DNA of 62,752 nucleotides, taken from IMG/VR virus record IMGVR_UViG_3300032435_000007. The stretch is one strand, 5' to 3'. Shown piece by piece: positions 1 to 62,752 of the stretch. How positions within the stretch are numbered: the first letter of the stretch is position 1; the number at the start of each line of letters is the position of its first letter. Made by a program: the position numbers and the translations under genes. The notes beneath the pieces were generated by a model, which saw only the letters and a program-made list of their open reading frames with translations, did no database searches and had not been told where the DNA came from. The stretch comes from a virus.

Positions 1-123
1 TACCAGCTTTTTCCCCCTCGTAATCAGTATTCCATTTTTTACCATTCCACGAGAATGTACCCCCCGCGCCTTTGGCTTTGCGCGCCGCTGCGAATGCTTG
101 TTTGAAACTCTGGGCCATATTAT
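1..123. repeat. Terminal overlap: bases 1-123 are identical to 62630-62752 (circular assembly overlap, or a short direct terminal repeat)
   Basis: Direct comparison of the first and last lines of the window. The overlap falls inside the 5' end of the minus-strand CDS 62073..62747. Confidence 0.95.
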
Positions 124-380
124 TTCCCCCCGCCTGATCTACTGTTGTTACTGTCTATTTTATCGCTCAACCTATCTCCTAGATGGTCGATGCGTATTTG
201 GAGTTCTTTGAACGCAGCCGAAGCTTCAGTACGCGACATAGTGTCACGGGCGACCTGCTCACGCGTCTGGTTCAATAATTTACTAACCCGCTTCACTTCA
301 TCGGAATGACTTTTTAACAAATACATAACCAACCCCGATATAGCTGAAAGGATAAGATTCCACCAATGTACTTCATCCAC
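120..380 (-). CDS. small membrane / coiled-coil protein (86 aa), function unknown
   Basis: N-terminal hydrophobic helix WWNLILSAISGLVMYLL followed by a charged helical tail. GTG start shares a base with the upstream stop (TAGTG), suggesting translational coupling. Confidence 0.55.
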   Translation of the reverse strand: MDEVHWWNLILSAISGLVMYLLKSHSDEVKRVSKLLNQTREQVARDTMSRTEASAAFKELQIRIDHLGDRLSDKIDSNNSRSGGGK

Positions 381-1111
381 TATGCAGCCTCTTCTACTGT
401 AGGTACTATCATAAAATACAGCACATCCGCACCAAAATCGCCCTCATATTCTTGGACACCCATGTGCCCAAGTTTGATAGCTGGGTCTATCCAAATGGAG
501 AACCCACGGTCCCGCGCTTGGTCGCAGAATAGGTAATCTTCACCAATATACCCTTCCTCCGTCAGGAGAAAATCAAATATGCAGGGGACTATTTTCTTCA
601 ACCTACCGTCGAAATACTGGCGGGTAGGGTTCTGTGCAACATAGGAAGTGATTACTTCTCTACGGATCATCATGAATGCTGTTGCAACGCGTTGGGCCTT
701 CACTAGCCCCCTAGCATCCATGGTGAGACTACCTTCGTCTTCGTCTAAATCAGCGATATACACCATGTCTGTGCTGCGGGTCCGCGGCACCCCCGCTACA
801 ATATCCCGCCCGCTTTCCGCGGTCCAAGCCATAAGCCGGAACACATCGTCGGCTTCAAAATTTATATCGGAGTCTATAAATAGCAGGGTGTCACATTCAG
901 ACTCCAAGAAGTCATTCACCAGCAGATTGCGGGCGCGGGAGACAACAGAGCAGCCGCAGATACTACCTATCTGTATATCCACACCGTGCCTAGGGGCGTG
1001 CTGTGCCAGTTTCGCAAGTGAGATAGCTAGCTTCAGGGATACCTTGAAGTCATACGCGGGTAGGCCTATGAACAGTTTCCGCCCAGCGAGAGAATGAGAT
1101 TCCTTTTCCAT
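380..1111 (-). CDS. GT-A-fold glycosyltransferase-like protein, paralog of 24707..25468
   Basis: Colinear similarity to the second copy (SRARNLLVNDFL..LLFIDSDINF versus TRARNELARMFL..LLFIDADIGF). DxD-type motif after a hydrophobic strand. Last large gene of the head module. Confidence 0.6.
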   Translation of the reverse strand: MEKESHSLAGRKLFIGLPAYDFKVSLKLAISLAKLAQHAPRHGVDIQIGSICGCSVVSRARNLLVNDFLESECDTLLFIDSDINFEADDVFRLMAWTAESGRDIVAGVPRTRSTDMVYIADLDEDEGSLTMDARGLVKAQRVATAFMMIRREVITSYVAQNPTRQYFDGRLKKIVPCIFDFLLTEEGYIGEDYLFCDQARDRGFSIWIDPAIKLGHMGVQEYEGDFGADVLYFMIVPTVEEAA

Positions 1112-1112
1112 A

Positions 1113-1412
1113 TCACCCGTAGACCACTACTACTGAAGTGACATTCGTAAGGGTAGCGTATAGCCCTATCTCAGCTATAATACCTTGCCCCGGTAAATCT
1201 ATATGTACCCACCCAGCCTGTGTATCTGTGGGGGTGTTCACCGTAAGGAGGTATTTCCCACCAACCCCATCTATAAGGGCTACAGACCCCGCAGCGGCAC
1301 CGAGGTGGACATACACCGCCTTGATACGCGTACGCCCTACTGCGTTGTCGTTAGCGTCTGCAAACGCCCCAGTGGCGGTCAGCGGTTTTGTGGCTTTAAC
1401 ATCGGTCTGCAT
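1113..1412 (-). CDS. hypothetical small beta-rich protein (99 aa), head-module position
   Basis: ORF tightly packed between neighbours on the late strand. No recognisable motif. Confidence 0.5.
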   Translation of the reverse strand: MQTDVKATKPLTATGAFADANDNAVGRTRIKAVYVHLGAAAGSVALIDGVGGKYLLTVNTPTDTQAGWVHIDLPGQGIIAEIGLYATLTNVTSVVVVYG

Positions 1413-1424
1413 AGTTACCCCCTA

Positions 1425-1709
1425 TTAAGCTGCGGTGGAAACTGCGGTCCATGTGGTAGAGCCGGTTGTGTTAACATACAGCCTAGATGCTACACCTGCT
1501 CCATCTGAGCGGAGGTAAATGGAACCCTGCGCAGCCGCAATGGTGGGAGCGCCTGAACCAGCGTAAATACCAATGGTAGAGGTAGTGCCAGTGAGGAGAG
1601 CGGCCCCGCCACCAGCAGTTATAACAGCCGCGGATTGGGCGGTTACCGCGCCTCCTGTTTGGATTCCTGCGGTAGATACAACTGGGCCTGAAAAAGTGGT
1701 CGTACTCAT
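1425..1709 (-). CDS. Gly/Thr/Ala/Ser-rich small structural-module protein (94 aa from the internal ATG; the ORF extends to 1772)
   Basis: ATG at 1709 is preceded by GGAG 9 nt upstream. C-terminal GSIYLRSDG..LYVNTTGSTTW resembles fiber or decoration protein ends. Confidence 0.5.
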   Translation of the reverse strand: MSTTTFSGPVVSTAGIQTGGAVTAQSAAVITAGGGAALLTGTTSTIGIYAGSGAPTIAAAQGSIYLRSDGAGVASRLYVNTTGSTTWTAVSTAA

Positions 1710-1815
1710 GTCTTTTCTCCGTGTAGTAGCACTGCCCCCCGTTGTCTCTACTACGTCTGCTAGGGCAGTCAACGGGAGTTGTTTTTCCTAGAGTTAGTAA
1801 GATAGCAGAAAGTAC

Positions 1816-1850
1816 ACAAAAAGAAAGGGGGATAATTACACCCCCCTTTC
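1816..1850 (-). terminator. rho-independent terminator downstream of the major capsid gene
   Basis: Minus strand reads GAAAGGGGGG-loop-CCCCCTTTC followed by TTTTT, 28 nt after the capsid gene stop. Confidence 0.7.
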
Positions 1851-1877
1851 TTACTACTACTACTGTTGTTCCGTGAG

Positions 1878-2786
1878 TTAAGCGCCCGCAGAACCCCACA
1901 TGCCCAGTGGGTCGGACCAGCCGAAGCTGTACCGCTCGCGGGCCTTATAACGGACATTCCCCGTCTCGAAGTCTCCATCCATTCCTGTACTCATAGCAGA
2001 GCGGGTGAAGTGCTTCAGGCCGTTTGGAACGTCGGTAGTAAGGAACCACGCGTTCGTATCGGTGAGCCAGTGGTGGACGCCGTAGCCTTCAGGGATAGCC
2101 CCATTCGTGCGGAGGGCGTTCAGATCGTTGTCAGCCGTACCAACGCGAAGCTCGGTTTCGAGCAAGCGAGTAGCAACAAACTGCAACGCAGGTGGGATAA
2201 TCAACTTCTTGGGCTTCGCCGCAATCAGCAGACCGCGTTCATCCGTCCACGCCGAAATCTGAATGACCGCTGCTTCCAAGGAAGTCTCGTTCAAATCAGC
2301 CGGAGTTGTTGGGATGTTTGCGTTTACACCGCCAGACACCAGAGGGTGAGAAGCCGAGAACAATTCAACGCCATCACCACCTACGTAGTTACTGTCGAAC
2401 CCATTGTTCAAGGTAGCCGCAGCCTTCACCTGTTTGGTATAGGCCATGGCGCGAGCCAGACCCTTTGTGTACCGCGAGGACAGCGAATCGTAGAGGTTAT
2501 CTTCGACTGCTTCTTCCGTAATGGAGAAGCCTAGCGCGATTGTCTCGTGGGTATACCGAGAAGTGAATGCTTCCTGTGCGGTATCGTATTCGATACCAGA
2601 ACCTTCGTTCTTTACAGGTGCCGCCCCGAAGCCCGAAAGCTTCGTTTCTTCTTCAAAGGAACGTTCCGAGGTTTCATTCTCGTAGATTTCCTTATGCTCT
2701 TCGCCGTAGCGTTTGTATTCCAAACCAAACAAAGCGTTCAGGCCCGGAAGCAGTTCCTTGAGCAGTTGTGCGCGTGAAATTGCCAT
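1878..2786 (-). CDS. major capsid protein (HK97-fold type, 302 aa)
   Basis: Sits after portal, scaffold and small head genes. The sequence pattern around LKELLPGLNALF..GFSITEEAVEDNLY is typical of HK97-like coat proteins. A strong terminator follows. Confidence 0.75.
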   Translation of the reverse strand: MAISRAQLLKELLPGLNALFGLEYKRYGEEHKEIYENETSERSFEEETKLSGFGAAPVKNEGSGIEYDTAQEAFTSRYTHETIALGFSITEEAVEDNLYDSLSSRYTKGLARAMAYTKQVKAAATLNNGFDSNYVGGDGVELFSASHPLVSGGVNANIPTTPADLNETSLEAAVIQISAWTDERGLLIAAKPKKLIIPPALQFVATRLLETELRVGTADNDLNALRTNGAIPEGYGVHHWLTDTNAWFLTTDVPNGLKHFTRSAMSTGMDGDFETGNVRYKARERYSFGWSDPLGMWGSAGA

Positions 2787-2798
2787 GGTGTGTCTCCC

Positions 2799-3392
2799 TT
2801 AGACGCCAGTTGGGTTGTTATATTGGTGCATACCAGCGTTCCATTTAACGATGACTTCGGTATAAGAACCCGAAGCATTCACCGTTTCAGCAACTACATC
2901 CACGATACGAACCGGCCACGTTGAAGTGGTGTTCGTGGTCGCGCTAGCGGCTACTGCGGAATTGCCAGTGGTGGCGGAACCTGCGTTCTGAACCAGAACA
3001 GCATTGTTGCCAACAACCGTGCGCACTACACCACCAATAACGGTGGTACCGGACACGACTGCTACTTTGAACAATACGTTTGGATCATCTGCTACGTAGG
3101 CTTCAATATCCGAAGCAGTTACGGCTCCGGGATACGACTGCCGGAAGGTTTTGCCATAGGTCGCATCAGTATACGAACAACCAAGGAAAACACCGACAGG
3201 TGTTGCAGTGTTGGTGCCAGTGTCTTTCGCCAACGTCCCAGTACTATCCAACTTGACAACATCACCATAAAAAATGGCGGTTGCCGAGGCGGAAGTAATT
3301 GGAATATGCCGCGTTGCACCGGCAAATACCTGTGAACCAATCAAGTTGACTGGGCGAAGGCCATACGGCGCTTCAATTGCAGGGTAAGCCAT
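2799..3392 (-). CDS. head-module protein, candidate capsid decoration/cement protein (197 aa)
   Basis: Immediately upstream of the capsid gene. Beta-rich, with a Ser/Thr/Ala-rich tract (SATTGNSAVAASATTNTTST). The function is only a positional inference. Confidence 0.45.
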   Translation of the reverse strand: MAYPAIEAPYGLRPVNLIGSQVFAGATRHIPITSASATAIFYGDVVKLDSTGTLAKDTGTNTATPVGVFLGCSYTDATYGKTFRQSYPGAVTASDIEAYVADDPNVLFKVAVVSGTTVIGGVVRTVVGNNAVLVQNAGSATTGNSAVAASATTNTTSTWPVRIVDVVAETVNASGSYTEVIVKWNAGMHQYNNPTGV

Positions 3393-3406
3393 GCCTAACT
3401 CCTATT

Positions 3407-3880
3407 CTAATTGCCACGACCAAAAGAGGTCTTTGTTTTCCGCTCTGTAAAAAGCGGCATTCTCGGATCGTTATCGCGCATGAAGTTGTTATCGACAGAC
3501 TCCATGTTTGCTTTATTCTTGTCACTGAAATATTTGGCGCGCTGCCCTACCATTTCAGTTGGCATCTTACAGAGGAGCAAGCCCCCCATTTCGATGTTAT
3601 CGGTAAACTTGCTATCTGCATCGGACAACTTTGCCAACTGTGGCTGTTCCTCTGATCTAACAGGTTCCCACCCCTCCCGCATCTTACCAGATACGTTTGC
3701 GGCATCGCTTTTGCCCATACTGGAAACGCGTATCCAACGGTAGTTGTACCCGGCTTCCTTAATAGGTTCTGGCAGCGTGGATGCTGGTTGCCAAACCTTT
3801 GGACGTTCCTGATGTTCGCGGGCTTCTAACACCCTGTCCACCCGGCTTTCGGCACTATTGTTGCGTTTTACATCGTTCAT
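3407..3880 (-). CDS. hypothetical head-module protein (157 aa)
   Basis: ORF is start/stop-coupled to the scaffold gene. No diagnostic motif seen. Confidence 0.55.
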   Translation of the reverse strand: MNDVKRNNSAESRVDRVLEAREHQERPKVWQPASTLPEPIKEAGYNYRWIRVSSMGKSDAANVSGKMREGWEPVRSEEQPQLAKLSDADSKFTDNIEMGGLLLCKMPTEMVGQRAKYFSDKNKANMESVDNNFMRDNDPRMPLFTERKTKTSFGRGN

Positions 3881-4833
3881 CAGTTCGACTCCATTTTCAC
3901 GAGTTCTTCAGCATATTGCTTCGGGGTAAGGCCCAGTTTTCTAGCAATTGCTAGTTGTGAGGCCTTCAGTACCACTTTTCTGGGAGAGGTGCTTCGTGAA
4001 GCTGGCGCAACTACATTCGCAGCCTTGGCCTTTTTGCGGGGCGCTTCTGTCGCCGCGGCATCGTCGTCATCCCCGTCATAATATTCGGGGAACCGGCGTT
4101 TCATAGTTGTGTCTACGGTTTGCCAGTATTCTTCGGAACCCACAAAGGAGTCACCATGTTCACGCTGGAGCTTTTGGTGAAGGCCGAGCGCAGAAGCAGT
4201 CATTTCAGGATCGGTACCCCACCATCCGTTGCGCTCTTGCCACGCTAGGGTTTTCTGGTCAGGCCGAGGAATATTTGGCTGCTGTTGAGGCGATACTACA
4301 GCTTCTTCTGGGGCTTGTAAAGTAGGTCTATAACCTTTTACTTGGTTTGCCCTATATGTAGCATCGTTTAACTTGGTCTGCGCATCCAGTAGCTTGTCGC
4401 TATCGCCAGATTCATAGGCCTCCTTATACTCCCGCTTGGCTACTTCTATGGCCGAGTTGGCGTTTTCACCCCAACTAGAGATAAGAGCCTGCTCGCCTTG
4501 GTTAAGCGTGCCTTTCAGCCGTTTATTCTCCTCAAGGACACGATTGGCAAAGGACAGCGCCTCCTGCTGCTCGCGGGACGCCTTCTCTTTCTCACGCCGC
4601 TCGTCATGCCAGACCTTCTTGAACTGCTTCAGGCGCTGTTTAACAGCATCAGAATACTCGCCAAGCTCGTCGTCTTCCAACTCCTTGACCAAATCCTTTG
4701 GTAGTGGTTGGCGATTTCTATCTTCTTCGGGGGTATCGTCCTCTACTTCAATCTGGAGGTTATCATCCTCAAGCGATACTTCCAGATCGTCGTCTTCACG
4801 TTCGTCTTCGATTGTTGGCTTATTGTCGGCCAT
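3880..4833 (-). CDS. scaffolding protein (317 aa)
   Basis: Highly acidic N-terminus, long charged helical regions, positioned between the portal and capsid genes. Confidence 0.6.
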   Translation of the reverse strand: MADNKPTIEDEREDDDLEVSLEDDNLQIEVEDDTPEEDRNRQPLPKDLVKELEDDELGEYSDAVKQRLKQFKKVWHDERREKEKASREQQEALSFANRVLEENKRLKGTLNQGEQALISSWGENANSAIEVAKREYKEAYESGDSDKLLDAQTKLNDATYRANQVKGYRPTLQAPEEAVVSPQQQPNIPRPDQKTLAWQERNGWWGTDPEMTASALGLHQKLQREHGDSFVGSEEYWQTVDTTMKRRFPEYYDGDDDDAAATEAPRKKAKAANVVAPASRSTSPRKVVLKASQLAIARKLGLTPKQYAEELVKMESN

Positions 4834-4849
4834 GGTACTTCCTCTCTAG

Positions 4850-5236
4850 TTATGCGCGGTAAATGCCTCTTGGATCATCGACGACGGCTTCAATGGAGTC
4901 GTCATTCAAAATCCGAAATTCCTGCCCGTGGATTTTCAAGCGTGAGCCTGCGTGGGGACGAACAACTACAAAATCGCCCTTCTTGCACCACGGTCCTCCG
5001 GGAAAGCGTTTATTGTCTATGTAGGCGTCGGGACCCAATTCCATTACGAATAGCACCGTAGCCAGTATCTCTTCGTTCTGAATCGTAATATCCGACTTCA
5101 ACAGTCCACCGGCAAATTCCTTCTCCGCCGGAGGCACCATACACAGGATGCGGTATCCTGATGGTCGTGGAAGCTGTTTTGCAGCGACCTTATCAAGTTC
5201 TGTATCGCTTTTTGTGGCGAGTTTTATATCAGTCAT
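4850..5236 (-). CDS. GroES/Cpn10-like co-chaperonin-fold protein (128 aa)
   Basis: The pattern GYRILCMVPPAEKEFAGGLL...GDFVVV...ILNDDSIEAVVDD is colinear with GroES (RVIVKR..KSAGGIVL..GDIVIF..ILAIVE). Confidence 0.5.
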   Translation of the reverse strand: MTDIKLATKSDTELDKVAAKQLPRPSGYRILCMVPPAEKEFAGGLLKSDITIQNEEILATVLFVMELGPDAYIDNKRFPGGPWCKKGDFVVVRPHAGSRLKIHGQEFRILNDDSIEAVVDDPRGIYRA

Positions 5237-5423
5237 CAGTGTCTTCCATCCTTTGTGCTAGTTCAATAACGTGGTTTTTGGCCATCAGCATACCGCGTAT
5301 AATACCACAGGAGTATTTATACTCATCGTAACTAGACGCCCCGCCCATGGATAGCCCATCAATAATAGACTCCATGTCTCCGTCTAGTGTTTTTGATAGG
5401 TGTACCAGTATAGTATCACTCAT
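5229..5423 (-). CDS. hypothetical protein (64 aa)
   Basis: Small ORF overlapping both neighbours in the late operon. Confidence 0.5.
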   Translation of the reverse strand: MSDTILVHLSKTLDGDMESIIDGLSMGGASSYDEYKYSCGIIRGMLMAKNHVIELAQRMEDTDD

Positions 5424-7981
5424 TACTCTTCTCCTCCTCCTTCGTTAACCGGTGTTTCTTCGCTTTGCGCAGCCTGTTGTAGTAACTGTGTAGCCCTATC
5501 AATATTCTGCGTTTCTGCTGCCGCTTTACGGTCTGCTTCCCGCTCCGCCTCCGCGGCTGAAGTTTTAGCCACTTCTATACCCATACGTAGCCCCGACTCC
5601 TGCTCCTTCGCGGATAGCTGGGCCTTGGAGGTGGCGATTTTGGCACCTACTTCCAGTCCCTTCATGCGCTCTGTGGAAGCTAGACGTTCTGTGTCGATAT
5701 CGAGGCGGTCCTTTGCTTCCGCGCCGTCGAGAACAAGCTTCTTCTCCTTGATATCCAGTTCCCGAGACTTCAATTCCAGTTCCTTCTGCTGCATCTGCAC
5801 AATAGGGTCCTGTTGGGCCTGTTGGGCCTTCTGCTGCGCAGCTTCCTGCTGGTTCTTTTGTGACAGCCCCTGTGCGGCTGCGGCAGCGAGACGGGATATT
5901 TCCACCTCGGTCTGTTCGTCCATCTTTGCGTCTGGGGCAGGGTATGGCACGCCAGCCTGCTCTTCGATCTGCTTGCGGTACTCAAACGCCAAATGCTCCG
6001 AAATATGGGCGTTCATAGCAGCCATCATTGTCTGTGCCGCGGGGTTCTGCCCCATCAACTGCTGTATCTTGGGGTCCTGCATAGCCGACATATGGACCGT
6101 TATATGTGCCTCGTGGTCCTGATAGATGAACGCCTTTACAGGTTTGCCGTTGATAACACTCATATTCTCGCTCACGGGGTCATGCGGCTGCTCGTTGTCT
6201 TCCGGCATAGGGACCAGTTTATTGGCCTCCTTGATACCCAACACCTCAAGCATCTGACGGTGGAGCAGCGGGAGATTGTACAACTGCGGCGCGCCTTGCG
6301 CTAATTGCAACACAGCCTGATACTGCACGACCTTCTGGGCCATGGTGGCTGCATTAGGGTCGCTGACCGGGATAACGTCCACAGTGTCGTAATCAGCCTG
6401 TTTAGCGGAGGCTTCCCCCTCCTCTGGCTCATAGTGGTAGTCATCGTCCGTGTTGTCACGGATAATGCCTTTAAGGATGCGGAATTCCTGCCGCATAGAA
6501 TAGTGGATGCGGGCCTGAATGGCTGACATTATCTTGAGTGTGCGTTCAAGAATCGCCAGTGTCGTGCCTACGGGTGCTTGCGCACTCATATCAGACACCT
6601 TCATATCCGCTGCGGACGCGAAGCGCCTACCTTCCTCTACGATAGTATTGAGAAGCGAATAGAGTACTTGGCTAGGCTCTTTATAAGGCAGCGGCATGAT
6701 ATTATCGCGCATTGTGCCAGAGCCTACATCTACATCCCGGAATTCCCCCGGCCCAATAGGAGTGTCATCCCCTTTGACACGGAGGCTCTTAGTTTTGAAG
6801 CCCCCCGGTAGATTTGAAAGGGTCCCTGCGTCAACAAGCTGACGAATAAGACTAGTACCAGACTTAGCAAAAGCACCGATAAGATGAATAAGGCCAAAAG
6901 CATAAAAGCCAAAGCCCGGAACATACGAATAATGGACAAAATGATTACGCTTAGTTTTTCTGGCATCATCTTCTACCCAGTTCCTACGGATAGCCAGTAT
7001 ACTACCAGAACTCTTGTCCAGTGTAACTATATAAGGCCGTGCTATTTCATCATCGTCATCAACGAACTCGTCGTCTTCGATTATCAGGTTGATGTGCATT
7101 TCGAGCAGTTTGTAGCGGTCATCTGACTCCGCACGGAAGCCCATCTTATTGGCTATCTCTTTTTCAACGTCGTCGAGGGTGTTAACAGGCTCCCCTAGTT
7201 CTGTTGGTAGGTAAAAACCCGAGTTTTGCAGTTTTTTCAGGTCGTTTGGGGTTTTCCGCATGATGTGGGTCACGCGCTCCGCGGTTTCGAGGTTTGAAGC
7301 GCCATATGGCACCACAACATCCTCCGCGGCGACGTACATAGAGGTCTGCCGGTTCAAACTAGGGTCAAAATAACACTTTTTGAACGCATTACCGGCTAGA
7401 CCAAGCCCCCATAACATTCTTTCATGCTCCGGGCGGTACTCAACCATACGTTCTGTAAGCTGGTAGTTCATATCGGACTGCACACGGGCCGCGGCATCGC
7501 GTTTTTCTTGTGTCTCCTTGCCAATAATCTGTGTTTTCACTGGCCCTGACGCCGGAAACGTCTCCATCATAGTCTCGGCCTGAAACTTAACGAGTGCTTC
7601 ACTCAGCAGGGGATGGTGTACGCCGCACGCGCCTTCCCATGGCTCCGTCCGGTCTTCAATCTTCATCCCCAGCAGGTCCAACCCATCCACATAGGTCTGT
7701 ATCCAGTCCTTGCGGGAGCTTTCGTCGTCCTCGTAATCAGATAGCAGTTCAGAGGAGAGGGAATTAAGCACGTTGTCGTCCAGATACTCCGCCATATTCT
7801 CGTTAAAGTCTATGGACTCCTCTGTATCTTCGCCTTCGCCGAGCAGTATTTCCATACCCTCATCATCATCGTCGTTGGCTATGACTACTTCAATATCAGG
7901 CATCTCCTTATGGTGTTCCTCCATCGGATCAAGGGCATCTAGTCCGAGCGGTGCTTGGTTCACTGATTTTTCAACGGCCAT
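5423..7981 (-). CDS. portal protein (852 aa) with a long charged coiled-coil C-terminal extension
   Basis: Immediately downstream of and overlapping terL. Size and position fit a portal. The C-terminal region is Q/E/K/A-rich. Confidence 0.8.
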   Translation of the reverse strand: MAVEKSVNQAPLGLDALDPMEEHHKEMPDIEVVIANDDDDEGMEILLGEGEDTEESIDFNENMAEYLDDNVLNSLSSELLSDYEDDESSRKDWIQTYVDGLDLLGMKIEDRTEPWEGACGVHHPLLSEALVKFQAETMMETFPASGPVKTQIIGKETQEKRDAAARVQSDMNYQLTERMVEYRPEHERMLWGLGLAGNAFKKCYFDPSLNRQTSMYVAAEDVVVPYGASNLETAERVTHIMRKTPNDLKKLQNSGFYLPTELGEPVNTLDDVEKEIANKMGFRAESDDRYKLLEMHINLIIEDDEFVDDDDEIARPYIVTLDKSSGSILAIRRNWVEDDARKTKRNHFVHYSYVPGFGFYAFGLIHLIGAFAKSGTSLIRQLVDAGTLSNLPGGFKTKSLRVKGDDTPIGPGEFRDVDVGSGTMRDNIMPLPYKEPSQVLYSLLNTIVEEGRRFASAADMKVSDMSAQAPVGTTLAILERTLKIMSAIQARIHYSMRQEFRILKGIIRDNTDDDYHYEPEEGEASAKQADYDTVDVIPVSDPNAATMAQKVVQYQAVLQLAQGAPQLYNLPLLHRQMLEVLGIKEANKLVPMPEDNEQPHDPVSENMSVINGKPVKAFIYQDHEAHITVHMSAMQDPKIQQLMGQNPAAQTMMAAMNAHISEHLAFEYRKQIEEQAGVPYPAPDAKMDEQTEVEISRLAAAAAQGLSQKNQQEAAQQKAQQAQQDPIVQMQQKELELKSRELDIKEKKLVLDGAEAKDRLDIDTERLASTERMKGLEVGAKIATSKAQLSAKEQESGLRMGIEVAKTSAAEAEREADRKAAAETQNIDRATQLLQQAAQSEETPVNEGGGEE

Positions 7982-10482
7982 TAGTAATACCCTTTTCGTG
8001 AGCTTCTGCCCTTAAAGTACATCTGTTCTTCATCTTCGTCTAGTAGCGTAGTGACATAGCCACCCTGCCGGAACCGCATCATCGCCAAACTGAGGCTATC
8101 AACATAGTCATCATGGGAACCTGCGGGGAATTCTGCCACTTCGTCTATAACTTCTTCCGCCCAGTGTGTGTTGGGTGCCCACACCCGCCCGGAGGCAAAT
8201 ATATCGGCCACGGCGTTCAGGCGGGAAATCTTATCATTACCTCTGGTCGGGGTATACTCCTGCACCGGTAACCCCATAGCCCGAAGCTCGTATATGAGTG
8301 GCGCGCCCGAGGCTTTCTTCTCAATAATTACTCCATCAGGTTCCCAGTCATTATAATGTTGTATGGCAACCTGCTTCAGCCGCGGAAACTCCATCCGCTC
8401 CCGGAACGCATTCAGGAGGATAATGTTGGGCTGCTTGGTCCCTGTCTCGTCCTCCTTGTAGAACACACCCCACATTGTTAGCGCCGAATAGTCGGCACGC
8501 TGGGTCTTCTCGAACGCTGTGTCCCACGACTGGAGGGTGAACTCACAATGTGGCGGGTCATCATGGGGCCACTCCTGCCACCACTCCCGCTTGATAATAG
8601 CAGACTGGTCAGAAGTCGGGTTCTGCTGGTACTGCGCCATCCACTTGCTGTTGGGCAGTTCTGTCTTCAGTGCAGTCAATTCCTCCATAGGCCAAAATTC
8701 CGGCCACAGGGGCTTGCCTGACGGCATGATCGCAGGAAACTCTATAACCTCCCACTCATTACCTCCACGCTGGCTGGAGGACTTCAGCACCTGCCCTGTA
8801 AGGTCACGCTTACTCCAGCGGGTCATAACCACGACTATGGCCCCTCCCGGCTGGAGCCGCTGCCGCGGACCAGAGGTATACCACTCGTAGGTCTTGTCGT
8901 AGATATCCGGGTTTATTTCCGCTAGCGCCGCCTCTTGCTCGGAGTGCGGATCATCGATAATAAGTACATCTGCGCCCTTACCCGTAACGGCCCCGCCCAC
9001 ACCAATAGCGAAGTAGTCGCCGCCCTTGTTTGTCTGCCAGCGGCCAGCAGCCTTACTATCCGCCTGCAAGGCCACGCCGGGGAACAATTCATGGAATATA
9101 TCTGTATCGAACAGGTTACGCACTTTACGCCCGAAGCCAACGGCTAGCTCCGCGGTATGGGAAGTTTGAATAACCTTCTTCTGGGGGTATTTACCGAGGA
9201 ACCATGCGGGAAGAAGGTAGGAGGCGAACTCGGATTTTGTGTTATGGGTTACAACCCACCCACGGCCCGCCATAAACAAACCATCGGTGTTCTCCACCTC
9301 CAAGCACTGGACTATCCCCCGCCTAGTGGTCTTGCACACATCTATACTACGCCCCCAGTTACCCCGCATACTACGGCAGCGTTCCGCCTTGCGTGGAAGG
9401 CGCGCAGCGTTCTCCATCTTAAACATCAGCCGGAATGACGGTTGGCTCGGCTTCCCTTTGTAGCTAGTCTGGCGGCGCGTTTTGCGCGCCTTAACCCCTA
9501 GTCCATGCAGAAGGCATAGTGTGTCATCTATAAGCCGCTCGTTACTGTTATTGAAGGTTACCTTCCCTTCCTTGGTAACGTCACCGTCGGTGTCGATAAG
9601 CCCTTGGAGGAGCGCGGTGCGCTGTTCTACAGAAGCGCACAGGTACTCTTCTGGTATGTGTTTGTTGTGTAGGATACCCCGCTCACGTAGAACTTTATGG
9701 GTCCCCAACACATTAAACTGCTGGTATTTCGGGTTGTGTGTAGTTTGGTATCCCTCTGCCTCAACCTGCGCTCGCATAGCAGGCTGGTCGCCGCGCCCAC
9801 AGCCAATGGAAGCCCCGTACGTACTTCCATCCCCCAGCCATACACCTAGCATATAAGGTGTTAGGGGTAAGTCGTGCCTATGTGGGTACTTAGCGGCTTC
9901 CTGCGAGGGCAGTATTGGGAGGTTACCTGACTCGCGCCAACTCTCTGTCTCCAACTTATGAAGGATTTCTTGGGTAGAAAGCGTCTGATATGGCCTATCG
10001 TTCGACCCAAACCGCACCGTCCATAGGTGGGTAGCATCACAGGTTATTACCTGTCCATCACCCGTTTTGACTTCGTATAGGTCTTCCTCGTACTGGGCCG
10101 ACTTACCCATAACCCGCACAGGCGTGCCATCTGGGGCGAACACATAATCCCCTGTCTCTACAGTCTCGACAGTTTTCCATCCCGTAGTAGTGGGGATTTC
10201 TTCTTTTATATCAAGCCGATGGCGCGGTGGCATGTTGATTATTAAGCGCTTTAACGTCCCCGCAGCCACACGTTCAAACGCCTCGGCCATAATGGCATGG
10301 TGCCGCCCTGATATAAAAGTAGGCCATACTTCCCGCACGAACGGCATGAAGTGGTCCTGCGCAGCCTTGCGCTTCTTCAGGTTGTCCAGTTTTTCAAGTT
10401 CGGCAAGAAGAAGTTCCTGCTCCGCAGGGGACAGGAGCGGCAGTATCTTCGGGATATCTTCTATTTTGATTTCTTCAAACAT
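7981..10482 (-). CDS. terL: terminase large subunit, interrupted by an intein (precursor 833 aa)
   Basis: N-extein ends in the P-loop context LIINMPPRH. The C-extein resumes TKSEFASYLLPAWFLGKYP and continues through ATPase/nuclease-like sequence (VLIIDDPHSE, DDYVDS). Confidence 0.9.
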   Translation of the reverse strand: MFEEIKIEDIPKILPLLSPAEQELLLAELEKLDNLKKRKAAQDHFMPFVREVWPTFISGRHHAIMAEAFERVAAGTLKRLIINMPPRHRLDIKEEIPTTTGWKTVETVETGDYVFAPDGTPVRVMGKSAQYEEDLYEVKTGDGQVITCDATHLWTVRFGSNDRPYQTLSTQEILHKLETESWRESGNLPILPSQEAAKYPHRHDLPLTPYMLGVWLGDGSTYGASIGCGRGDQPAMRAQVEAEGYQTTHNPKYQQFNVLGTHKVLRERGILHNKHIPEEYLCASVEQRTALLQGLIDTDGDVTKEGKVTFNNSNERLIDDTLCLLHGLGVKARKTRRQTSYKGKPSQPSFRLMFKMENAARLPRKAERCRSMRGNWGRSIDVCKTTRRGIVQCLEVENTDGLFMAGRGWVVTHNTKSEFASYLLPAWFLGKYPQKKVIQTSHTAELAVGFGRKVRNLFDTDIFHELFPGVALQADSKAAGRWQTNKGGDYFAIGVGGAVTGKGADVLIIDDPHSEQEAALAEINPDIYDKTYEWYTSGPRQRLQPGGAIVVVMTRWSKRDLTGQVLKSSSQRGGNEWEVIEFPAIMPSGKPLWPEFWPMEELTALKTELPNSKWMAQYQQNPTSDQSAIIKREWWQEWPHDDPPHCEFTLQSWDTAFEKTQRADYSALTMWGVFYKEDETGTKQPNIILLNAFRERMEFPRLKQVAIQHYNDWEPDGVIIEKKASGAPLIYELRAMGLPVQEYTPTRGNDKISRLNAVADIFASGRVWAPNTHWAEEVIDEVAEFPAGSHDDYVDSLSLAMMRFRQGGYVTTLLDEDEEQMYFKGRSSRKGYY
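9241..10218 (-). mobile_element. intein (about 326 aa, residues 89-414) with a LAGLIDADG homing endonuclease; class 3 (WCT) signature
   Basis: Hint block A RLDIKEEIPTTTGWKTVETVETGDYV. Block B DATHLW. LAGLIDADG motifs LGVWLGDGS and LQGLIDTDGD. Block F VQCLEVENTDGLF. Block G VVTHN followed by Thr+1. Confidence 0.8.
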
Positions 10483-11146
10483 CAGCAGGGGGTGCTTCTT
10501 CTGCTTCTATCTCTTCAAAATCCCCTTCGGGGATGTTATTCTTCTCTCTTCTTTCCCTTACCCCTGCGAATAGGTCATCTACTGTGTCCGCTAGGGGTGG
10601 GCCTTCCAACAGTTGTGCATTCAACAGGCGTTTTACTCTGTCTTTAATTGCTTTTTCCAGCGCTTCTGGGGAGTTATAGTTGATATTTATTTCTGATCTT
10701 TCTGTAAACATCCCGATATCACTATGTTTACCGAGTAATTCGATAGCCTTTAGTTCTATCTTGGCGTCCCCATGGTCTGCTAGCTCCAGAAGCTTGTTTG
10801 TCAACGCGGAGCGTATGCGCGCGTGATCCATAGCCAGACCGGAAGAATAGTTCCGCATGAATTCCTGCGCGCTGCGCGCACCTATATTAGACTGTAAGGC
10901 CTTGGCGTTACCACTGGCCGCTTGTTTCAGCAGCTTTTTAAGCGCGGTTTCGTCTTTTTCGTCGTCTAGTTCAGGGAGGTTTATACTGTCGTCCGCACCA
11001 AGTTCATCAAGCAGGTCAGCGGTACTTGCAGTGATCTTCAGATCATCCAACTTTGTCTTCGGTTCTTCATCCGATAGGTCATAGGGGATCGGGTGTTCTT
11101 CGCTTGGTTCGAGAAGTATTGTTTTTGTAGGTTGCGCTTCGCTCAT
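10475..11146 (-). CDS. terS: putative terminase small subunit (223 aa from ATG 11146; the ORF extends to 11197)
   Basis: First gene of the late strand and overlaps the terL start. AGGGGA sits 9 nt upstream of ATG 11146. Acidic N-terminus with a helical core. The function is positional. Confidence 0.5.
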   Translation of the reverse strand: MSEAQPTKTILLEPSEEHPIPYDLSDEEPKTKLDDLKITASTADLLDELGADDSINLPELDDEKDETALKKLLKQAASGNAKALQSNIGARSAQEFMRNYSSGLAMDHARIRSALTNKLLELADHGDAKIELKAIELLGKHSDIGMFTERSEININYNSPEALEKAIKDRVKRLLNAQLLEGPPLADTVDDLFAGVRERREKNNIPEGDFEEIEAEEAPPADV

Positions 11147-11168
11147 GGGTCTTGTCCCCTTTGTAGTG

Positions 11169-11197
11169 CCTATATATTTTTTCTTTCTCCTGCGCAA
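11169..11197 (-). promoter_or_regulatory. candidate sigma70-like promoter for the late (minus-strand) operon
   Basis: Minus strand reads TTGCGC, then 15-17 nt, then TATATAGG, about 25 nt upstream of the terS ATG. Weak match. Confidence 0.3.
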
Positions 11198-11312
11198 GTA
11201 GGGTTACCCTTCTCCAAAATTTTGCGAAAAATTTTTATGGGTTTTCGTTTGAAAACATGGCGGGGGGGTCTGGAGAATAGGCCCCTACCCCTCGTAACTC
11301 CTCGTTTTCTCT

Positions 11313-11421
11313 AAATATGGAGAACAAACCTCCAAATATGGAGAACAAACCTCCAAATATGGAGAACAAACCTCCAAATATGGAGAACAAACCTCCAAAT
11401 ATGGAGAACAAACCTCCAAAT
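11313..11421. repeat. perfect tandem array: 21-bp unit AAATATGGAGAACAAACCTCC, 5.2 copies (iteron-like)
   Basis: Read directly. Copies start at 11313, 11334, 11355, 11376 and 11397. Each unit contains a GGAG..CTCC inverted pair. Confidence 0.95.
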
Positions 11422-11534
11422 TTCAAAAATTACCCATCGGGTGTGCTTAATAGTAATGAAGGGGGGCGGTAACATTTTCTCTGTGTCGGGGGATAGGGGG
11501 GAGGTACGGTGCGCGCGTCTAACAACGTTACCTC

Positions 11535-11562
11535 TTGGCGCTCCGTTTCCATGTGCTACATA
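11535..11562 (+). promoter_or_regulatory. sigma70-like early promoter P1
   Basis: TTGGCG, 16 nt, then TGTGCTACATAA (extended -10). The -10 block TGTGCTACAT(A/T)A is shared with 13365.. and 15994... Confidence 0.55.
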
Positions 11563-11614
11563 ATAAGGGCGTTAGCAATTCTGCTAGCGTATACTTAACT
11601 AGGAATATTTACTT

Positions 11615-12235
11615 ATGGCCAACACAACAGAGACAACTAAGCCAGCCCGCAAGCCAGCCGCTAAGTCAGCCAGCCAGATATTGGCAGCTAGTCGCGTCAA
11701 GGCCAAAGCAAAAGAGGATGCGCGCCAAGCTAAAGCCATTGCCACTATCGCCAATGGTGCCCGCAAGGCGGCAGAAACTAAGCCATTGCCAGCCTTGCGT
11801 ATGGCATTTGTCACGGCGGTTATGTCAGGGGATGGAAAAACATTAGCCTATGCGAATAGCCTTACCATCCAGTTTGGGAAGGGATGGGAGAAGATTAAGC
11901 TGGCTGGACCTTGCACCCCAAATGAAAAGAAAGTTAGGGAGGCAATCAAAGTAGAGCAAAGTGTTCTATATGCTATGCTAAAGGGTAAGGGGCATTCAAA
12001 CCCTAGCGTTGTCTGGGGACGGATGAAGCTGGCTGCTGCTGCCCCTGCTAAGAAAGGTGCAAGAGCCAATGCGCCTAGAGCGATTGATGCAAGGCAGAAA
12101 GATGAATTAAGTAAGCTTTACAAGGCTTTCTTCACCGCCGATGATTGCAATAGCGACGCTTGCAAGGCTAACCTTGCGATTGCCGCTATCTTACTTGACG
12201 TGTTCAAGGTGGATATTGGCTCGCTCAAGTCTTAA
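11615..12235 (+). CDS. hypothetical basic Ala/Lys-rich early protein (206 aa)
   Basis: First plus-strand ORF downstream of P1. Followed by an intrinsic terminator. Confidence 0.7.
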   Translation: MANTTETTKPARKPAAKSASQILAASRVKAKAKEDARQAKAIATIANGARKAAETKPLPALRMAFVTAVMSGDGKTLAYANSLTIQFGKGWEKIKLAGPCTPNEKKVREAIKVEQSVLYAMLKGKGHSNPSVVWGRMKLAAAAPAKKGARANAPRAIDARQKDELSKLYKAFFTADDCNSDACKANLAIAAILLDVFKVDIGSLKS

Positions 12236-12243
12236 CTTCCCCG

Positions 12244-12276
12244 ATAGGCAGCCAGCAATGGCTGCCTATTTTTTTG
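12244..12276 (+). terminator. rho-independent terminator
   Basis: ATAGGCAGCC-agcaa-TGGCTGCCTAT followed by TTTTTTT. Confidence 0.85.
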
Positions 12277-12283
12277 CCTGCGG

Positions 12284-12328
12284 CGTTTATGAGAGTGACT
12301 CTATAGTGAGGGGACCAAGCCCGCACGC
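12284..12328. repeat. copy 1 of a 45-bp direct repeat (CGTTTATGAGAGTGACTCTATAGTGAGGGGACCAAGCsCGCACGC)
   Basis: Identical except one base to 12383..12427 (99-bp period). The reverse complement contains CTCACTATAG. Confidence 0.9.
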
Positions 12329-12366
12329 GCCGCGCCCGCGTCCACCACCCTGCTAGCTGCGCAGGG

Positions 12367-12379
12367 ATAACATTGTTAG
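12367..12379. promoter_or_regulatory. palindromic early-region motif (ATAACATTGTTAG)
   Basis: Perfect 11-bp core TAACAWTGTTA, preceded by TAGCTGCGCAG as at 12466. Confidence 0.7.
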
Positions 12380-12382
12380 CCC

Positions 12383-12427
12383 CGTTTATGAGAGTGACTC
12401 TATAGTGAGGGGACCAAGCGCGCACGC
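12383..12427. repeat. copy 2 of the 45-bp direct repeat
   Basis: See 12284..12328. Confidence 0.9.
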
Positions 12428-12435
12428 CGAGGGAT

Positions 12436-12460
12436 TAAAAACAGGACGCGTTTGTCCTGT
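12436..12460 (-). terminator. rho-independent terminator of the minus-strand RHH gene
   Basis: Minus strand reads ACAGGAC-aaacgc-GTCCTGT followed by TTTT, 30 nt after the stop at 12491. Confidence 0.6.
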
Positions 12461-12476
12461 CATTAGCTGCGCAGCC

Positions 12477-12489
12477 CTAACAATGTTAG
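12477..12489. promoter_or_regulatory. palindromic early-region motif (CTAACAATGTTAG)
   Basis: Perfect 13-bp palindrome directly abutting the stop codon of the RHH gene. Confidence 0.7.
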
Positions 12490-12490
12490 C

Positions 12491-12895
12491 TTATTCAGGC
12501 TCCTCGTTTGCCTCTGCCCAAGTCATCTGTTCCTTCTGCTTCTTTACTGGCATACCTGCCATTGGGTCTTCAGGTGGCTCGGGTAGATCATCATCATCCC
12601 AGTCAAGGATTGCTTGTACGTCGGGGTGGACTTTTGGGGGTTTTTGGGTGTTTTCATGTACGACATTTGCCTTACTTTTGTATGTGCTTTCACCTACATT
12701 TGTTGTATCTTTCTCTACGTCTTCTATGAGAAAAATACGTCTAAAATGGTCCTGTATGAGAAGTCGAAGACAAGATGCCATAGTCCTATCGTCGTTCTCT
12801 GCTATACGTTTCAGTAGTGTTCTCGTACCAACCGATGCACGTATAGTACAGAACTCTATGTCAGTTGTAGGATTAGTCTCGTCGAGGTGTCCCAT
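12491..12895 (-). CDS. ribbon-helix-helix (Arc/CopG/MetJ-type) DNA-binding protein with an acidic tail (134 aa from ATG 12895; a GTG at 12919 is possible)
   Basis: FCTIRASVGTRTLLKRIAENDDRTMASCLRLLIQDHF fits a strand-helix-helix pattern. It is the only minus-strand gene inside the early arm. GAAAGGA RBS precedes ATG 12895. Confidence 0.6.
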   Translation of the reverse strand: MGHLDETNPTTDIEFCTIRASVGTRTLLKRIAENDDRTMASCLRLLIQDHFRRIFLIEDVEKDTTNVGESTYKSKANVVHENTQKPPKVHPDVQAILDWDDDDLPEPPEDPMAGMPVKKQKEQMTWAEANEEPE

Positions 12896-12923
12896 AGTTG
12901 TGTCCTTTCTGTATGACACCTAT

Positions 12924-12952
12924 GGTATACACTCGTATACATCTCGGGTCAA
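12924..12952 (-). promoter_or_regulatory. sigma70-like promoter of the RHH gene with an embedded GTATAC-N4-GTATAC repeat
   Basis: Minus strand reads TTGACC, 17 nt, TATACC. The spacer and -10 carry GTATAC twice (12925-12930 and 12935-12940). Confidence 0.5.
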
Positions 12953-12982
12953 CCTGTCGTATATCATGCATCACTTTCGTAT

Positions 12983-13286
12983 ATTGTAAGAAAAACACCC
13001 CCTATTGTAATGAAGGTTGTAAGAAAATAAATGGCAGTTTTCCGGGCATTGTAAGCCATGTAATATTGTAATGGAGGTTTTTGGTTGAATTCCAGATCGC
13101 GTCCTCTCCAGCATATGCACTTTTCCCGCATCACGCCACCAACCCAAAAACTGCTCCATAATCTTAAAAACTCATTACATTATTACAATACCTTACTTTT
13201 TCCTCGCAACGCCTACGCCATCTGCCGTTTCTATTGTAAGAAAACCCCTTTTTCAATTTTCTTACAACCCATTACAATATTACAAT
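12983..13286. repeat. cluster of at least 10 copies of the heptamer ATTGTAA/TTACAAT in an AT-rich non-coding region
   Basis: Forward copies at 12983, 13004, 13016 (GTTGTAA), 13048, 13065 and 13233. Reverse copies at 13183, 13272 and 13280, plus near-copies at 13175 and 13262. An 11-bp inverted repeat TTGTAAGAAAA/TTTTCTTACAA lies at 13234-13244 and 13257-13267. Confidence 0.85.
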
Positions 13287-13364
13287 GTGTCACGTTAACT
13301 ACACCCCCTTATGACAGTGCTTTTCCCTCCTCCAGTATGCTTCTCACCGACCCATCCACCCCTA

Positions 13365-13393
13365 TTGAAGTAACCACAATAATGTGCTACATT
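13365..13393 (+). promoter_or_regulatory. sigma70-like early promoter P2
   Basis: CCACCCCTATTGAAG (-35 TTGAAG), 17 nt, TGTGCTACATTA. A 39-bp near-identical copy lies at 15986-16024. Confidence 0.6.
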
Positions 13394-13462
13394 AAAAGAA
13401 AAAATGGAGATCAAGAGAATAAAACGAGCCAAGACGCACCCGCAGAAACCACACTAACCAAC

Positions 13463-13475
13463 CTAACATTGTTAG
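13463..13475. promoter_or_regulatory. palindromic early-region motif (CTAACATTGTTAG; extends to the 15-bp CCTAACATTGTTAGG)
   Basis: 31 nt upstream of ATG 13507, in the predicted 5' UTR from P2. Confidence 0.75.
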
Positions 13476-13506
13476 GCCCAACCACAGGAAAGAAGGAAAT
13501 CATATT

Positions 13507-13773
13507 ATGACCCGCTCAGAACGCATCGCATACAACACCCACCGGATGAACAAAGTGAACGAACACACCCCCATCCTTATCAAGGGCCGCACTGACTACT
13601 ACTCTGGCTGCCATGCAGGGCGCGTGGCGGCGCGCAACCCTAACGTCGTTAGGAAGCCTATCTTTGCCCATTCCTGCCCCAAGGATTATATCCGTGGGTT
13701 TCACAAGCACTGGTTCGCTAACCGTACCATCAACATAACCATGAGCCAGCATGGCCCAAGCAACGCGTACTAG
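13507..13773 (+). CDS. hypothetical early protein (88 aa)
   Basis: ORF with an AAGGAA RBS region. No motif recognised. Confidence 0.6.
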   Translation: MTRSERIAYNTHRMNKVNEHTPILIKGRTDYYSGCHAGRVAARNPNVVRKPIFAHSCPKDYIRGFHKHWFANRTINITMSQHGPSNAY

Positions 13774-13782
13774 AGAAAGGAA

Positions 13783-13795
13783 ATAACAATGTTAG
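13783..13795. promoter_or_regulatory. palindromic early-region motif (ATAACAATGTTAG)
   Basis: The 3' end runs into the AGGAG Shine-Dalgarno sequence, 11 nt upstream of ATG 13807. Confidence 0.75.
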
Positions 13796-13806
13796 GAGCA
13801 AATAGC

Positions 13807-14016
13807 ATGATTAGCCTCGTAGGACGCCGTACAGGCCCACCACTCACTACCCCTGCCCAACTACCCGATAAGGTGTTTATCGCACCCCAAGGACTATCTT
13901 GGAGCATTTACGCCCTATACGGCGAGGAAGTTCTCACTCACCAAGGGTTATCTCTGGAAGATGCAACCGACTTCGCTGTCGAGGTGCTGCACACACCGAA
14001 GGAGTTACTTTCATGA
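13807..14016 (+). CDS. hypothetical early protein (69 aa)
   Basis: ATG 13807 lies downstream of AGGAG. The ORF-track start at 13789 lies inside the palindrome. Confidence 0.55.
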   Translation: MISLVGRRTGPPLTTPAQLPDKVFIAPQGLSWSIYALYGEEVLTHQGLSLEDATDFAVEVLHTPKELLS

Positions 14017-14047
14017 TTAGGAAGGAAGGACAACAGAAGCAGCAGAA

Positions 14048-14060
14048 GTAACATTGTTAG
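14048..14060. promoter_or_regulatory. palindromic early-region motif (GTAACATTGTTAG)
   Basis: 10 nt upstream of ATG 14071. The 20-bp context GCAGAAGTAACATTGTTAGG is repeated at 15181. Confidence 0.75.
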
Positions 14061-14070
14061 GGGAAAGATC

Positions 14071-14520
14071 ATGAGCAAGGAAGAAAAACAAGTATCAATC
14101 ATCGAACGGAAACAACTGCATATACACATATCGCGGGATAGCCTCTTGCATACCTGCTTACATGTAGACTGTTTCAAGGACGCGCTCACGAGGGTGGGCG
14201 TCTGGCGCGAGGGTGGGCCTCTAGGGGGATATACAGACATAATATTATGTGACGACCATTTTGCGCTTATGGTTGTAGCCCTGCGGGAGTTTGGCTTCAA
14301 ATATAAGAGCAAGGACAAGAAAGAGGTGCGCATAGTCCGTGCACCCATAACCCATGAAGATTGGTCGTGTACGGGGTGCATAGCCAGCCCCGCCAAGTGG
14401 CACCTGAAGCTAACTGCTCCCGAAGTAACCATAGCTAACGTATGTTCGCCATGTCTAAACAAACTACGCGAACGCTGTGCGGCGCAAGGTATGCGTACGC
14501 CGGAGGAGTTACTCTTGTAA
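14071..14520 (+). CDS. hypothetical Cys-rich early protein (149 aa), possible C-terminal zinc ribbon
   Basis: CTGC..(21 aa)..CSPC pair near the C-terminus. Confidence 0.6.
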   Translation: MSKEEKQVSIIERKQLHIHISRDSLLHTCLHVDCFKDALTRVGVWREGGPLGGYTDIILCDDHFALMVVALREFGFKYKSKDKKEVRIVRAPITHEDWSCTGCIASPAKWHLKLTAPEVTIANVCSPCLNKLRERCAAQGMRTPEELLL

Positions 14521-14531
14521 AGGAAGCACTT

Positions 14532-14738
14532 ATGCAAATACACGTAATACCAAAGCTAGTGTCTAATTCGCAGACCCCTGTGACTCTAACTAACGTTAGC
14601 AACGGCTACGGCTACGGCGAAGGCTACGGCGACGGCGAAGGCTACGGCGACGGCTACGGCGACGGCGAAGGCTACGGCGACGGCGAAGGCGAAGGCGAAG
14701 GCTACGGCGAAGGCGAAGGCGAAGGCTACGGTGGATAG
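14532..14738 (+). CDS. small protein (68 aa) with an acidic Gly/Tyr low-complexity tail (GYG[DE]GE repeats)
   Basis: AAGGAAG RBS 6 nt upstream of ATG 14532. The N-terminal 24 aa are followed by GYGYGEGYGDGEGYGDGYGDGEGYGDGEGEGEGYGEGEGEGYGG. Confidence 0.55.
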   Translation: MQIHVIPKLVSNSQTPVTLTNVSNGYGYGEGYGDGEGYGDGYGDGEGYGDGEGEGEGYGEGEGEGYGG

Positions 14739-14778
14739 AAATTTTACTACGTGCCTACCAAACCAAAAGGAATATAAA

Positions 14779-15057
14779 ATGACAAACACAAATATGGAAC
14801 CAATGAACCGCACTATAATAATCGGGAACGCTGGACATGTCTGGGTAGCCGAGCAGGTAACCAAGGATGATATGTTCTTCCACCTGCATAATGCTAGGAC
14901 AATACGGGTATGGGGTACTTCGCGAGGGCTTAACCAGCTTGCCGTGGAGGGACCTTCAAAAGAGACTGTATTGGATGCGCAGACAGATATTATATCCCTG
15001 CTTCACCATGCCACTATCGCGCTAGTCCCATGCCGCCAAGGTTTGGATTGGAAGTAA
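14779..15057 (+). CDS. hypothetical early protein (92 aa)
   Basis: AAGGAA RBS precedes ATG 14779. The IIIGNAGHVWV..ARTIRVWGTSRGL pattern looks like a conserved phage family I cannot name. Confidence 0.55.
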   Translation: MTNTNMEPMNRTIIIGNAGHVWVAEQVTKDDMFFHLHNARTIRVWGTSRGLNQLAVEGPSKETVLDAQTDIISLLHHATIALVPCRQGLDWK

Positions 15058-15071
15058 GAAAAGGAAAGAAA

Positions 15072-15212
15072 ATGAAGGAAAATAAACAAACGCCCAAGGA
15101 AGCAGAGCAAGCCGGTAGCTTCCGCCATTGGGAATATGTGTATCACGCAGGACAATGGATTCCTGTGGAGAAGAAGCAAGCAGAAGTAACATTGTTAGGA
15201 GCAAGAGCATGA
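15072..15212 (+). CDS. hypothetical small protein (46 aa)
   Basis: AAGGAAAG RBS. The stop overlaps the next start (ATGA at 15209-15212). The 3' coding end contains the palindrome motif. Confidence 0.4.
   Translation: MKENKQTPKEAEQAGSFRHWEYVYHAGQWIPVEKKQAEVTLLGARA
15187..15199. promoter_or_regulatory. palindromic early-region motif (GTAACATTGTTAG)
   Basis: Runs into the AGGAG Shine-Dalgarno sequence, 9 nt upstream of ATG 15209. Confidence 0.75.
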
Positions 15213-15976
15213 ACAAGAGAAAAACATATACGTACGGAACCTATGCCTATTATAGTAACCTTATAAGAACCACTACGCCTTTTGTTAAAGGCCGGTGTGT
15301 AGGCAAGATACCTATAGGGGATAGGCGGAGAAATTGGGAGCAAATACGCAGAGAGGGGGACGATATTGTAATATCCTTCGGAACCCATGACTGCTTACGG
15401 TTCAAGAAGAACGGACAGGTAGTTATCAATACTGGTATATACCAATACTATTCGCTCATTAACTTTATCTCTGGTCGCCTACAATGGAGTACTAATTTGT
15501 TTATGAACCGAGGTGTAATATGCCTGAGCAACGCGCTTGGGGTATTCAGAGTGCCAGACGACACGGACTACGCGCTATACTCAACAATGCGGCCAATCAA
15601 CCCCGTCAAGGAAGTACGTTGGTACGTCAACCGTAAGGCTATGGCTAAGGTGCGAGCCACAGTAGCTGGCTTCAGGAAGTATGTGAAACTGATGTTCAAT
15701 CTCGCGGGTAAAGAACCACACGAGTATATGGATTTTGACATTAAAAAAAGGCTGGTCACTATCACATACGCAAAGCAGATTGTCACAGCTATGCAGGGAG
15801 AGGACTCGGAGCAATGGTACGCAACGCTGCAACATAGGTGGCGCAATTGGAGCGTAGACACTGTAGAGCGTATGATAACCCGCAGCCTGACAACCTATTA
15901 TGGCAATAAGGTTATGCGGAAAGAAGTGCTTCCCTATGGGGAATGGAAGCGGGAGATAAACAAACCCCCTGTCTAG
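15209..15976 (+). CDS. hypothetical early protein (255 aa from ATG 15209)
   Basis: The internal ATG with AGGAG is preferred over the ORF-track start at 15128. Confidence 0.6.
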   Translation: MNKRKTYTYGTYAYYSNLIRTTTPFVKGRCVGKIPIGDRRRNWEQIRREGDDIVISFGTHDCLRFKKNGQVVINTGIYQYYSLINFISGRLQWSTNLFMNRGVICLSNALGVFRVPDDTDYALYSTMRPINPVKEVRWYVNRKAMAKVRATVAGFRKYVKLMFNLAGKEPHEYMDFDIKKRLVTITYAKQIVTAMQGEDSEQWYATLQHRWRNWSVDTVERMITRSLTTYYGNKVMRKEVLPYGEWKREINKPPV

Positions 15977-15993
15977 GAGGCCCCCCACCCCTA

Positions 15994-16022
15994 TTGAAGT
16001 AAGCACACTATTGTGCTACATT
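15994..16022 (+). promoter_or_regulatory. sigma70-like promoter P3
   Basis: CCACCCCTATTGAAG, 17 nt, TGTGCTACATTA. Near-identical to P2. Confidence 0.6.
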
Positions 16023-16079
16023 ATAAACTCGACGCCGTGACTACAACTGAGCAACCCGCACCATCCGGTGCAATCACAC

Positions 16080-16092
16080 CTAACAATGTTAG
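16080..16092. promoter_or_regulatory. palindromic early-region motif (CTAACAATGTTAG; extends to the 15-bp CCTAACAATGTTAGG)
   Basis: 20 nt upstream of ATG 16113, in the predicted 5' UTR from P3. Confidence 0.75.
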
Positions 16093-16112
16093 GTTTTACA
16101 GGAGCATAAATC

Positions 16113-17189
16113 ATGTCTAATAAAGTATCTTTTGGTTCGACCGTTACCCTTTCTGAAGCAGCCAGCGTCATTCTGGCTTGCCCTAAGAACCGCGTCATTC
16201 TGGAGGGTGAGCCGGGAATTGGCAAGTCCACACTCCTAACGATGTTAGGTAAGGCGCTACCTGACCACAACCTTGCGTATATCGACGTACCCAATATGGA
16301 CCTTGGGGATACGTCTATGCCTGTCATCGACCATGACAACCGCGTGTGCAACTACTTCCCTAATGCGCGGTTCAGACTGACCGAGGATAAGCCGGTTATC
16401 ATCATGCTTGACGAGTTCACCAAGGGCATGGCTCCGGTTAAGAATATGCTGCATCCGTTGCTGGAGGAAAGCAACCCGCGCCTTGGGGATATCACACTAC
16501 ACCCAGACAGCTACGTGTTCCTGACGGGCAATCTGTCCAGCGATGGGGTAGGGGACAATCTCGCAGCGCATAGCGCCAACCGCCTAACAAGGTTATTGGT
16601 GTCCAAGCCAACCGCCGAGGAGTGGATTACATGGGCGTTGAACAGCGGGGAGGTTGACCCTGCTGTGCTAGCCTTTGTGGACAAGTACCCCGATGTGCTG
16701 GAAAGCTATCTTAACGAGGGGCAGAAGGAAAATAAGTATATCTTCCAGCCCCGCACTATGCAGCAAGCCTATGCTTCGCCACGGTCTTTGGTCAAGGCTA
16801 GCCGGTACGTGGAAAATCGCCACCTACTCCCTAACGAGAACACCCTTACGGCGTCTCTTATTGGTACTGTAGGACAGGCAACCGCTCGGGACTTGCAGGC
16901 GTTCGTCGCCTACCAAGATCAGCTTCCTACTTGGGACGCCATCATCAAGCAGCCTGACACTGCTGTAGTACCCACAAGTCCGGGCGCTTGTTCAGTGCTG
17001 GTCTATGGCGCGGTTACCAAGGTGGACGATGCAACCATCAAACCCTTCATGAAATATATCTCACGGTTTCAGGAAGAATGGCAAGCCGCTTTCGCTATCA
17101 ACGTAGCCAAGAACCCTAACAAGCAGAAGGTAGCGTTTACCAGCGATGCGTTCCGTAATTGGGTGCTGGAAAACGAAGACCTGTTATAA
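16113..17189 (+). CDS. MoxR/CobS-type AAA+ ATPase (358 aa)
   Basis: Walker A GEPGIGKST and Walker B IIMLDEFTKG. Paired with the downstream VWA protein. Confidence 0.75.
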   Translation: MSNKVSFGSTVTLSEAASVILACPKNRVILEGEPGIGKSTLLTMLGKALPDHNLAYIDVPNMDLGDTSMPVIDHDNRVCNYFPNARFRLTEDKPVIIMLDEFTKGMAPVKNMLHPLLEESNPRLGDITLHPDSYVFLTGNLSSDGVGDNLAAHSANRLTRLLVSKPTAEEWITWALNSGEVDPAVLAFVDKYPDVLESYLNEGQKENKYIFQPRTMQQAYASPRSLVKASRYVENRHLLPNENTLTASLIGTVGQATARDLQAFVAYQDQLPTWDAIIKQPDTAVVPTSPGACSVLVYGAVTKVDDATIKPFMKYISRFQEEWQAAFAINVAKNPNKQKVAFTSDAFRNWVLENEDLL

Positions 17190-17208
17190 AGTGAGGGGAC
17201 CTTCTGTA

Positions 17209-17475
17209 ATGGCTAAGACATATGACATAAAGGAAGTGCGTCTCTCGGTGAATAAATTCACTCGGGGGGCTAGCAGTCCTGTTAAATACACTCGGGAGGC
17301 TAGCAGTCCTGTAAAAGTATTCGAGGACCGCCCACCTGTGTTTCCTTATGTGGTGGAGTTCTATCTATTTGACCCAAGGAAGAATGATTATACGGATATC
17401 TTCATTGTTTCAGCAGTTGATGAAATGGATGCGTTCGTAAAAGGAACAAAAAGGATTGAAAGATATAAGAAATAA
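17209..17475 (+). CDS. hypothetical protein (88 aa) with a short internal duplication (TRGASSPVK / TREASSPVK)
   Basis: GAGGGGA RBS precedes ATG 17209. That RBS is part of a third AGTGAGGGGACC copy. Confidence 0.5.
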   Translation: MAKTYDIKEVRLSVNKFTRGASSPVKYTREASSPVKVFEDRPPVFPYVVEFYLFDPRKNDYTDIFIVSAVDEMDAFVKGTKRIERYKK

Positions 17476-17599
17476 CCAGTGGAATTTCCAAGTGGGGACA
17501 CCCCCTAGTCCACTAATCAAGACTATCCTGCCAACGCGTGTGTATGTTGGTTAAACCTGTCCACTGGTGACATAATTAACAGGGTAAGGGTAGTCGGGG

Positions 17600-17612
17600 G
17601 TAACATTGTTAG
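17600..17612. promoter_or_regulatory. palindromic early-region motif (GTAACATTGTTAG) with an extended shared flank AGGTGGGCACTWTCATAA
   Basis: 43 nt upstream of ATG 17656. The 30-bp block is repeated at 19116-19145. Confidence 0.75.
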
Positions 17613-17655
17613 AGGTGGGCACTATCATAAGTGCCAGAGCAAGAGGAAAGAGCAA

Positions 17656-18861
17656 ATGAATATTCAAACAGCACATAAAGACACCGCCGAACGTAAGCTG
17701 AAGCGTGTGAAAATTGCCCTGATGCGTAACCCCAAGTTCGCGCTGTGGGCTGGCATCCTGATGGTAGGTGATACTATCGTAGACGACAACGTGCGTACTG
17801 CCTGTACCGATGGGAGGGATGAAATCTATGGCCGTAAGTTTGTAGAGGAACAAACCGATAAGGGCTTGGCCTATGTTATCCTGCACGAATGTCTGCACAA
17901 GGCGTTTCGTCATCTGTCTATCTGGCGTGGGTTGTTCAAACAAAATGCACGGTTGGCTAACATGGCTTGTGACTACGTGATTAACCTTATGCTCGAAGAG
18001 ATTGATCCTGAGCATAAGTTCATCGAACAGCCAACAATGGATGGCAAGACAGTCGGCCTCCTCGACAAGAAATATGCCGGTATGAACAGCAAGCAGGTGT
18101 TCGACCTACTCAAGAAGGAGCAGAAAAAGAAACCAGAAGGCCAGCAGTCCTTTGACAAACATGATTGGGAAGGGGCAGAAAGCCTGACCAAAGAAGAAGT
18201 AAAGGAACTGGAGCGGGAAATCGAACAGGCTGTGCGCCAAGGGCAGATGCAGCATGAGCGGTTGAATGGCAAAGGCGCGGGGAATATGGGCCGCGAGTTG
18301 GATGATTTGCTTAACCCCAAGATTGATTGGAAGGATGCGCTGCGGGAATTTATCCATCAGACCTGCGCTAACAAAGATACGTCCTCGTGGCGTAGGCCTA
18401 ACCGTCGGTTCCTGTACCAGAACATATATATGCCTAGCCTTGTCGGTGAACAGTGCGGGCGGTTGGTTATTGGCATCGATACTTCTGGTTCTATTCGGCA
18501 GGAAGAAATTACCCGCTTCCTATCCGAAGTGGCGGGCATTGTAGACCTTGTGCATCCAGAGGGCATCGACCTGATCTATTGGGACCACAAGATAGCAGGC
18601 CACGAAGAATATGATATGAATACGCTGCAAAGCCTAACGACCTCGACCAAACCATGTGGGGGCGGTGGTACGTCACCAGCTTGTGTGATGGACTATATCG
18701 AAGAAAAGCACCTTGAGCCTGTCGCCGTACTTATGTTCACCGATGGGTATATTGGGGATTGGGGCGATAACTGGAAGCACCCATTGCTTTGGGTAATCCA
18801 GAATGGGGGCAGCCATATCGAAGCGCCCAACGGACGCACAATCAACATGGATGGAGTGTGA
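17656..18861 (+). CDS. VWA-domain protein with an N-terminal HExxH metallopeptidase-like domain (DUF2201-type partner of MoxR ATPases)
   Basis: HECLH (HExxH) near the N-terminus. MIDAS motif DTSGS (IGIDTSGSIRQEE) in the C-terminal half. Confidence 0.7.
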   Translation: MNIQTAHKDTAERKLKRVKIALMRNPKFALWAGILMVGDTIVDDNVRTACTDGRDEIYGRKFVEEQTDKGLAYVILHECLHKAFRHLSIWRGLFKQNARLANMACDYVINLMLEEIDPEHKFIEQPTMDGKTVGLLDKKYAGMNSKQVFDLLKKEQKKKPEGQQSFDKHDWEGAESLTKEEVKELEREIEQAVRQGQMQHERLNGKGAGNMGRELDDLLNPKIDWKDALREFIHQTCANKDTSSWRRPNRRFLYQNIYMPSLVGEQCGRLVIGIDTSGSIRQEEITRFLSEVAGIVDLVHPEGIDLIYWDHKIAGHEEYDMNTLQSLTTSTKPCGGGGTSPACVMDYIEEKHLEPVAVLMFTDGYIGDWGDNWKHPLLWVIQNGGSHIEAPNGRTINMDGV

Positions 18862-19118
18862 TGGACAACGCAAACCAAAAAGTAATCCTCCAAATGGGGA
18901 TGGTACATTTTGTTATGGATATGGAAGAAGCTATAACCATAACAAAGATATTAGGGAAATCCGAGCGGTTCAAGCGGCAAGGTTACGGCGACAATGCGAC
19001 TTTCCATATATGGGAAGAAGCAGAGGCACCACTTGAACCTACTCGGGCAATCCATCTTTTGGACCAGACAACCTATAATATCGCCAAGCTGGCTGGCAAA
19101 CCAGTAGGCGACGCCTAA
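18861..19118 (+). CDS. hypothetical protein (85 aa)
   Basis: ATG 18861 overlaps the upstream stop (TGATG). Confidence 0.5.
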   Translation: MDNANQKVILQMGMVHFVMDMEEAITITKILGKSERFKRQGYGDNATFHIWEEAEAPLEPTRAIHLLDQTTYNIAKLAGKPVGDA

Positions 19119-19127
19119 CAATGTTAG
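19115..19127. promoter_or_regulatory. palindromic early-region motif (CTAACAATGTTAG) plus the shared flank
   Basis: Overlaps the stop codon of 18861..19118. 45 nt upstream of ATG 19173. Confidence 0.75.
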
Positions 19128-19172
19128 AGGTGGGCACTTTCATAACCAAACTGAGCAAGAAGGACTAACATC

Positions 19173-20024
19173 ATGAGCATCAATACAGCAGCAATCCTCG
19201 TTGAAATGAATATCAGCGTATGGACAGCAAATAAGATAGACCGGGCCGCGTCTATCAAAGTCAACTCAACCTCTCATGCTAGCAGCGATGCGGGCAAGTA
19301 CCGCAAGAACCTTATGGCTGGTACGACAAAACGCAAGGCTATCGCAGACTACGCGGCACAGTGTCGGTTGTGGCATAACCAGCAGACGTTGCCTTGGTCT
19401 GATAAGGGTTCGCGGCTTATCCCTATGTCGCTATTCATGGACTACAAGCAGGAGGCCGCCGTACGCCGTGACATATTCGATGTTATGGTGACGGACTTCC
19501 TCGCTAACTACGAAGACCATGTTGCGGCTAGTGAAGCACACCTTGGGGATTTGTTTGACCCCAACGATTACCCTAGTGCGGCGCAAGTGGCGGATAAGTT
19601 TGGCTATCGCCTTGTGTTCTCCCCACTGCCTGACTCGGGAGACTTCCGCGTAGACGCACCCGCTGCGGAAGTGGAGGAACTACGCAAGCAGTACGAAGCA
19701 AGTGTGGACGAGCGCGTAGCCGAAGCCATGCAGACGCCGTGGAACCGGTTGCATGAAATGCTTATCAGCATGACCGATAAGTTGGGGCGCGAGGAGCAGG
19801 GCAAGGATACCCGCTGGTACGACTCGTTCATTAACAATGCTACGACGTTGTGCCAGATGCTTACCCATCTTAACGTAACAGGTGACCCGAAGCTGGAGCT
19901 AGCAAGGAAAGACCTTGAACGCGCCATGATGGGTGTGACCATTGACGATGTACGCGAGGACGATAGAACCCGCGAGACTATGAAGGAGCAACTTAGCGGC
20001 ATCCTCAAAAACTATGAATGGTAG
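19173..20024 (+). CDS. conserved hypothetical protein (283 aa), possibly DUF3150-like
   Basis: The N-terminal pattern LVEMNISVWTANKIDR..AGKYRKNLM..TLPWSDKGSRL recalls a family often found beside MoxR/VWA pairs. This is from memory only. Confidence 0.5.
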   Translation: MSINTAAILVEMNISVWTANKIDRAASIKVNSTSHASSDAGKYRKNLMAGTTKRKAIADYAAQCRLWHNQQTLPWSDKGSRLIPMSLFMDYKQEAAVRRDIFDVMVTDFLANYEDHVAASEAHLGDLFDPNDYPSAAQVADKFGYRLVFSPLPDSGDFRVDAPAAEVEELRKQYEASVDERVAEAMQTPWNRLHEMLISMTDKLGREEQGKDTRWYDSFINNATTLCQMLTHLNVTGDPKLELARKDLERAMMGVTIDDVREDDRTRETMKEQLSGILKNYEW

Positions 20025-20040
20025 GATTAACTAATCACGA

Positions 20041-20053
20041 CTAACATTGTTAT
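20041..20053. promoter_or_regulatory. palindromic early-region motif (CTAACATTGTTAT, core perfect)
   Basis: 25 nt upstream of ATG 20079. Confidence 0.7.
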
Positions 20054-20078
20054 CGCTATTACACTAGGAGCAAGTACC

Positions 20079-20945
20079 ATGGAAGAAATTAAAAAAAGAA
20101 CAGTTCACAACGCGCCATATATCCAACTTACAGATGTGGACCCAACGAACGGCCATACTACTTTTGAAGTAGAAGATAGGTTGTTACCGTTATTGGATAT
20201 ACTTCGCGTCCGCCACCCAAAGTGGATGTTTGAGGGTAATCTAACAATTACAGGGGGTCATTTAATAAGGGGTGTGTGCATATCGTTGAACGACGAAATG
20301 CTTGGTCGGGTGAGATACGACTCCTATTATGGGTTTGTTATCCATAACAAACGTATAGAAGACAGCATGGAGAGAAAATCAGATAAGACTACCGCTAAGG
20401 CTGATACGGCCAAGAGGATTATTGAAAAGTATTTCCGCCCAAAAGACCACCTAGAACGTATGCGTGAGATAACTGGTAAGGCTAAAAAATTAGCGGCTGA
20501 ATATTCTACAACGGTGGGTTGCGATAAACGTAGGGCAACGCAAACCTTCCAGCGAATAGTTTGGAAGGAAGCCTTTGCGGATATACCCGCGACCATGGCG
20601 CGGCTGAATATACCGGAAAATGCAGAGGATGGTGCCGGTAACGTTGTAAAACTTCAAGCGCGCAGCGAAGAAGCGGATAAACTATACGCACAAATTGACA
20701 CCTCCAAGGGTGTATATATATTGGACATGGGTAGCCGTGTATTGACATATGAGTACGACCCTGAAGGTAAGTTGGCTTTCGCTGAGTACGAAAAAACAAA
20801 TATCCCACAGGAAATAAAGGCGTCCTATGGTATGTTAAAAATTGTAGCCGACGGTGACACGCTTCCCGATATCGGGGTAAGGATAAGCGATAAGGAATAC
20901 TTTATTTGCAAGAAGGATAAACCCGATGCCAAGACCGAAGGGTGA
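20079..20945 (+). CDS. hypothetical protein (288 aa)
   Basis: AGGAGC RBS. No motif recognised. Confidence 0.65.
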   Translation: MEEIKKRTVHNAPYIQLTDVDPTNGHTTFEVEDRLLPLLDILRVRHPKWMFEGNLTITGGHLIRGVCISLNDEMLGRVRYDSYYGFVIHNKRIEDSMERKSDKTTAKADTAKRIIEKYFRPKDHLERMREITGKAKKLAAEYSTTVGCDKRRATQTFQRIVWKEAFADIPATMARLNIPENAEDGAGNVVKLQARSEEADKLYAQIDTSKGVYILDMGSRVLTYEYDPEGKLAFAEYEKTNIPQEIKASYGMLKIVADGDTLPDIGVRISDKEYFICKKDKPDAKTEG

Positions 20946-21090
20946 GAACCCACCACTGAAGCACTTTACGTTGCGTATACCACAGGAGGTGTACGATTAT
21001 TTTAAGAGCACCGAAGATAATCCTTCCGCTGGTATGCGCAGGGTATTGGACAAGTATGTGCGGGAGTGGAGGCAGAGGGAGGACTTGTAG
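20926..21090 (+). CDS. small ribbon-helix-helix-like protein (54 aa; BrnA/CopG-like pattern)
   Basis: KHFTLRIPQEVYDYFKS...GMRRVLDKYVRE is colinear with RHH antitoxin-like proteins (VTIRLD..VL.WFK...IN.VLR.YV). Below the 60-aa cutoff of the ORF track. Confidence 0.45.
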   Translation: MPRPKGENPPLKHFTLRIPQEVYDYFKSTEDNPSAGMRRVLDKYVREWRQREDL

Positions 21091-21104
21091 ATAAGTAAGC
21101 AGCA

Positions 21105-21117
21105 CTAACAAGGTTAG
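21105..21117. promoter_or_regulatory. palindromic early-region motif, 1 mismatch (CTAACAAGGTTAG)
   Basis: Last copy, abutting the terminator at 21117. Confidence 0.55.
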
Positions 21118-21154
21118 GGGCGCGCGGGTAATAAAATCCTGCGCGCCCTTTTTT
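21117..21154 (+). terminator. rho-independent terminator ending the palindrome-bearing early block
   Basis: GGGCGCGC-loop-GCGCGCCC followed by TTTTTT. Confidence 0.85.
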
Positions 21155-21158
21155 GTGC

Positions 21159-21186
21159 TTGTAATGTGCATAACGCGTGGTATAGT
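21159..21186 (+). promoter_or_regulatory. sigma70-like promoter (middle / DNA-metabolism block)
   Basis: TTGTAA, 16 nt, TGGTATAGT (extended -10). Confidence 0.55.
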
Positions 21187-21208
21187 TGACGGACAAGGAG
21201 CAAGCACA

Positions 21209-21499
21209 GTGGCCGACACACCCGAGAAAAAAGTAAAGAAGCGCGTGACCGCACTACTCAAGGAGTACGGCGCGTATAACTTTTCCCCCATGACCCACGG
21301 CTACGGACGTAGCGGCATCCCCGATATCATAGCGTGTCACAACGGTAGGTTTATAGGTATAGAGTGCAAGGCTGGAACGGGTAAGGCTACAATCCTGCAA
21401 CTACGCGAACTAGCCGCCATTAAGACCGCTGGAGGGCTATCTATGATAGTGAATGAAAACAACCTGCACGAATTGGAAGGGTGGTTAAAGCTATTATGA
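21209..21499 (+). CDS. VRR-NUC domain nuclease (96 aa from GTG 21209)
   Basis: GIPDIIACHNGRFIGIECKAGTGKATILQ matches the PD-(D/E)xK VRR-NUC pattern. AAGGAG RBS precedes the GTG. Confidence 0.65.
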   Translation: MADTPEKKVKKRVTALLKEYGAYNFSPMTHGYGRSGIPDIIACHNGRFIGIECKAGTGKATILQLRELAAIKTAGGLSMIVNENNLHELEGWLKLL

Positions 21500-21690
21500 G
21501 AAGGGAAGCGGAACCATACCCCATGCACCATATGAAAGTGCCAGAAGACAAAGTGGAGCGGTTAGAGGACATAGATAGAATATGGGGTGAGTGCGTTACC
21601 TGTGGGGATATAACTGTTCTGGTTGCTCCCGCAGGGATATGCGGTGTGTGCGCCTTTGGTAAACCTATTCCACAAGACGGGAATATATAA
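21496..21690 (+). CDS. small zinc-ribbon protein (64 aa)
   Basis: CVTCG...CGVC pairs. ATGA overlap with the upstream stop. Confidence 0.5.
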   Translation: MRREAEPYPMHHMKVPEDKVERLEDIDRIWGECVTCGDITVLVAPAGICGVCAFGKPIPQDGNI

Positions 21691-23552
21691 TGCCCGTCCT
21701 TACCGTCGATTTTGAAACCTTTTACGATAAGACATATAGTTTATCCAAACTAACTACGGAGGAATATATCCGTGATGCGTTGTTTGAGACTATTGGTGTA
21801 TCTGTACAGATAGACGATGGGCAGCCCGTATGGTTTTCTGGTGACTTTGATGGCACCGAGGCTTTCCTAGACCAGTATGATTGGCAGAACGCAACGGCGG
21901 TAGCCCACAACGCTGTGTTTGATATGGCAATAATGTGCTGGATATATGGCATCCGGCCCAAGCGTATAGTAGACACGTTGAGTATGGCCCGCGCCCTTCT
22001 GGGTACGCAAGTGAGCCTAAGCCTAGCAGCATTAGCCAAACATTTCAATTTGGGGCAGAAAGGCACCGCAGTACTAACCGCCATAGGATTACGGCGTAAG
22101 GACTTTAGCGCAGAACGGCTTGCCGAGTACGGCGTGTACTGCTGTAACGACACCAGCCTCACATACCAACTTTTCCTGAAACTGGTAGAGGGGTTCCCGC
22201 TGTCAGAACTGCGGTTGATTGATAAGACGATACGTATGTTCACCGAGCCACAACTGGTGCTGGATAAACAGTTATTAACCGATCATCTTGCCGATGTAGT
22301 CAAGAAAAAAGATGGTCTGCTGAACAAGGCTATGATTAGCAAGAAGCAGCTAATGAGCAACCCTGCGTTGGCGAAACTGCTGGATGGTCTGAGTGTAACT
22401 GTCCCTATGAAAATCAGCCCCACTACAGGTAAGGAAACCTTTGCTTTTGCCAAGACCGATGCGGAGTTTGTGGCCTTGAAAGAACACCCTAATATCTTCG
22501 TGCAAGCTATTGTTGCTGCGCGGCTAGGGGTTAAATCCACGTTGGAAGAAACCCGCACCGAAAGGTTTATTGAGATTGCGAGTCGCGGGCTACTACCCGT
22601 ACCACTACGCTACTATGCAGCCCATACAGGGCGTTGGGGTGGTGACGACAAAATCAATATGCAGAACCTTGGGCGTGGTTCGCCTATCAAGAAAGCGATC
22701 AAGGCTGGCTTGGGGGAAGTCATTATTGACTGCGACAGTAGCCAGATAGAAGCGCGCACGCTTGCTTGGCTTTCAGGGCAGCAGGATTTGGTTGAAGTAT
22801 TTGAGAAAAACAATGCTGAAATTTTTGCAGGGGTGCCAAAAGATAAAATGCAGTTCGACCCCTACAAGATTATGGCTTCTTCGATATACATGAAGCCAGT
22901 GGAGGACATAAATTCACACCCTGAACGGTTTGTTGGTAAGACGACAATTTTGGGCGCAGGGTATGGAATGGGGGCGTTGAAATTCCAAGGTCAGTTGAAA
23001 AACTTTGGGGTGCTTCTATCTTTGGCCGAGTGTCAGAATATTATTGATGTTTATCGCGGTACATTCCCTTGTATTCCGGCGCTATGGCGACAGGCACAAG
23101 CAGCTATTGAAGCTATGATTGATGGGAAAACGGCTCCCCTCGGGCGTAAGGGTGTCATAACTATAGTTAGCGGCAACCGCATCCTTCTCCCTAATGGCCT
23201 ACACCTAGAGTTCCCGAACCTACGATGGGAAAAGGATGAAGATGGTCGGAGACAAGCCTACTACGATATACGTAGAGGTAGGGCGATAATAAAGACCAAA
23301 CTATACGGCGGTAAATTGGTGGAGAATATATGCCAAGCCCTCGCCCGTATAATCGTCGGTGAGCAATTACTGAACATATCGAAGAGATATAACGTCGTTA
23401 TGACTGTTCACGATAGTGTGGTATCTTTAGCACTTTCCAAAGATAAGGAGCGCGCTGTTGCCTATATCGAAAAACAAATGCGTACCACCCCTACGTGGGC
23501 AGCGGGGCTACCCCTTAACTGTGAAACAAAGACTGGAGCGACTTATGGATAA
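21690..23552 (+). CDS. family A DNA polymerase with a 3'-5' exonuclease domain (620 aa)
   Basis: Exo I DFETFY, Exo II AHNAVFD, Exo III YCCND. Pol motif A DCDSSQIEAR, motif B RFVGKTTILGAGYG, motif C TVHDS. Confidence 0.9.
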   Translation: MPVLTVDFETFYDKTYSLSKLTTEEYIRDALFETIGVSVQIDDGQPVWFSGDFDGTEAFLDQYDWQNATAVAHNAVFDMAIMCWIYGIRPKRIVDTLSMARALLGTQVSLSLAALAKHFNLGQKGTAVLTAIGLRRKDFSAERLAEYGVYCCNDTSLTYQLFLKLVEGFPLSELRLIDKTIRMFTEPQLVLDKQLLTDHLADVVKKKDGLLNKAMISKKQLMSNPALAKLLDGLSVTVPMKISPTTGKETFAFAKTDAEFVALKEHPNIFVQAIVAARLGVKSTLEETRTERFIEIASRGLLPVPLRYYAAHTGRWGGDDKINMQNLGRGSPIKKAIKAGLGEVIIDCDSSQIEARTLAWLSGQQDLVEVFEKNNAEIFAGVPKDKMQFDPYKIMASSIYMKPVEDINSHPERFVGKTTILGAGYGMGALKFQGQLKNFGVLLSLAECQNIIDVYRGTFPCIPALWRQAQAAIEAMIDGKTAPLGRKGVITIVSGNRILLPNGLHLEFPNLRWEKDEDGRRQAYYDIRRGRAIIKTKLYGGKLVENICQALARIIVGEQLLNISKRYNVVMTVHDSVVSLALSKDKERAVAYIEKQMRTTPTWAAGLPLNCETKTGATYG

Positions 23553-23949
23553 GGAAGAAAGCATACCTATTGAGGGGGAGGCATACTTGCACGAAGGCGT
23601 GGTGCTTTTGGTGCGGCGCATCCGTAGCCACCCTGAAGAATTTGTGTTTCATACTAACGGATATCATCTTCTAGAGAGGTTCAAAACCCATACCAAAGGG
23701 GCGGACTTATCCGCTATCAAAACTGCTGTGTACGATATGGGGTTGGAGAAGATGCACAACGACTTGATGGAGCATATTCTTAACGACACCCTTGGTAAAA
23801 TACAGAATAGCGCCCAAACCACTCAGTCTGCGACTGGAACATACTATTCTTCCGCTTCGCAGCAAGCCGCTAATAATTACTCAAACAACCAGAGCAGTGC
23901 CAGTGGTGCGCTTAATAGTCTAGGCTCCCTTTTGCGAGGTACGATATGA
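23545..23949 (+). CDS. hypothetical protein (134 aa)
   Basis: ATG 23545 overlaps the end of the polymerase gene. Confidence 0.55.
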   Translation: MDKEESIPIEGEAYLHEGVVLLVRRIRSHPEEFVFHTNGYHLLERFKTHTKGADLSAIKTAVYDMGLEKMHNDLMEHILNDTLGKIQNSAQTTQSATGTYYSSASQQAANNYSNNQSSASGALNSLGSLLRGTI

Positions 23950-24539
23950 GTAAAGAATATAAATTTACCCAATCGTGGTTTGAAGCGGGGGAGCAGGTGT
24001 GGCCGCAGATTGTACCTTTGATGAAAGAGCGCAAGCATGTGCTGGAGGTAGGTTCTTTTGAGGGGCGCAGCAGTGTGTGGATTGTCGAGCATATGCTTGA
24101 AGACGGCGGTGTACTGCGTTGTGTGGATAACTGGCTAGGTAGTGAAGAGCATAAAGATGTTCCTATGGACGCGGCGGAAAAGCTGTTTGATTATAACGTG
24201 CAGTTAGCGGTGAAAAAATTCCCCAAACGGCGTGTACATAAATTCAAGGGGAATTCGGTAGGTATATTATCCAGTATGGCGGCGGATAATACTGGCTATT
24301 ATGATTTCATTTACATTGATGGTTCCCACACGGCACCCGATGTAATGTCCGATATTGTCATGGCATGGCCTCTTCTTAAAGTGGGAGGGATTATGGTGTT
24401 TGACGATTATCTATGGGGGGATGCGCGTGATGTACTGCATAAACCCAAGATATCCATAGACGCGTTTGTTACAATCTATGGAGAGAGCCTGAGTATCGTG
24501 CATATTGGTTACCAATTCGCGGTAGCCAAAACAAAATAA
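23946..24539 (+). CDS. class I SAM-dependent methyltransferase (O-methyltransferase-like, 197 aa)
   Basis: VLEVGSFEGRSS (motif I), FIYIDGSH, GGIMVFDDY. Confidence 0.7.
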   Translation: MSKEYKFTQSWFEAGEQVWPQIVPLMKERKHVLEVGSFEGRSSVWIVEHMLEDGGVLRCVDNWLGSEEHKDVPMDAAEKLFDYNVQLAVKKFPKRRVHKFKGNSVGILSSMAADNTGYYDFIYIDGSHTAPDVMSDIVMAWPLLKVGGIMVFDDYLWGDARDVLHKPKISIDAFVTIYGESLSIVHIGYQFAVAKTK

Positions 24540-24550
24540 GGATTGAGAAT

Positions 24551-24703
24551 ATGGATATTGTAGAGATTGTAGTAGGCGTTGTTATGCTCGCCGCTCTTGG
24601 GTATTTTGTTTATACCCGCATCAAGAAAACGAACAGCAATAGCGGCGGGACAACGGGTTCTGGTGGTCGCCGTGAACCACGCAACCCAACGGACCTTAAA
24701 TAA
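24551..24703 (+). CDS. small single-pass membrane protein (50 aa)
   Basis: IVEIVVGVVMLAALGYFVY hydrophobic helix followed by a basic tail. Lies between the methyltransferase and glycosyltransferase genes. Confidence 0.45.
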   Translation: MDIVEIVVGVVMLAALGYFVYTRIKKTNSNSGGTTGSGGRREPRNPTDLK

Positions 24704-24706
24704 CAC

Positions 24707-25468
24707 ATGAAAAAGGAAGAGGAGAAGCCGCGCCCGAGTGTGATGATTGCCACCCCTATGTATGGTGGTATGTGTAGTGGTCATTATGTCCAAGGACTGT
24801 TGAAGACCGCTGCTCGGCTTAGGGAGTTAGGTGTACCACTTTTGTGGGCGCACATAATGAACGAAAGCCTTATCACTCGGGCGCGTAACGAACTAGCGCG
24901 CATGTTTCTTGAGGGTGGGTACGACTACCTACTCTTCATTGATGCGGATATCGGGTTTACCCCTGAAGCAGTGTGTACGCTGCTAGCAGCAGACAAAGAC
25001 ATTGCGTGCGGTATCTATCCTAAGAAGGAAGTGAATTGGGATAGCGTCCAGAAGGCGGCAACGGAAGGTAAAGAAAACCTAGCGGATTTCGCTGGTTCGT
25101 TTGTGTTCAATATGAACAACAAAGACGAAGAGAGTGACGAGGATGGTATGATTGAAGTGCGCCATTCCGGCACAGGGTTCATGATGATTAAGCGTGATGT
25201 ATTCGAGCAGCTTATTCCCCACGTACCTACCTACCGCGTCAGTAGCCATAAAGGGGAGGATGGGGAGTACACCAACCCTCTTACCCATGAATTTTTCGCA
25301 ACAAGTATAGACGAAACGGGTGCCCTTCTATCGGAGGATTACCATTTCTGCGAGTTGTGGAAAACCCACGGTGGAAAGGTCCATGCTAACCCTTTCATCC
25401 AGTTGAGCCATGTTGGCACCTATGTTTTTGGTGGTGACATTTTGAAGTCAGGTGGCAACCTGAAATAA
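24707..25468 (+). CDS. GT-A-fold glycosyltransferase-like protein, paralog of 380..1111
   Basis: TRARNELARMFL..LLFIDADIGF..GTGFMMIKR, colinear with the other copy (ATAFMMIRR). Confidence 0.6.
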   Translation: MKKEEEKPRPSVMIATPMYGGMCSGHYVQGLLKTAARLRELGVPLLWAHIMNESLITRARNELARMFLEGGYDYLLFIDADIGFTPEAVCTLLAADKDIACGIYPKKEVNWDSVQKAATEGKENLADFAGSFVFNMNNKDEESDEDGMIEVRHSGTGFMMIKRDVFEQLIPHVPTYRVSSHKGEDGEYTNPLTHEFFATSIDETGALLSEDYHFCELWKTHGGKVHANPFIQLSHVGTYVFGGDILKSGGNLK

Positions 25469-25484
25469 CACATAGGAGCAGACT

Positions 25485-26156
25485 ATGAAAGTAGACGAGC
25501 ATTTTATTATCGCAGATAACGGCATCAAATTTGACCGCCGCCATTACGTACTGAATAATTCTAAACAGATTATGAAGCGTAAGCATCGCTACCCTACACC
25601 GAGCAATGACGGTATTCCAATTTACAAGAAGCTGTTCGCGCACTTCACGATGAACCCTGACGACAGCCCACAGGAAGTCCAGAAAATGTTCAACCTGAAA
25701 AGCGATACTACTGCCTACGCAGAAAGGAAGAAGGCGCGCATCGCGTTGCAGAAGGAAGGCAAGTGGAAAGGTAAGGTTACTACGTACAAGAAGTACAAGA
25801 AGCATAGAAAAGCCAAACACAGAACTGTTGAGGAACGTGGTATACCCGAGGATGTATTGACTAAGGACTTGGGAGGTGAGAAGGGGCAACGCCCACGGAT
25901 AGAGCCTATCACCCCTACGCCAGAAGTAAGCGCGGAGCCTACCACTCCCTTGCCAGAAAGTTTTGGTCGGAAGGTGCCGAAAGAGGATTTGGCAGCGGCT
26001 GCTCATATGGTGACGCAGGGTACGGGCAGAATAGCCCCTTGGCAGACTGCGTTTGCTGTTATGATTGGCGACGTAGTGACAGACCTTGAGAATGGACAAG
26101 CCCCAAACAGGATAGCGAGTAGACTGCGCGTTCTTGCCGATGCACTTAACCGTTAA
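25485..26156 (+). CDS. hypothetical basic protein (223 aa)
   Basis: AGGAGC RBS. Lys-rich centre. Confidence 0.6.
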   Translation: MKVDEHFIIADNGIKFDRRHYVLNNSKQIMKRKHRYPTPSNDGIPIYKKLFAHFTMNPDDSPQEVQKMFNLKSDTTAYAERKKARIALQKEGKWKGKVTTYKKYKKHRKAKHRTVEERGIPEDVLTKDLGGEKGQRPRIEPITPTPEVSAEPTTPLPESFGRKVPKEDLAAAAHMVTQGTGRIAPWQTAFAVMIGDVVTDLENGQAPNRIASRLRVLADALNR

Positions 26157-26166
26157 AGAAGGAAGT

Positions 26167-26460
26167 ATGATGGACAGCGGGCCAATGGATATGGACAAAA
26201 TGCTGGAGGTTACGCAGAATATTGCTGACCGCCACCATATGGATGTTGGAATTATCTTTGGCCCGCGCCGTTATGCAGAAGCCGCTAGGGCTAGGCGAAC
26301 TGTGTATTATAAGTTGTTTATGGGCGGGGTAGGCGTGGCCGAAATCGGGCGCTTCCTCAATAAAGACCATAGCAGTGTTATCCGTGGCATACAGAGGTAC
26401 AGAGAAGATGAAGAACGTAGCGAACGGTTGGCTAGTGTTCGCACTGGCAGCAAGCTTTAG
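26167..26460 (+). CDS. DnaA domain IV-like helix-turn-helix protein (97 aa)
   Basis: RRYAEAARARRTVYYKLF...VAEIGRFLNKDHSSVIRGIQRY is colinear with the DnaA C-terminal DNA-binding domain (R..aR..amYL....IG..f.rdHsTV.ha). Confidence 0.55.
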   Translation: MMDSGPMDMDKMLEVTQNIADRHHMDVGIIFGPRRYAEAARARRTVYYKLFMGGVGVAEIGRFLNKDHSSVIRGIQRYREDEERSERLASVRTGSKL

Positions 26461-26563
26461 CGCTGCTTACCTAATGGCAGTAACATTACGCGCGCGCCGC
26501 AAAGACGGCGCTATAAATTGGGCATGGGAATGGGCCGACACAGAGGAGGATTACCATGGATGA
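26408..26563 (+). CDS. small membrane protein (51 aa)
   Basis: WLVFALAASFSAAYLMAV helix. Overlaps the 3' end of the previous gene in another frame. Confidence 0.35.
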   Translation: MKNVANGWLVFALAASFSAAYLMAVTLRARRKDGAINWAWEWADTEEDYHG

Positions 26564-26702
26564 AGACACCCGCAAAATGCTGGTCGTAGTGGGGCAGGTT
26601 TGTGCGAAGGCGGTTAAGGAGTTAGACCGCAGAGACGCCGAGATTGACGCGCTTCATGCGGAGATTGACCACTTAAAGGCGATGGCAGGAGAGAAAAAAT
26701 GA
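26556..26702 (+). CDS. small coiled-coil protein (48 aa)
   Basis: Overlaps both neighbours (start and stop). Confidence 0.4.
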   Translation: MDEDTRKMLVVVGQVCAKAVKELDRRDAEIDALHAEIDHLKAMAGEKK

Positions 26703-27370
26703 GTTTCCCATGGTCATACAGTGCTATCAAGACGTTCGATCAGTGCCCTAAGAAATATTACCATCTGAAGGTAGCGAAAGACGTTAAAGACACTTACGGC
26801 GAAGCCGCCCGCTATGGCAACCTTGTCCATGAGGCTGCGGAGAACCGTATAAAAGATGGGACCCCTATCCCAGAGAAGTTTGGAGTTATCACTCCTTTCG
26901 TAACCACATTAGAGGAAATGCAGGGGAATAAGTTCCCAGAGTTACGTATGGGTGTCAAGCAGACCACCGATGGATATAAACCCTGCGATTTTGATGACCC
27001 TAAAGCATGGTATCGGGGCATAGCCGATCTGGTAATTATCAATGGGACCACCGCCCACCTGATAGATTATAAGACGGGTAAAAATTCCAAGTACGCCGAC
27101 ATGAAACAGTTGGACCTACTAGCTGGCGCGTTGTTTGTTCTTCGCCCGGATTTGGAAGTCATTAAGTCTGCGCTGCTATATGTAGTGACAAAGGATTTCT
27201 TCCCAAGAAAACACACGGTGGACCGCCGTGATGTGTACCTAGCTGCGTTCAAGGACCAGCTATCTGATTTGGATATGTGTATGAAAATGGGTGTGTGGAA
27301 CCCCAAAACCAGCGGGCTATGTGGTTGGTGCCCTGTGACTAGTTGTGAGCATTGGAAGCAAAGGAGATAG
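26699..27370 (+). CDS. PD-(D/E)xK exonuclease, Cas4/RecB-like with a Cys cluster (223 aa)
   Basis: N-terminal QCPKKYY, then GIADLVI...LIDYKTGK, and a C-terminal CGWCPVTSC. Confidence 0.75.
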   Translation: MSFPWSYSAIKTFDQCPKKYYHLKVAKDVKDTYGEAARYGNLVHEAAENRIKDGTPIPEKFGVITPFVTTLEEMQGNKFPELRMGVKQTTDGYKPCDFDDPKAWYRGIADLVIINGTTAHLIDYKTGKNSKYADMKQLDLLAGALFVLRPDLEVIKSALLYVVTKDFFPRKHTVDRRDVYLAAFKDQLSDLDMCMKMGVWNPKTSGLCGWCPVTSCEHWKQRR

Positions 27371-27373
27371 GCT

Positions 27374-27538
27374 ATGCTAATTTCTGTTATGTACTACGAC
27401 GGCAGACGTAGAAAATTAGAAGTGGAGGAACCAGAGGAAGCAGTCTGGATAATCCACGAGGAAATGAACGAAGTAGATTTCTGGCGTACCGGTAAAATAC
27501 ATACGTATATAAAAGATTATGAAAGTGGCAAGCGATGA
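27374..27538 (+). CDS. hypothetical small protein (54 aa)
   Basis: AAGGAG RBS. ATGA overlap with the ORF starting at 27535. Confidence 0.45.
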   Translation: MLISVMYYDGRRRKLEVEEPEEAVWIIHEEMNEVDFWRTGKIHTYIKDYESGKR

Positions 27539-28494
27539 ACGACCGCGCCGATGACGAGCGCAAGGCACACCCAACAGATAATCAGCGAACTGACCCGCCC
27601 GAAGGTGCTTTTTCAGCAGCGGGCGGTGGCGGCTGTTTTGGGTGTGCCGGTGCGCGAAACACCAAAAGAAAGAAACGCAAAATGACCATAGAGAAATATG
27701 AAGTAAAAAACCGTTTTATAGGATCGGTTCAATTCACCGCCAAAATATCCGTAACGCCAGATATGACACCAAGCGTCAAGCTAGGGCTGGCTGTCCGGTG
27801 GGGCGTGAAAAACGGTGCCGACCTGCGCGGTGTCTACCTGTTCGGTGCCGACCTGCGCGGTGCCGACCTGCGCGGTGTCTACCTGTTCGGTGCCGACCTG
27901 CGCGATGCCGACCTGAGCGGTGCCGACCTGCGCGATGCCGACCTGAGCGATGCCGACCTGCGCGATGCCGTCCTGAGCGATGCCGACCTGCGCGATGCCG
28001 ACCTGAGCGATGCCGACCTGCGCGATGCCGACCTGAGCGGTGCCGACCTGAGCGGTGCCGACCTGAGCGGTGCCGACCTACGCGATGTCGACCTGAGCGG
28101 TGCCGACCTGCGCGATGTCGACCTGAGCGGTGCCGACCTGAGCGATGCCGACCTGAACGGTGCCGACCTGCGTTCTTTCAAGTCATGTTTGTGGATGACG
28201 TTGACCGAAAACAAAACCGAGGTTCCCGCACTCGCTGAGAGCCTACGCAATGGCCGTGTAGATGGCTCTCAATATGAAGGCGAGTGCGCCTGTCTCGTCG
28301 GAACAATCGCAAACGCGAGGTGCGTTGATTACAATAAAATCCACCACAACGCGTCTGATCCATCAGAACAGTGGTTCTCTATGATTAGAGAGGGTGACAA
28401 ACCCGGCGATGATACTGGTGGCGGCTTTGCTGCGGAGATGGCCCTTGAATGGATCGAGGAATGGCAGGCGCTAAATGGGCAGGGCCAGCGATGA
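27535..28494 (+). CDS. pentapeptide-repeat protein (319 aa; alternative start ATG 27682 gives 270 aa)
   Basis: About 23 consecutive A(D/N)LXX pentapeptides (GADLRGADLRDADLSGADL...). The first 49 aa are low-complexity and begin inside an 18-bp repeat. Confidence 0.8.
   Translation: MNDRADDERKAHPTDNQRTDPPEGAFSAAGGGGCFGCAGARNTKRKKRKMTIEKYEVKNRFIGSVQFTAKISVTPDMTPSVKLGLAVRWGVKNGADLRGVYLFGADLRGADLRGVYLFGADLRDADLSGADLRDADLSDADLRDAVLSDADLRDADLSDADLRDADLSGADLSGADLSGADLRDVDLSGADLRDVDLSGADLSDADLNGADLRSFKSCLWMTLTENKTEVPALAESLRNGRVDGSQYEGECACLVGTIANARCVDYNKIHHNASDPSEQWFSMIREGDKPGDDTGGGFAAEMALEWIEEWQALNGQGQR
27820..28170. repeat. 15/30-nt periodic coding repeat (GATGCCGACCTGAGC / GGTGCCGACCTGCGC)
   Basis: Read directly. 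Encodes the pentapeptide tract. Confidence 0.9.
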
Positions 28495-28655
28495 CCAATC
28501 CTGAAATAGAATGTCCGGAGTGTGAAGGGTTGGGGAAGTAGCACCGTTAAGTCGCCAAGAGGTATGACATTGAGAACGGTTGATGACCCCTGCCCTGACT
28601 GCAACGGCGAAGGCTACCGCCCCATGACCGAAGACGAGATGAACGACCGCGCCGA
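28491..28655 (+). pseudogene. DnaJ-type double CxxCxGxG zinc-finger mini-ORF, split by a +1 frame change at a GGGG run
   Basis: Frame A gives MTNPEIECPECEGLGK*. The +1 frame continues ..SSTVKSPRGMTLRTVDDPCPDCNGEGYRPMTEDEMNDRAEHI*. Joined, they give a 56-aa two-knuckle zinc protein. Confidence 0.5.
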
Positions 28656-28675
28656 GCATATCTAGGAGAGAAGTG

Positions 28676-28879
28676 ATGGACGAAGAAACCGCAGCTATGT
28701 CTCTAAAATTACAGGGGGATGTACGAGCGCTTATCCGTGACGAGTTACGGGTAGCGATACAAGATGAACTATTTTGGGTATCAGTGATGAATTTTGAACC
28801 TATGGGGAGTAGGGTTAGCATATCTATGTCTTTGCGCCGTAATATGCTACACCATATCAAGAATAGTATACATACTTAG
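28676..28879 (+). CDS. hypothetical protein (67 aa)
   Basis: AGGAGAG RBS 5 nt upstream of ATG 28676. Confidence 0.5.
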   Translation: MDEETAAMSLKLQGDVRALIRDELRVAIQDELFWVSVMNFEPMGSRVSISMSLRRNMLHHIKNSIHT

Positions 28880-28888
28880 GAGATAGCA

Positions 28889-29140
28889 ATGCCGTACACC
28901 AAAACGCCTCGCCCATATAAAAAAGAATATGAAAAATATGGTGGCACAGAAGTGTATAAGAAGCGGCGGGCCAAAACCAACGCTGCCAGAGCCAAGATGG
29001 TGAAGGCAGGGAAAGCCAAGAAGGGGGATGGCAAAGACGTAGACCACACAAAACCGATATCTAAAGGTGGGACCAACAAGGCTAGCAACCTGAAAGTAAT
29101 CTCGCGGAGCAAAAACAGAGCAAAACGCAACGGGAAATGA
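28889..29140 (+). CDS. small basic HNH endonuclease-like protein (83 aa)
   Basis: DVDHTKPISKGGTNKASNLKVISRSKN fits an H-N-N spacing. Confidence 0.6.
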   Translation: MPYTKTPRPYKKEYEKYGGTEVYKKRRAKTNAARAKMVKAGKAKKGDGKDVDHTKPISKGGTNKASNLKVISRSKNRAKRNGK

Positions 29141-29146
29141 GCAAGT

Positions 29147-30688
29147 ATGGAAATCGTAGAAGACAAGGCGCTGGTCTTCCAGCACACGGACCTGTTGGCC
29201 CTAAAAAAGAAGATCACGAGATATAAGGATATCGGAGGCGGGGAAACCGCTGTCTTCTGGGGAACCTCCGAGGCCAAAGCCCTTGCCGAATTAGGCTACG
29301 CAGACACCCCCTCCCCCATGCTGCGGGATTATACATGGACGGGTAAATTTACCCCCTTCGACCACCAGCGCACTACCTCCTCCTTCTTGTCTATACGCAA
29401 GCGGGCCTTCTGCTTCAACGAGCAAGGGACCGGCAAGACCGCTTCGGTTATATGGAGCGCAGACTATCTTATGGAGCAGAGTGAAATCAACCGTGTGCTG
29501 GTTATCTGCCCCCTATCCATTATGAAATCAGCGTGGCAGCAAGACCTGTTCACCTTTGCTATGCACCGGACTTGTTCTGTGGCGCATGGTAGCGCCGCCC
29601 AACGTAGGAAAATCCTTGCTGTAGGGGCGGAGTTTGTAATCATTAACCCTGATGGCGTAGCCGTAGTCGAGAAGGAAATCCTCGACGGTGATTTTGATAT
29701 GATAGTGGTTGATGAAGCTAACGCATACAAAAATTCACAGACAACCCGCTGGAAGGTGCTGAACCGCCTTAGCCAGAAGATACCTTGGTTGTGGATGCTT
29801 ACAGGTACGCCCGCAGCGCAAAGCCCTGTAGATGCTTTTGGGCTAGCAAAACTGGTCAACCCAGAGGGAGTACCCAAGTATTTTGGGGCGTTCCGCGATA
29901 AAGTTATGTATAAGGCGACACAGTTCAAGTGGGTGGCCAAAGCCCATGCGGATACCGTGGTACACAGCGCGCTCCAACCGGCTATCCGGTTTGAAAAAGA
30001 TCAATGCCTAGACCTGCCGGAAGTGACTGTGGTTGAGCGGGAGGCACCGCTTACGCCGCAGCAGCAGAAGTATTATAATATACTAAAGCAGCAGATGCTT
30101 ATCTCCGCGGGGGGTGAAGATGTTACCTCTATCAACGCAGCCACAAACATAAACAAACTACTCCAGATCAGCGGGGGCGCGGCGTACACCGACGATGGTG
30201 ATACAATGGAGTTCGACGTAAGCAACAGGCTTAACGTAGTGTTAGAGGCGATCAACGAGAGCAGCCATAAAGTTTTGGTGTTCATCCCCTTCACCCACAC
30301 CATAAACCTATTGAAAAAGGCTTTGGATAAGGCAGGGGTGGAGTCGGATGTTATCAATGGCAAGGTTTCAGTCAATCGACGTAGTGACATAGTGAAAGGC
30401 TTTCAGGAGGGGGACAATGTCAAAGTGCTGCTGATACAGCCACAGGCAGCGTCCCATGGCCTTACCCTTACGGCAGCAAACACAATAATCTGGTACGCCC
30501 CAGTAACGAGCGTAGAGACTTATCTACAAGCCAATGCCCGCATAAACCGTCCGGGCCAGCACAACCCCATGACCATCGTGCATATAAAGGGAAGCCCTGT
30601 TGAGGACCACCTCTACAAAATGCTGAACGGGAATATTGAGAACCACCAAAAAATAATTGATTTATATCGTATGGAAATCGAAAACTAG
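29147..30688 (+). CDS. SNF2-family helicase/ATPase (513 aa)
   Basis: Motif I NEQGTGKT, motif II VVDEANAYK, motif III LTGTP, motif VI QANARINRPGQ. Confidence 0.85.
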   Translation: MEIVEDKALVFQHTDLLALKKKITRYKDIGGGETAVFWGTSEAKALAELGYADTPSPMLRDYTWTGKFTPFDHQRTTSSFLSIRKRAFCFNEQGTGKTASVIWSADYLMEQSEINRVLVICPLSIMKSAWQQDLFTFAMHRTCSVAHGSAAQRRKILAVGAEFVIINPDGVAVVEKEILDGDFDMIVVDEANAYKNSQTTRWKVLNRLSQKIPWLWMLTGTPAAQSPVDAFGLAKLVNPEGVPKYFGAFRDKVMYKATQFKWVAKAHADTVVHSALQPAIRFEKDQCLDLPEVTVVEREAPLTPQQQKYYNILKQQMLISAGGEDVTSINAATNINKLLQISGGAAYTDDGDTMEFDVSNRLNVVLEAINESSHKVLVFIPFTHTINLLKKALDKAGVESDVINGKVSVNRRSDIVKGFQEGDNVKVLLIQPQAASHGLTLTAANTIIWYAPVTSVETYLQANARINRPGQHNPMTIVHIKGSPVEDHLYKMLNGNIENHQKIIDLYRMEIEN

Positions 30689-30689
30689 C

Positions 30690-30716
30690 TTGACAATGTA
30701 AAACACCATCTATAAC
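30690..30716 (+). promoter_or_regulatory. candidate sigma70 promoter
   Basis: Perfect TTGACA, 15 nt, TATAAC. The spacer is short. Confidence 0.35.
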
Positions 30717-30739
30717 TAGAGTAGGGAATGGAGCAAACT

Positions 30740-31156
30740 ATGACCGAAGAACCCGAAATAGGGCTTGATATGCCGACACTTGTGAAAGCATACACAGGCC
30801 TACGCGCTAGCATAGCCGAACAGGAAGAAGCCCTGAAGGAAAGGCTAGCACCACTTAAAGAGAACCTTGAAACCGTAAGCAACGCGCTGCTGGACGAGTG
30901 CAACAGACTAGGGGCAGATAGTATCAAAACCCCTGTCGGCACAGTGTCCAGACGCGTTACTGAACGGTTTTGGGCTAGTGATTGGGAGGCAATGCACGAG
31001 TTTATTGTGCAGAATAATGCCCCCTACCTACTGGAAAAACGCGTCAATAATGGGGCTATGCGGCAGTTCCTTGAGGACCACCCCAACAAACACCCAGTAG
31101 GTTTGAATACAGACCGCAAATACACCATCCAAGTACGTAAACCATCCAACAAGTGA
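30740..31156 (+). CDS. hypothetical replication-module protein (138 aa; alternative start 30728)
   Basis: GGAGC RBS precedes ATG 30740. N-terminal coiled coil. Confidence 0.55.
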   Translation: MTEEPEIGLDMPTLVKAYTGLRASIAEQEEALKERLAPLKENLETVSNALLDECNRLGADSIKTPVGTVSRRVTERFWASDWEAMHEFIVQNNAPYLLEKRVNNGAMRQFLEDHPNKHPVGLNTDRKYTIQVRKPSNK

Positions 31157-31163
31157 GGCGAAT

Positions 31164-32141
31164 ATGACTGATACCAATCTGACTATTTTTGAAGACAAGA
31201 ACGCAGTGGTGGCGACGAAGCGCACTGGCAAGCTGACCGCGTTGGGGCAGCAGGTTAAAGACCAGCCGGGGGTTGGCACCACACGCCGCGTAGCCCTTAA
31301 TTCGCAGCACCAGTTCAAACGCATGGTGAACGGAGAGCCAGTTGGTAATCCTGTGGCTGATGAAATCAATATCATCGTAGTGAATGCTTTACCCGCTGTT
31401 TCGCGTACCTACTACTCGGATGCGTATGACCCGAACGGCGCGGCAAAACTGCCCGATTGTTGGTCTAACCTTGGGGACACCCCAGATGAAGGCGCTACCG
31501 ACCCGCAGAGTAAGAAATGTGCTACCTGCCCGCAAAATGTGAAGGGTTCTGGTAGCAGCGGGAAGCGCGCGTGCCGTTACAACCGCAGGTTGGCGATTAT
31601 GCTTATGGGTGACCCTGAAGGTGAGTTGTACCAGATGAATATTCCCGCGGCTTCCCTATTTGGCAAGGGGGATGGCAACACCCATCCGTTTGAAAGCTAC
31701 TCAAAATTCTTGGTAGCCCACAACGAAAGCCCTGATACAGTAGTAACCAGAGTGTCCTTCGATAAATCATCCCCAACGATGAAGGTCAATTTCAAACCTG
31801 TGCGGAACCTGACGGATGCAGAATTTGATGCTGTTATCGCAGCGCAGCAGCGGCCAGAAGCGGAGTCCTATGTGTCCCTGCAAGTATCGCAAACCGACAA
31901 GGTAGTTAAGAAGGCGGTGGCGCAGGAAGAACCCGACGATGACGACGATGATGCACCCGCTCCGATACCAGAGGAGTCTGTAGAGGCAGCAGCGACTGCC
32001 AACGCTGGTTTCTTTGAGAGCGCAGAAGACGACGCCGAGCCTGTGGTAAGCAAAAAGAAGAAGACCGCGCCCCCAGAACCTGCGAAGAAGCGCGACCTAT
32101 CCCAAGTGCTTAAAGATTGGGGCGATGAAGAGGAAAGCTAA
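31164..32141 (+). CDS. putative ssDNA-binding protein with a Cys cluster and acidic C-terminal tail (325 aa)
   Basis: CWSN...CATCPQN...C cluster. Tail EEPDDDDDDAP...DWGDEEES is typical of phage SSB tails. Sits between the helicase and primase genes. Confidence 0.45.
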   Translation: MTDTNLTIFEDKNAVVATKRTGKLTALGQQVKDQPGVGTTRRVALNSQHQFKRMVNGEPVGNPVADEINIIVVNALPAVSRTYYSDAYDPNGAAKLPDCWSNLGDTPDEGATDPQSKKCATCPQNVKGSGSSGKRACRYNRRLAIMLMGDPEGELYQMNIPAASLFGKGDGNTHPFESYSKFLVAHNESPDTVVTRVSFDKSSPTMKVNFKPVRNLTDAEFDAVIAAQQRPEAESYVSLQVSQTDKVVKKAVAQEEPDDDDDDAPAPIPEESVEAAATANAGFFESAEDDAEPVVSKKKKTAPPEPAKKRDLSQVLKDWGDEEES

Positions 32142-32374
32142 TGGCTAGAGGCTACGACACAAATCTCGTAGCGCAAAATGCCTTAGCTGACGATACCAAG
32201 CTAGGAGTAAGATTAGGGCGGGTGTGCATATCAAAACGCATACCCGTCCACCACGCCGCTTCAACGCTTGGTGTTTCTCGACAAACCATATACCTATGGT
32301 TCCGTGGGGCCTTCGAGCCTAGCAAAGAGCATACTGCGCAAATAAGAAAATTCATATCAAACGCCTCCGCGTGA
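32141..32374 (+). CDS. helix-turn-helix DNA-binding protein (77 aa)
   Basis: AASTLGVSRQTIYLWFRG is a classic HTH. Confidence 0.6.
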   Translation: MARGYDTNLVAQNALADDTKLGVRLGRVCISKRIPVHHAASTLGVSRQTIYLWFRGAFEPSKEHTAQIRKFISNASA

Positions 32375-32413
32375 CGAGGGGCTTTCAAACGGTATATTGG
32401 ATGGGGCTGCACT

Positions 32414-35251
32414 GTGACTATTGACCTTATGGATATTGTGCAGCCCGCCGGAGGGTGGTTCTGCGTAGTAAGCATCAAAGGCAGCATCGTACAAAAGTTT
32501 TTCAAGACCCGCGCAGAAGTGGATGCTTACGTACCCACTATGGTTGCGAAGGAGCGTAATGTTTTCTTTTCGCTCGCCAAATTCAAAACAAAGGAAGACC
32601 GCAAAAAGTCCAACGTGCAGGCGTTGCGTGCCTTCTGGCTTGATATAGACTGTGGTGAAGATAAGGCCAAAACTGGTAAGGGGTACGCAATCCAAGATGA
32701 TGCTATTGCGGCACTACAAGGCTTCATAAAAGCGGAAGGCATGAAAAGGCCTATCATTGTTAGCAGCGGTGGTGGGCTTCATGTGTATTGGCCGCTGACG
32801 GAGGATGTTACCAGAGAGCAGTGGGAACCTGTAGCGGCGCAGTTAAAGGCCCGATGCAGGGAACATGGCCTGCTTATTGACCCTGCTGTCTTTGAAGTAT
32901 CCCGCATCCTGCGTATTCCAAATACAAAGAATTTCAAAGAAGATACACCTAGAGACGTAAAGGTAATACAGGATAGATACACGTCGCAGAGCCTTAGCGA
33001 GTTTGCTGCGCCCTTCATGTCGAGTCTGATAGCATCAGTTGCTACACCAGTGGCGGGGAGCAGCCTGTTTGGTAACGCGCCAAGGGGGAAGACCAAACTT
33101 GGTAAGAAGCTTCTGGACACAATAGACTCCAGCTTCAAGCGTATCATGGACCGCTCCCTTGCCGGGGACGGGTGCGAACAGCTTTTACAATGTGTGCAGG
33201 ACAATACCACCCTCTCAGAGCCTTTATGGCGCGCCGCGCTGTCGATAGCAGACAGATGTATTGAGCGCGACAAGGCGATAGCGGGCGTGTCCCAAAACCA
33301 CCCCGACTATGACCCCACAGAGGCGGATAAAAAAGCCGCCAAGACAGGTGGCCCACAAAACTGCGCAATATTCGACCAAGAAAATCCGAACATATGTCCC
33401 TCATGCCCCCATTGGGGCAAGATAAAGACCCCTATCCAACTAGGTAAAGTCATAACCCCCGCAACCGAAGAGGAACGGGAGTTAACGGAAGATGGCGTAG
33501 AATATAAAGTAACCAAAGCCCCTTGGGGCTTCACGCGCCCTAAAACAGGGGGTATTTGGTTAGACGCAGTGGATGAAGAGTCCGAACCTAGGTTGGTATA
33601 CGCCAACGATCTATATGTAGTGAAGCGTATGCACGACCCTGCGGACGGCGAGACACTACTTATGCGCCTACACCTACCAGCGGAGGGAGTGCAGGAATTC
33701 ATGGTGCCCCTTAAAGCAATCAAAGGCAACGGGGATTGGCGTGATGTGCTAGCATCCCAAGGGGTAGCCTGCGAGGACAAACAATTTCGATGGTTAGTAA
33801 CCTATATAATTCGCATGATAGGTGAACTACAAAACAATGGGCGGAGGAGAGAAAATATGCGCGTGCAGTTTGGGTGGACCGACAAGGACACCAAGTTTAT
33901 TATTGGTGATGTAGAAGTTGCAGCGGATGGATTCCACAACAGCCCCCCTTCCACGGTTACAGCCCCACTTGTGCCGCATATTGGCCCAAGGGGCAGCTTT
34001 GAGAAGTGGAAAGAAGTATTCGACCTCTATGGGCGTCCGGGCCACGAACCCCACGCATTTGCAGCCCTGACGGCGTTTGGCGCGCCCCTACTGAAGTTTA
34101 CGGGGCAGCGCGGGGCTATTGTCAACGTGATTTACCCTACTTCCGGCACAGGTAAGACCACAATTCTGCATATGTGCAATAGCGTGTACGGCTCCCCCGA
34201 GGGGATGTGTACTATTAAGCAGGACACGATGAACGCGAAGATCACGCGTCTCGGTGTTTACAACAACCTGCCATACACCATAGACGAAATGACCAATATG
34301 AGTGACATGGAGTTCTCCGAACTTGCGTACTCTGTATCGCAGGGTAAGGGTAAGGAGCGTATGAAGGGCAGCACGAATGAACTACGTCAGAATTTTACCT
34401 CTTGGCAGACAATCGCCCTATGCTCCTCCAACTCGTCCTTTTACCAGAAGCTAGGTGGTAAGAAGACTGGAGCAGATGGCGAAATGATGCGGTTGCTTGA
34501 GTACCATATCCGGCAGACAGACTCCATAGACCAAGCAGAAGCCAAACAATTCTTTGACCACCAGTTGCTGCATAATTATGGCCACGCCGGTCCTAAATAC
34601 GCGCGCTGGTTGGTGGAGAACAAGAAGCAAGCTGTGGACATAGTAGCGCGTGTGCAGTCAAACCTCGACCGTGAATTGGGGCTGACGCAGCGGGAGCGCA
34701 TATGGTCCGCTGTAGCGGCATCCAACATTGCTGGTGGGATGATCGCTAAAGATAAGTGTGGCTTACTATCGTGGGATTTGAACCCAATATTGGACTACAC
34801 AATGGAAATGATTGATACGATGCGCGGCCAAGTCACCGCCCCTGTCGTGGATGTAGTGAGTATTATTGGCGACTATATGAATTCCAACATTAAAAGCACG
34901 TTGGTGATTAAGGGCGATGCAGACTCGCGCACCTTGCTAGACGCCCCTCCAGCATTGGACCCTACCTACGGGGAACTACGCATCCGATACGAGCCTGATA
35001 CTAAGGACATATACATAGTCACCAAACCATTCAAAAAATACTGTGTGGAATACCAGATAGACTACGCCGAAACTATAAAGCTGCTGAAGTCGAAAGGTAT
35101 ATTCAAAACCGCGGACGCGAAGCGAATTACCAAGGGGATGAAAATAAGCAACCCTCCTGTGCATTGCCTAGTATTGGATGGAGGCCACCCAGACTTTTTT
35201 GACATTGATGATATTGTGAAAACCGCGCAGGCCGACGGCGATGATAGTTGA
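32414..35251 (+). CDS. bifunctional AEP primase-polymerase / SF3 helicase (945 aa, GTG start; ATG at 32432 possible)
   Basis: AEP motifs FWLDIDCG and GGGLHVYW. SF3 Walker A PTSGTGKTT and Walker B YTIDEM. Confidence 0.85.
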   Translation: MTIDLMDIVQPAGGWFCVVSIKGSIVQKFFKTRAEVDAYVPTMVAKERNVFFSLAKFKTKEDRKKSNVQALRAFWLDIDCGEDKAKTGKGYAIQDDAIAALQGFIKAEGMKRPIIVSSGGGLHVYWPLTEDVTREQWEPVAAQLKARCREHGLLIDPAVFEVSRILRIPNTKNFKEDTPRDVKVIQDRYTSQSLSEFAAPFMSSLIASVATPVAGSSLFGNAPRGKTKLGKKLLDTIDSSFKRIMDRSLAGDGCEQLLQCVQDNTTLSEPLWRAALSIADRCIERDKAIAGVSQNHPDYDPTEADKKAAKTGGPQNCAIFDQENPNICPSCPHWGKIKTPIQLGKVITPATEEERELTEDGVEYKVTKAPWGFTRPKTGGIWLDAVDEESEPRLVYANDLYVVKRMHDPADGETLLMRLHLPAEGVQEFMVPLKAIKGNGDWRDVLASQGVACEDKQFRWLVTYIIRMIGELQNNGRRRENMRVQFGWTDKDTKFIIGDVEVAADGFHNSPPSTVTAPLVPHIGPRGSFEKWKEVFDLYGRPGHEPHAFAALTAFGAPLLKFTGQRGAIVNVIYPTSGTGKTTILHMCNSVYGSPEGMCTIKQDTMNAKITRLGVYNNLPYTIDEMTNMSDMEFSELAYSVSQGKGKERMKGSTNELRQNFTSWQTIALCSSNSSFYQKLGGKKTGADGEMMRLLEYHIRQTDSIDQAEAKQFFDHQLLHNYGHAGPKYARWLVENKKQAVDIVARVQSNLDRELGLTQRERIWSAVAASNIAGGMIAKDKCGLLSWDLNPILDYTMEMIDTMRGQVTAPVVDVVSIIGDYMNSNIKSTLVIKGDADSRTLLDAPPALDPTYGELRIRYEPDTKDIYIVTKPFKKYCVEYQIDYAETIKLLKSKGIFKTADAKRITKGMKISNPPVHCLVLDGGHPDFFDIDDIVKTAQADGDDS

Positions 35252-35435
35252 AGGAGTACTGTACGAAATACCATGGGATAGGTTTAAGAAGGGTAGCGAC
35301 TTGTTCTTCCCATGCCTTGATTGCAAGCGTGTAAGACGGGAAATTAGACTCCATTTAGCCTCACTATGTATCACTACGGTCCAGAAGGTAGTGATTGTAG
35401 ACGGGATTAGGGGTTTACGAGTGTGGAGAATCTAG
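35241..35435 (+). CDS. hypothetical protein (64 aa), last plus-strand gene
   Basis: Overlaps the end of the primase gene. Followed by a terminator. Confidence 0.45.
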   Translation: MIVEGVLYEIPWDRFKKGSDLFFPCLDCKRVRREIRLHLASLCITTVQKVVIVDGIRGLRVWRI

Positions 35436-35498
35436 ATATAGTGGCCACCGGTAGTTTGCTCCTACCTTTAAGTGTGGTTCACTTGCTCAGAACTAGGA

Positions 35499-35525
35499 CC
35501 CTCGCCAGAAATGGCGGGGGTTTTT
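35499..35525 (+). terminator. rho-independent terminator at the convergence point of the two arms
   Basis: CCCTCGCCA-gaaa-TGGCGGGGG followed by TTTTT. It abuts the stop (35528) of the minus-strand giant gene. Confidence 0.75.
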
Positions 35526-35527
35526 CC

Positions 35528-38500
35528 TTATTTACCTCTAGCCTGCATTGCTCCGGGCAACTCGCGCGCCGCATCCTTCTTGGTGAAGGTATCCCCACCG
35601 AACTGTAATTCCTTACCCTTCATGGAGGTGTCGAAAGATTTATTGATTGTTTCGCGGGAAATCATCAAGTCTGGAGCAGGCCATTTTTTGTTATGTTCCT
35701 CCATTTTTTGGAGGATACCATCCACTTTTTCTCTATCTACTGGGTAACTAACGCGCGTTAGGTTGAGTTTGTGCAGTAGGGCAGTACGCTCTTGTTTCGC
35801 CTCACCGGCTAGTTTGTCCCGCTCCATACGCTCTTCCTGCACTTGGGATAGGCGCGCAGGGGGGAAGCCAAGTACCTGTATGGCTATGTTTGCGCCACTG
35901 AGTTGGTGTTTAGAGAATATAGTGTCCCCAGCGCGTGACTTTGCCCCTTCGCTACTAAACCTAGCAGCGGTGATAGATGTACGAGCAAACGCGGGCATTA
36001 TGGCTTCAGCCGCCCGCCCGAATTCGTCCTTATCAAGTTCATCCTTGGCCCGCCCTGCTTTGTCTATCAGCGACAGTATAGGCACATTACCAATAAGGTT
36101 GGAAAACCACGTTTGGGCAGTAGAGTCAGTGGCGTAGGAATTATCCCGGAACCATAGGTCGTTGTAGCTAGTACGAGAGGCGACGTTTGCATCAGTAAGT
36201 TCAGATAATGCACCGTTGAGGATCATGTCTACCAAAGTGGTTGACTCCGCCCCATCCGTTACCTTCTGCCCTAGCATTTCAGGGAGCCATTCGTAACGGA
36301 AGCGATACTCTGCGCTGTTCGCCCCGTAGGGGCTTTGCTTGCGCATTTCCTCGTCATCGTCATCGTCGTCATACATTTCACTGGCTAGGTCTATAATCCA
36401 CATAGCCACACTGAACAGGGGTAGGCCAGTTATTCCGTTAAACATAATGGCCCCCATAGCGAGAACCCCGGTCATTTCCCGCCAAGCCGCTACTGTATCA
36501 GCCTTGCTTACTCCCTTGCCTACTAGCCCCAACAACATACGGCGCGCGGTGCTTATGAAGAAGTGCGTGGTGATTGCAGAGAAGGTTTTGAACTGGAACA
36601 GCAAGCGCCCCGTATCCCCTTTGAACACTGCTGGCTTATTAAACTCACTGTAGTTACCGACCGTGCGGTTAACTGTGTCCGCGGCTACGTCGATAGCCAG
36701 TTCAAAACGCGCATCCGGGCTAAGTTCAGGTTGTGTCTTACCTAGGCGTGCGTACTCTAATTCGAAGGTAGCCATACCCGCTACTTCACGAGACATACGT
36801 TCTGTAGCGGAAATAGCCGCACCAACTACTTTAATACCCAAAGTATAGGCATTCTTCTGGGCATTGAGAGGCGCTTCGTCGTTGCGCAGTACCTCCGTGA
36901 CAAGCGCACCAAACGTCTCCCGTTCGTCGCGCAGGGTTTTGAACGCCATAGCCAGAATCGGATGGTCCTTCAGGAAAGCGGAACCCTCCAAACTGATAAG
37001 ATGGTCCCCCCCTTTAATTTTGAAGGCAGCAGAGAATTTGGTTAGCGCCTTCCAACCCTTAACTTCTCCATACTCAGCAGTTAGCCTAGGCAGTACGCGC
37101 ATAGGGATAACAGTAAGTTGGACAGCGGCAGTAGCGGGCGCGGTCAGGAACCATATGAAAGATGCTTGGCTCATAGCGGAAGCAAACGCGCCCCTTTTTG
37201 GGGGGTTCAGTATCTGCATCGCCATATCAGCTACCTGCTTAATCATAGGCTGTAGCTTGTCTGTATCCTTTTGTGGCATACCCTCTAGGGCTTCATACGA
37301 CGCGTCTATACCGGCCTGTATATCCTTCCCAAATTTCAGTTTGGCTAGTTGGGAGGAGTATTGGTTCCCCTGCACAATAAGGGTGCGCATAAGATCGTTA
37401 CTATATCCCGTAACTGCCTTGGCGTGGATGAACCGTTTACGGAGCGAGGCTTCCGGGCGCGTGCGTAGATAGGTCTGGTAAAGGTCGTCCTTCAGGTCTT
37501 GCTTCATCGCCTCAAGGGCCGCTGCGGGGCTACCATGCTTACTTATATCATATTTGCTGTTGTTTACCGCGGTCAGTTGGTCAATAATCTCGAATTGATC
37601 CCGCAGCATTTTGCTACTCTCTTCAAAATCATTATTCATTTCCGCTAGGTCGCCAGTGCTGAAGTAGTCAGGGTCGGCTTGCAATTCTGCTACAGTTTTA
37701 CCCACAAACTTAGCGTGGTCCCGCATAATGTCGTCCCTCTGGCCGGGGCTATCGCTTAGAAAAAACTGCCGTCCTCCCAACATTTCAGGGTTCTTAATGG
37801 ACAAGTAATAGTCCCCATGGCGCATAAGTGGGAAGTATACTTTTGGGTATAGCGATGAAGCTGTATCGTGTTCGTCAGTCTCTCCAAAGGCTTCTTCTTG
37901 CTCCAGCCGTATAGTGTCGAGCAATTTAGCCTCAGAAGCGGGGTCTAGACCCATGTTCTTGATCTTTTGGTTACGCAGCGTGCGCTCCAACGCGTTCATA
38001 TCTTTATAATACTGCCGCATCTTAGCATATAGTTTTTGCCCCCCAGCCTGCCTGCCAAGTTCCTTCCATGCGTTATACACTGGCTCTATCTGTTTTTTAC
38101 GTATGGTTATTTTGCCTTTGTGTGCGCCTTTCGCAGCCTTGTTAGCTGTAGCGTTCATCATCCTTGTCTGATCTTGCACCACAGGGTCAGTGGCGTAAAC
38201 TTCCTCAAGGGTCTTACTCCCGAAAGTTTCAGGGTCTACTGCGCCAACCCGCGAGCCATGCTGTGCGTCGGACAATTCCTTTACCCCGTACACACGCACA
38301 AAATCGCCTAGTTCGTCAGCCAATCTCCCTGTCGCATCAGCCAGTGCAGACCGGAAGGAGGTCATCTTGGGTATTATACGTGCCATACTACGTAGAGCGG
38401 TAACAGTCCTAGGGGCCAGTTTCTGTGCTTTTATAAACAGATCATCATGCCAATCAATAATGGCATCCGTGGGCAGGGCGTTAAGCATAGTATCAAAATG

Positions 38501-41500
38501 TTTCCCGCGGAGGGAAGGTAGGAGTTTCGATACAGACCCCTTCCATGATTCCCAAGCGTGGCCGTCCGCTACAGCTTCCCAGATAGAGTCAGTAAGTTCC
38601 TTGAAACTTCTCTGGTTGGTGCCGAAATGTGAAGCCTCCGCTTTCGCAGACACTTTATTATTCGACGCTTGCGCCTTCAGCGCGGCTCTCCCTTCGGGGG
38701 AATTGCGGGCCACAACTCCCTTACTACCAGTTATTTCTTTAGCAGCAGACGCTAGGATAGCTCGAACATCCGCATCTGTGTACGGTACTATACGTTTGAA
38801 GGCTCTGCTTAACATCCTACCAAATTGACGTACCACCGCGGCTATTTTGGCCATCGGTCCTACTATTGGCCCTCCCTGCTCCTGCATACCCGAAAGCACT
38901 TCCTCTACGGATAGAGCCTTTTCGTTACCACGGTCTTTGAAGTCTACGTACTCGTCGGGGTGGGCAGCGGCCCAAGCGTCGGCTTGCGCCCGTACGTTCG
39001 GGTTGGTGTCGTATATGTCTTCAAGAACCTTGTCCATTTTGGTTTCAAATTTAGCCCGCAGCCCAACATGCCCCAAGGCTTCATGGAACAGCACAGCTTT
39101 CGCCTCTGCCTCGGAGGCAATATTTTCGGCAACAAAGTATAGAGCATTGTCGATAGCCATGCCCTGTATGGTGTCTGCCGCACCCATATCGTCTACTATG
39201 GTCTGTATATCGGCAGGGAGGTCTGCGAAGGTTTCGTAGAATTTTGGCTCCAGCCGGGACTTCCAGTTACGCGTTATAGGGAGAACCAAATCCTTTAGTA
39301 CGTCTACTGTAATAGGGATAGCAGGTTTAGACCCAGTACGTGTACGTAACTTACCTGCTTTCTCTAGCGCGTCTACTTGGAACTGCGCCGTCCACAGCAA
39401 GTCCCGGAGGTTTTCCGATACTGGTTCATTGCGGTTCATGTGTAGCGGAGAAGTGGGGGTTTTACTGGTTTCGTCTAGCCCACGGAACGCCAGCCCCGCG
39501 TCCATCAACTTCTGCTGGACACCCGCTTTAACAACAACTTTGTTAAACGCCTCTTTCGTCTGTGCTTCTTCAGGTAGCGCGTTGGCTTCTTCGATAGCGT
39601 TTTTAATCTTCGCGAACTGGCTAGGGTTTATCTTACCCGACTCCACCAATCCCGCCAGATTACCATATAAATTCTGCATATCCCGCATGAAGGGGGTTAT
39701 TTCAGGTGCTACCCCCGGCTCTATTTGATCCGCTAGGAGTACAGCGCGCTCCCCGGTTTCTTTGAACTTGGCGTTTGCTTTATGCTCTGTGGCGTTAGCC
39801 TTTTTTATCTTACCCACAGTATTGGCTTCCACACCCGCAATCTGCCGCATTAGCCCTGCAAGGGTGCCGTCCTTGAGGGCAACAGTATTTTTCCTCCCAT
39901 CGTTCATCTGCAACAGCCGGTAGGGTTGGGTATCCTTGGGGAGATAGTGGTATTTATATTCTTGGTTAATACCACTAGTGTTTTGTATGCTGTCGTTAAC
40001 CAGCGCTGCTTGCTCAGAGAACGGCAGGGCCGCTAATTCGGCTTCCGCTTCAGGGGATATTTCCTCTACTGGCGCAGGTGCAGGTGCTTCCTCCATAGCT
40101 ACAGGCGTAGATGTAGAGTCTACTTGTACGTCTTCTATGGCTACTGGCGCAGGTGCAGGTGCTTCCTCTACTGGCGCAGGTGCAGGTGCTTCCTCTACTG
40201 GCGCAGGTGCAGGTGCTTCCTCTACTGGCGCAGGCGCAGGTGCTTCCTCTACTGGCGCAAGGCTGCCATCTTGGTTAACCTTACCTTCCATCATATCCCG
40301 GAATAGCCCCATACCACCGGTTTTCCGCTGCTCATATTCCTCGCGTGTAATGTTTGGTTCGTCTGCTAACACCGCTGCGTAATTCTCCGCATCGCGCGCA
40401 ACTTTAAGCCTTTCTACCGCGCCGGTAGTCATATCCCCATATTGTATTTCCCCTCTCTTATACTGTTGGAAGCTTTCCTGATCTGGGTCAGCATCCACAG
40501 GGGATATTTCCGGCATCGGTGCAGTAGTTTTTGGTATGGTGTTCAATCCACGCTCTTTAGCAACTACATCGACTGCCTCTGCGGGGTCCACCAGCGGGTC
40601 GGTGGCGCGTGCTAACCTGTCCGTAGTCTGATTGACTAGTTTTTGTATTTCAGGTGTTTTGAGGTCCAACTCCCGGCGGGCTACTTCCGCTGCCACTAGT
40701 GGTTTATATGCTGCTTTTCTTTCCGCGACTGTACGCAGCGAAGAAATATCCGCAGTTTCCTTATTGAGCCTCGCTGTGGGCTGGGAATCCGGTAGTGATA
40801 CCCCTTCTCTAGTATTCAGAGGCTCTATAGGACTAGACTCTATTCCTACATCGGCGGGTGTTTCATCTAATAGTGGGTTTACCAGCGGCAGGGCAGCCGC
40901 GGTGCGAACCACCTCCTGCGCCATTGCAGGGTCTGCAGCGATTTCAGGGTTTGCTAGGAACCCAGCGGCAACCCGCTCTTTTTTGGCAGGCTCTAGAGTT
41001 ACCCCAGTAGCTGCTTCAGCATCGTCTACAGCTAGTGTATCGTTTGCTGCTCTCGTTCCTGCTTCACCCCGAGGTACCAGTGGGCTAGGTGCTGCCACTC
41101 CTCCTGCTGTAACATCGCTAGGCGCGGCGGCAGGTTCTGTTCCGCCAACGGTATTGGACTCACCAGTACGGCGAAAGCCGTTGAGACTTCCGGCAGGGTT
41201 AACGGCTGCGGCGGTGCCCCCGGCGTCTGGTACAGTGTCTCCAACGGTTGCAAGGTCTGCTGCGGCTGGGGCGTTTGGGTCGGGGAGGGCTTTCCCTTGC
41301 GCGATAGCATCGGCAATAGGTACTCCGCTATAGAGGCTGCGAAACCTGCGCGCCTCATTCGCCCTATCCGGCGTAGGATCATCCTTAAACGCTTCACGTA
41401 TCTTCTCCTCGTCTGAAGGTGGAAGTACAATCGCTTCTTCAGCCTTATCAACCCCATCAGCATCGCGCTGCTTGACCCTTTTTAGGGTTTTGTTCTCCAC

Positions 41501-42553
41501 CCTAACGTTATGCACACCAAGACTACCACCAAGTATGCCCCCAGCCAAGCCTTCAAACGCGGCCTGCCCCGCCACACCGCGGGATAGTGGTACATCAAAA
41601 CCCTGTCGTTGCAGGGCTAGATTCTGCGAAAACTGCCCCTGCCCTGCCTGTGTAGCCTCAGTTAGGCCTTCTACCGCAAATTCCTTCGCTCCTTCTTTAA
41701 GCACACTTTTCTTGGTTACTTCTTTGCCTGCGGCTCTAGCTACTTCCTTAGCCGCGGCTTTCGCGGCTATTTCTTTTGTGGTCTGGATACCTAGGGTTTT
41801 CGCCAACACACGGGGCACACCGAGTCTGTTTGCTATACCTCCAATAACACCCCCCAAAGCGATCATATCAAGGTTTTCGCCCCCATATGACTGGGCTTCT
41901 GCTGCGGCTTCTGCTGCGCTTTTCTCATTCACTCCTGCTTTCAGCAGGGCTTCTTCTGTAGCATCGTATATAGAGCCTTTAACGACACCCACACCACCAG
42001 CAATGGCTGTACCACCCGCAACAACCGAACCCCCCAGTATGGAGGCAACATAAGGTGCGGCACTGCCAACGACCATAGAAAGCGTATCCAAAGGGGCTAC
42101 CCCTATTGACTTAGTAGCAGCCTTGAAATTCTCCCAGATACCTTTATCTTCGGCTTCTTTGAACAACCGCCGCTGCTCTGCTGCATCCTTCTTAGACTGC
42201 GCGGAACGGAAGCTGCTTACCCATGAAGCCATATCCTTCATAGTATCCGACACCGCATTGTCTGCACCAAATAAATCCACGATAGACGCAGCGCTACTTA
42301 TTGCACTCTCGGCAATAATGAGGGGGCTATCTGCTACACTGCGTAGGATACTCTGGTCGTCTTCCGCTGCTTTCTCCCTTGCGGCTCTTTTTTTGGCCGC
42401 TGCCGGGGAAATTAGGTATGCTATTATCTCACTACTAGGCACTCCGGCTGAACTAGCCGCCGCTGTGTCATACCCGTATTTTTCACCTAGATACGCAGCT
42501 ATTTCGGCGTCTGGGACTCCGGCTTTACGCGCTGCCTGCAAATTATAACCCAT
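35528..42553 (-). CDS. giant virion-associated (internal/ejection-type) protein with a zincin HExxH motif (2341 aa)
   Basis: Last gene of the late arm, after the SLT protein. HEALGH at aa 1157-1162 (39068-39085). N-terminal duplicated AGVPxxEIxAYL. PVEEAPAPA x4 linker. C-terminal hydrophobic segments. Confidence 0.7.
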   Translation of the reverse strand: MGYNLQAARKAGVPDAEIAAYLGEKYGYDTAAASSAGVPSSEIIAYLISPAAAKKRAAREKAAEDDQSILRSVADSPLIIAESAISSAASIVDLFGADNAVSDTMKDMASWVSSFRSAQSKKDAAEQRRLFKEAEDKGIWENFKAATKSIGVAPLDTLSMVVGSAAPYVASILGGSVVAGGTAIAGGVGVVKGSIYDATEEALLKAGVNEKSAAEAAAEAQSYGGENLDMIALGGVIGGIANRLGVPRVLAKTLGIQTTKEIAAKAAAKEVARAAGKEVTKKSVLKEGAKEFAVEGLTEATQAGQGQFSQNLALQRQGFDVPLSRGVAGQAAFEGLAGGILGGSLGVHNVRVENKTLKRVKQRDADGVDKAEEAIVLPPSDEEKIREAFKDDPTPDRANEARRFRSLYSGVPIADAIAQGKALPDPNAPAAADLATVGDTVPDAGGTAAAVNPAGSLNGFRRTGESNTVGGTEPAAAPSDVTAGGVAAPSPLVPRGEAGTRAANDTLAVDDAEAATGVTLEPAKKERVAAGFLANPEIAADPAMAQEVVRTAAALPLVNPLLDETPADVGIESSPIEPLNTREGVSLPDSQPTARLNKETADISSLRTVAERKAAYKPLVAAEVARRELDLKTPEIQKLVNQTTDRLARATDPLVDPAEAVDVVAKERGLNTIPKTTAPMPEISPVDADPDQESFQQYKRGEIQYGDMTTGAVERLKVARDAENYAAVLADEPNITREEYEQRKTGGMGLFRDMMEGKVNQDGSLAPVEEAPAPAPVEEAPAPAPVEEAPAPAPVEEAPAPAPVAIEDVQVDSTSTPVAMEEAPAPAPVEEISPEAEAELAALPFSEQAALVNDSIQNTSGINQEYKYHYLPKDTQPYRLLQMNDGRKNTVALKDGTLAGLMRQIAGVEANTVGKIKKANATEHKANAKFKETGERAVLLADQIEPGVAPEITPFMRDMQNLYGNLAGLVESGKINPSQFAKIKNAIEEANALPEEAQTKEAFNKVVVKAGVQQKLMDAGLAFRGLDETSKTPTSPLHMNRNEPVSENLRDLLWTAQFQVDALEKAGKLRTRTGSKPAIPITVDVLKDLVLPITRNWKSRLEPKFYETFADLPADIQTIVDDMGAADTIQGMAIDNALYFVAENIASEAEAKAVLFHEALGHVGLRAKFETKMDKVLEDIYDTNPNVRAQADAWAAAHPDEYVDFKDRGNEKALSVEEVLSGMQEQGGPIVGPMAKIAAVVRQFGRMLSRAFKRIVPYTDADVRAILASAAKEITGSKGVVARNSPEGRAALKAQASNNKVSAKAEASHFGTNQRSFKELTDSIWEAVADGHAWESWKGSVSKLLPSLRGKHFDTMLNALPTDAIIDWHDDLFIKAQKLAPRTVTALRSMARIIPKMTSFRSALADATGRLADELGDFVRVYGVKELSDAQHGSRVGAVDPETFGSKTLEEVYATDPVVQDQTRMMNATANKAAKGAHKGKITIRKKQIEPVYNAWKELGRQAGGQKLYAKMRQYYKDMNALERTLRNQKIKNMGLDPASEAKLLDTIRLEQEEAFGETDEHDTASSLYPKVYFPLMRHGDYYLSIKNPEMLGGRQFFLSDSPGQRDDIMRDHAKFVGKTVAELQADPDYFSTGDLAEMNNDFEESSKMLRDQFEIIDQLTAVNNSKYDISKHGSPAAALEAMKQDLKDDLYQTYLRTRPEASLRKRFIHAKAVTGYSNDLMRTLIVQGNQYSSQLAKLKFGKDIQAGIDASYEALEGMPQKDTDKLQPMIKQVADMAMQILNPPKRGAFASAMSQASFIWFLTAPATAAVQLTVIPMRVLPRLTAEYGEVKGWKALTKFSAAFKIKGGDHLISLEGSAFLKDHPILAMAFKTLRDERETFGALVTEVLRNDEAPLNAQKNAYTLGIKVVGAAISATERMSREVAGMATFELEYARLGKTQPELSPDARFELAIDVAADTVNRTVGNYSEFNKPAVFKGDTGRLLFQFKTFSAITTHFFISTARRMLLGLVGKGVSKADTVAAWREMTGVLAMGAIMFNGITGLPLFSVAMWIIDLASEMYDDDDDDEEMRKQSPYGANSAEYRFRYEWLPEMLGQKVTDGAESTTLVDMILNGALSELTDANVASRTSYNDLWFRDNSYATDSTAQTWFSNLIGNVPILSLIDKAGRAKDELDKDEFGRAAEAIMPAFARTSITAARFSSEGAKSRAGDTIFSKHQLSGANIAIQVLGFPPARLSQVQEERMERDKLAGEAKQERTALLHKLNLTRVSYPVDREKVDGILQKMEEHNKKWPAPDLMISRETINKSFDTSMKGKELQFGGDTFTKKDAARELPGAMQARGK
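40141..40258. repeat. 27-bp tandem repeat x4.4 (encodes PVEEAPAPA), plus a solitary copy at 40066-40092
   Basis: CTACTGGCGCAGGTGCAGGTGCTTCCT read directly. Confidence 0.9.
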
Positions 42554-44202
42554 TATGAATCAAACGACGCCGCGGTGACGCCAAGGTTAAAATTATCTGG
42601 CTGCTGGCTAGGTCTAGCCTCATACTTAGCAATATCTGCTCGCGTTTCTTGGTCCATAGCTGCCTGTAGCGCCATAGCCCGTAACTCTGATTCTGCTTTT
42701 GGATTACCGTTCTTTTTGAACAGGCCAAAAGCTGCGGCCTTACCATTTTCATACGTTTTGTAATTCTCGCGTTGGCGATCCCTCATAACGTTGTAGATTG
42801 TGTCCGCAGCCCGCTGTGTCTGTGGTTTGGAAGCCTCTACTGTAAGTCGTGTATTTATAGCAGTTGCGCGTTGCTGGCGTCCTGCGAGTATTTCCTCCTG
42901 CTTCATACCGTCGCGTCTAAGTTGGTCTTCTTGGTCTGTAAGTTCTTTGCGCAACAGGTTATCGACAGAAGATTTATACAAAGCAATACCGACACCTGCG
43001 TCTCTTTCGAGGTCTGCGTTGCCGCTGGCCTCAAGCGCAACTTGCGCGTTCAGGGTTTCCATATCGGATGCTTTACGCGCTGCTGTGGCTTCTTGTGCAG
43101 CAGGTAGCGCAGCATTAGCCGCGCTGCCAAGGTCAGTAAGGAAATTACCCGACTTACCCGCAGCCGTGCCGAAACCAACTTGCGCCAGCATGGACCACAT
43201 ATCCTGATCCTTCTGTGCTTTCTTGGCTTCAGGGGAACGCTCCTTGGCCAACGCTGCCATAAGTTCATCCCTATTGGTATAATCTCTGGGCACCATCTGT
43301 TTGTATTCGCCAACGTACTCGCTGGCTATTCCGGGTTCTAGGCTGGGCAGTCCTGTCGCTGCTTGGTCAGTGGTAAGGGGTTTTTCGTTTGTCTTCCCAT
43401 CAAGCGCCCTAGTGTTCGTAGCCACGTAGTCACGGGTTTCTTTTAGCATTTTGGACAGCCAGTTTTTCCCGTGTTTTTTAATCGCCTTTTGTGTGGCATC
43501 CGGACCGGCGTTATACGCTGCCCACGCTTTCGCTGGGTCGCCACCAAATTCATTCATCATAGCGTTAAGATAGTCGGTACCAAAACGTAGGTTATCCTCT
43601 TTTGAACCATCCCACGCATCCACACCATAGCCCGGATCGCGCCCTGTAGCTGGCATTATTTGCATAAGCCCTTTCGCCCCTTTATGACTCACTGCGTTAG
43701 GGTTATTCCTGCTCTCACTATAGGAGGTTATTGGTACCATACGTTCTATAGTTGACCCCCCACCAGCAAACGCAACCAGCCCTCCACCAGCCATAGACGG
43801 CTGCTCCGCGCCGAACATTTGGTCGGGTACAGGCAAGTCCGTCAACCCCTGCATAGGTGGAGCAATCATCGCACCCTCAGGAGGAGGACCGCCCATACCC
43901 GTGGGAGGACCACCCATGCCTTGTTGAGGAGGCATGGCCCCCGGTCCTCCCGGTTGCGGAGGCGCGCCCTGCTGCTGCTGCTGCGGAGGTGCGAACACCT
44001 GCTGCACTACAGTAGGTGGTGCGCCTTGTCCTAACATATCCCTAGACCGCATACGGTCAATAAACATCCCCGCCAACGTGCCCGCTGTGGGGTCAACAAG
44101 CCCTTGCTGCATCGCCAAGGCTATTTTCTGTTTGCTACCGCCATATTCCTTGGCGATTGTTTCCGGCTGCATCATATCAAAGGAAGTTGTTTGGTCCACC
44201 AT
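42553..44202 (-). CDS. internal virion protein with a lytic transglycosylase (SLT) domain (549 aa)
   Basis: SYSESRNNPNAVSHKGAKGLMQIMP...AYNAGP. The N-terminus is Pro/Gly/Gln-rich. Confidence 0.8.
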   Translation of the reverse strand: MVDQTTSFDMMQPETIAKEYGGSKQKIALAMQQGLVDPTAGTLAGMFIDRMRSRDMLGQGAPPTVVQQVFAPPQQQQQGAPPQPGGPGAMPPQQGMGGPPTGMGGPPPEGAMIAPPMQGLTDLPVPDQMFGAEQPSMAGGGLVAFAGGGSTIERMVPITSYSESRNNPNAVSHKGAKGLMQIMPATGRDPGYGVDAWDGSKEDNLRFGTDYLNAMMNEFGGDPAKAWAAYNAGPDATQKAIKKHGKNWLSKMLKETRDYVATNTRALDGKTNEKPLTTDQAATGLPSLEPGIASEYVGEYKQMVPRDYTNRDELMAALAKERSPEAKKAQKDQDMWSMLAQVGFGTAAGKSGNFLTDLGSAANAALPAAQEATAARKASDMETLNAQVALEASGNADLERDAGVGIALYKSSVDNLLRKELTDQEDQLRRDGMKQEEILAGRQQRATAINTRLTVEASKPQTQRAADTIYNVMRDRQRENYKTYENGKAAAFGLFKKNGNPKAESELRAMALQAAMDQETRADIAKYEARPSQQPDNFNLGVTAASFDS

Positions 44203-44203
44203 A

Positions 44204-46513
44204 TCATCCTCTTTGGTACATATTATACATACTCAACCCACCAAGCCCCAAACCGCCAATCTGACTGGCTAGGGAAGTAGGGGGAGCGTAAGTCGTTGAT
44301 GTAGACCCCATCGTCATAGGAAGCCCACGGAGCAGGTTGTTATAATACCCAAGCTGCTCGTTGCTATAATCCCGTTGGCGTAGGAAGTCGGCATATTGTT
44401 GGTCCAACTGTGTCTGCTGCATCTGCTGGTACTGGTCGCCCACACCCTGCTGCGCACCATAACGCTGGAGGTCCATCTGCTGCTGCGTCTGACCAAGTTG
44501 TCCTAGGCTATTGGCGCTATCTAATGCAGTCTGGTAACCCTGCATACCAAGGCTACCACCGAACTGACGGGACTGCTCGTACATACGCTGTGCATCAAGG
44601 TTAGCTTGTTGGTTAGCCTGCTGTGCTTGGAACCCGTATTGTGTGCCAAGCTGCTGCGTATCCATAGCCGCACCAAGGTTGGTCTGGCCTACGTTGTACT
44701 GCATCTGTTGGTTGGAGAGCGCCGCCCGCATCGCTTGCTCTGCGTTCATACCTTGTGTCTGTAACTGCGCTTGCAAGTTCTGGACATTCGCCTGTGATTG
44801 GGAGTCTAGGTTGGCAAACGCCGTCTGCATATCTGCCTGCGTCTGTAGCCCTTGGGTCTGTAGCCCAGCGTCCAAATTTGCCTGTCCGGTACCAAACTGC
44901 ATCTGCTGGTTGGAGAGCGCCGCCCGCATCGCTTGGTCTGCATTAAGCCCCTGTGTTTCCAGCTTGGCCGCGAGGTTCTGTACGTTCGCTTGTTGTTGGC
45001 TGTCCATGTTAGACAACGCCATCTGCATATCCGACTGCGTCTGCAAGCCCTGCGTCTGCAAGCCCGACTGCTGGTTGCCCTGTGCTATTGATAAGTCAAC
45101 ACCCTGATTGGCTAGAGCCGCCCGCATCGCTTGGTCTGCATTAAGCCCCTGCGTCTCTAGGCTGGCGGCAAGGTTCTGCACCGCAGTCTGTTGGCCTGCG
45201 TCGAGGTTAGCAAACGCAGTCTGCATACCAACATTAGCACCCAGTTCTTGCGTACCCAGAGCCGCCTGTAAGTTAGACTGCCCTACCTGTAAGCCAGCCT
45301 GTTGGTTCGCAAGGGCAGCGCGCATAGCCTGTTCAGCATTAAGCCCTTGATTCTGAAGCTGTGCGGCTTGGTTTTGGACGTTCGCTTGCTGCTGCGAACT
45401 CATATTTGCTAGTGACTGCTCCATGCCAGTCCGCGTGCCCAATTCCTGCACACCAAGACGCGCCTGTAGGTTGGTCTGATCCGCGGACATTCCGGCACCA
45501 CGATCCCGCTCAAACTGCTGCTGCGCGTTCTCGTATGCCCCTTGTAGGCCTTTATATTGAATATCACTTAGGTTCTGGTTCAGGCCTCGCTCGCGCTCCA
45601 ACCCCGCAAGGGCTTGCCGTGAACCACCGTAGGTGCCCTGACGCGCCGCGCCTAAGTCATCTACAAGCTGGCTCTTCTTGGCGTCGGTTATGGCTTCCCG
45701 TTTGGTTGTATCCACCACATTCTGGATATATGGCGACATATACTGGTCAGCCTGCTGCCGCCCAAATATTTCAGGCTGCTGCATCTGGAACTGCTGCAAC
45801 ATGGGGTTGTAGTTAGACTGCGCGCCTTGCATCTGTGGGGTAGTGTTAGGGTCCACACCAAACCCGGATACCTGCTGCGCTTGCCCCATCTGATATTGTT
45901 GCAGGTTGGGGTTAAAGCTAGTCTGCCCACCTTGCATCTGGGGGGAACCATACTGCTGTGCGCTTACATCACCCACATTGCCCATCATGATATTTTGCAG
46001 GTTAGGCGAATAGCCAGACTGCGCGGCCTGCATAGAGCCACCCTGCTGCGTGGACGGGTTCACCATTCCGGGCAAACCCATCTGCATATTCTGTAAATTC
46101 GCTTGATACCCTGTCTGCGCCGCACCCGTCTGTGGGCTACTGGCGTTCTGATATCCAACACCGCCAACACCGCCCATCTGGTATTGGTTTAGATTTGGCT
46201 GGCCAATTTGCTGCGCCGAAAACTGGTACGGGCTGTACTGGGACGCACCTAGCGCGCCTAGACCCGCCGTAGAGGCTAAGTTGGACGCAGTGCCCATCTG
46301 CCCCGGCTGTTGCATCCCCATTATATTCTGCTGGCCCTGCAACTGGTAGGGGTTGAAATCCGCTTGGCGCTCGGCAGTATAGGGTTGGTAAGGCTGGTTG
46401 AGATTTGCCTGTGCCGACTGCATCATATTCATGAAGTACGGTTCTGCGTACTCCGGCAGATTGCTGGTGGTAGTAGTGACTTGTTGCTCTGTTGGAGCTT
46501 TAGATGCGCCCAT
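44204..46513 (-). CDS. Gln/Asn-rich internal virion protein candidate with four ~65-aa tandem repeats (769 aa)
   Basis: QQANVQNLAAKLETQGLNADQAMRAAL... repeated four times (aa 373-635). N-terminal (Y/F)xPNLQxxxMG repeats. Confidence 0.6.
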   Translation of the reverse strand: MGASKAPTEQQVTTTTSNLPEYAEPYFMNMMQSAQANLNQPYQPYTAERQADFNPYQLQGQQNIMGMQQPGQMGTASNLASTAGLGALGASQYSPYQFSAQQIGQPNLNQYQMGGVGGVGYQNASSPQTGAAQTGYQANLQNMQMGLPGMVNPSTQQGGSMQAAQSGYSPNLQNIMMGNVGDVSAQQYGSPQMQGGQTSFNPNLQQYQMGQAQQVSGFGVDPNTTPQMQGAQSNYNPMLQQFQMQQPEIFGRQQADQYMSPYIQNVVDTTKREAITDAKKSQLVDDLGAARQGTYGGSRQALAGLERERGLNQNLSDIQYKGLQGAYENAQQQFERDRGAGMSADQTNLQARLGVQELGTRTGMEQSLANMSSQQQANVQNQAAQLQNQGLNAEQAMRAALANQQAGLQVGQSNLQAALGTQELGANVGMQTAFANLDAGQQTAVQNLAASLETQGLNADQAMRAALANQGVDLSIAQGNQQSGLQTQGLQTQSDMQMALSNMDSQQQANVQNLAAKLETQGLNADQAMRAALSNQQMQFGTGQANLDAGLQTQGLQTQADMQTAFANLDSQSQANVQNLQAQLQTQGMNAEQAMRAALSNQQMQYNVGQTNLGAAMDTQQLGTQYGFQAQQANQQANLDAQRMYEQSRQFGGSLGMQGYQTALDSANSLGQLGQTQQQMDLQRYGAQQGVGDQYQQMQQTQLDQQYADFLRQRDYSNEQLGYYNNLLRGLPMTMGSTSTTYAPPTSLASQIGGLGLGGLSMYNMYQRG

Positions 46514-46980
46514 TATACAACCACCTTCTCTTTAGCTACTTCAGCAGGGGTAATATCAATTTCAAAAGCCAGCCAACGCCGCTTGGCCCCTTCATTCTTG
46601 AACATACGCTCCCAGCCTTCACGGCCCATAGCTTCTAGTTTCACACAGCCGTTGTCTGCCCCCCACTTTTTTAGCAGGTCCAGCATTGGTATCTTCCATT
46701 CCGGCCCGTCTTCGCCACCAATAAACATCATATCCAGAGCCTTTAGGCGTGGGTATTGTACAAACCCTGTGACTACGGCTCCTTTAATACCAGTACCATC
46801 GAAAGCAATCCAGAGTTTATATCCCAGAGTTTCCACAAGGGCGAGAATATCTTCCGATTCATAACGGCCACCAGAGTAGGCAGCGCCCTTCTCTATATAT
46901 TCCTCAATGTCGGGCCATAATTCCCTTGCTAGTTCATTAGGGACCATGGACGCCTGCATGGGTATTTTCTCTACCAACAT
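46513..46980 (-). CDS. hypothetical virion-module protein (155 aa)
   Basis: Start/stop-coupled between two internal-protein genes. The fold is not assignable by eye. Confidence 0.55.
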   Translation of the reverse strand: MLVEKIPMQASMVPNELARELWPDIEEYIEKGAAYSGGRYESEDILALVETLGYKLWIAFDGTGIKGAVVTGFVQYPRLKALDMMFIGGEDGPEWKIPMLDLLKKWGADNGCVKLEAMGREGWERMFKNEGAKRRWLAFEIDITPAEVAKEKVVV

Positions 46981-48755
46981 TACATTGCGCTCTTGGCTAG
47001 TTTGCTATCGTGCCCACGTTTGGCTTTTCGGCGGGAATCCTGCGCTTTATCCATCAAGGCATATAGCTTGTCCGCGCCCTTTTTCACATTCCCGCCGCCC
47101 ATCATCCTAACAGAGTTAGGGGAGAAGACCACTTCATCACGGGCTACTCTGGCTGGTGCGCTACCGTTAATACTCGCAGGTACGTCATCACTGACCCCAT
47201 CGCCGCGGCCCATAACAGGCGTACCACCATAACGAGATAGGAACTCCTGCCCCGCACCGCTGCTACCATTACCTAATTCAGATACGGTGCGCGCATCAAC
47301 TACAAAGGAGTCGTCCTGCAACGGTACAGGCTGCCCTCCCCCCTGCATGGCCTGTTTATGCCAGTCAGGTGCTTGGAGGTTATTTGGGTTTGGGATATTA
47401 TTAAAACTGAACGGGTTACGCTGCGCTTGCGCCTGCGGTTGCGTTTGTGCCTGCGGTGAAGGGGTTGGACCTGTTGGGCCACCCCCCTGCTTTTGCATGG
47501 CTTGTATCATTTGCTGTAAATCAAAACCACCTGCGCCACTCGTGACGCCCATACCTCCGTAACCTCCCCCATATCCTCCATATCCTCCAGCGCCACCACT
47601 GGTAGGTGCCATTGATACTTGAGAGAACCCATGGTCTACCTCACCGCCACCAGCATATCCCGCGGGAGGGTTCTGGGAGGCATAATATCCCGCGTTAGGG
47701 TTTTGGAACCACATTTGCTCGGACGAAGTGGCCCGCGGGTCACGCTCTGTATATCCACGATCTTTCGGGAGATACGGTCCTTCGTATGGGTATTTATCTT
47801 TTTTCTCGGGGGGTTTGTACGCCCCACCTTCAAGCGCACCGCTAACACCTCCTAGGATACCCAGACCGCCCATAATAGGCCCAGCGTTCTTCAACATACC
47901 GCTGTCTGCAATACGTGTGGCGTCCGCAAATCCACCCATGAACCCCTGTTGGGGAACATTACCTACCATTATAGGGGACGCCCCTACACCGGAGCCTATG
48001 CCCGCGGCGGGGAGGATACTTGTGGGTGCGCCTGCGCCTGCTGCCATACCCCCTTCAGCGGCCATTTTTGCCAAAAACTCAGGCGAGGATTGGAGTGCCG
48101 CCATACCCGGTATACTTGGTGCCACTCCAGCAGCTACACCTGCGCCCGCTGCACCACCACCTTCAGCAGCAGCTTGCGCTAGAATCTCGGGAGATATCAC
48201 GTTCCCAATACCACCTGCCGCTCCTGCGCCAGTGGCCGCCGCGCCCGGAACCGCCCCTGCTGCCCCTGCTGCCCCTGCTGCCCCTGCTGCCCCTACGCCA
48301 CTGGCTGCCGCGCCTGTGCCCATATTTGCCCCAAACATACCAGCATTACTACTTAACAACCCGCCAGCGTTACCCCCAAGAAGGGACGACCCTACGCCAA
48401 GGCCCCCAGCTAGACCCGCGCCACCGAAGGCACCGAGGCCAGCCATAAGGCCTTTGTTAAGATCACCAGTAAGTATCCCGGTGCCTCCACCTACCATAGC
48501 AGCGGCAAGAGGCGCACCGACTCCCGTGGCTGCAAGCAATCCACCTGCTACCATAGGGAGAATGCTGGATAGGAACCCAGCCTCTGGAAGACCCGTATCG
48601 GGGTTAATAGTGAGGGAGCCTCCATGCGCCATAGCCAACCCTTGCAGGCTGTTAATTTCGTTGGGGGTCATATGGATAAGCTGCGTATCTTCGCCACGGC
48701 CCCGTGACTGAATCTGCTGCGCCATGCCGTGATATGCGGAGGATTGGTCGGTCAC
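46980..48755 (-). CDS. Gly/Ala-rich internal virion protein candidate (591 aa)
   Basis: N-terminal GRGEDTQLIHMTPNEINSL..INPDTGLPEAGF, then a long G/A-rich hydrophobic tract. Position matches podovirus core proteins. Confidence 0.55.
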   Translation of the reverse strand: MTDQSSAYHGMAQQIQSRGRGEDTQLIHMTPNEINSLQGLAMAHGGSLTINPDTGLPEAGFLSSILPMVAGGLLAATGVGAPLAAAMVGGGTGILTGDLNKGLMAGLGAFGGAGLAGGLGVGSSLLGGNAGGLLSSNAGMFGANMGTGAAASGVGAAGAAGAAGAAGAVPGAAATGAGAAGGIGNVISPEILAQAAAEGGGAAGAGVAAGVAPSIPGMAALQSSPEFLAKMAAEGGMAAGAGAPTSILPAAGIGSGVGASPIMVGNVPQQGFMGGFADATRIADSGMLKNAGPIMGGLGILGGVSGALEGGAYKPPEKKDKYPYEGPYLPKDRGYTERDPRATSSEQMWFQNPNAGYYASQNPPAGYAGGGEVDHGFSQVSMAPTSGGAGGYGGYGGGYGGMGVTSGAGGFDLQQMIQAMQKQGGGPTGPTPSPQAQTQPQAQAQRNPFSFNNIPNPNNLQAPDWHKQAMQGGGQPVPLQDDSFVVDARTVSELGNGSSGAGQEFLSRYGGTPVMGRGDGVSDDVPASINGSAPARVARDEVVFSPNSVRMMGGGNVKKGADKLYALMDKAQDSRRKAKRGHDSKLAKSAM

Positions 48756-48817
48756 GTATGATTCCTATCTAGCTTGTGGCTACGCTTATAGTACGAAAAC
48801 GCCGCCAAGGGAACAAC

Positions 48818-48979
48818 TCACTTTTCTTCAGGGGTTGGTAACGTTGTCATTTGTGCGTCAGCTTGCTCTTTAATCTTCATAAGCAGTGGGAATACCCCAC
48901 TTGAAGTAGGGGTCTGGCCTAGCACGTTAGCAATAGTCTGTACTTCGTCTATAGACAATTCTAGTTTAATATTCATCAT
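48818..48979 (-). CDS. hypothetical small protein (53 aa)
   Basis: GAGGAG RBS precedes ATGATG. Below the ORF-track cutoff. Confidence 0.45.
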   Translation of the reverse strand: MMNIKLELSIDEVQTIANVLGQTPTSSGVFPLLMKIKEQADAQMTTLPTPEEK

Positions 48980-49077
48980 ATACTCCTCAAAAGTTAAACG
49001 GGGTTATCATGTTTTATGCTTTCGCTCTAGAAGCAGTTGCCGGATTGTTAGCAGGTTAAGGAGTTGGTCGGAGACGC

Positions 49078-49422
49078 TCATGATTCAGCCGGTGATGCCC
49101 AAGGGAGGGGCGGGGTCACAAGTGGCGGGCTTGCCAACGCCTCGATCTGAAGACCTAGGTTGTCTTCGTAAGCTGCGACCTGAACCGCCCCCATAGTGCT
49201 ATGCACCCAGCCAACGACATGGGCTTGTGTCAGTGATGAGAAGTCCGTGAACTCGCTGGCAGAGACAAGCGGGATGTTCAATACCCCGCGTATGGTAGCC
49301 GAATGAACACCACCCGTCCCAGCCAGCATCCATCCGATAGTGGAGACCACGTTATATTTACCCGCTACGTCAGAATAACACTGCATTTCAGTGATCGACC
49401 AAGTTTTTACGATTTGTGCCAT
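49078..49422 (-). CDS. hypothetical tail-module protein (114 aa from ATG 49422)
   Basis: The internal ATG after GAGAGGG is preferred. The ORF-track start at 49470 overlaps the fiber gene. Confidence 0.5.
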   Translation of the reverse strand: MAQIVKTWSITEMQCYSDVAGKYNVVSTIGWMLAGTGGVHSATIRGVLNIPLVSASEFTDFSSLTQAHVVGWVHSTMGAVQVAAYEDNLGLQIEALASPPLVTPPLPWASPAES

Positions 49423-49433
49423 ATTTTTCCCTC

Positions 49434-51488
49434 TCACAACCGGCTGGTGGAGTAGCAATATTGACGCCAAAACCCGCCGCCATCACAGATAGCTATTATC
49501 GAGGCATTGGCGGGGAAGTTAGTACCCATATCGCTTCCGTAAGCGTAAGCGAAAGTGACCGCGCCACCGCTAATGTTGGAGAGCATCAAACCCTCCCCCG
49601 ATGCGTAGCCTGTTGACGGGAATGTTATTGTTATTCCCGAAGCTACGATAAGCACATTCGTTCCTTTGTCGGCGGCCCCTAGCGTCTTAGAAGCCCCGAC
49701 GACGTTCTGCCAGTTAGACTGAATGCCCGGTTTGTTTGACAGATTGGCAAACGATCCTGATGTGGCTACTGTGGCCAATCCCGTAACGTCGGCTGCGGGA
49801 ATTGTTGCAGACGCGGTAAAAGCAGATGTGCCGTTGCCTTTGGTGTAGCCGGTCAGTGTGGCTGCTCCTGTGCCACCATTGGCCACTGGCAACGTCCCAC
49901 TGACCTGTGTAGTTAGACTGACACCTGAAAGCGTTCCGCCAAGTGTAAGCGCACCAGAAGTGGTGACTGAACCCGTCAGGGTAATTCCATTGACTGAGCC
50001 AGAAGTGGTGACAGAAGTGACTGTACCCGTGTTCGATGTAAACCCAGATGGGTTGGCAGCGGCGTAAGCACCTAGCGCAGTAAGTGCAGCACCGGCAGAT
50101 GTAGCGCCTGTACCGCCGTTGGCGATAGGCAATGTTCCGCTTACTTGCGTAGTCAGGCTCACGCCTGAAAGGGTGCCGCCAAGGGTAAGGCTACCAGAAG
50201 TGGTGACTGTTCCAGAGAGCGTTATTCCATTGACCGATCCAGCCGTTCCAACAGAAGTGACTGTACCATTATTCTGTGCTGCAATTGTAACCGATCCGGC
50301 TCCATTGGTTACGGTAATGCCCGTTCCCGCAGTTAGAGTACCCTTAGCCAGTGTGCCGCCTGTTGTGTTCCCGATTAGCAATTGACCGTTCGTATATGCA
50401 GTTTGTCCCGTACCGCCTTGCGCCACAGTAACGGCTGTGTTGGAAGTCAAGACCGTGGCCGAAGCATTGGGGAAAGTAAATGTTTTGGCCGATGCAGATG
50501 GGCCGCTGACTGCGAAGAAGGAATTATTCGTTCCGCCGTTTGCTACAGGTAAGACACCGCTAACCTGTGTGGTCAGGCTCACGCCCGAAAGCGTACCACC
50601 GAGGGTGAGAGCGCCGGTAGTGGTGACTGAACCCGTCAGGGTGATTCCGTTGACTGAGCCTGCCGTAGTAACCGAAGTCACGGTTCCAGCGTTGTTGGTA
50701 TAGCCGCTAGGGTTGGAGGCCGCATAGGCTCCAAGGGCTGTAAGCGCCAAAGGTGCCGTTATTGCTCCAGTGCCGCCGTTGGCTATTGGTAACGTCCCGC
50801 TAACCTGTGTAGTCAGACTTACTCCAGAAAGCGTACCGCCGAGGGTTAAACTACCAGAGGTGGTGACTGAACCCGTCAGAGTGATTCCGTTGACTGAGCC
50901 AGAAGTGGTGACAGAAGTGACTGTACCGGTGTTGGTGGTGTAGCCGCTAGGGTTGGAGGCCGCATAGGCTCCAAGGGCTGTAAGCGCCAAAGGTGCCGTT
51001 ATTGCTCCAGTGCCGCCGTTGGCTATAGCAAGGGTTCCAGCCATCGTAACTACGCCAGAGGTGGTTACAGGACCGCCAGAGAAAGTAAGCCCGGTAGCCC
51101 CACCAGAAGCATTTATGCTAGTCACAGTACCTGTGGTAAGTCCTGCTGCGCCTATTGAAATACCCCCGTCACTATTAGTGATGGATATATTAGCCCCCGC
51201 AGTCAGGGTGGCTTTCGCTAATGTGCCGTCAGTTTTCCCTATAAGCAACTGACCATCAGTATATGTAGTCTGCCCAGTGCCGCCATAGGCTGTGGCTAGT
51301 TCAGTAGTGAGGGTTATCGTACCCCCTATAAAACTATCCGCGGTATAGGATTCTGCTTGGTTTGGAGTAAGGCTATCCAACTTATTAAAGTATATAGACA
51401 ACGAGCGAAGAAGCTGGTCCTGCTGCGCTTTGCTGTACTCTGTGGTCGCCAGCGGTAAAGGAGGGGCTTTAGAGCCTACTAGCGCCAT
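49434..51488 (-). CDS. tail fiber protein with ~80-aa repeat modules (684 aa)
   Basis: GTVTSVTTSGSVNGITLTGSVTTSG.LTLGGTLSGVSLTTQVSGTLP(I/V)ANGGTGA modules x5. An 86-bp perfect DNA repeat lies at 50701-50786 and 50941-51026. Confidence 0.75.
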   Translation of the reverse strand: MALVGSKAPPLPLATTEYSKAQQDQLLRSLSIYFNKLDSLTPNQAESYTADSFIGGTITLTTELATAYGGTGQTTYTDGQLLIGKTDGTLAKATLTAGANISITNSDGGISIGAAGLTTGTVTSINASGGATGLTFSGGPVTTSGVVTMAGTLAIANGGTGAITAPLALTALGAYAASNPSGYTTNTGTVTSVTTSGSVNGITLTGSVTTSGSLTLGGTLSGVSLTTQVSGTLPIANGGTGAITAPLALTALGAYAASNPSGYTNNAGTVTSVTTAGSVNGITLTGSVTTTGALTLGGTLSGVSLTTQVSGVLPVANGGTNNSFFAVSGPSASAKTFTFPNASATVLTSNTAVTVAQGGTGQTAYTNGQLLIGNTTGGTLAKGTLTAGTGITVTNGAGSVTIAAQNNGTVTSVGTAGSVNGITLSGTVTTSGSLTLGGTLSGVSLTTQVSGTLPIANGGTGATSAGAALTALGAYAAANPSGFTSNTGTVTSVTTSGSVNGITLTGSVTTSGALTLGGTLSGVSLTTQVSGTLPVANGGTGAATLTGYTKGNGTSAFTASATIPAADVTGLATVATSGSFANLSNKPGIQSNWQNVVGASKTLGAADKGTNVLIVASGITITFPSTGYASGEGLMLSNISGGAVTFAYAYGSDMGTNFPANASIIAICDGGGFWRQYCYSTSRL

Positions 51489-53407
51489 TATCGTTTACCT
51501 GACAACCGTGCGTCTAGCCGCGGGGCACCAAGCCTCCACTGCACCCCAAGGGTATCCGAGTTTATTTTTATAGCCATCTGCCGTGCGCGGGCGCGGATAA
51601 ACACCTGTTCTGTGTAAATATCAGCAGAGGCTTCAATTACATCCTGCGTATCAGCGGGATCATTTTGGTACGCGCTACCCGGAGAGCGCCGCGGGCGTAT
51701 CTCTAGACTCACTGTGGGGGTAGTTGCCGTAGAGCCATCGAACCGTAGATCAGGGATAAGCCGCTTGGTCAGCATAAAATCTTCCCCATCAGCAAGGTCG
51801 AAGTCATTAGACTGTATATAACTAGTCATTGCTACACCATCAGCATCAAGCCCATCTTCTTGGCTATACAACTTGCTGTTGGTTACAGTCGTCCCGTCCC
51901 AGTCACTTGTTGCGGAGACAATGTTGTTTCGCACAGAGGTATCAAGCCAAGCTGTCCTACCCATAGTGCCGTAGTACCACACCTGCTCCACATAATTATA
52001 AATCACATAGCGATCATTCCAGTTAGAAGACCCGCTGGGGTAGTGCCACCAAATTTCATCCCATGCTTCGTTGGTCCCACAGACAACCTGCTCCGCCTGC
52101 CCAAAGTTGAAATCTCCAAACACATAATCCGACACCGAACTTTCCAACGTCTGTACTTGACCGGTATATGTGTAGAATTTCCGGTTGCCCATCCAATACA
52201 CGACACTCCCGGAGGTTACGCAGGCGCGGGGAGACATAATGGATATGTTGCTAGCGTACTCCTGCATCCCAAATACATCTGTGGTCCCTAAAAATTGGAG
52301 GCCGTAGAGGGTGTTATCCGTCCACACCAATATTTCCTGCCGTGTAGGCATCGCGCGCACTATCATAGAACCACGGGATGCTCTCAGATCACCAGCGGTA
52401 TTTGTGACCGATGGCGTCCAGTCTTCAGGCGTGTCTTGATCCGCCCACCTTATAAGCATAGGGTCGAAATCGGTGGTATCAGTAGACCCGAAGGGCACCG
52501 CGCCAAACGCTAGTAGGTGCCTGTCATTTTGGGATATCAATATCTGGTTAACTTTAGAAGGAACGGCGTCGGGGTCAAACGCAGCCGCGGTGGCCAGCGA
52601 AGCAAGAGTAACCGCTTTAGTATCTAATGCTGTTCCGGGGTCCGCCAAAACCCCCCGCGCCCAGTAATATATAGACCCACCCCGTGGGGCCGCCACTAAG
52701 TCGTTATCAAAATTATCAAGCCACCAATCCCGCTGCGAGAAGTATATAGGGGTAGTAGAACCTAACCCCCAGGCGTCTCTCCCCCAAGTATCCGTACCCC
52801 ACCCATACCCGGCGGTTAACACCGGATTACCAGCGGCGAGTTCAAAATCTATACTGATAGTAGTGCCCCCACCTGTGGTGGTAGAGGTCGCCGCAGAGGT
52901 AGTTTCAAAAGAGAAAGATGAAGTCGTTACTACAGTAACCTCGTGGTTACCATTTAACTCCGCCACAGGAACACCACCAATATCCCCTACAACTCCACTA
53001 ATCGTGACAAAATCACCAGTACTAGCGTTATGCACCGTGCCTAGGGATACTGTTATTGTAGTAGTGCTAATAGTAGTCCCAATGGAGTTATCCGTATCTG
53101 GGGTGGACATAACAGGGTTAGTGGCCCGCAGAGGAGTAATATTATAAATATACCCCCCTACTTCCAGATAGAGTTTACTGTTTGTGCCCAAACTAAGTAT
53201 GTTATCATTGTAGGAAGTCACCCAGTTGTGCATTTGGCGGCACACCCCGCTGTAAGTGGTGGAAGTAGCGCTCTTCCACCCGCCTATCTTTTCTGGATAC
53301 CCCGTGCGGAAGCGAATTTTATCACACTCCCACCAGCCCCCTTCACCGGAATAGTTGGTGGTGTTGCGGTTAATCCCCGGTTGAAACTGGAGCTTTATGA
53401 ACGCCAT
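51488..53407 (-). CDS. tail structural protein, possibly tail tubular B / nozzle-like (639 aa)
   Basis: Sits between the fiber genes. The N-terminal GINRNTTNYSGEGGWWECDKIRFRTGYPEKIGGW pattern recalls podovirus tail proteins. From memory only. Confidence 0.45.
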   Translation of the reverse strand: MAFIKLQFQPGINRNTTNYSGEGGWWECDKIRFRTGYPEKIGGWKSATSTTYSGVCRQMHNWVTSYNDNILSLGTNSKLYLEVGGYIYNITPLRATNPVMSTPDTDNSIGTTISTTTITVSLGTVHNASTGDFVTISGVVGDIGGVPVAELNGNHEVTVVTTSSFSFETTSAATSTTTGGGTTISIDFELAAGNPVLTAGYGWGTDTWGRDAWGLGSTTPIYFSQRDWWLDNFDNDLVAAPRGGSIYYWARGVLADPGTALDTKAVTLASLATAAAFDPDAVPSKVNQILISQNDRHLLAFGAVPFGSTDTTDFDPMLIRWADQDTPEDWTPSVTNTAGDLRASRGSMIVRAMPTRQEILVWTDNTLYGLQFLGTTDVFGMQEYASNISIMSPRACVTSGSVVYWMGNRKFYTYTGQVQTLESSVSDYVFGDFNFGQAEQVVCGTNEAWDEIWWHYPSGSSNWNDRYVIYNYVEQVWYYGTMGRTAWLDTSVRNNIVSATSDWDGTTVTNSKLYSQEDGLDADGVAMTSYIQSNDFDLADGEDFMLTKRLIPDLRFDGSTATTPTVSLEIRPRRSPGSAYQNDPADTQDVIEASADIYTEQVFIRARARQMAIKINSDTLGVQWRLGAPRLDARLSGKR

Positions 53408-53931
53408 ATTATGCTCCAGTGTGTAGTTTGTACGGTGCAGTTGGGGCCATAAATCACATTTGTCTGGTTATCTGTTATCTTTAACCGATACACACCAGAT
53501 TTTACTATGGTCTGCCCTGTTCCAACGGCCACTGTGCGGGTAAAAGTTGTGGATACTGAAGTAGCAGTGTTAGCTGTGGCCACGTCCCCAGAGACGTATT
53601 CCCATAGGTAGGTGTATGGAGTGGACCCCCCCACAACCGTACCGCCAGTGGCCGAGGATGTGGTTGTCGTTACATTACCTGCACCTGACCGGATGTTAGC
53701 CCCGGAGACAAAAGTGGACCCCCCCAAAACCGCAAACTGGGATGTACCATAAAAGTTACGTATGGAAATCGCCCCAGTAGTGGGTACTGCCCCATAAGTA
53801 CCAGTAGTGCCCGTTGGGACATATGCCCCACCAGCATAATACTCACTTAACCCTATTGGGTTCGCCCCACCAAACTCCGTCTGGATACCAGATAAGGATA
53901 AGGGTGTGGTATCATTTGCGGGTAGTGCCAT
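53395..53931 (-). CDS. tail-fiber-associated protein (178 aa)
   Basis: N-terminal LSLSGIQTEFGGANPIGLSEYYAGG is a motif common in phage fiber or host-specificity proteins. Confidence 0.5.
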   Translation of the reverse strand: MALPANDTTPLSLSGIQTEFGGANPIGLSEYYAGGAYVPTGTTGTYGAVPTTGAISIRNFYGTSQFAVLGGSTFVSGANIRSGAGNVTTTTSSATGGTVVGGSTPYTYLWEYVSGDVATANTATSVSTTFTRTVAVGTGQTIVKSGVYRLKITDNQTNVIYGPNCTVQTTHWSIIWRS

Positions 53932-56656
53932 TATTTATTACCTTCACTGCATGACCACGTAGCACATCTACTTCTATTTTCAATTCCTTGATCGCTTGGA
54001 ATGCTACAGCAACCAGTTTTTCATAATCCACCGCGAGCGTATCATCGTTGCGGGTTCGTACTGCTAGTGGGAATACCGGCTCAATATCCTGCGCAATAAC
54101 CCCAAAATCTGCTTTGCGCATAAAATAATCATCTACCCCACCATGGGTTTCTATATATTCATCTGTCCAATCAAAAGTTTTCCCCCCAACAGCCATAATA
54201 ATATCAAGCGCTGCGCTGATAGGTTGTATATTTTCTTTCAGTCTGGCGTCCGAAGAGTAGTATGCAGTAACGTTATTTGTTGCACGGATTTCACCCGTAG
54301 TGCCTGATGGGGCCGTGCCTACCCCAAGGGAAACAAGCTGCGTACCGGTGCCATTAAAGATCGCCATAGAAGTAAATACGTTAGTGTTCCGAAGAATAAG
54401 AGAACCAGCAGAAGCGCTGCCCCCAGCTACATCAATATAGATTGTAGACGCAGTACCGAAGTTACGTACCCCAGAATTATCACCAATCTGTAAGGCTGTG
54501 GCCTCCGTTGCCGTAGAAACATACCCAACAGCGGTATAGGTGTTGCCCGTGTTCAGCGCGTTAGCTGTCGTAGCTGTCGTAGCTGTCGCTGCATTACCAC
54601 TAATACCTATATCCCAAGTACCAGTGGCCCCGGTGCCTGCCAAAGCTGGAACGCCTAGAGCCGTCCGCGCAGCGGAGGCAGACGTAGCGCCCGTACCACC
54701 GTTGGCCACAGCCAGCGTGCCCGCAAGGGTTAGAGTACCGGTAGAGTTAATAGGTCCCCCAGTGAAGGAAAGACCGGTAGTCCCACCCGAAGCATCCACA
54801 CTAGTAACCGCGGTAGAATTTATCGTCACCGACCCAGAACCATTAGTCACGGATATACCTGTGCCAGCCGTCAGAGTGGCTTTGGTAAGCCCGCCGCCTG
54901 TATCCCCGATAAGGAGTTGGCCGTTCATATAGGTCGTTTCACCTGTGCCGCCGCTAGTTTCCGCCAGTGTAGCGCTTAGACTCGCCGCGCTACCTGATAC
55001 GCTAATACCCCAAGTACCAGTGGCCCCGGTGCCTGCCAAAGCTGGAACACCTAGAGCCGTCCGCGCATTTGCCGCGGTTGTGGACCCCGTACCGCCGTTG
55101 GCTACAGCCAACGTACCTGCAAGGGTTAGGGTGCCTGAAGTAGTTATAGGCCCACCTGAAAAGGAAAGGCCGGTGGTTCCACCCGCCGCGTCCACGCTAG
55201 TAACAGCCCCACCGCCTGTCGCCGCAATAGTTATAGTCCCGGTGCCGTTTGTAACTGTAATACCTGCCCCCGCGGTTAGGGTGGCTTTAGACAGGGTGTT
55301 CCCTGTGGTGTTCCCAATAAGTAGTTGGCCGTTTGTGTAAGTAGTCTGCCCTGTACCACCACTGGCAACCGCGAGGGTCGCGCTAAGACTTGCAGAACTA
55401 CCGGCGATATTACCACTTACCTTGGAACCCGCAAGGGAGGTGATCCATGCTGGGTCGGCATAGGAGCCTGTGGTTACCACACCATTGGTAGCGGTGGCCG
55501 CGTTACCCGAAATGGCTATCCCCCATGTACCTGTCGCGTTCGTACCAGTAGTACTTGGCGCGCCTATGGTATTGTAACTGATGGTGCGTGCAGTAGAGCC
55601 ATCAAAAGTGGTCCCTGAAGCTGCCCCCAAACCACCATTGTTAAACGTAGACGCCGCCGCGGTAGCATTAGCCGTCGTAGCCGTCGTAGCCGTGGTCGCA
55701 GACGTAGCCGTGGTCGCAGACGTAGCCGTGGTCGCAGACGTAGCCGTTGCCGCGTTGCCACTAATAGATATACCCCAAGTGCCAGTGGCCCCGGTGCCTG
55801 CCAAAGCTGGAACACCGAGGGCTGTTCTGGCTGCCGAAGCCGTTGTGGACCCCGTACCACCGTTGGCTACAGCCAACGTGCCTGCAAGGGTTAGGGTGCC
55901 TGAAGTAGTTATAGGCCCCCCTGAAAAGGTAAGTCCTGTAGTTCCGCCCGAAGCATCCGTGCTGGTTACAGTCCCGTTGTTATCCGCAGCGATAGAAATT
56001 GTTCCGGTACCATTTGTAACGGTAACGCCTGTGCCAGCCGTCAGGGTGGCTTTAGATAGGGTATTCCCTGTGGTATTCCCGATAAGTATTTGGCCATTTG
56101 TGTAGGTAGTCTGCCCTGTACCACCCACTGCCACTGCCACAGTGCCGGAAGCTACGTTAGAACCATTAAAGTTGGTTAGCGAGGCTGCGCTGCCCGAATT
56201 TGAGCCAGTCCCCCCTGACGCTACAGGAAGAGGAGAGGATAGCGTCAGGGAAGATAAATGCGTTGTTACATCGACGACATTGGTGCCATTATTATAGACC
56301 CACATCGTCTTACCGGAAGGGACAGCCACACCCGTACCGGTGGAATTTTTCACCGTAATGGTATCCACACAGCCGTTGCTGATAATATATGCTTTTTCAA
56401 TTGCTGGCACGATAAGGTTTTGCGCCCCCCCGGAAGTACCAGTAAGGTTGAGCCGTATCTTACGCGCTGCTTGCGTGGTGTTGGTATCTGTTAATGTGAG
56501 CGTCACAGGGCCAGAGGTAAAGGTAACGCTGGCTGTAGCCGCGATTGCTTCCTCCACAGCCGTGCCGAGGTTCACGTTACTGACGTTCCCCCAAGTGGTG
56601 CTGTTTTCACCTGTGGCCATCAACTGGAACTTGAGGTTGCTATATGTGCTAGCCAT
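53912..56656 (-). CDS. tail fiber with repeat modules and a C-terminal S74-type intramolecular chaperone domain (914 aa)
   Basis: Repeated GGTTGL(T/S)FSGGPITTSGTLTLAGTLAVANGGTGSTTA modules. C-terminal SDARLKENI...GVIAQDIEPV...VDYEKL is the autoproteolytic chaperone pattern (53915-54253). Confidence 0.8.
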   Translation of the reverse strand: MASTYSNLKFQLMATGENSTTWGNVSNVNLGTAVEEAIAATASVTFTSGPVTLTLTDTNTTQAARKIRLNLTGTSGGAQNLIVPAIEKAYIISNGCVDTITVKNSTGTGVAVPSGKTMWVYNNGTNVVDVTTHLSSLTLSSPLPVASGGTGSNSGSAASLTNFNGSNVASGTVAVAVGGTGQTTYTNGQILIGNTTGNTLSKATLTAGTGVTVTNGTGTISIAADNNGTVTSTDASGGTTGLTFSGGPITTSGTLTLAGTLAVANGGTGSTTASAARTALGVPALAGTGATGTWGISISGNAATATSATTATSATTATSATTATTATTANATAAASTFNNGGLGAASGTTFDGSTARTISYNTIGAPSTTGTNATGTWGIAISGNAATATNGVVTTGSYADPAWITSLAGSKVSGNIAGSSASLSATLAVASGGTGQTTYTNGQLLIGNTTGNTLSKATLTAGAGITVTNGTGTITIAATGGGAVTSVDAAGGTTGLSFSGGPITTSGTLTLAGTLAVANGGTGSTTAANARTALGVPALAGTGATGTWGISVSGSAASLSATLAETSGGTGETTYMNGQLLIGDTGGGLTKATLTAGTGISVTNGSGSVTINSTAVTSVDASGGTTGLSFTGGPINSTGTLTLAGTLAVANGGTGATSASAARTALGVPALAGTGATGTWDIGISGNAATATTATTANALNTGNTYTAVGYVSTATEATALQIGDNSGVRNFGTASTIYIDVAGGSASAGSLILRNTNVFTSMAIFNGTGTQLVSLGVGTAPSGTTGEIRATNNVTAYYSSDARLKENIQPISAALDIIMAVGGKTFDWTDEYIETHGGVDDYFMRKADFGVIAQDIEPVFPLAVRTRNDDTLAVDYEKLVAVAFQAIKELKIEVDVLRGHAVKVINNGTTRK

Positions 56657-56679
56657 TATCTACCCTTACAATTGTTGTT

Positions 56680-56904
56680 TCATACTACCGGAATATCCCC
56701 CCAATCAGGGATTTGAATATCAGGCACGGCACTCCAGCCGGGATTCTGCCCATCAACTACATTACTCCAGTTTAACACCCCGCTTGTAAGGGCAAACGCG
56801 CTAACTCCTGCGACATATACAGGATAAATTAGCTTTATGGTAGCAGTTCCTGTGCTAGCTGTAGCAGAAATACCAGTAGTTGCTACGTTAATTGGGAGCG
56901 CCAC
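56680..56904 (-). CDS. hypothetical protein (74 aa)
   Basis: ORF immediately upstream of the fiber gene. Confidence 0.45.
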   Translation of the reverse strand: MALPINVATTGISATASTGTATIKLIYPVYVAGVSAFALTSGVLNWSNVVDGQNPGWSAVPDIQIPDWGDIPVV

Positions 56905-57043
56905 CTCCGCCGCCCGCCCCCTGAGAGGTCCCGTCCCCTAACCCTGAGCATCCTGAACCCCACGCCTCGAACGTGATCGACGTGACGCCCGAAGGGATAG
57001 TGAAGCTGCCTGTCCCGGTCGCAGTGACTGTTACGGTAGTCAT
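56888..57043 (-). CDS. short glycine-rich-domain-like ORF (51 aa), possibly a truncated remnant
   Basis: MTTVTVTATGTGSFTIPSGVTSITFEAWGSGCSG..GGGGGAPN*. ATGA-coupled to the upstream gene. The pattern looks like the N-terminus of longer Gly-rich phage proteins. Confidence 0.3.
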   Translation of the reverse strand: MTTVTVTATGTGSFTIPSGVTSITFEAWGSGCSGLGDGTSQGAGGGGGAPN

Positions 57044-57528
57044 TTGATTCTCTTCCCGAAGAACCAAGCCTTGTCACCGGAGAACGCTAGTAATGGTACG
57101 TAATCTATAACTAGCCGCAACGGCAGGGAGAGGGAGTTGAAGCTGTCCAGCACAAACCACTCCTCTTTCCCCCGCACTATAAGTAGCGCGTGGTCCCGCC
57201 GAGCTACCAAATCCTTAACCAGAAAAAGGTATATATCAGGGTCTTTGTATCCTGTGGATAGCAGGATAGCCCGTTTAACAAGGGCTATATCTTCACAGTC
57301 CCCATAACCCCTCTCCAAAGTTTCCTTCGGGGTGGTCCATTCATCCGTAGCGTCCGCTTGGTACATAATCTTCCTGTTCACCATAACATCCACAGTGCGG
57401 ATTCCCGCAATGTCGGGGCACATATCCTCGGGGAGTGAGATTTTATCACGTATATCCAGCCAGCGTTTATCGACCCGTCCTATAGGTATAGGCGTGTAAC
57501 CAAAAGCATCGGGAGGGCCGGAAGACAC
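57040..57528 (-). CDS. transglutaminase-like cysteine peptidase (BTLCP / LapG-like fold, 162 aa)
   Basis: YQADATDEWTTPKETLERGYGDCEDIALVKRAILL...RDHALLIV...WFVLDS gives a Cys-His-Asp arrangement as in BTLCP peptidases. No obvious signal peptide. Confidence 0.6.
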   Translation of the reverse strand: MSSGPPDAFGYTPIPIGRVDKRWLDIRDKISLPEDMCPDIAGIRTVDVMVNRKIMYQADATDEWTTPKETLERGYGDCEDIALVKRAILLSTGYKDPDIYLFLVKDLVARRDHALLIVRGKEEWFVLDSFNSLSLPLRLVIDYVPLLAFSGDKAWFFGKRIK

Positions 57529-57531
57529 GTA

Positions 57532-57789
57532 TTAGTCCTCCTGTTTGGTTTGGGGCCATGCCCCTATAAGCCCTAGCTTCGACTTGGCGCATTCAGCATA
57601 AAGGAATAGTAGGTCGGCTTCCCATTGCAACCTATCGGGGTCTACCAACGGGTTCGGTATTGGTTGGACCGCCATGCACGGTTGGGAGAGGTTCGCCGGA
57701 GGCTGCGGAATTGGCGGTAGCACGTACTGCTTCGAGCAGGCTGATAGCACCAGCAGGCACAGCGCACTGAACGGGAATTTTACGGTCAC
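57532..57789 (-). CDS. o-spanin (outer-membrane lipoprotein, Rz1-like, 85 aa)
   Basis: Lipobox LVLSAC at residues 13-18. Pro-rich. The start is embedded in the i-spanin gene in another frame. Confidence 0.75.
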   Translation of the reverse strand: MTVKFPFSALCLLVLSACSKQYVLPPIPQPPANLSQPCMAVQPIPNPLVDPDRLQWEADLLFLYAECAKSKLGLIGAWPQTKQED

Positions 57790-58027
57790 GGTATATCTCC
57801 CTCACTGTATTGCGAGTTTCTACTTTTTGTGGCTCCAAATCCTGCCGCCATATTTCGTACGCTGCGGCTTGTTGGTCCATTTTTTCTTGCATGTCGTCTT
57901 TAATCTTATTGGTTGCCTCGACCGCGGCTTTCGCCTCCGCATCAGCCTTCCAATCCCGGACTGTCCATCCACCAGCAGCGCCCACCAGAAGCGCACCCCC
58001 ACCAACATAAGCCCAAATTGGCATCAT
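57632..58027 (-). CDS. i-spanin (Rz-like, 131 aa)
   Basis: N-terminal TM helix WAYVGGGALLVGAAGGW followed by a charged coiled coil. Overlaps the o-spanin gene. Confidence 0.75.
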   Translation of the reverse strand: MMPIWAYVGGGALLVGAAGGWTVRDWKADAEAKAAVEATNKIKDDMQEKMDQQAAAYEIWRQDLEPQKVETRNTVREIYRDRKIPVQCAVPAGAISLLEAVRATANSAASGEPLPTVHGGPTNTEPVGRPR

Positions 58028-58326
58028 GGGGCGGGTTCCTCGTGTTTGGTTGTTGCGGCTATTTTATTATCCTCAATCGTCATACTGTCAGTTGTTATTT
58101 GTATATGCGCCCGTCGCCCAAGAACCCACCCTAACGCGGTTAGGCCTACCAGAACCTGTCCATGCGCGGCTAGAGCGAGTAAGAACGCATATGGTGGTGT
58201 GTTACGGACAAGGTATACCCCAACCGCGGCAAACAGTGTGAACACCATACACCCGCCACAGATTGCAATAAAAGCCCACGCACGCCGCCCATCATGAGTG
58301 GAGATAGGTGGCACGGGCCACTTCAT
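58024..58326 (-). CDS. holin candidate (100 aa, 2-3 TM segments)
   Basis: WAFIAICGGCMVFTLFAAVGVYLV and YAFLLALAAHGQVLVGLTALGWVL. Sits between the endolysin and spanin genes. Confidence 0.65.
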   Translation of the reverse strand: MKWPVPPISTHDGRRAWAFIAICGGCMVFTLFAAVGVYLVRNTPPYAFLLALAAHGQVLVGLTALGWVLGRRAHIQITTDSMTIEDNKIAATTKHEEPAP

Positions 58327-58709
58327 TTTGGGTATTTATTCCATGGTAACTGCCAGTGTGGCCCATCTTTGAATGTGCGCCAATCCCCACCCCACTCAAT
58401 TGGGACCCCTACATCTTCCGCCGCTTGTTTCACGGTTTTGGCAATCTTATAGTACAGCGGCCAATCCCAAGCCACCCTGCCACTAACCCAAGCGCCAAGG
58501 TCAACAGCGTGGCCGGTCAGGTGGCGGCTATTCATGGTTTTGGTCGCACCTTGCTTCATCAATTGTTTTTGGCGCGAGAGCAGGCGAACCCCTTCAAGCA
58601 CGGTGAAATCAATATCTGTTATTTCGATGGCGCGATGCACCACCTTTACAAGGTCTGGATGGACACCTTTCATCCGAGTGAGCGAGCGTGCCCCTAAGTT
58701 ATATGCCAT
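58323..58709 (-). CDS. endolysin, peptidase M15 (VanY / L-alanyl-D-glutamate peptidase type, 128 aa)
   Basis: SRHLTGHAVDL (SxHxxGxAxD) and a C-terminal DGPHWQL metal-ligand pattern. Confidence 0.8.
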   Translation of the reverse strand: MAYNLGARSLTRMKGVHPDLVKVVHRAIEITDIDFTVLEGVRLLSRQKQLMKQGATKTMNSRHLTGHAVDLGAWVSGRVAWDWPLYYKIAKTVKQAAEDVGVPIEWGGDWRTFKDGPHWQLPWNKYPK

Positions 58710-58728
58710 GTTTTACCCCTCCTTCATC

Positions 58729-59205
58729 CTAAGCAATACGGATAATCGCCGTAGTTGAAGCTGCTGCCGGGAACACAATAGTAAGATCACCCGCGGTGGC
58801 TGTTTTGTCGGTCCCAAAATCAAGCACCGCTACCGCGGCGTTAGTTAAGGCCGTGTTAGCGTTACTATTCGCGGAAGGGGTGTTGTTGTATATCACACAC
58901 CCACGCGCCGTTGTGGACACATTGGTGAATACAAGGTCGGTGAAGTCCAACCAGCCCACACCCGCAATAGCGTTGGTGTTAGTTGTAACCACACCAAGAT
59001 TCGCCAGTGCCGCGCCACCAGCAGTATAATTTGTGCCTGTAGATTCGTTGGTAGCTGAATACGCGGTTGTGTTAGCATCAATTGTTGCGGTAGACGTATA
59101 CAACGCTAGTTTGAAAGTATCACCCCCACCTGTAGCCCTAAAATCATGCACCCCAAGGAGAAGTTCTGCCTTGAACGAAGTACACATTGCTTGGGAAATA
59201 GCCAT
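58729..59205 (-). CDS. virion structural protein candidate (158 aa)
   Basis: Beta-rich and Thr/Ala/Asn-rich. Located in the head-tail joining region. Confidence 0.45.
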   Translation of the reverse strand: MAISQAMCTSFKAELLLGVHDFRATGGGDTFKLALYTSTATIDANTTAYSATNESTGTNYTAGGAALANLGVVTTNTNAIAGVGWLDFTDLVFTNVSTTARGCVIYNNTPSANSNANTALTNAAVAVLDFGTDKTATAGDLTIVFPAAASTTAIIRIA

Positions 59206-59216
59206 TATTACGCCCC

Positions 59217-59504
59217 CTATAAATCTAAAATACCAACCAATTCAGGGTGCCCTGCCTGTTTGAACTTACTCACCAGACTAACATTCCTACTCCGCATTGC
59301 TTCATTCAAGTAGAACACAAGCACCTGCCGTATACTCTCTTTATAAGTTTCAGCTTGATCCCGCAATACTGGGTCTACGTTGGTACCTACAGATAGTATA
59401 CGCGATAATGCCCGTTCTGCCAACTCCTCTACTGACGCGCCGCGCCCAGAAGTCGTCTCTACTGTTACACCTCCAAGAAAAGTACCTACTTCATCGGTAA
59501 ACAT
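59217..59504 (-). CDS. hypothetical protein (95 aa)
   Basis: Tightly packed late-strand ORF. Confidence 0.5.
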   Translation of the reverse strand: MFTDEVGTFLGGVTVETTSGRGASVEELAERALSRILSVGTNVDPVLRDQAETYKESIRQVLVFYLNEAMRSRNVSLVSKFKQAGHPELVGILDL

Positions 59505-59507
59505 ATT

Positions 59508-60167
59508 TTATCCTACTGGTATCTGTACGGGGGTGTTCCTAAAATTATCGGAGCGGTTTTTCCCCTCTCCAAGTACTTTCAACGCCGCCATGGCTTCGTC
59601 GTACCGGCCCTTGTAAACAACAATCACATCCTCTGGGGATTGCATGAACACAGCAGCTTCCAACAACGCGCCGTATAGAAGTACCTGATCAAAATTGTCC
59701 CCAAGCCATGTGGTTGTAGCTGTGACTATGCTCTCTGGTTGGTAGTAATAATGTAGTTCCGAGACGTAAGACGCATCAGGGACTGGGGCTACAACAAAAG
59801 TAGTGTCGTCGAAAATAGCGTAATATTGTGGAAGCCCTGTAACTGTTGGGTCCGGGAAGGACTCCCGAAGGAAACTAACTTCTCTATTAGACAGAAAGCT
59901 GTACTTGCCATCCCCATCAACAACAGAAAGTTCATATGTAGCCAGCCAGTCTGTGGGGGTTGTCAGATACCTGTTACTAGCAGTGAAGTTACCTGTCTGG
60001 TTTTTGCGGAAGTTGGGCAACTCTACGTTATTATATATACGGTTTTCCGCCTGTTGGATAAAGGTGTCTATCTGCTCCGTAGACGTAAGGCCACCTGACC
60101 CCGGAGTATCCGGGAAATCATTTTCGGCGTACGCCTTTATTGTATTGAGGAGGACAGTGTAATTCAT
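59508..60167 (-). CDS. head-tail connector / head-completion candidate (219 aa)
   Basis: Positioned after the adaptor gene. The pattern IDTFIQQAENRIY..GLPQYYAIFDD..APVPD recalls connector-type proteins. From memory only. Confidence 0.4.
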   Translation of the reverse strand: MNYTVLLNTIKAYAENDFPDTPGSGGLTSTEQIDTFIQQAENRIYNNVELPNFRKNQTGNFTASNRYLTTPTDWLATYELSVVDGDGKYSFLSNREVSFLRESFPDPTVTGLPQYYAIFDDTTFVVAPVPDASYVSELHYYYQPESIVTATTTWLGDNFDQVLLYGALLEAAVFMQSPEDVIVVYKGRYDEAMAALKVLGEGKNRSDNFRNTPVQIPVG

Positions 60168-60310
60168 CAGCCCATTTTCTGGCTAGCGCCAGTACCTTTT
60201 GTAGCCGCGCCAGTGCCGCGCACCTTGAGGGTCTGCGTATTCGCAATTTTGTTAGGGTACCCGCATACATTAGGTACTGGGACGGATTTTGGTTGGTTGT
60301 ACTTGTTCAT
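60167..60310 (-). CDS. hypothetical small protein (47 aa)
   Basis: Overlaps the neighbouring gene at both ends (TGATG upstream, ATGA downstream). Below the ORF-track cutoff. Confidence 0.45.
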   Translation of the reverse strand: MNKYNQPKSVPVPNVCGYPNKIANTQTLKVRGTGAATKGTGASQKMG

Positions 60311-60663
60311 CAGCTTATCTCCACAGACACAGTTCCTACGGCTCCTGCCCCTACCATAGTATCAGGAATGCCTGATAACCCCAAGACATTATTCATTCCC
60401 ACAGGGTTCCAGCCCCACTGAATGTCGCGGGACTGTTCTTCACTATTATCAGGGCGGGACTTACGTAGCGCTTGAGGGTCAACCACAGGGTACATACCCT
60501 GCATGTTTTGTGGTTGGTCAGGCTCCCAGCATTCACGGCAAACCAACAGGCCGGTCTTCCGCATTTTTACTACGGTTTCTTTCAACTGAGACAGTTTATA
60601 TTGGAATCCACAACGGTCACATATAGCAATAGCCTTTTTACCGGCAGCGAAGCGCGTGCCCAT
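60310..60663 (-). CDS. zinc-ribbon protein (117 aa)
   Basis: CDRCG...(22 aa)...CRECW. Confidence 0.6.
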   Translation of the reverse strand: MGTRFAAGKKAIAICDRCGFQYKLSQLKETVVKMRKTGLLVCRECWEPDQPQNMQGMYPVVDPQALRKSRPDNSEEQSRDIQWGWNPVGMNNVLGLSGIPDTMVGAGAVGTVSVEIS

Positions 60664-60666
60664 ATT

Positions 60667-61371
60667 CTATCTCCCTATATGCGGAACGATACGAAGAGTG
60701 GCTTTCTCACGATCTTCGTCAGCCGCCATCCCCCACTGTTCTATATACTCCTGTTTCAGCAGGGCAGAGCGTTCTAACGCGCCGGGGAGCTTCAGGGAGA
60801 GATTATAAGCTAGTCCAGAAACAAGGCAGGGGAGGAAACGATAGGGAACATCCTGTGTGTTCAGTCCATCACCAGCATCTTCAATCCTACGTAGCCTCCA
60901 GTATAGCATAGTGTAATCACCGCTATCCGGCACAGGCCAAACGGTAACCGTGGGGGCAGCTAGCCGGTTAATCCATAGCTGTATGGGCCTACCGGTGCTG
61001 GTCTTATTAGGTATAGTTGCGTAGGTAGATACACTTATACGGGAGATGTTAATATCAGACTGGGTTGTACCAGAACCCGTGCGTATAACCTGATCCATCA
61101 AATCTACTGTGTCGGCTGGAAGATCGTAAGTGGCCGTGCCTGCAACCAGCGGGATAGAGCCTTCTTCTACAGTCCATAGGTTTATGCCGCGGTTGCTCCA
61201 CTCCATCATAAGGAGATTGAGGCTGCGGCGGGCTGTCTTCATATCATAGCCGGTACGGACCTCGCGCCCACACCGTTCAAACGCCTCTTCAACGATAGCG
61301 TTCAAGTCCAGATTGGCAGATGTTGTGCCAGTAGTGGCCATTACGTCCTCAACTTCACTTTCGTATGCCAT
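60667..61371 (-). CDS. head-tail adaptor, T7 gp11-like (234 aa)
   Basis: LNAIVEEAFERCG...ARRSLNLLMMEWSNRGINLWTVEEG is colinear with the T7 gp11 N-terminus (VNDILASIG...[24 protein letters not shown]). GGAAGGA RBS. Confidence 0.5.
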   Translation of the reverse strand: MAYESEVEDVMATTGTTSANLDLNAIVEEAFERCGREVRTGYDMKTARRSLNLLMMEWSNRGINLWTVEEGSIPLVAGTATYDLPADTVDLMDQVIRTGSGTTQSDINISRISVSTYATIPNKTSTGRPIQLWINRLAAPTVTVWPVPDSGDYTMLYWRLRRIEDAGDGLNTQDVPYRFLPCLVSGLAYNLSLKLPGALERSALLKQEYIEQWGMAADEDREKATLRIVPHIGR

Positions 61372-61523
61372 TTATCCTTCCGGTCACGTTTGACCTTCTC
61401 GGACTCCGCTTCAGAGGCAGGTTTTGCCTGCCTCTCCTTTATGTTCAACTGCCTACGCATATTCCCCGGTTGATAAATTGCTTTATCCCGCTGGAGCTTT
61501 CTAGTGCGTGCAGTAGCTTTCAT
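61341..61523 (-). CDS. very basic small ORF (60 aa), uncertain
   Basis: Lys/Arg-rich. The stop overlaps an internal ATG of the adaptor ORF (TAATG). Weak RBS. Confidence 0.3.
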   Translation of the reverse strand: MKATARTRKLQRDKAIYQPGNMRRQLNIKERQAKPASEAESEKVKRDRKDKWHTKVKLRT

Positions 61524-61683
61524 GTAATACTACTTCTTCTTCTTCACTTTACCACCACGTTTCAAAAGACTGGTGTTTGCGTTCATAGCGGGTTTAAGCC
61601 CCTGCCCTCCCGAATAAGTTCTAGGTTGGCTTGCTTGCGCAGACGGGTCTTACCCCGCTTTGCACATCCATCAGCTTTATGTA

Positions 61684-62073
61684 TTATATCATCCTTCCTC
61701 TAGTACGGCCTCTTTTAGCAATCCCATCGCCTACACGCCCGCCTTTGGCATAGCCGGGATTTTTCTTAGCGGATTTAGCGCGTGTGTCTTTGTTCTGCTT
61801 CTGCATACGCTCCAAGAAGTCTCTGCGCTCCGCGGTATCTGGCACAGTTTTAGGACCCCCAGTTACGGGTTCCTTCTGTTTAACGTTGTTGTTTACCCTG
61901 CCGCCCTTGGCCATTTTCTTGGCCCCACCTTTTTTCTTTTCCCCCTCCATGGCGGCAGCAAGGGCTTCCTCACTGTCGTCCTTGGGACGCAACAACTTAC
62001 CAAAAAGGCCTTGGCCGTTAATAGCCCCTATAAGGGGGGATATAGAGCCAGCTATTTTACCCAACTTACTCAT
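61684..62073 (-). CDS. basic Gly/Lys-rich protein with a C-terminal KGGRVGDGIAKRGRTRGR motif (129 aa)
   Basis: Shares its C-terminal motif with the upstream 224-aa paralog. Confidence 0.6.
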   Translation of the reverse strand: MSKLGKIAGSISPLIGAINGQGLFGKLLRPKDDSEEALAAAMEGEKKKGGAKKMAKGGRVNNNVKQKEPVTGGPKTVPDTAERRDFLERMQKQNKDTRAKSAKKNPGYAKGGRVGDGIAKRGRTRGRMI

Positions 62074-62747
62074 TACACAAACCTTCCCTTAGTACGCCCA
62101 CTTTTGGCGCACCCATCACCTACACGGCCCCCTTTGGCGAGTTTTTTGATACTACCCCCCTTGGCGGCTTTGGTGCTACTAGCCGCTGCGAGCCTTCGCT
62201 TTTGAGAGGCCGCGGCTTTTTTTTCTGTTTCGCGGATATCTCTGCTGCGCACTTCACTCGCCCAGCTCCCAATATCGCTTATAGCTTTACGCACGGCTGG
62301 ACCCGCTTTATTTGCCAAGGAGTCTTTATCTACGACCATAGACGTAGGGTGTTTCTGTGGCCCACCAACAACTTTGGTACCTCTGGTGGTGCCCCCCGCT
62401 TTTGGGAGGTCTTTACTATTCACATCCGAAGGTTTTTTCGCTGCTGGGGGTGTAAACCCTTTCCCCGCTAATGAGCCTGTGTATTTGGTTTCTTTCTTGG
62501 CCGCAGCAGCGCGTAAAGCATCCGAAGGTTTTTTCGCTGCTGGGGGTGTAAACCCTTTCCCCGCTAATGAGCCTGTGTATTTGGTTTCTTTCTTGGCCGC
62601 AGCCTCGGTTTCTTTCTTGGGGGCGGCCTTACCAGCTTTTTCCCCCTCGTAATCAGTATTCCATTTTTTACCATTCCACGAGAATGTACCCCCCGCGCCT
62701 TTGGCTTTGCGCGCCGCTGCGAATGCTTGTTTGAAACTCTGGGCCAT
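62073..62747 (-). CDS. basic Ala/Lys-rich protein with an internal 32-aa duplication and a C-terminal KGGRVGDGCAKSGRTKGR motif (224 aa)
   Basis: AAKKETKYTGSLAGKGFTPPAAKKPSD x2. Its 5' end lies in the 123-bp terminal overlap. Confidence 0.6.
   Translation of the reverse strand: MAQSFKQAFAAARKAKGAGGTFSWNGKKWNTDYEGEKAGKAAPKKETEAAAKKETKYTGSLAGKGFTPPAAKKPSDALRAAAAKKETKYTGSLAGKGFTPPAAKKPSDVNSKDLPKAGGTTRGTKVVGGPQKHPTSMVVDKDSLANKAGPAVRKAISDIGSWASEVRSRDIRETEKKAAASQKRRLAAASSTKAAKGGSIKKLAKGGRVGDGCAKSGRTKGRFV
62423..62603. repeat. 85-bp perfect direct repeat at a 96-bp period (62423-62507 and 62519-62603)
   Basis: Read directly. Encodes the duplicated 32-aa segment. Confidence 0.9.
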
Positions 62748-62752
62748 ATTAT
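62630..62752. repeat. terminal overlap, identical to 1-123
   Basis: See the first feature. Confidence 0.95.

Follow-up and report, generated by a model that had tools for sequence, protein, structure and literature searches.

The window analysed here, a viral DNA of 62,752 nucleotides (IMG/VR record IMGVR_UViG_3300032435_000007), carries on its minus strand a full-length, uninterrupted open reading frame for an 833-aa large terminase (TerL) precursor. The protein has the organization expected of a TerL of the Terminase_6/T7-like lineage, with an N-terminal ATPase containing Walker A and Walker B motifs (the latter IIDDPH, residues 508-513) and a C-terminal RNaseH-like nuclease. Codons 89-414 encode a 326-aa insertion with Hint and LAGLIDADG regions. 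Outside the insertion, TerL is 52-56% identical to the proteins of phage DSL-LC04, 023Pt_psg01 and Pelagibacter phage HTVC027P. When all six frames of the window were scanned with HMMs, neither a second TerL nor a second intein of the same family was detected, and three neighbouring ORFs had no match in PHROGs. The features of the locus are listed in Table 1.

Table 1. Coordinates in the window of the TerL precursor gene and its intein, with the basis for each assignment
Feature	Position	Strand	Basis
TerL precursor ORF, 833 aa, stop codon included	7981..10482	-	ORF list; Terminase_6C and TIGR01630 matches, residues 652-803
N-extein, residues 1-88, ending ...RLIINMPPRH (first half of Walker A)	10219..10482	-	alignment with intein-free homologs
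Intein, residues 89-414 (326 aa)	9241..10218	-	absent in intein-free homologs; homologous inteins; AlphaFold2 model; Foldseek to PI-SceI and class 3 DnaB inteins
Arg89 codon (CGG), intein residue 1, non-nucleophilic	10216..10218	-	register agrees with A1/L1/Q1/P1 of related inteins
N-terminal splicing (Hint) lobe, residues 89-167, blocks A and B	9982..10218	-	phmmer to 6rix, 6bs8 (query residues 5-72); beta strands, model residues 27-101
Block B His152-Leu153-Trp154 (B:10 His, B:12 Trp of WCT)	10021..10029	-	aligned to H-Q-W of 6rix, 6bs8
LAGLIDADG homing-endonuclease region, residues 168-375, boundaries approximate	9358..9981	-	Pfam; helix-rich in model; Foldseek to PI-SceI, PI-PfuI, I-DmoI
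LAGLIDADG motif 1, LGVWLGDGS, residues 212-220, Asp218	9823..9849	-	L-G-D-G invariant columns in alignment A2
LAGLIDADG motif 2, LLQGLIDTDGD, residues 291-301, Asp299	9580..9612	-	G, L, D nearly invariant in alignment A2
C-terminal splicing lobe, residues 376-414, blocks F and G	9241..9357	-	phmmer, query 301-326 to C-terminus of 6rix, 6bs8; HMM match window 9241-9363
Cys393, block F position 4, predicted branch-point nucleophile	9304..9306	-	VQCLEV aligned to VRCVEV of class 3 DnaB inteins 6rix, 6bs8
Thr412-His413-Asn414 (G:5 Thr of WCT, penultimate His, terminal Asn)	9241..9249	-	
Thr415, +1 nucleophile, at Walker A 'Gly' position (PPRH-T-KS)	9238..9240	-	homolog alignment
C-extein, residues 415-833: remaining Walker A (TKS), Walker B, RNaseH-like nuclease domain	7981..9240	-	

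The insertion was delimited by alignment with intein-free TerL proteins. It is clean, lying between ...INMPPRH and TKSEFASYLL.... Five cultured intein-free relatives (DSL-LC04, 023Pt_psg01, HTVC027P, HTVC023P and MinM2) read PPRH/TKSE or PPRH/SKSE at this point, the slash marking the site, and all 48 of the metagenomic intein-free TerLs examined have PPRHTKS. Because these homologs continue directly from PPRH into TKSEF or SKSEF, the junctions are fixed at His88/Arg89 and Asn414/Thr415. The residue numbers given in the original prediction were all correct (PPRH 85-88, R89, DATHLW 149-154, VQC 391-393, VVTHN 410-414, T415), and the alignment to intein-free TerLs likewise placed no Cys, Ser or Thr at residue 1. 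The predicted spliced TerL has 507 aa, and intein-free homologs have 489-533.

The insertion register, PPRH/TKS, is two residues upstream of the classic GK/S site, and what makes it usable is the deviant Walker A motif of this TerL clade, in which the Gly is replaced. Fourteen survey sequences have the same register, as does one further relative that was found separately (L008). We consider this register a mildly new aspect of the intein: class 3 inteins can use a second P-loop register where a nucleophile stands in place of the Walker A glycine.

The hallmarks of class 3 inteins are all present, namely a non-nucleophilic residue 1 (Arg89), His152-x-Trp154, Cys393, Thr412-His413-Asn414 and a +1 Thr. 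The best matches among PDB chains by phmmer were the class 3 DnaB inteins 6rix, 6bs8 and 6riy (E ~1e-13), with aligned blocks H-x-W and R-C-V-E-V...P-T-H-N. The block B His and Trp columns were invariant in alignment A2, and HxW was found in 232 of 256 relatives. The block F Cys was present in 217/217 complete relatives, counted by a windowed search as the spacing between blocks F and G varies by 1-2 residues. In block G of the same relatives, Thr occupied G:5 in 212, His G:6 in 202 and Asn G:7 in all 217. The +1 residue among relatives was Ser (130), Thr (77) or Cys (9). Verification by intein HMM or block analysis had been proposed with the original prediction. The blocks were confirmed by the PDB and homolog alignments, on which the assignment rests because no splicing-domain HMM reached E <= 0.1; Pfam and NCBIfam models detected nothing in the TerL ORF beyond the endonuclease and the terminase nuclease domain. 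Block B position 7 is Asp149, where Thr or Ser is usual; this position is not needed in the class 3 prototype (PMC2807308).

An AlphaFold2 model of the intein (pLDDT 88, pTM 0.85) predicted a Hint (Hedgehog/intein) fold for the splicing domain. Foldseek returned PI-SceI as the top match (E = 8.5e-20), together with TliVMA, PI-PfuI and class 3 DnaB inteins, and the class 3 DnaB mini-inteins were covered at a target TM of 0.77-0.83. Within the endonuclease region, Pfam identified LAGLIDADG_3 at residues 286-361 (E = 5e-9) and Hom_end at residues 276-361 (E = 3e-5), and each of two LAGLIDADG motifs contains a conserved acidic residue (Asp218 and Asp299).

We then considered how common such an element is. 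The intein family was matched by 17,704 clusters of representative proteins at E <= 1e-3, and the query alone matched 2,147 representative clusters at E <= 1e-30; these matches are far beyond chance. A non-nucleophilic residue 1 occurred together with the Trp, Cys and Thr in 200 of 217 complete relatives (92%), and the same architecture is kept in relatives down to ~50% identity. Class 3 inteins, described in the original prediction as a small group, are therefore numerous, and a 2025 survey counted 287 in actinobacteriophages alone (10.1101/2025.01.02.630785). They have been reported as monophyletic, and in an unbootstrapped NJ tree the present intein falls inside the class 3 relatives.

Arg at position 1 had been expected to be unusual even for class 3. 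It proved to be a minority state and a clade character: among 256 related intein N-termini, residue 1 was A in 136, P in 34, C in 27, L in 16, R in 9, M in 7, D in 6, S in 6, G in 5, Q in 4, E in 3, and K, H and N in one each. At least seven other sequences have Arg1 (at this same site P0001, L008, P0002, P0003, P0005, P0014 and P0078), and it recurs in two unrelated exteins. P0001 is 80% identical to the intein. L008, found on a phage contig of 64,957 bp, is an intact TerL of 855 aa. Ala, Lys or Asp takes the place of Arg in siblings at this site. From these distributions, residue 1 is free to vary, and the natural Arg/Lys/Ala/Asp series at a single site provides test material for how little it matters. 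A role for Arg1 as a stand-in for the Walker Lys at -1 was also considered but is not supported: of the 91 class 3 inteins inserted elsewhere, 66 lack a basic residue at both -1 and 1, and five inteins at the same PRH/ site begin with Ala.

Both the Hint and the endonuclease domains are under purifying selection. In the comparison of the window with L007 (the P0001 gene), the intein had a pN of 0.123 and a pS of 0.692, and in the comparison with L008 pN was 0.21 with pS saturated. Overall, pN was 0.12-0.25 with saturated synonymous sites. Taken singly, the Hint and endonuclease parts gave dN/dS values of ~0.05-0.10, ratios that are only rough because synonymous sites were saturated in most partitions. 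The C-extein was left out of the comparison with L007, where a second intein contaminates the result. Selection on residues 191-375 (dN/dS ~0.1) is consistent with an active endonuclease. There was no sign of recent intein transfer in GC composition, which was 0.50-0.57 for the intein and 0.48-0.59 for the exteins with no anomaly, or in divergence from L008, to which the intein is 71% and the exteins 69-78% identical in amino acids.

Among characterized systems, the class 3 DnaB inteins (the Bethlehem prototype; 6BS8, M. smegmatis DnaB-1; 6RIX/6RIY, M. chimaera DnaB-1) share the non-nucleophilic residue 1, His-x-Trp, the block F Cys, Thr-His-Asn, a Ser or Thr at +1, and insertion in an ATPase P-loop. 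They differ in that residue 1 is Pro in the Bethlehem prototype (PMC2807308) and Ala in most relatives but Arg here, the host protein is DnaB rather than TerL, and the -1 residue is the Walker Lys rather than His. The present intein also has a full LAGLIDADG domain, unlike the crystallised DnaB mini-inteins. Class 3 TerL inteins at the classic GK/S or GK/T site (TerL1-a, Kelley et al. 2016) occupy the same enzyme and motif, are homologous to the present intein (28-40% identity) and also have WCT and LAGLIDADG; examples come from Gordonia phages Verity and YungMoney, from Bacteroides phage BF486P1 and from Caulobacter phage CcrColossus, in whose record the intein is already annotated. At that site (PPxxGK/S) the +1 residue is the Walker Ser/Thr, whereas here it is at the Walker A Gly position. 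The best whole-model matches were to class 1 inteins of the PI-SceI/VMA type (Foldseek E 1e-20 to 1e-15), which share the Hint plus LAGLIDADG build; however, these start with Cys1, follow the standard four-step class 1 pathway and are only 13-18% identical to this intein. Class 2 (KlbA) inteins likewise have no N-terminal nucleophile, but they start with Ala1, do not have WCT and have been reported from KlbA proteins alone (PMC2807308, PMC3196547). No KlbA-type intein was found among the relatives recovered.

The element at 9241..10218 (minus strand) is thus very likely a class 3 intein with a LAGLIDADG endonuclease, inserted in the TerL Walker A motif between His88 and Thr415. The homolog alignment, the DnaB-intein match, the survey and the model together bear out the central claim of the original prediction, a TerL P-loop intein of Hint and LAGLIDADG parts with the Trp-Cys-Thr signature and no N-terminal nucleophile. 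It is genuine and probably active. It is also ordinary, with thousands of relatives, many of them in the same enzyme motif.

Class 3 was defined with an obligate block F Cys (PMC2807308), splicing in this class passes through two sequential branched intermediates (PMC5222942), and a Cys-His-Thr triad was seen in the MchDnaB1 structure (PMC7664689). By homology, Cys393 (F:4) would be activated by His152 and, positioned with Trp154 and Thr412, would attack the peptide bond between His88 and Arg89, transferring the N-extein to a thioester branch on the intein. Thr415 would then take the N-extein by transesterification, cyclisation of Asn414 would free the intein, and an O-to-N acyl shift would give a His88-Thr415 peptide bond. 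The expected product is the 507-residue TerL with the clade-typical P-loop PPRHTKS. Arg89 would be a bystander, as class 3 inteins make no chemical use of position 1. TerL inteins are known to splice, and their endonucleases cut intein-less alleles (PMC5050341). The LAGLIDADG domain presumably cuts intein-less TerL alleles during co-infection, at ...CCNCCNCGNCAY/ACNAARTC...; the predicted intein-less target can be written as CGCTTAATAATCAACATGCCACCGCGCCAT/ACAAAATCCGAGTTCGCCTCCTACCTTCTT. The present view of class 3 splicing is left unchanged by these results.

A possible addition to the class 3 reading is that the intein, beyond being a selfish element, is kept as a post-translational switch, in which oxidation of Cys393 or metal binding by it would delay formation of the P-loop and so gate DNA packaging. 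The precursor cannot be an ATPase, its ATP-binding loop being split by the intein. In M. smegmatis the class 3 DnaB intein has been described as a sensor of oxidative stress (PMC6195587), H2O2 inhibits N-cleavage by MchDnaB1 (PMC7664689), and regulation of this kind has been discussed for TerL inteins by Kelley et al. (PMC5050341). However, the intein is dispensable, since most members of the TerL clade do not have one (48 free versus ~14 occupied), and the conserved endonuclease suffices to explain persistence via homing. We therefore regard a switch as unlikely.

A decayed, non-splicing remnant resembling the Arthrobacter Arth_1007 pseudo-intein, with TerL function lost or supplied in trans, would account for the non-nucleophilic residue 1 and the lack of a match to standard splicing HMMs, and one inactive class 3-like intein is on record (PMC3196547). 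That inactive case, however, carries WDT in place of WCT, and its extein is a remnant of 66 aa. In the present intein all of WCT, the penultimate His, the terminal Asn and the +1 Thr are intact, in an unbroken ORF for a full-length, essential TerL, the only one detected in the window by the six-frame HMM scan, and the architecture is both kept in relatives down to ~50% identity and under purifying selection. Decay is accordingly very improbable.

There is similarly little chance of a class 2-like route, in which Thr415 attacks the His88-Arg89 bond directly and Cys393 is only structural. Thiol attack on an unactivated amide is chemically more favourable than hydroxyl attack, which counts against this route. 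The attacking atom cannot be told from sequence alone, and class 2 inteins also have no residue-1 nucleophile (PMC7664689). They are known only from KlbA, however (PMC3196547), where the WCT triplet is missing (PMC2807308), and the F:4 Cys was absolutely required in every WCT intein tested (PMC2807308, PMC5222942). That this is a class 1 intein whose Arg reflects a misplaced junction or a sequence error can be practically dismissed, although class 1 is the commonest class and the proposed junction is followed ten residues downstream by Thr98-100: 53 intein-free homologs put the junction at His88/Arg89 and any other would add or delete residues in the invariant PPRHTKSE or PPRHSKSE, CGG is two substitutions from any Cys codon, Arg1 is found in seven other independently assembled sequences with Ala, Lys or Asp in same-site siblings, and block F:4 is Cys where class 1 typically has Asp.

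With the class 3 assignment retained, one further claim concerned the Walker A motif, in which the insertion was said to replace the P-loop Gly with the +1 Thr. This was not the case. The Thr is native to the TerL clade, as intein-free members already read PPRHTKS or PPRHSKS, and Walker A after splicing (PPRH-T-KS) is deviant as in all clade members. Every sampled member, occupied or empty, has T, S or C and never G or A at this position, where glycine is otherwise near-universal. Conceivably, though we doubt it, these residues are a legacy of intein occupancy in this aquatic-phage clade: the need for a +1 nucleophile, through co-conversion in homing or selection during residence, would have fixed Thr, Ser or Cys, which would have outlasted intein loss in most lineages. 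Such a history is consistent with a position restricted to T, S or C and with two intein lineages at the PPRH/ site (an R1/K1 clade and an A1 clade in the unbootstrapped NJ tree). The reverse order, in which the deviant P-loop came first and was later colonised, is equally consistent with the data. If the former were true, the host enzyme would owe the altered form of its catalytic motif to a mobile element, which would thereby have gained a homing register of its own, two residues away from the classic site.

Class 3 TerL inteins have until now been documented mainly in actinobacteriophages. The present intein adds an aquatic-phage lineage related to the pelagiphage HTVC023P/027P-type and cyanophage MinM2-type terminases; a literature search linking inteins with HTVC023P gave no result. 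The gene should be annotated as a TerL precursor that contains an intein, with a mature peptide of residues 1-88 plus 415-833. Automatic gene callers mis-handle such genes, and the TerL of one relative had been cut off at an internal Met.

Curated HMMs placed the RNaseH-like nuclease domain of TerL (Terminase_6C, E = 2.9e-10; TIGR01630, E = 1.6e-13) in the C-terminal part of the precursor, within residues 652-803, and LAGLIDADG_3 and Hom_end matches in its middle, at residues 276-361. When 50,697 phage records were searched by tblastn, no close relative of this TerL was found; the top matches, 50-56% identical, were aquatic-phage terminases (DSL-LC04, 023Pt_psg01, Pelagibacter phages HTVC027P and HTVC023P, and Synechococcus phage MinM2), in which the match fell into two pieces that skipped query residues ~89-414. 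Alignment with intein-free TerLs bore out the predicted insertion in terL, a single clean 326-residue block between ...KRLIINMPPRH and TKSEFASYLLPA..., and the residue numbers proposed for it (R89, W154, C393, T412 and N414/T415) were right when read from the sequence. Four of the intein-free cultured relatives read PPRH-TKSE and MinM2 reads PPRH-SKSE; among metagenomic intein-free TerLs recovered with the flanks as query, those retaining the motif read PPRHTKS in 48/48 cases. As these homologs read PPRH-[T/S]KS, the scissile bonds are assigned by alignment to His88-Arg89 and Asn414-Thr415, and predicted splicing would give back the normal P-loop sequence of the clade. The reported lack of Cys, Ser or Thr at intein position 1 also held, as placing one there needs residues added to or removed from the invariant PPRH[T/S]KS stretch. 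Arg89 is encoded by CGG, which differs from a Cys codon at two positions.

Features of the window and of two related nucleotide sequences, L007 and L008
Feature	Sequence	Position	Strand	Remark
TerL precursor ORF, 833 aa	window	7981..10482	minus	contains the intein region
Intein, residues 89-414	window	9241..10218	minus	exact match
Spliced P-loop	window	9232-9240 with 10219-10230	minus	deviant Walker A
Acidic protein, 240 aa	window	10475-11197	minus	directly upstream of TerL, with an 8-nt overlap at the TerL start
21-bp tandem repeat	window	11309-11421		5.4 copies, 98% match
Divergent gene	window	11615-12235	plus
45-nt direct repeat	window	12284-12328 and 12383-12427		98% identical, 99 nt apart
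27-nt repeat	window	12354 and 12464		after each 45-nt copy
TerL with second intein (P0001)	L007	1342-3168
TerL, 855 aa	L008	3230-5797		intact; database gene call P0004
Protein similar to the 240-aa protein	L008	2665-3297		precedes TerL

Class 3 inteins are defined by a non-nucleophilic residue 1 that co-varies with Trp B:12, Cys F:4 and Thr G:5, and by Ser or Thr at +1 (PMC2807308, PMC3196547). The window intein carries every one of these features, in agreement with the Trp-Cys-Thr signature originally claimed. Its best PDB sequence matches were the class 3 DnaB inteins 6rix, 6bs8 and 6riy (E = 1e-13 to 6e-13), with which it aligned in blocks A/B (...DAxHxW) and F/G (V-x-C-[LV]-E-V ... THN). 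AlphaFold2, given 19 homologs, modelled residues 69-434 with confidence (pLDDT 88, pTM 0.85); with this predicted model, Foldseek matched the endonuclease-bearing inteins PI-SceI (8.5e-20), TliVMA and PI-PfuI and covered class 3 DnaB mini-inteins at target TM 0.77-0.83. Both LAGLIDADG motifs, LGVWLGDGS (Asp218) and LLQGLIDTDGD (Asp299), are intact and conserved. The element in the TerL P-loop is genuine and well preserved: a class 3 intein that carries a homing endonuclease. Over the whole ORF, no Pfam or NCBIfam model of a Hint or intein N- or C-terminal splicing domain matched at E <= 0.1. Because the curated collections pick up no more of the intein than its endonuclease, such class 3 inteins are easily missed or labelled simply 'homing endonuclease'.

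When the intein alone served as query in a full HMMER scan, 17,704 of 1.84 billion representative proteins matched at E <= 1e-3, and 2,147 of these passed E <= 1e-30. We surveyed 256 intein N-termini and 217 complete inteins, drawn from the best 150 of the representatives, further homolog search hits and 4 phage TerLs. Block F Cys and the terminal Asn were present in 217/217 complete inteins and G:5 Thr in 212/217; the +1 residue was Ser (130), Thr (77) or Cys (9). A non-nucleophilic residue 1 occurred together with W, C and T in 200 of the 217. At residue 1 we counted A 136, P 34, C 27, L 16, R 9, M 7, D 6, S 6, G 5, Q 4, E 3, K 1, H 1 and N 1 (n=256). Judged from this tally, position 1 is essentially unconstrained; Arg, thought unusual even for class 3, is therefore a minority state and no outlier (9/256).

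Tori et al. (PMC2807308) had already named large terminase subunits of phages, and insertion in the P-loop, among class 3 hosts. In mycobacteriophages the main intein host is TerL, at two P-loop positions that differ by one residue, and TerL inteins were shown to splice and their endonucleases to cut (Kelley et al., PMC5050341). A 2025 survey found 287 class 3 inteins in actinobacteriophages, nearly all in TerL and Cas4 (10.1101/2025.01.02.630785), and for Caulobacter phage CcrColossus a homologous intein is already marked in TerL in the GenBank record. The window intein thus belongs to a well-described kind; with this literature and the 17,704 representative matches, the notion of a small group does not stand.

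Relatives in other TerLs occupy the classic GK/S site (slashes mark insertion), as in PPQTGK/QLSD...THN/SE, SQVGK/LVAH..., PQTGK/ALAL... and PPGHAK/PLHV..., which accounted for 119/256 of the survey. The window intein lies 2 residues upstream (PPRH/.../TKS), a register common to 14 survey sequences including the window and, in addition to these, to the intact L008 TerL (PPRH/RIDIKEE...ITHN/TKSEF), from a 64,957-bp metagenomic phage contig. P-loop NTPases almost always carry Gly at the Walker A position concerned. This register is possible because the TerL clade has Thr or Ser there: five cultured phages and 48/48 metagenomic intein-free homologs do, and intein-bearing members have T, S or C. 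The +1 Thr therefore does not replace a P-loop Gly, as had been proposed. The deviant Walker A, PPRH-[T/S]-KS, runs across the whole clade, the window and the sequences L001, L002, L009, L010 and L011 included.

In an unbootstrapped NJ tree, the Arg1 inteins of the window, L008 and database proteins P0001, P0002, P0003 and P0078 grouped together, with P0084 (Lys1) as sister; a second set at the same PPRH/ site, with Ala1, was separate. Two other exteins (P0142, P0172) hold inteins in which Arg1 appears independently. Arg1 is thus a character of the clade. Only two features are new, and modestly so: the shifted register, which makes use of the deviant Walker A, and the subclade with Arg or Lys at residue 1. 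Because Lys stands at -1 at the classic site, we tested a basic residue beside the scissile bond as a general need; it was absent from 66/91 class 3 inteins at other sites, and the idea was rejected.

By homology, Cys393, aided by His152, Trp154 and Thr412, would attack the His88-Arg89 bond and the N-extein would next be handed to Thr415; Asn414 would then cyclise and an O-to-N shift yield PPRH-TKS in a 507-aa TerL. Each step is experimentally grounded in other class 3 inteins (PMC2807308, PMC5222942, PMC7664689). Because the ATPase site is split until then, packaging would depend on splicing. During co-infection the LAGLIDADG domain would be expected to home into alleles that lack the intein.

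The TerL ORF is intact and the gene essential. Against the L007 gene (80% amino acid identity in the intein), nonsynonymous and synonymous differences were pN 0.123 and pS 0.692, with ratios of ~0.05 in the N-terminal Hint part and ~0.10 in the endonuclease part; against L008, pN was 0.21 and pS was saturated. Since intein and extein diverged to similar degrees and no base-composition break was seen between them, long residence in TerL is suggested, not a recent jump. The intein may act as a regulatory 'sensor', though its persistence requires no such role. A dead, non-splicing intein is unlikely: the signature is intact, selection is purifying and relatives are conserved. Class 2-like direct attack is a very improbable route, as none of the WCT inteins tested to date works in this way. 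The homolog alignment rules out the class 1 reading, in which the N-junction would have been misplaced.

A second intein interrupts TerL in close relatives (P0001, P0017, P0002, P0003, P0009 and P0010), either class 3-like with Ala1, right after Walker B (IIDDPH/ALEV...), or with Cys1, at GKGADL/C.... Walker B of the window TerL is uninterrupted (IIDDPHSEQE), and a six-frame HMM scan found no second intein of the same family in the window. The database call for the L008 TerL (598 aa) begins at a Met within the intein; automatic annotation truncates intein-containing terminases.

The 240-aa acidic protein, which had no PHROG match, occupies the place where the small terminase subunit would be expected. 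The 21-bp repeat (CTCCAAATATGGAGAACAAAC) is intergenic between this gene, of which it lies just upstream, and the divergent gene. The 45-nt repeat has the minus-strand core CCCCTCACTATAGAGTCAC (2 in the window vs 0.02 expected by chance), which we take to resemble T7/T3-type single-subunit RNA polymerase promoters; the 27-nt repeat reads TAGCTGCGCAG...TAACA.TGTTAGC.

Follow-up and report, generated by a model that had tools for sequence, protein, structure and literature searches.

The window, the whole stretch of 62,752 nt of viral DNA that was analysed, carries in its rightward arm a block of genes between 11.5 and 21.2 kb, which is presumed to be early from where it lies and from the genes in it. 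A short palindrome recurs about once per 0.5-1 kb in the first ~10 kb of this arm. It was found before the first promoter, after internal promoters, between genes, within long genes and just before the terminator of the block, as listed here with coordinates and strand (the palindromes are given no strand):

11519-11531, no strand: site 1, CTAACAACGTTAC, intact arms, centre AAC; ends 3 nt before the -35 of the first promoter
11535-11564, plus strand: promoter P1, sigma-70-like, TTGGCG-18-CATAAT, from a consensus scan and based on match to consensus only; precedes the first block gene
11615-12235, plus strand: g1, first block gene, predicted all-helical, conserved family
12367-12379, no strand: site ATAACATTGTTAG, first copy of a 110-bp tandem duplication
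12477-12489, no strand: site CTAACAATGTTAG, adjoins the stop codon of the minus-strand gene 12491-12895
13463-13475, no strand: site CTAACATTGTTAG, 31 nt before ATG 13507 and ~65 nt after a promoter-like box
13640-13652, no strand: in-gene site CTAACGTCGTTAG, perfect arms, centre GTC
13783-13795, no strand: site ATAACAATGTTAG, continues into the Shine-Dalgarno (SD) sequence GGAG; ATG 13807
14048-14060, no strand: site GTAACATTGTTAG; ATG 14071
15186-15198, no strand: site GTAACATTGTTAG, within the 3' end of the previous small ORF; ATG 15209
16080-16092, no strand: site CTAACAATGTTAG, before the AAA ATPase gene (16113-17189)
16236-16248, no strand: in-gene site CTAACGATGTTAG, perfect arms, non-A/T centre; codes LTML right after the Walker A of the AAA ATPase
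16584-16596, no strand: in-gene degenerate site CTAACAAGGTTAT, one mismatch; AAA ATPase gene
17600-17612, no strand: site GTAACATTGTTAG, before the VWA/DUF2201 gene (17656-18861); overlaps a -35-like hexamer (GTAACA-17-TATCAT in the promoter scan)
19115-19127, no strand: site CTAACAATGTTAG, overlaps the stop codon of the previous ORF; upstream of gene 19173-20024
20041-20053, no strand: site CTAACATTGTTAT, upstream of gene 20079-20945
20926-21090, plus strand: BrnA/DUF4415-like RHH gene, 54 aa, last block gene, candidate reader
21105-21117, no strand: last site, CTAACAAGGTTAG, one mismatch; directly before the block terminator
21116-21156, plus strand: intrinsic terminator closing the block, 13-bp G+C stem, 9-nt loop, then a U run

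The block terminator folds as RNA at -32 kcal/mol (z-score -4.8), and the arrangement of site plus terminator is also seen in the relatives L009, L052, L007 and L029. At the other end, the g1 family was found in 26 sources, where it invariably forms the left edge of the block; an AF2 model of g1 (pLDDT 74) gave no meaningful match in the PDB.

The core TAACAWTGTTA has 10 exact matches in the whole window against 0.02 expected, and none of the shuffles reached 10, which confirms the ten copies reported in the original prediction. The cores start at 12368, 12478, 13464, 13784, 14049, 15187, 16081, 17601, 19116 and 20042, with the 13-mers beginning one base earlier, and all fall within 12.3-20.1 kb. 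Also present as described are the variant at 11519-11531, the copy with one mismatch at 21105-21117 and the two longer flanks, each common to a pair of sites. The claim that no full copy lies outside 11.5-21.2 kb holds for the exact core but not for the looser TAAC-NNN-GTTA: of its 19 matches in the whole window, where 1.1 are expected, 4 lie outside the block (23390, 47108, 53110 and 58132) and 15 inside it. A palindrome in front of almost every gene, as had also been claimed, was an overstatement: 8 of the ~16 plus-strand genes have one 10-45 nt before their start, and copies at 13640, 16236 and 16584 lie inside genes. The palindromes at 12367 and 12477, both contained in the tandem duplication, are not followed by a plus-strand gene. 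Three copies do run into the SD as TGTTAGGAG/GGG, but this form is not a feature of the family, where a logo of 294 sites showed no conserved flank past positions +/-3. Since sites also occur between genes, before a promoter, before a terminator and at frozen codons within genes, the palindrome is not a start-codon element.

The array is found in the same gene block of well over 100 related uncultured phages. The scan of relatives suggested with the original prediction gave 481 sites in 428 kb of block sequence; downstream of the polymerase start there were 8 over 160 kb, and 47 kb of upstream sequence had none. Even relatives with a VWA protein identity of 46-58% carry this element in their homologous block. 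Within a genome the arms are common to all sites, and across phages both arms change while staying complementary, with CTAAC, ATAAC, CTGAC, CTCAC, CTAAG, CTTAT, GTAAC and others as variants. The centre in the family is A/T-only, 2-5 nt long and found in both orientations. Between L089 (CTAAC/GTTAG) and L105 (CTAAG/CTTAG), which have core proteins in common that are mostly 84-92% identical (g20079 67%, VRR-NUC 69%), orthologous sites have switched together, as would be expected if an operator and its reader were at work. The core of site 1, CTAACAACGTTA, is invariant in the close relatives L082-L085 with both flanks varying, and a site before the first promoter and g1 recurs in more than 20 relatives at a variable distance to the -35 hexamer. 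In-gene sites lie at conserved codons whose synonymous positions are frozen (ELTMLG, NIVSST, ITMLDE, SNIV), and relatives retain those at the conserved AAA codons, which suggests that site density is what is required, and not a function at gene starts. These data show real, symmetric sites that stay within the block, are conserved in the family and are under selection at the nucleotide level.

On this sequence evidence the best reading of the palindromes is as duplex-DNA sites for a protein that would bind as a symmetric dimer, or as two dimers together, and control the whole block as a single unit; we hold this reading to be as probably right as wrong. Half-sites [C/A]TAAC would face each other across the short A/T-only centre, which is probably not read base by base. 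Once enough reader had been made to fill the sites, nearby promoters would be repressed and host RNA polymerase stopped during elongation; the early genes would be shut off or timed and the remaining genome left untouched. No RNA polymerase gene was detected in the phage; regulation limited to this block must therefore work in cis, and a shut-off of the block only would matter because such a phage cannot simply inhibit the host enzyme. Because a change of motif affects every site in a genome, the reader would co-evolve with the sites. Lying before the first promoter, site 1 is not transcribed from it, which supports a duplex-DNA operator. We infer protein binding on the duplex, repression or a roadblock as its effect, and the RHH protein at the block end as reader.

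RHH repressors (Arc, Mnt, CopG, omega, BrnA) are small beta-alpha-alpha dimers with short dyad or repeated subsites, often bound as dimers of dimers, and usually control one or few promoters. The block likewise ends with a BrnA/DUF4415-like RHH gene, the predicted reader, but its 10-20 sites are dispersed. Position and co-occurrence make this protein (20926-21090) the foremost candidate, with CTAACAWTGTTAG as its predicted duplex target; encoded at the very end of the block, it would exert a negative feedback that sets in late. By HMM the family is found in 56 of 81 sources, always at the block end, and is the last gene in most relatives. JGI labels several homologues DUF4415, and one homologue carries PF14384. 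The AF2 model (pLDDT 86) has an extended N-terminus followed by two helices; its best PDB match, the Arc repressor (TM 0.5), is not significant (E-value 7). RHH-positive loci that cover the block contain 5-20 sites each, with TAAC-type or CTGAC, CTCAC, CTAAG or CTTAT arms, the exceptions being the short loci L034 and L006 with few or no sites, and the RHH-negative relatives L010 and L072 have no array at all. In the sequence examined, no RHH protein was detected in the array-bearing L065 clade, L052, L067/71/75 and L073/79. The candidate fails the covariation test: its DNA-facing residues do not follow the changes of the motif. Residues of the strand and N-terminal arm vary widely among phages with identical motif, are identical in L089 and L105 despite their differing motifs, and are nearly identical between L060 (13-mer) and L028/L030 (15-mer). 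Of the three explanations in the original prediction, operators for a dimeric regulator are the best supported, at the level of duplex DNA. The second protein named there, the RHH-like product of 12491-12895, has no homologue in 80 relatives, and its gene has an ATTGTAA array of its own.

Arms that remain complementary while changing between phages would also suit a small stem-loop (5-bp stem, 2-5 nt A/U loop), in early mRNA or extruded from DNA. A protein of the phage or its host would recognise it and act on the processing, stability, decay or translation of early messages, in the manner of T4 RegB or RegA. The centre length is free even inside one genome: in L029, L047, L038 and L016 intergenic sites are 12- or 14-mers and in-gene sites 13-mers, and in L007 12- and 13-mers are mixed between genes. 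A centre of 2-5 nt that changes by +/-1 within a genome counts against a rigid dimer and would be tolerated by a hairpin loop. The C:G to G:C swap in L105 with the RHH protein unchanged, the many copies 10-45 nt before starts (three adjoining the SD) and an A-rich centre mildly favoured on the coding strand (138 versus 104, p = 0.03, uncorrected for relatedness) point the same way. In L041 nearly all of the 11 sites are T·G hybrids, T·G in 7 of them and the other orientation in 3, which could be read as wobble pairing and counts against the duplex-DNA reading. Against a stem-loop, the bases preferred at positions 1-3 outside the core mirror one another, but Watson-Crick pairing is not in excess over within-genome shuffles (p = 0.42, 0.95 and 0.99), and hybrid sites unable to pair (A..G, C..T) are common. 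Single-mismatch variants show no overall excess of G·T over A·C (12 versus 6, and 5 versus 4 without L041), with 26 mismatches in the left arm and 30 in the right. The loops are A/T-only and reverse-complement centres are about equally used (AAAT 26, ATTT 27; AAAAT 6, ATTTT 5), and the A and T beside the centre are conserved though they cannot pair across a 1-nt loop. When window copies were folded as naked RNA, the stems proved negligible: 3 of 8 gave 0 kcal/mol, all with A or G instead of the outer C and hence without the outer C:G pair, and the others reached at most -6.7 kcal/mol. Distances to starts are not fixed, copies lie before the terminator and inside genes, the site before the first promoter would be absent from block transcripts, and one arm sequence per genome would need a sequence-specific reader anyway. 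The tests on these sequences favour a site that is probably symmetric double-stranded DNA; the translational operator put forward earlier is not supported by them, and we consider a stem-loop unlikely while still giving it some weight.

A dimeric DNA-binding protein of the host, a global regulator or nucleoid protein, could read the duplex sites in place of a phage protein. Early expression would then be coupled to the state of the host, or the protein titrated, and motif variants would reflect different hosts. The evidence for duplex symmetry applies equally here; moreover, the same motif is found across phages with highly variable RHH strand and fam34 HTH, the VWA proteins of identical-motif phages are only about 50% identical, and the L089/L105 sites all switched with no change in the RHH protein. 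We nevertheless regard a host reader as distinctly unlikely, as no host factor with a matching site could be named, a literature search for the motif gave nothing relevant, and a host protein would not readily explain why the sites are restricted to the early block and co-occur with the RHH gene. It is very improbable that the sites are module-boundary repeats promoting recombination of early cassettes, like the PeSL elements of T4-type phages, as had also been proposed. They do flank small genes that are highly variable between relatives, two pairs have longer common flanks and two sites lie in the tandem duplication, but breakpoints between relatives do not coincide with them: ends of aligned segments fall <=5 bp from sites in 3.4% of cases versus 3.2% at random, and <=20 bp in 11% versus 7.6%. 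Sites are also conserved at frozen codons in essential-looking genes, and their exact sequence is kept over deep divergence, which homology-driven exchange does not need. It is barely credible that the sites are hairpin promoters of the N4 type, which form in single-stranded DNA with a 5-7 bp stem and a 3-nt loop, and that an RNA polymerase injected from the virion transcribes the early genes from them. The 5-bp stem and 3-nt loop and the early region do fit the early promoters of N4 and LUZ7, with a stem of >=4 bp and a 3-nt loop, and the number of sites is similar to that in LUZ7, with its nine early transcription start sites (PMC4496689, PMC9163698); the block and N4-like phages have an AAA and VWA gene pair in common, and the phage encodes a 2341-aa virion protein. 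This protein gave no sequence match to PDB chains including N4 vRNAP structures, however, and its only homologues are PLxRFG/DarB-like polyvalent proteins; neither an N4-type virion polymerase nor RNAPII-like genes were detectable in the phage. N4 promoters are directional with conserved, G-rich purine loops, whereas the sites here are symmetric, with A/T centres in both orientations, and are found also within genes and right in front of terminators. Three genes would lose their SD if transcripts began 13-14 nt from the hairpin centre, and sigma-70-like promoters are present. Overall, the interpretation given in the original prediction is partly supported.

Dispersed palindromes on a mobile element, here a phage, are also known from IncP plasmids. 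There the KorA/KorB operators, perfect palindromes of 12-13 bp, are dispersed over 7-12 sites, and the dimeric global repressors that bind them, of the ParB and HTH families, act at variable distances from promoters. The earlier likening to the start-associated sequences of Cluster K mycobacteriophages is superficial. Both are 13-bp repeats limited to the non-structural half of the genome and often upstream of genes, but the Cluster K sequences are asymmetric and all oriented alike, include the SD core and are 3-7 bp away from starts (PMC3203893), whereas the palindromes lie 10-45 nt from a start or have no downstream gene and occur also in genes, before the terminator and before a promoter.

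The working model proposed here would correspond to the action of Cluster A stoperators (L5 gp71-type), where the bound repressor halts elongation and silences operons and sites and repressor co-evolve (PMC9283540, PMC6550527). Both sets are 13-bp sites, many in transcribed regions and mostly in short intergenic gaps. Stoperators are asymmetric, orientation-dependent and genome-wide, with a monomeric two-domain repressor and a role in prophage immunity; in contrast, the sites here are symmetric and in one block, no integrase was seen in the phage, and the reader is only a candidate. The closest precedent is the set of 17-bp dyad repeats of Cluster O mycobacteriophages (Corndog and relatives), 5'-TGTTCGGNNNCCGAACA, for which a dimeric DNA-binding protein was predicted as binder (PMC4351075). 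In both cases short perfect inverted repeats with a mostly A/T 3-bp centre, oriented independently of transcription, number in the tens, roughly one in three of them in genes and many intergenic; they are not tied to genome rearrangements, and the phages are apparently not temperate. The Cluster O repeats are unrelated in sequence and lineage, with 7-bp arms, and are genome-wide though denser at one end. Those described here, in contrast, have 5-bp arms and a variable centre length, are strictly confined to one block, and could be traced in more than 100 divergent contigs, in which the arms co-vary and the in-gene sites keep their positions.

The contig is a complete metagenomic assembly with a podophage-like layout in two arms, and its closest cultured phages, both podophages, are distant (polymerase identities of 37% to Rhizobium phage RHph_TM3_14A and 34% to Pseudomonas phage KPP25). 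The presumed early gene block lies at the start of the rightward arm and is delimited by a promoter and a terminator.

Layout of the window and limits of the presumed early block
about 11.5-35 kb, rightward arm: small genes, AAA ATPase, VWA/DUF2201, VRR-NUC nuclease, DNA polymerase A, SNF2 helicase and DUF927 primase-helicase
leftward arm: structural genes
11535-11564, block start: sigma-70-like promoter (P1)
21116-21156, block end: strong intrinsic terminator

The 11-mer TAACAWTGTTA occurs 10 times in the 62,752 bp, with all copies between 12,368 and 20,052. Only 0.02 copies were expected and shuffled sequences came nowhere near this number, which bears out the ten perfect copies of the original prediction. 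The looser pattern TAAC-NNN-GTTA gave 19 matches in the window against 1.1 expected, 15 of them within 11.5-21.2 kb. A mismatch-tolerant scan recovered both the mismatched copy at 21105 and the degenerate variant at 11519 that had been noted before, and it added copies inside genes at 13640, 16236 and 16584. At the nucleotide level the block matched no cultured phage, and of its proteins only two, the AAA ATPase and VWA/DUF2201, were recognised in scans with Pfam, PHROGs and NCBIfam. Literature searches with the motif string returned only chance matches to primers and oligonucleotides, and nothing relevant was found on palindromes of KPP25.

The palindrome is not a start-codon element. Only 8 of the roughly 16 plus-strand genes have a site 10 to 45 nt upstream, so the claim that a copy stands in front of almost every gene was overstated; two sites of the window precede no gene. 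Sites also occupy fixed codons of long conserved genes, namely ITMLDE (Walker B) and SNIV in the AAA ATPase, NIVSST in the VWA gene, ELTMLG in a 283-aa protein and NLTML in the VRR-NUC gene. The codons that form the motif are nearly invariant, whereas adjacent synonymous positions vary freely. Keeping sites inside coding sequence despite the lost codon freedom suggests a strong need for a minimum site density. In more than 20 relatives a site lies 5' of the first promoter, at a variable distance from the −35 hexamer, and in close relatives of the window the core of this site is invariant and both flanks differ. These close relatives, L082-L085, are too alike outside the first block gene (g1, 11615-12235) for a general footprint and are informative only at this site upstream of P1. 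In the window, as in several relatives, the final site stands directly 5' of the block terminator. The likeness to the start-associated sequences of Cluster K mycobacteriophages, which had been pointed out earlier, does not hold in any defining feature. Those sequences are asymmetric, contain the Shine-Dalgarno core and lie 3-7 bp upstream of the start codon (PMC3203893), whereas the sites described here have no conserved downstream flank, lie 10-45 nt from the start and are also found in genes, before the terminator and before the promoter.

To follow the element beyond the window we used 80 IMG/VR loci that encode a homologue of the VWA protein at 46-58% identity. The identical 11-mer was found in 39 of these 80 loci, with up to 22 copies per 20-kb locus. 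A logo of 294 distinct sites reads C-TAACA-W-TGTTA-G, with weaker mirror-image preferences that reach three positions further out on both sides; it contains no promoter-like or Shine-Dalgarno-like flank, and neither the downstream flank nor any downstream base is conserved. Other relatives carry variant arms (ATAAC/GTTAT, CTGAC/GTCAG, CTCAC/GTGAG, CTAAG/CTTAG, CTTAT/ATAAG, GTAAC/GTTAC, TTAAC/GTTAA and TAAACA/TGTTTA) or more remote palindromes (ATACA-N4-TGTAT and TACTGT-CAG-ACAGTA), and the centre measures 2-5 nt across relatives. In relatives with the main type, 481 sites were counted in 428 kb of block DNA, whereas the 160 kb that follow the polymerase start contained 8 and the 47 kb upstream contained none. 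Median spacing is about 650 bp. Orthologous junctions are occupied repeatedly, with sites ahead of the AAA and VWA genes, of the two conserved genes that come next and of the block terminator. Given this confinement and this recurrence, the sites are therefore neither of similar density outside the block nor unconserved at orthologous junctions, outcomes that the original prediction had counted towards its refutation. More than 100 divergent contigs carry the element, its arms co-varying between them, and the initial observation is confirmed on a far broader scale than was visible from one sequence.

All sites within a genome have one arm sequence in common. Between L089 and L105, two related loci with 84-92% identity in most of their shared core proteins, the orthologous sites have switched together. 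Shared arms within each genome and this joint switch therefore require a sequence-specific, co-evolving reader, whether it recognises a duplex or a hairpin. Most likely, at about even confidence, the palindromes are sites on duplex DNA at which a symmetric reader, co-evolving with them, would bind and control the early block as one unit. The double changes between genomes preserve the complementarity of the arms, as expected of an RNA stem-loop but equally of a dimer site.

Recognition of the palindromes at the level of structure, as hairpins, is unlikely. It finds some support in the length of the centre, which varies even inside one genome and speaks at least against a rigid dimer, in the 13-mers that phages with 12- or 14-mer intergenic sites still keep in their genes, and in the related locus L041, where the sites are mostly T·G hybrids, 7 versus 3 by orientation. 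However, three of eight window copies folded as RNA gave 0 kcal/mol, all three being those without the outer C:G pair. The flanking symmetric positions show no Watson-Crick excess over within-genome shuffles (p = 0.42, 0.95 and 0.99), and the non-pairable hybrid sites A..G and C..T are common. Single-mismatch variants have neither a wobble bias (G·T 12 and A·C 6, or 5 versus 4 once one lineage is removed) nor an arm bias (26 versus 30). The centres, finally, are composed of A/T only and their reverse-complement forms are used about equally (AAAT 26 versus ATTT 27). It is quite improbable that the palindromes fold into small hairpins, whether in early RNA or in DNA that is briefly single-stranded, for a phage factor co-evolving with the stem to recognise. 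If true, a very large family of uncultured podophages without an N4-type polymerase would possess early-gene signals of a new, hairpin-based class, which would act in processing, in timed decay or in initiation. Hairpin promoters of the N4 type were examined because the geometry and the shared AAA and VWA genes suggested them. Such promoters are directional hairpins whose 3-nt loop is conserved and whose start site lies 11-14 nt downstream, whereas the site here is symmetric, has A/T loops in both orientations and lacks a conserved downstream base. Homology searches of the genome matched none of the RNA polymerase families (virion RNA polymerase, RNAPII), a sequence search of the 2341-aa virion protein against PDB chains gave no match, and homologues of that protein are PLxRFG/DarB-like proteins of ~60-kb podophages. 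An N4 virion RNA polymerase is rejected at the level of sequence homology, where a very divergent fold might escape notice. Recombination at module boundaries, which had been proposed as well, did not stand up to a breakpoint test, in which the ends of aligned segments between relatives were not concentrated at the sites.

As to duplex sites and their reader, the original prediction had named two dimeric ribbon-helix-helix (RHH) proteins of the block. For one of them, the 54-aa BrnA/DUF4415-like product of 20926-21090, co-occurrence makes a case; the other, encoded on the minus strand at 12491-12895, found no support, having neither a homologue in the 80 relatives nor a Pfam match. In general, a direct protein search found homologues in the 80 relatives for only a minority of the small block genes. 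The family of the 54-aa protein was found in 56 of 81 sources, always as the last block gene. JGI annotates several homologues as DUF4415, and one bears PF14384 (the BrnA antitoxin family); the Pfam BrnA model gives E-values of 0.1-0.2 on relatives. In the AF2 model (pLDDT 86) two helices come after an extended N-terminus, and the top PDB match, the Arc repressor, is not significant (TM 0.5, E-value 7). A scan for homologues outside this genomic context gave only members of the same phage family. RHH-positive loci that cover the block contain 5-20 sites each and two relatives without the protein have no array. This co-occurrence is strong, with exceptions, and in several clades with other palindromes no RHH homologue was detected in the DNA examined. 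The residues predicted to face DNA vary widely among phages that share one motif, are identical in L089 and L105 despite their different motifs, and are nearly identical between phages with 13-mers and with 15-mers; no covariation of the strand residues with the motif was found. From these comparisons the putative RHH protein at the end of the block leads the candidate readers, unproven as yet, and the evidence against it is substantial. The product of g1 was tried because site and promoter precede its gene in many relatives; its AF2 model is all-helical without a meaningful PDB match and so lends no support to a role as reader. A further family (fam34), which combines an HTH with DUF3310, adjoins the RHH gene on its 3' side in many relatives and is 43% identical between L089 and L105. 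It was rejected: the window lacks it, as do many site-rich relatives, and its recognition helix varies among phages with the same motif. The reader may also be a host protein.

The closest precedent is the 17-bp dyad repeat of Cluster O mycobacteriophages, of which there are about 34 copies, one third of them inside genes; its A/T-rich centre occurs in either orientation, it has no link to rearrangements and it is predicted to be bound by a dimeric protein (PMC4351075). Both elements are short perfect inverted repeats with a small variable centre and many copies per genome (here 10 exact and 15 arm-perfect), a centre orientation independent of the direction of transcription and a sizeable share of copies in genes. 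For the orientation, the counts here are AAAT 26 and ATTT 27, and AAT 97 and ATT 56. The sequences, however, are not homologous (TGTTCGGNNNCCGAACA in Cluster O, CTAACAWTGTTAG here) and the phage lineages differ, so that the relation is best described as an analogy and not as membership. In mechanism, the proposed model resembles the stoperators of Cluster A mycobacteriophages, whose 13-bp sites are asymmetric, all face one way with respect to transcription and are bound by the phage repressor, a monomer, so that elongation terminates (PMC9283540, PMC6550527), unlike the palindromic sites here with both centre orientations. The phenomenon itself has precedents; new are the confinement to one block, the 5-bp arms, the centre of variable length and the co-varying arms across the >100 divergent contigs. 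If the model of duplex sites holds, one short symmetric word would mark the whole early block as a single regulatory unit, and would provide a stoperator-like switch-off of early genes in a phage that uses host RNA polymerase throughout infection. The element also offers a simple sequence signature for locating the early block in metagenomic phage contigs, its co-evolving variants form a natural series for deriving the specificity code of the reader, and it makes a testable case for unexplained dyad repeats of other phages such as those of Cluster O.

The distant cultured relative L081 (RHph_TM3_14A, MN988472.1, bases 1-45000) has a different palindrome, GTTACC-N5-6-GGTAAC, of which about 30 copies, mostly between genes or at their edges, are found across both arms of the genome. 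Cultured phages may therefore have a related phenomenon that extends genome-wide. Palindrome pairs 110-121 bp apart were seen in five related loci (L005, L020, L021, L022, L031) and in the window (12367/12477). They often flank the first-gene promoter, with a spacing of exactly 120 bp in several related loci, which is compatible with looping between two bound sites. In the window a 110-bp tandem duplication at 12277-12490 has one palindrome per copy. Each copy also contains an 18-mer on the minus strand, CCCTCACTATAGAGTCAC (12295-12312 and 12394-12411), that resembles the T3/T7 promoter core CCCTCACTA(A/T)AG; the genome showed no gene for a single-subunit RNA polymerase. Two near-identical 40-nt boxes at 13360-13400 and 15986-16026, CCCCTATTGAAGTAA.CACA.TA.TGTGCTACATTA, each lie 55-65 nt upstream of a palindrome and look like phage-specific promoters of the sigma-70 type (TTGAAG-17-TACATT).

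Other features of the window concern neighbouring elements. Eight of its 15 ATTGTAA heptads are clustered at 12983-13286 in both orientations, on the 5' side of the RHH-like minus-strand gene 12491-12895. They look like an operator array of their own and recall the heptad operators of omega-type RHH repressors. Between the divergent arms a 21-bp unit, CTCCAAATATGGAGAACAAAC, is repeated 5.4 times at 11309-11421. L082 and L083, both close relatives, have other copy numbers of this unit, which could be an iteron-like or packaging-related element. The gene g1 is ~14% diverged from L082-L085 in surroundings that are ~99% identical, and by this comparison appears as a local hotspot of divergence or exchange. 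The C-terminal third of the 2341-aa virion-arm protein (35528-42553, minus strand) matches PLxRFG/DarB-like 'polyvalent' proteins, its matches coming from ~60-kb podophages including PEp14, SopranoGao, Skulduggery and PBC5. The large terminase gene (7981-10482, minus strand) contains an insert of LAGLIDADG/homing-endonuclease type, possibly an intein. Finally, the small ORF at 14533-14738 consists almost wholly of GYG(D/E)GE-type hexapeptide repeats (TRF period 6, 21.7 copies), and similar ACGGCnACGGC repeats are found in the related loci L034 and L052.
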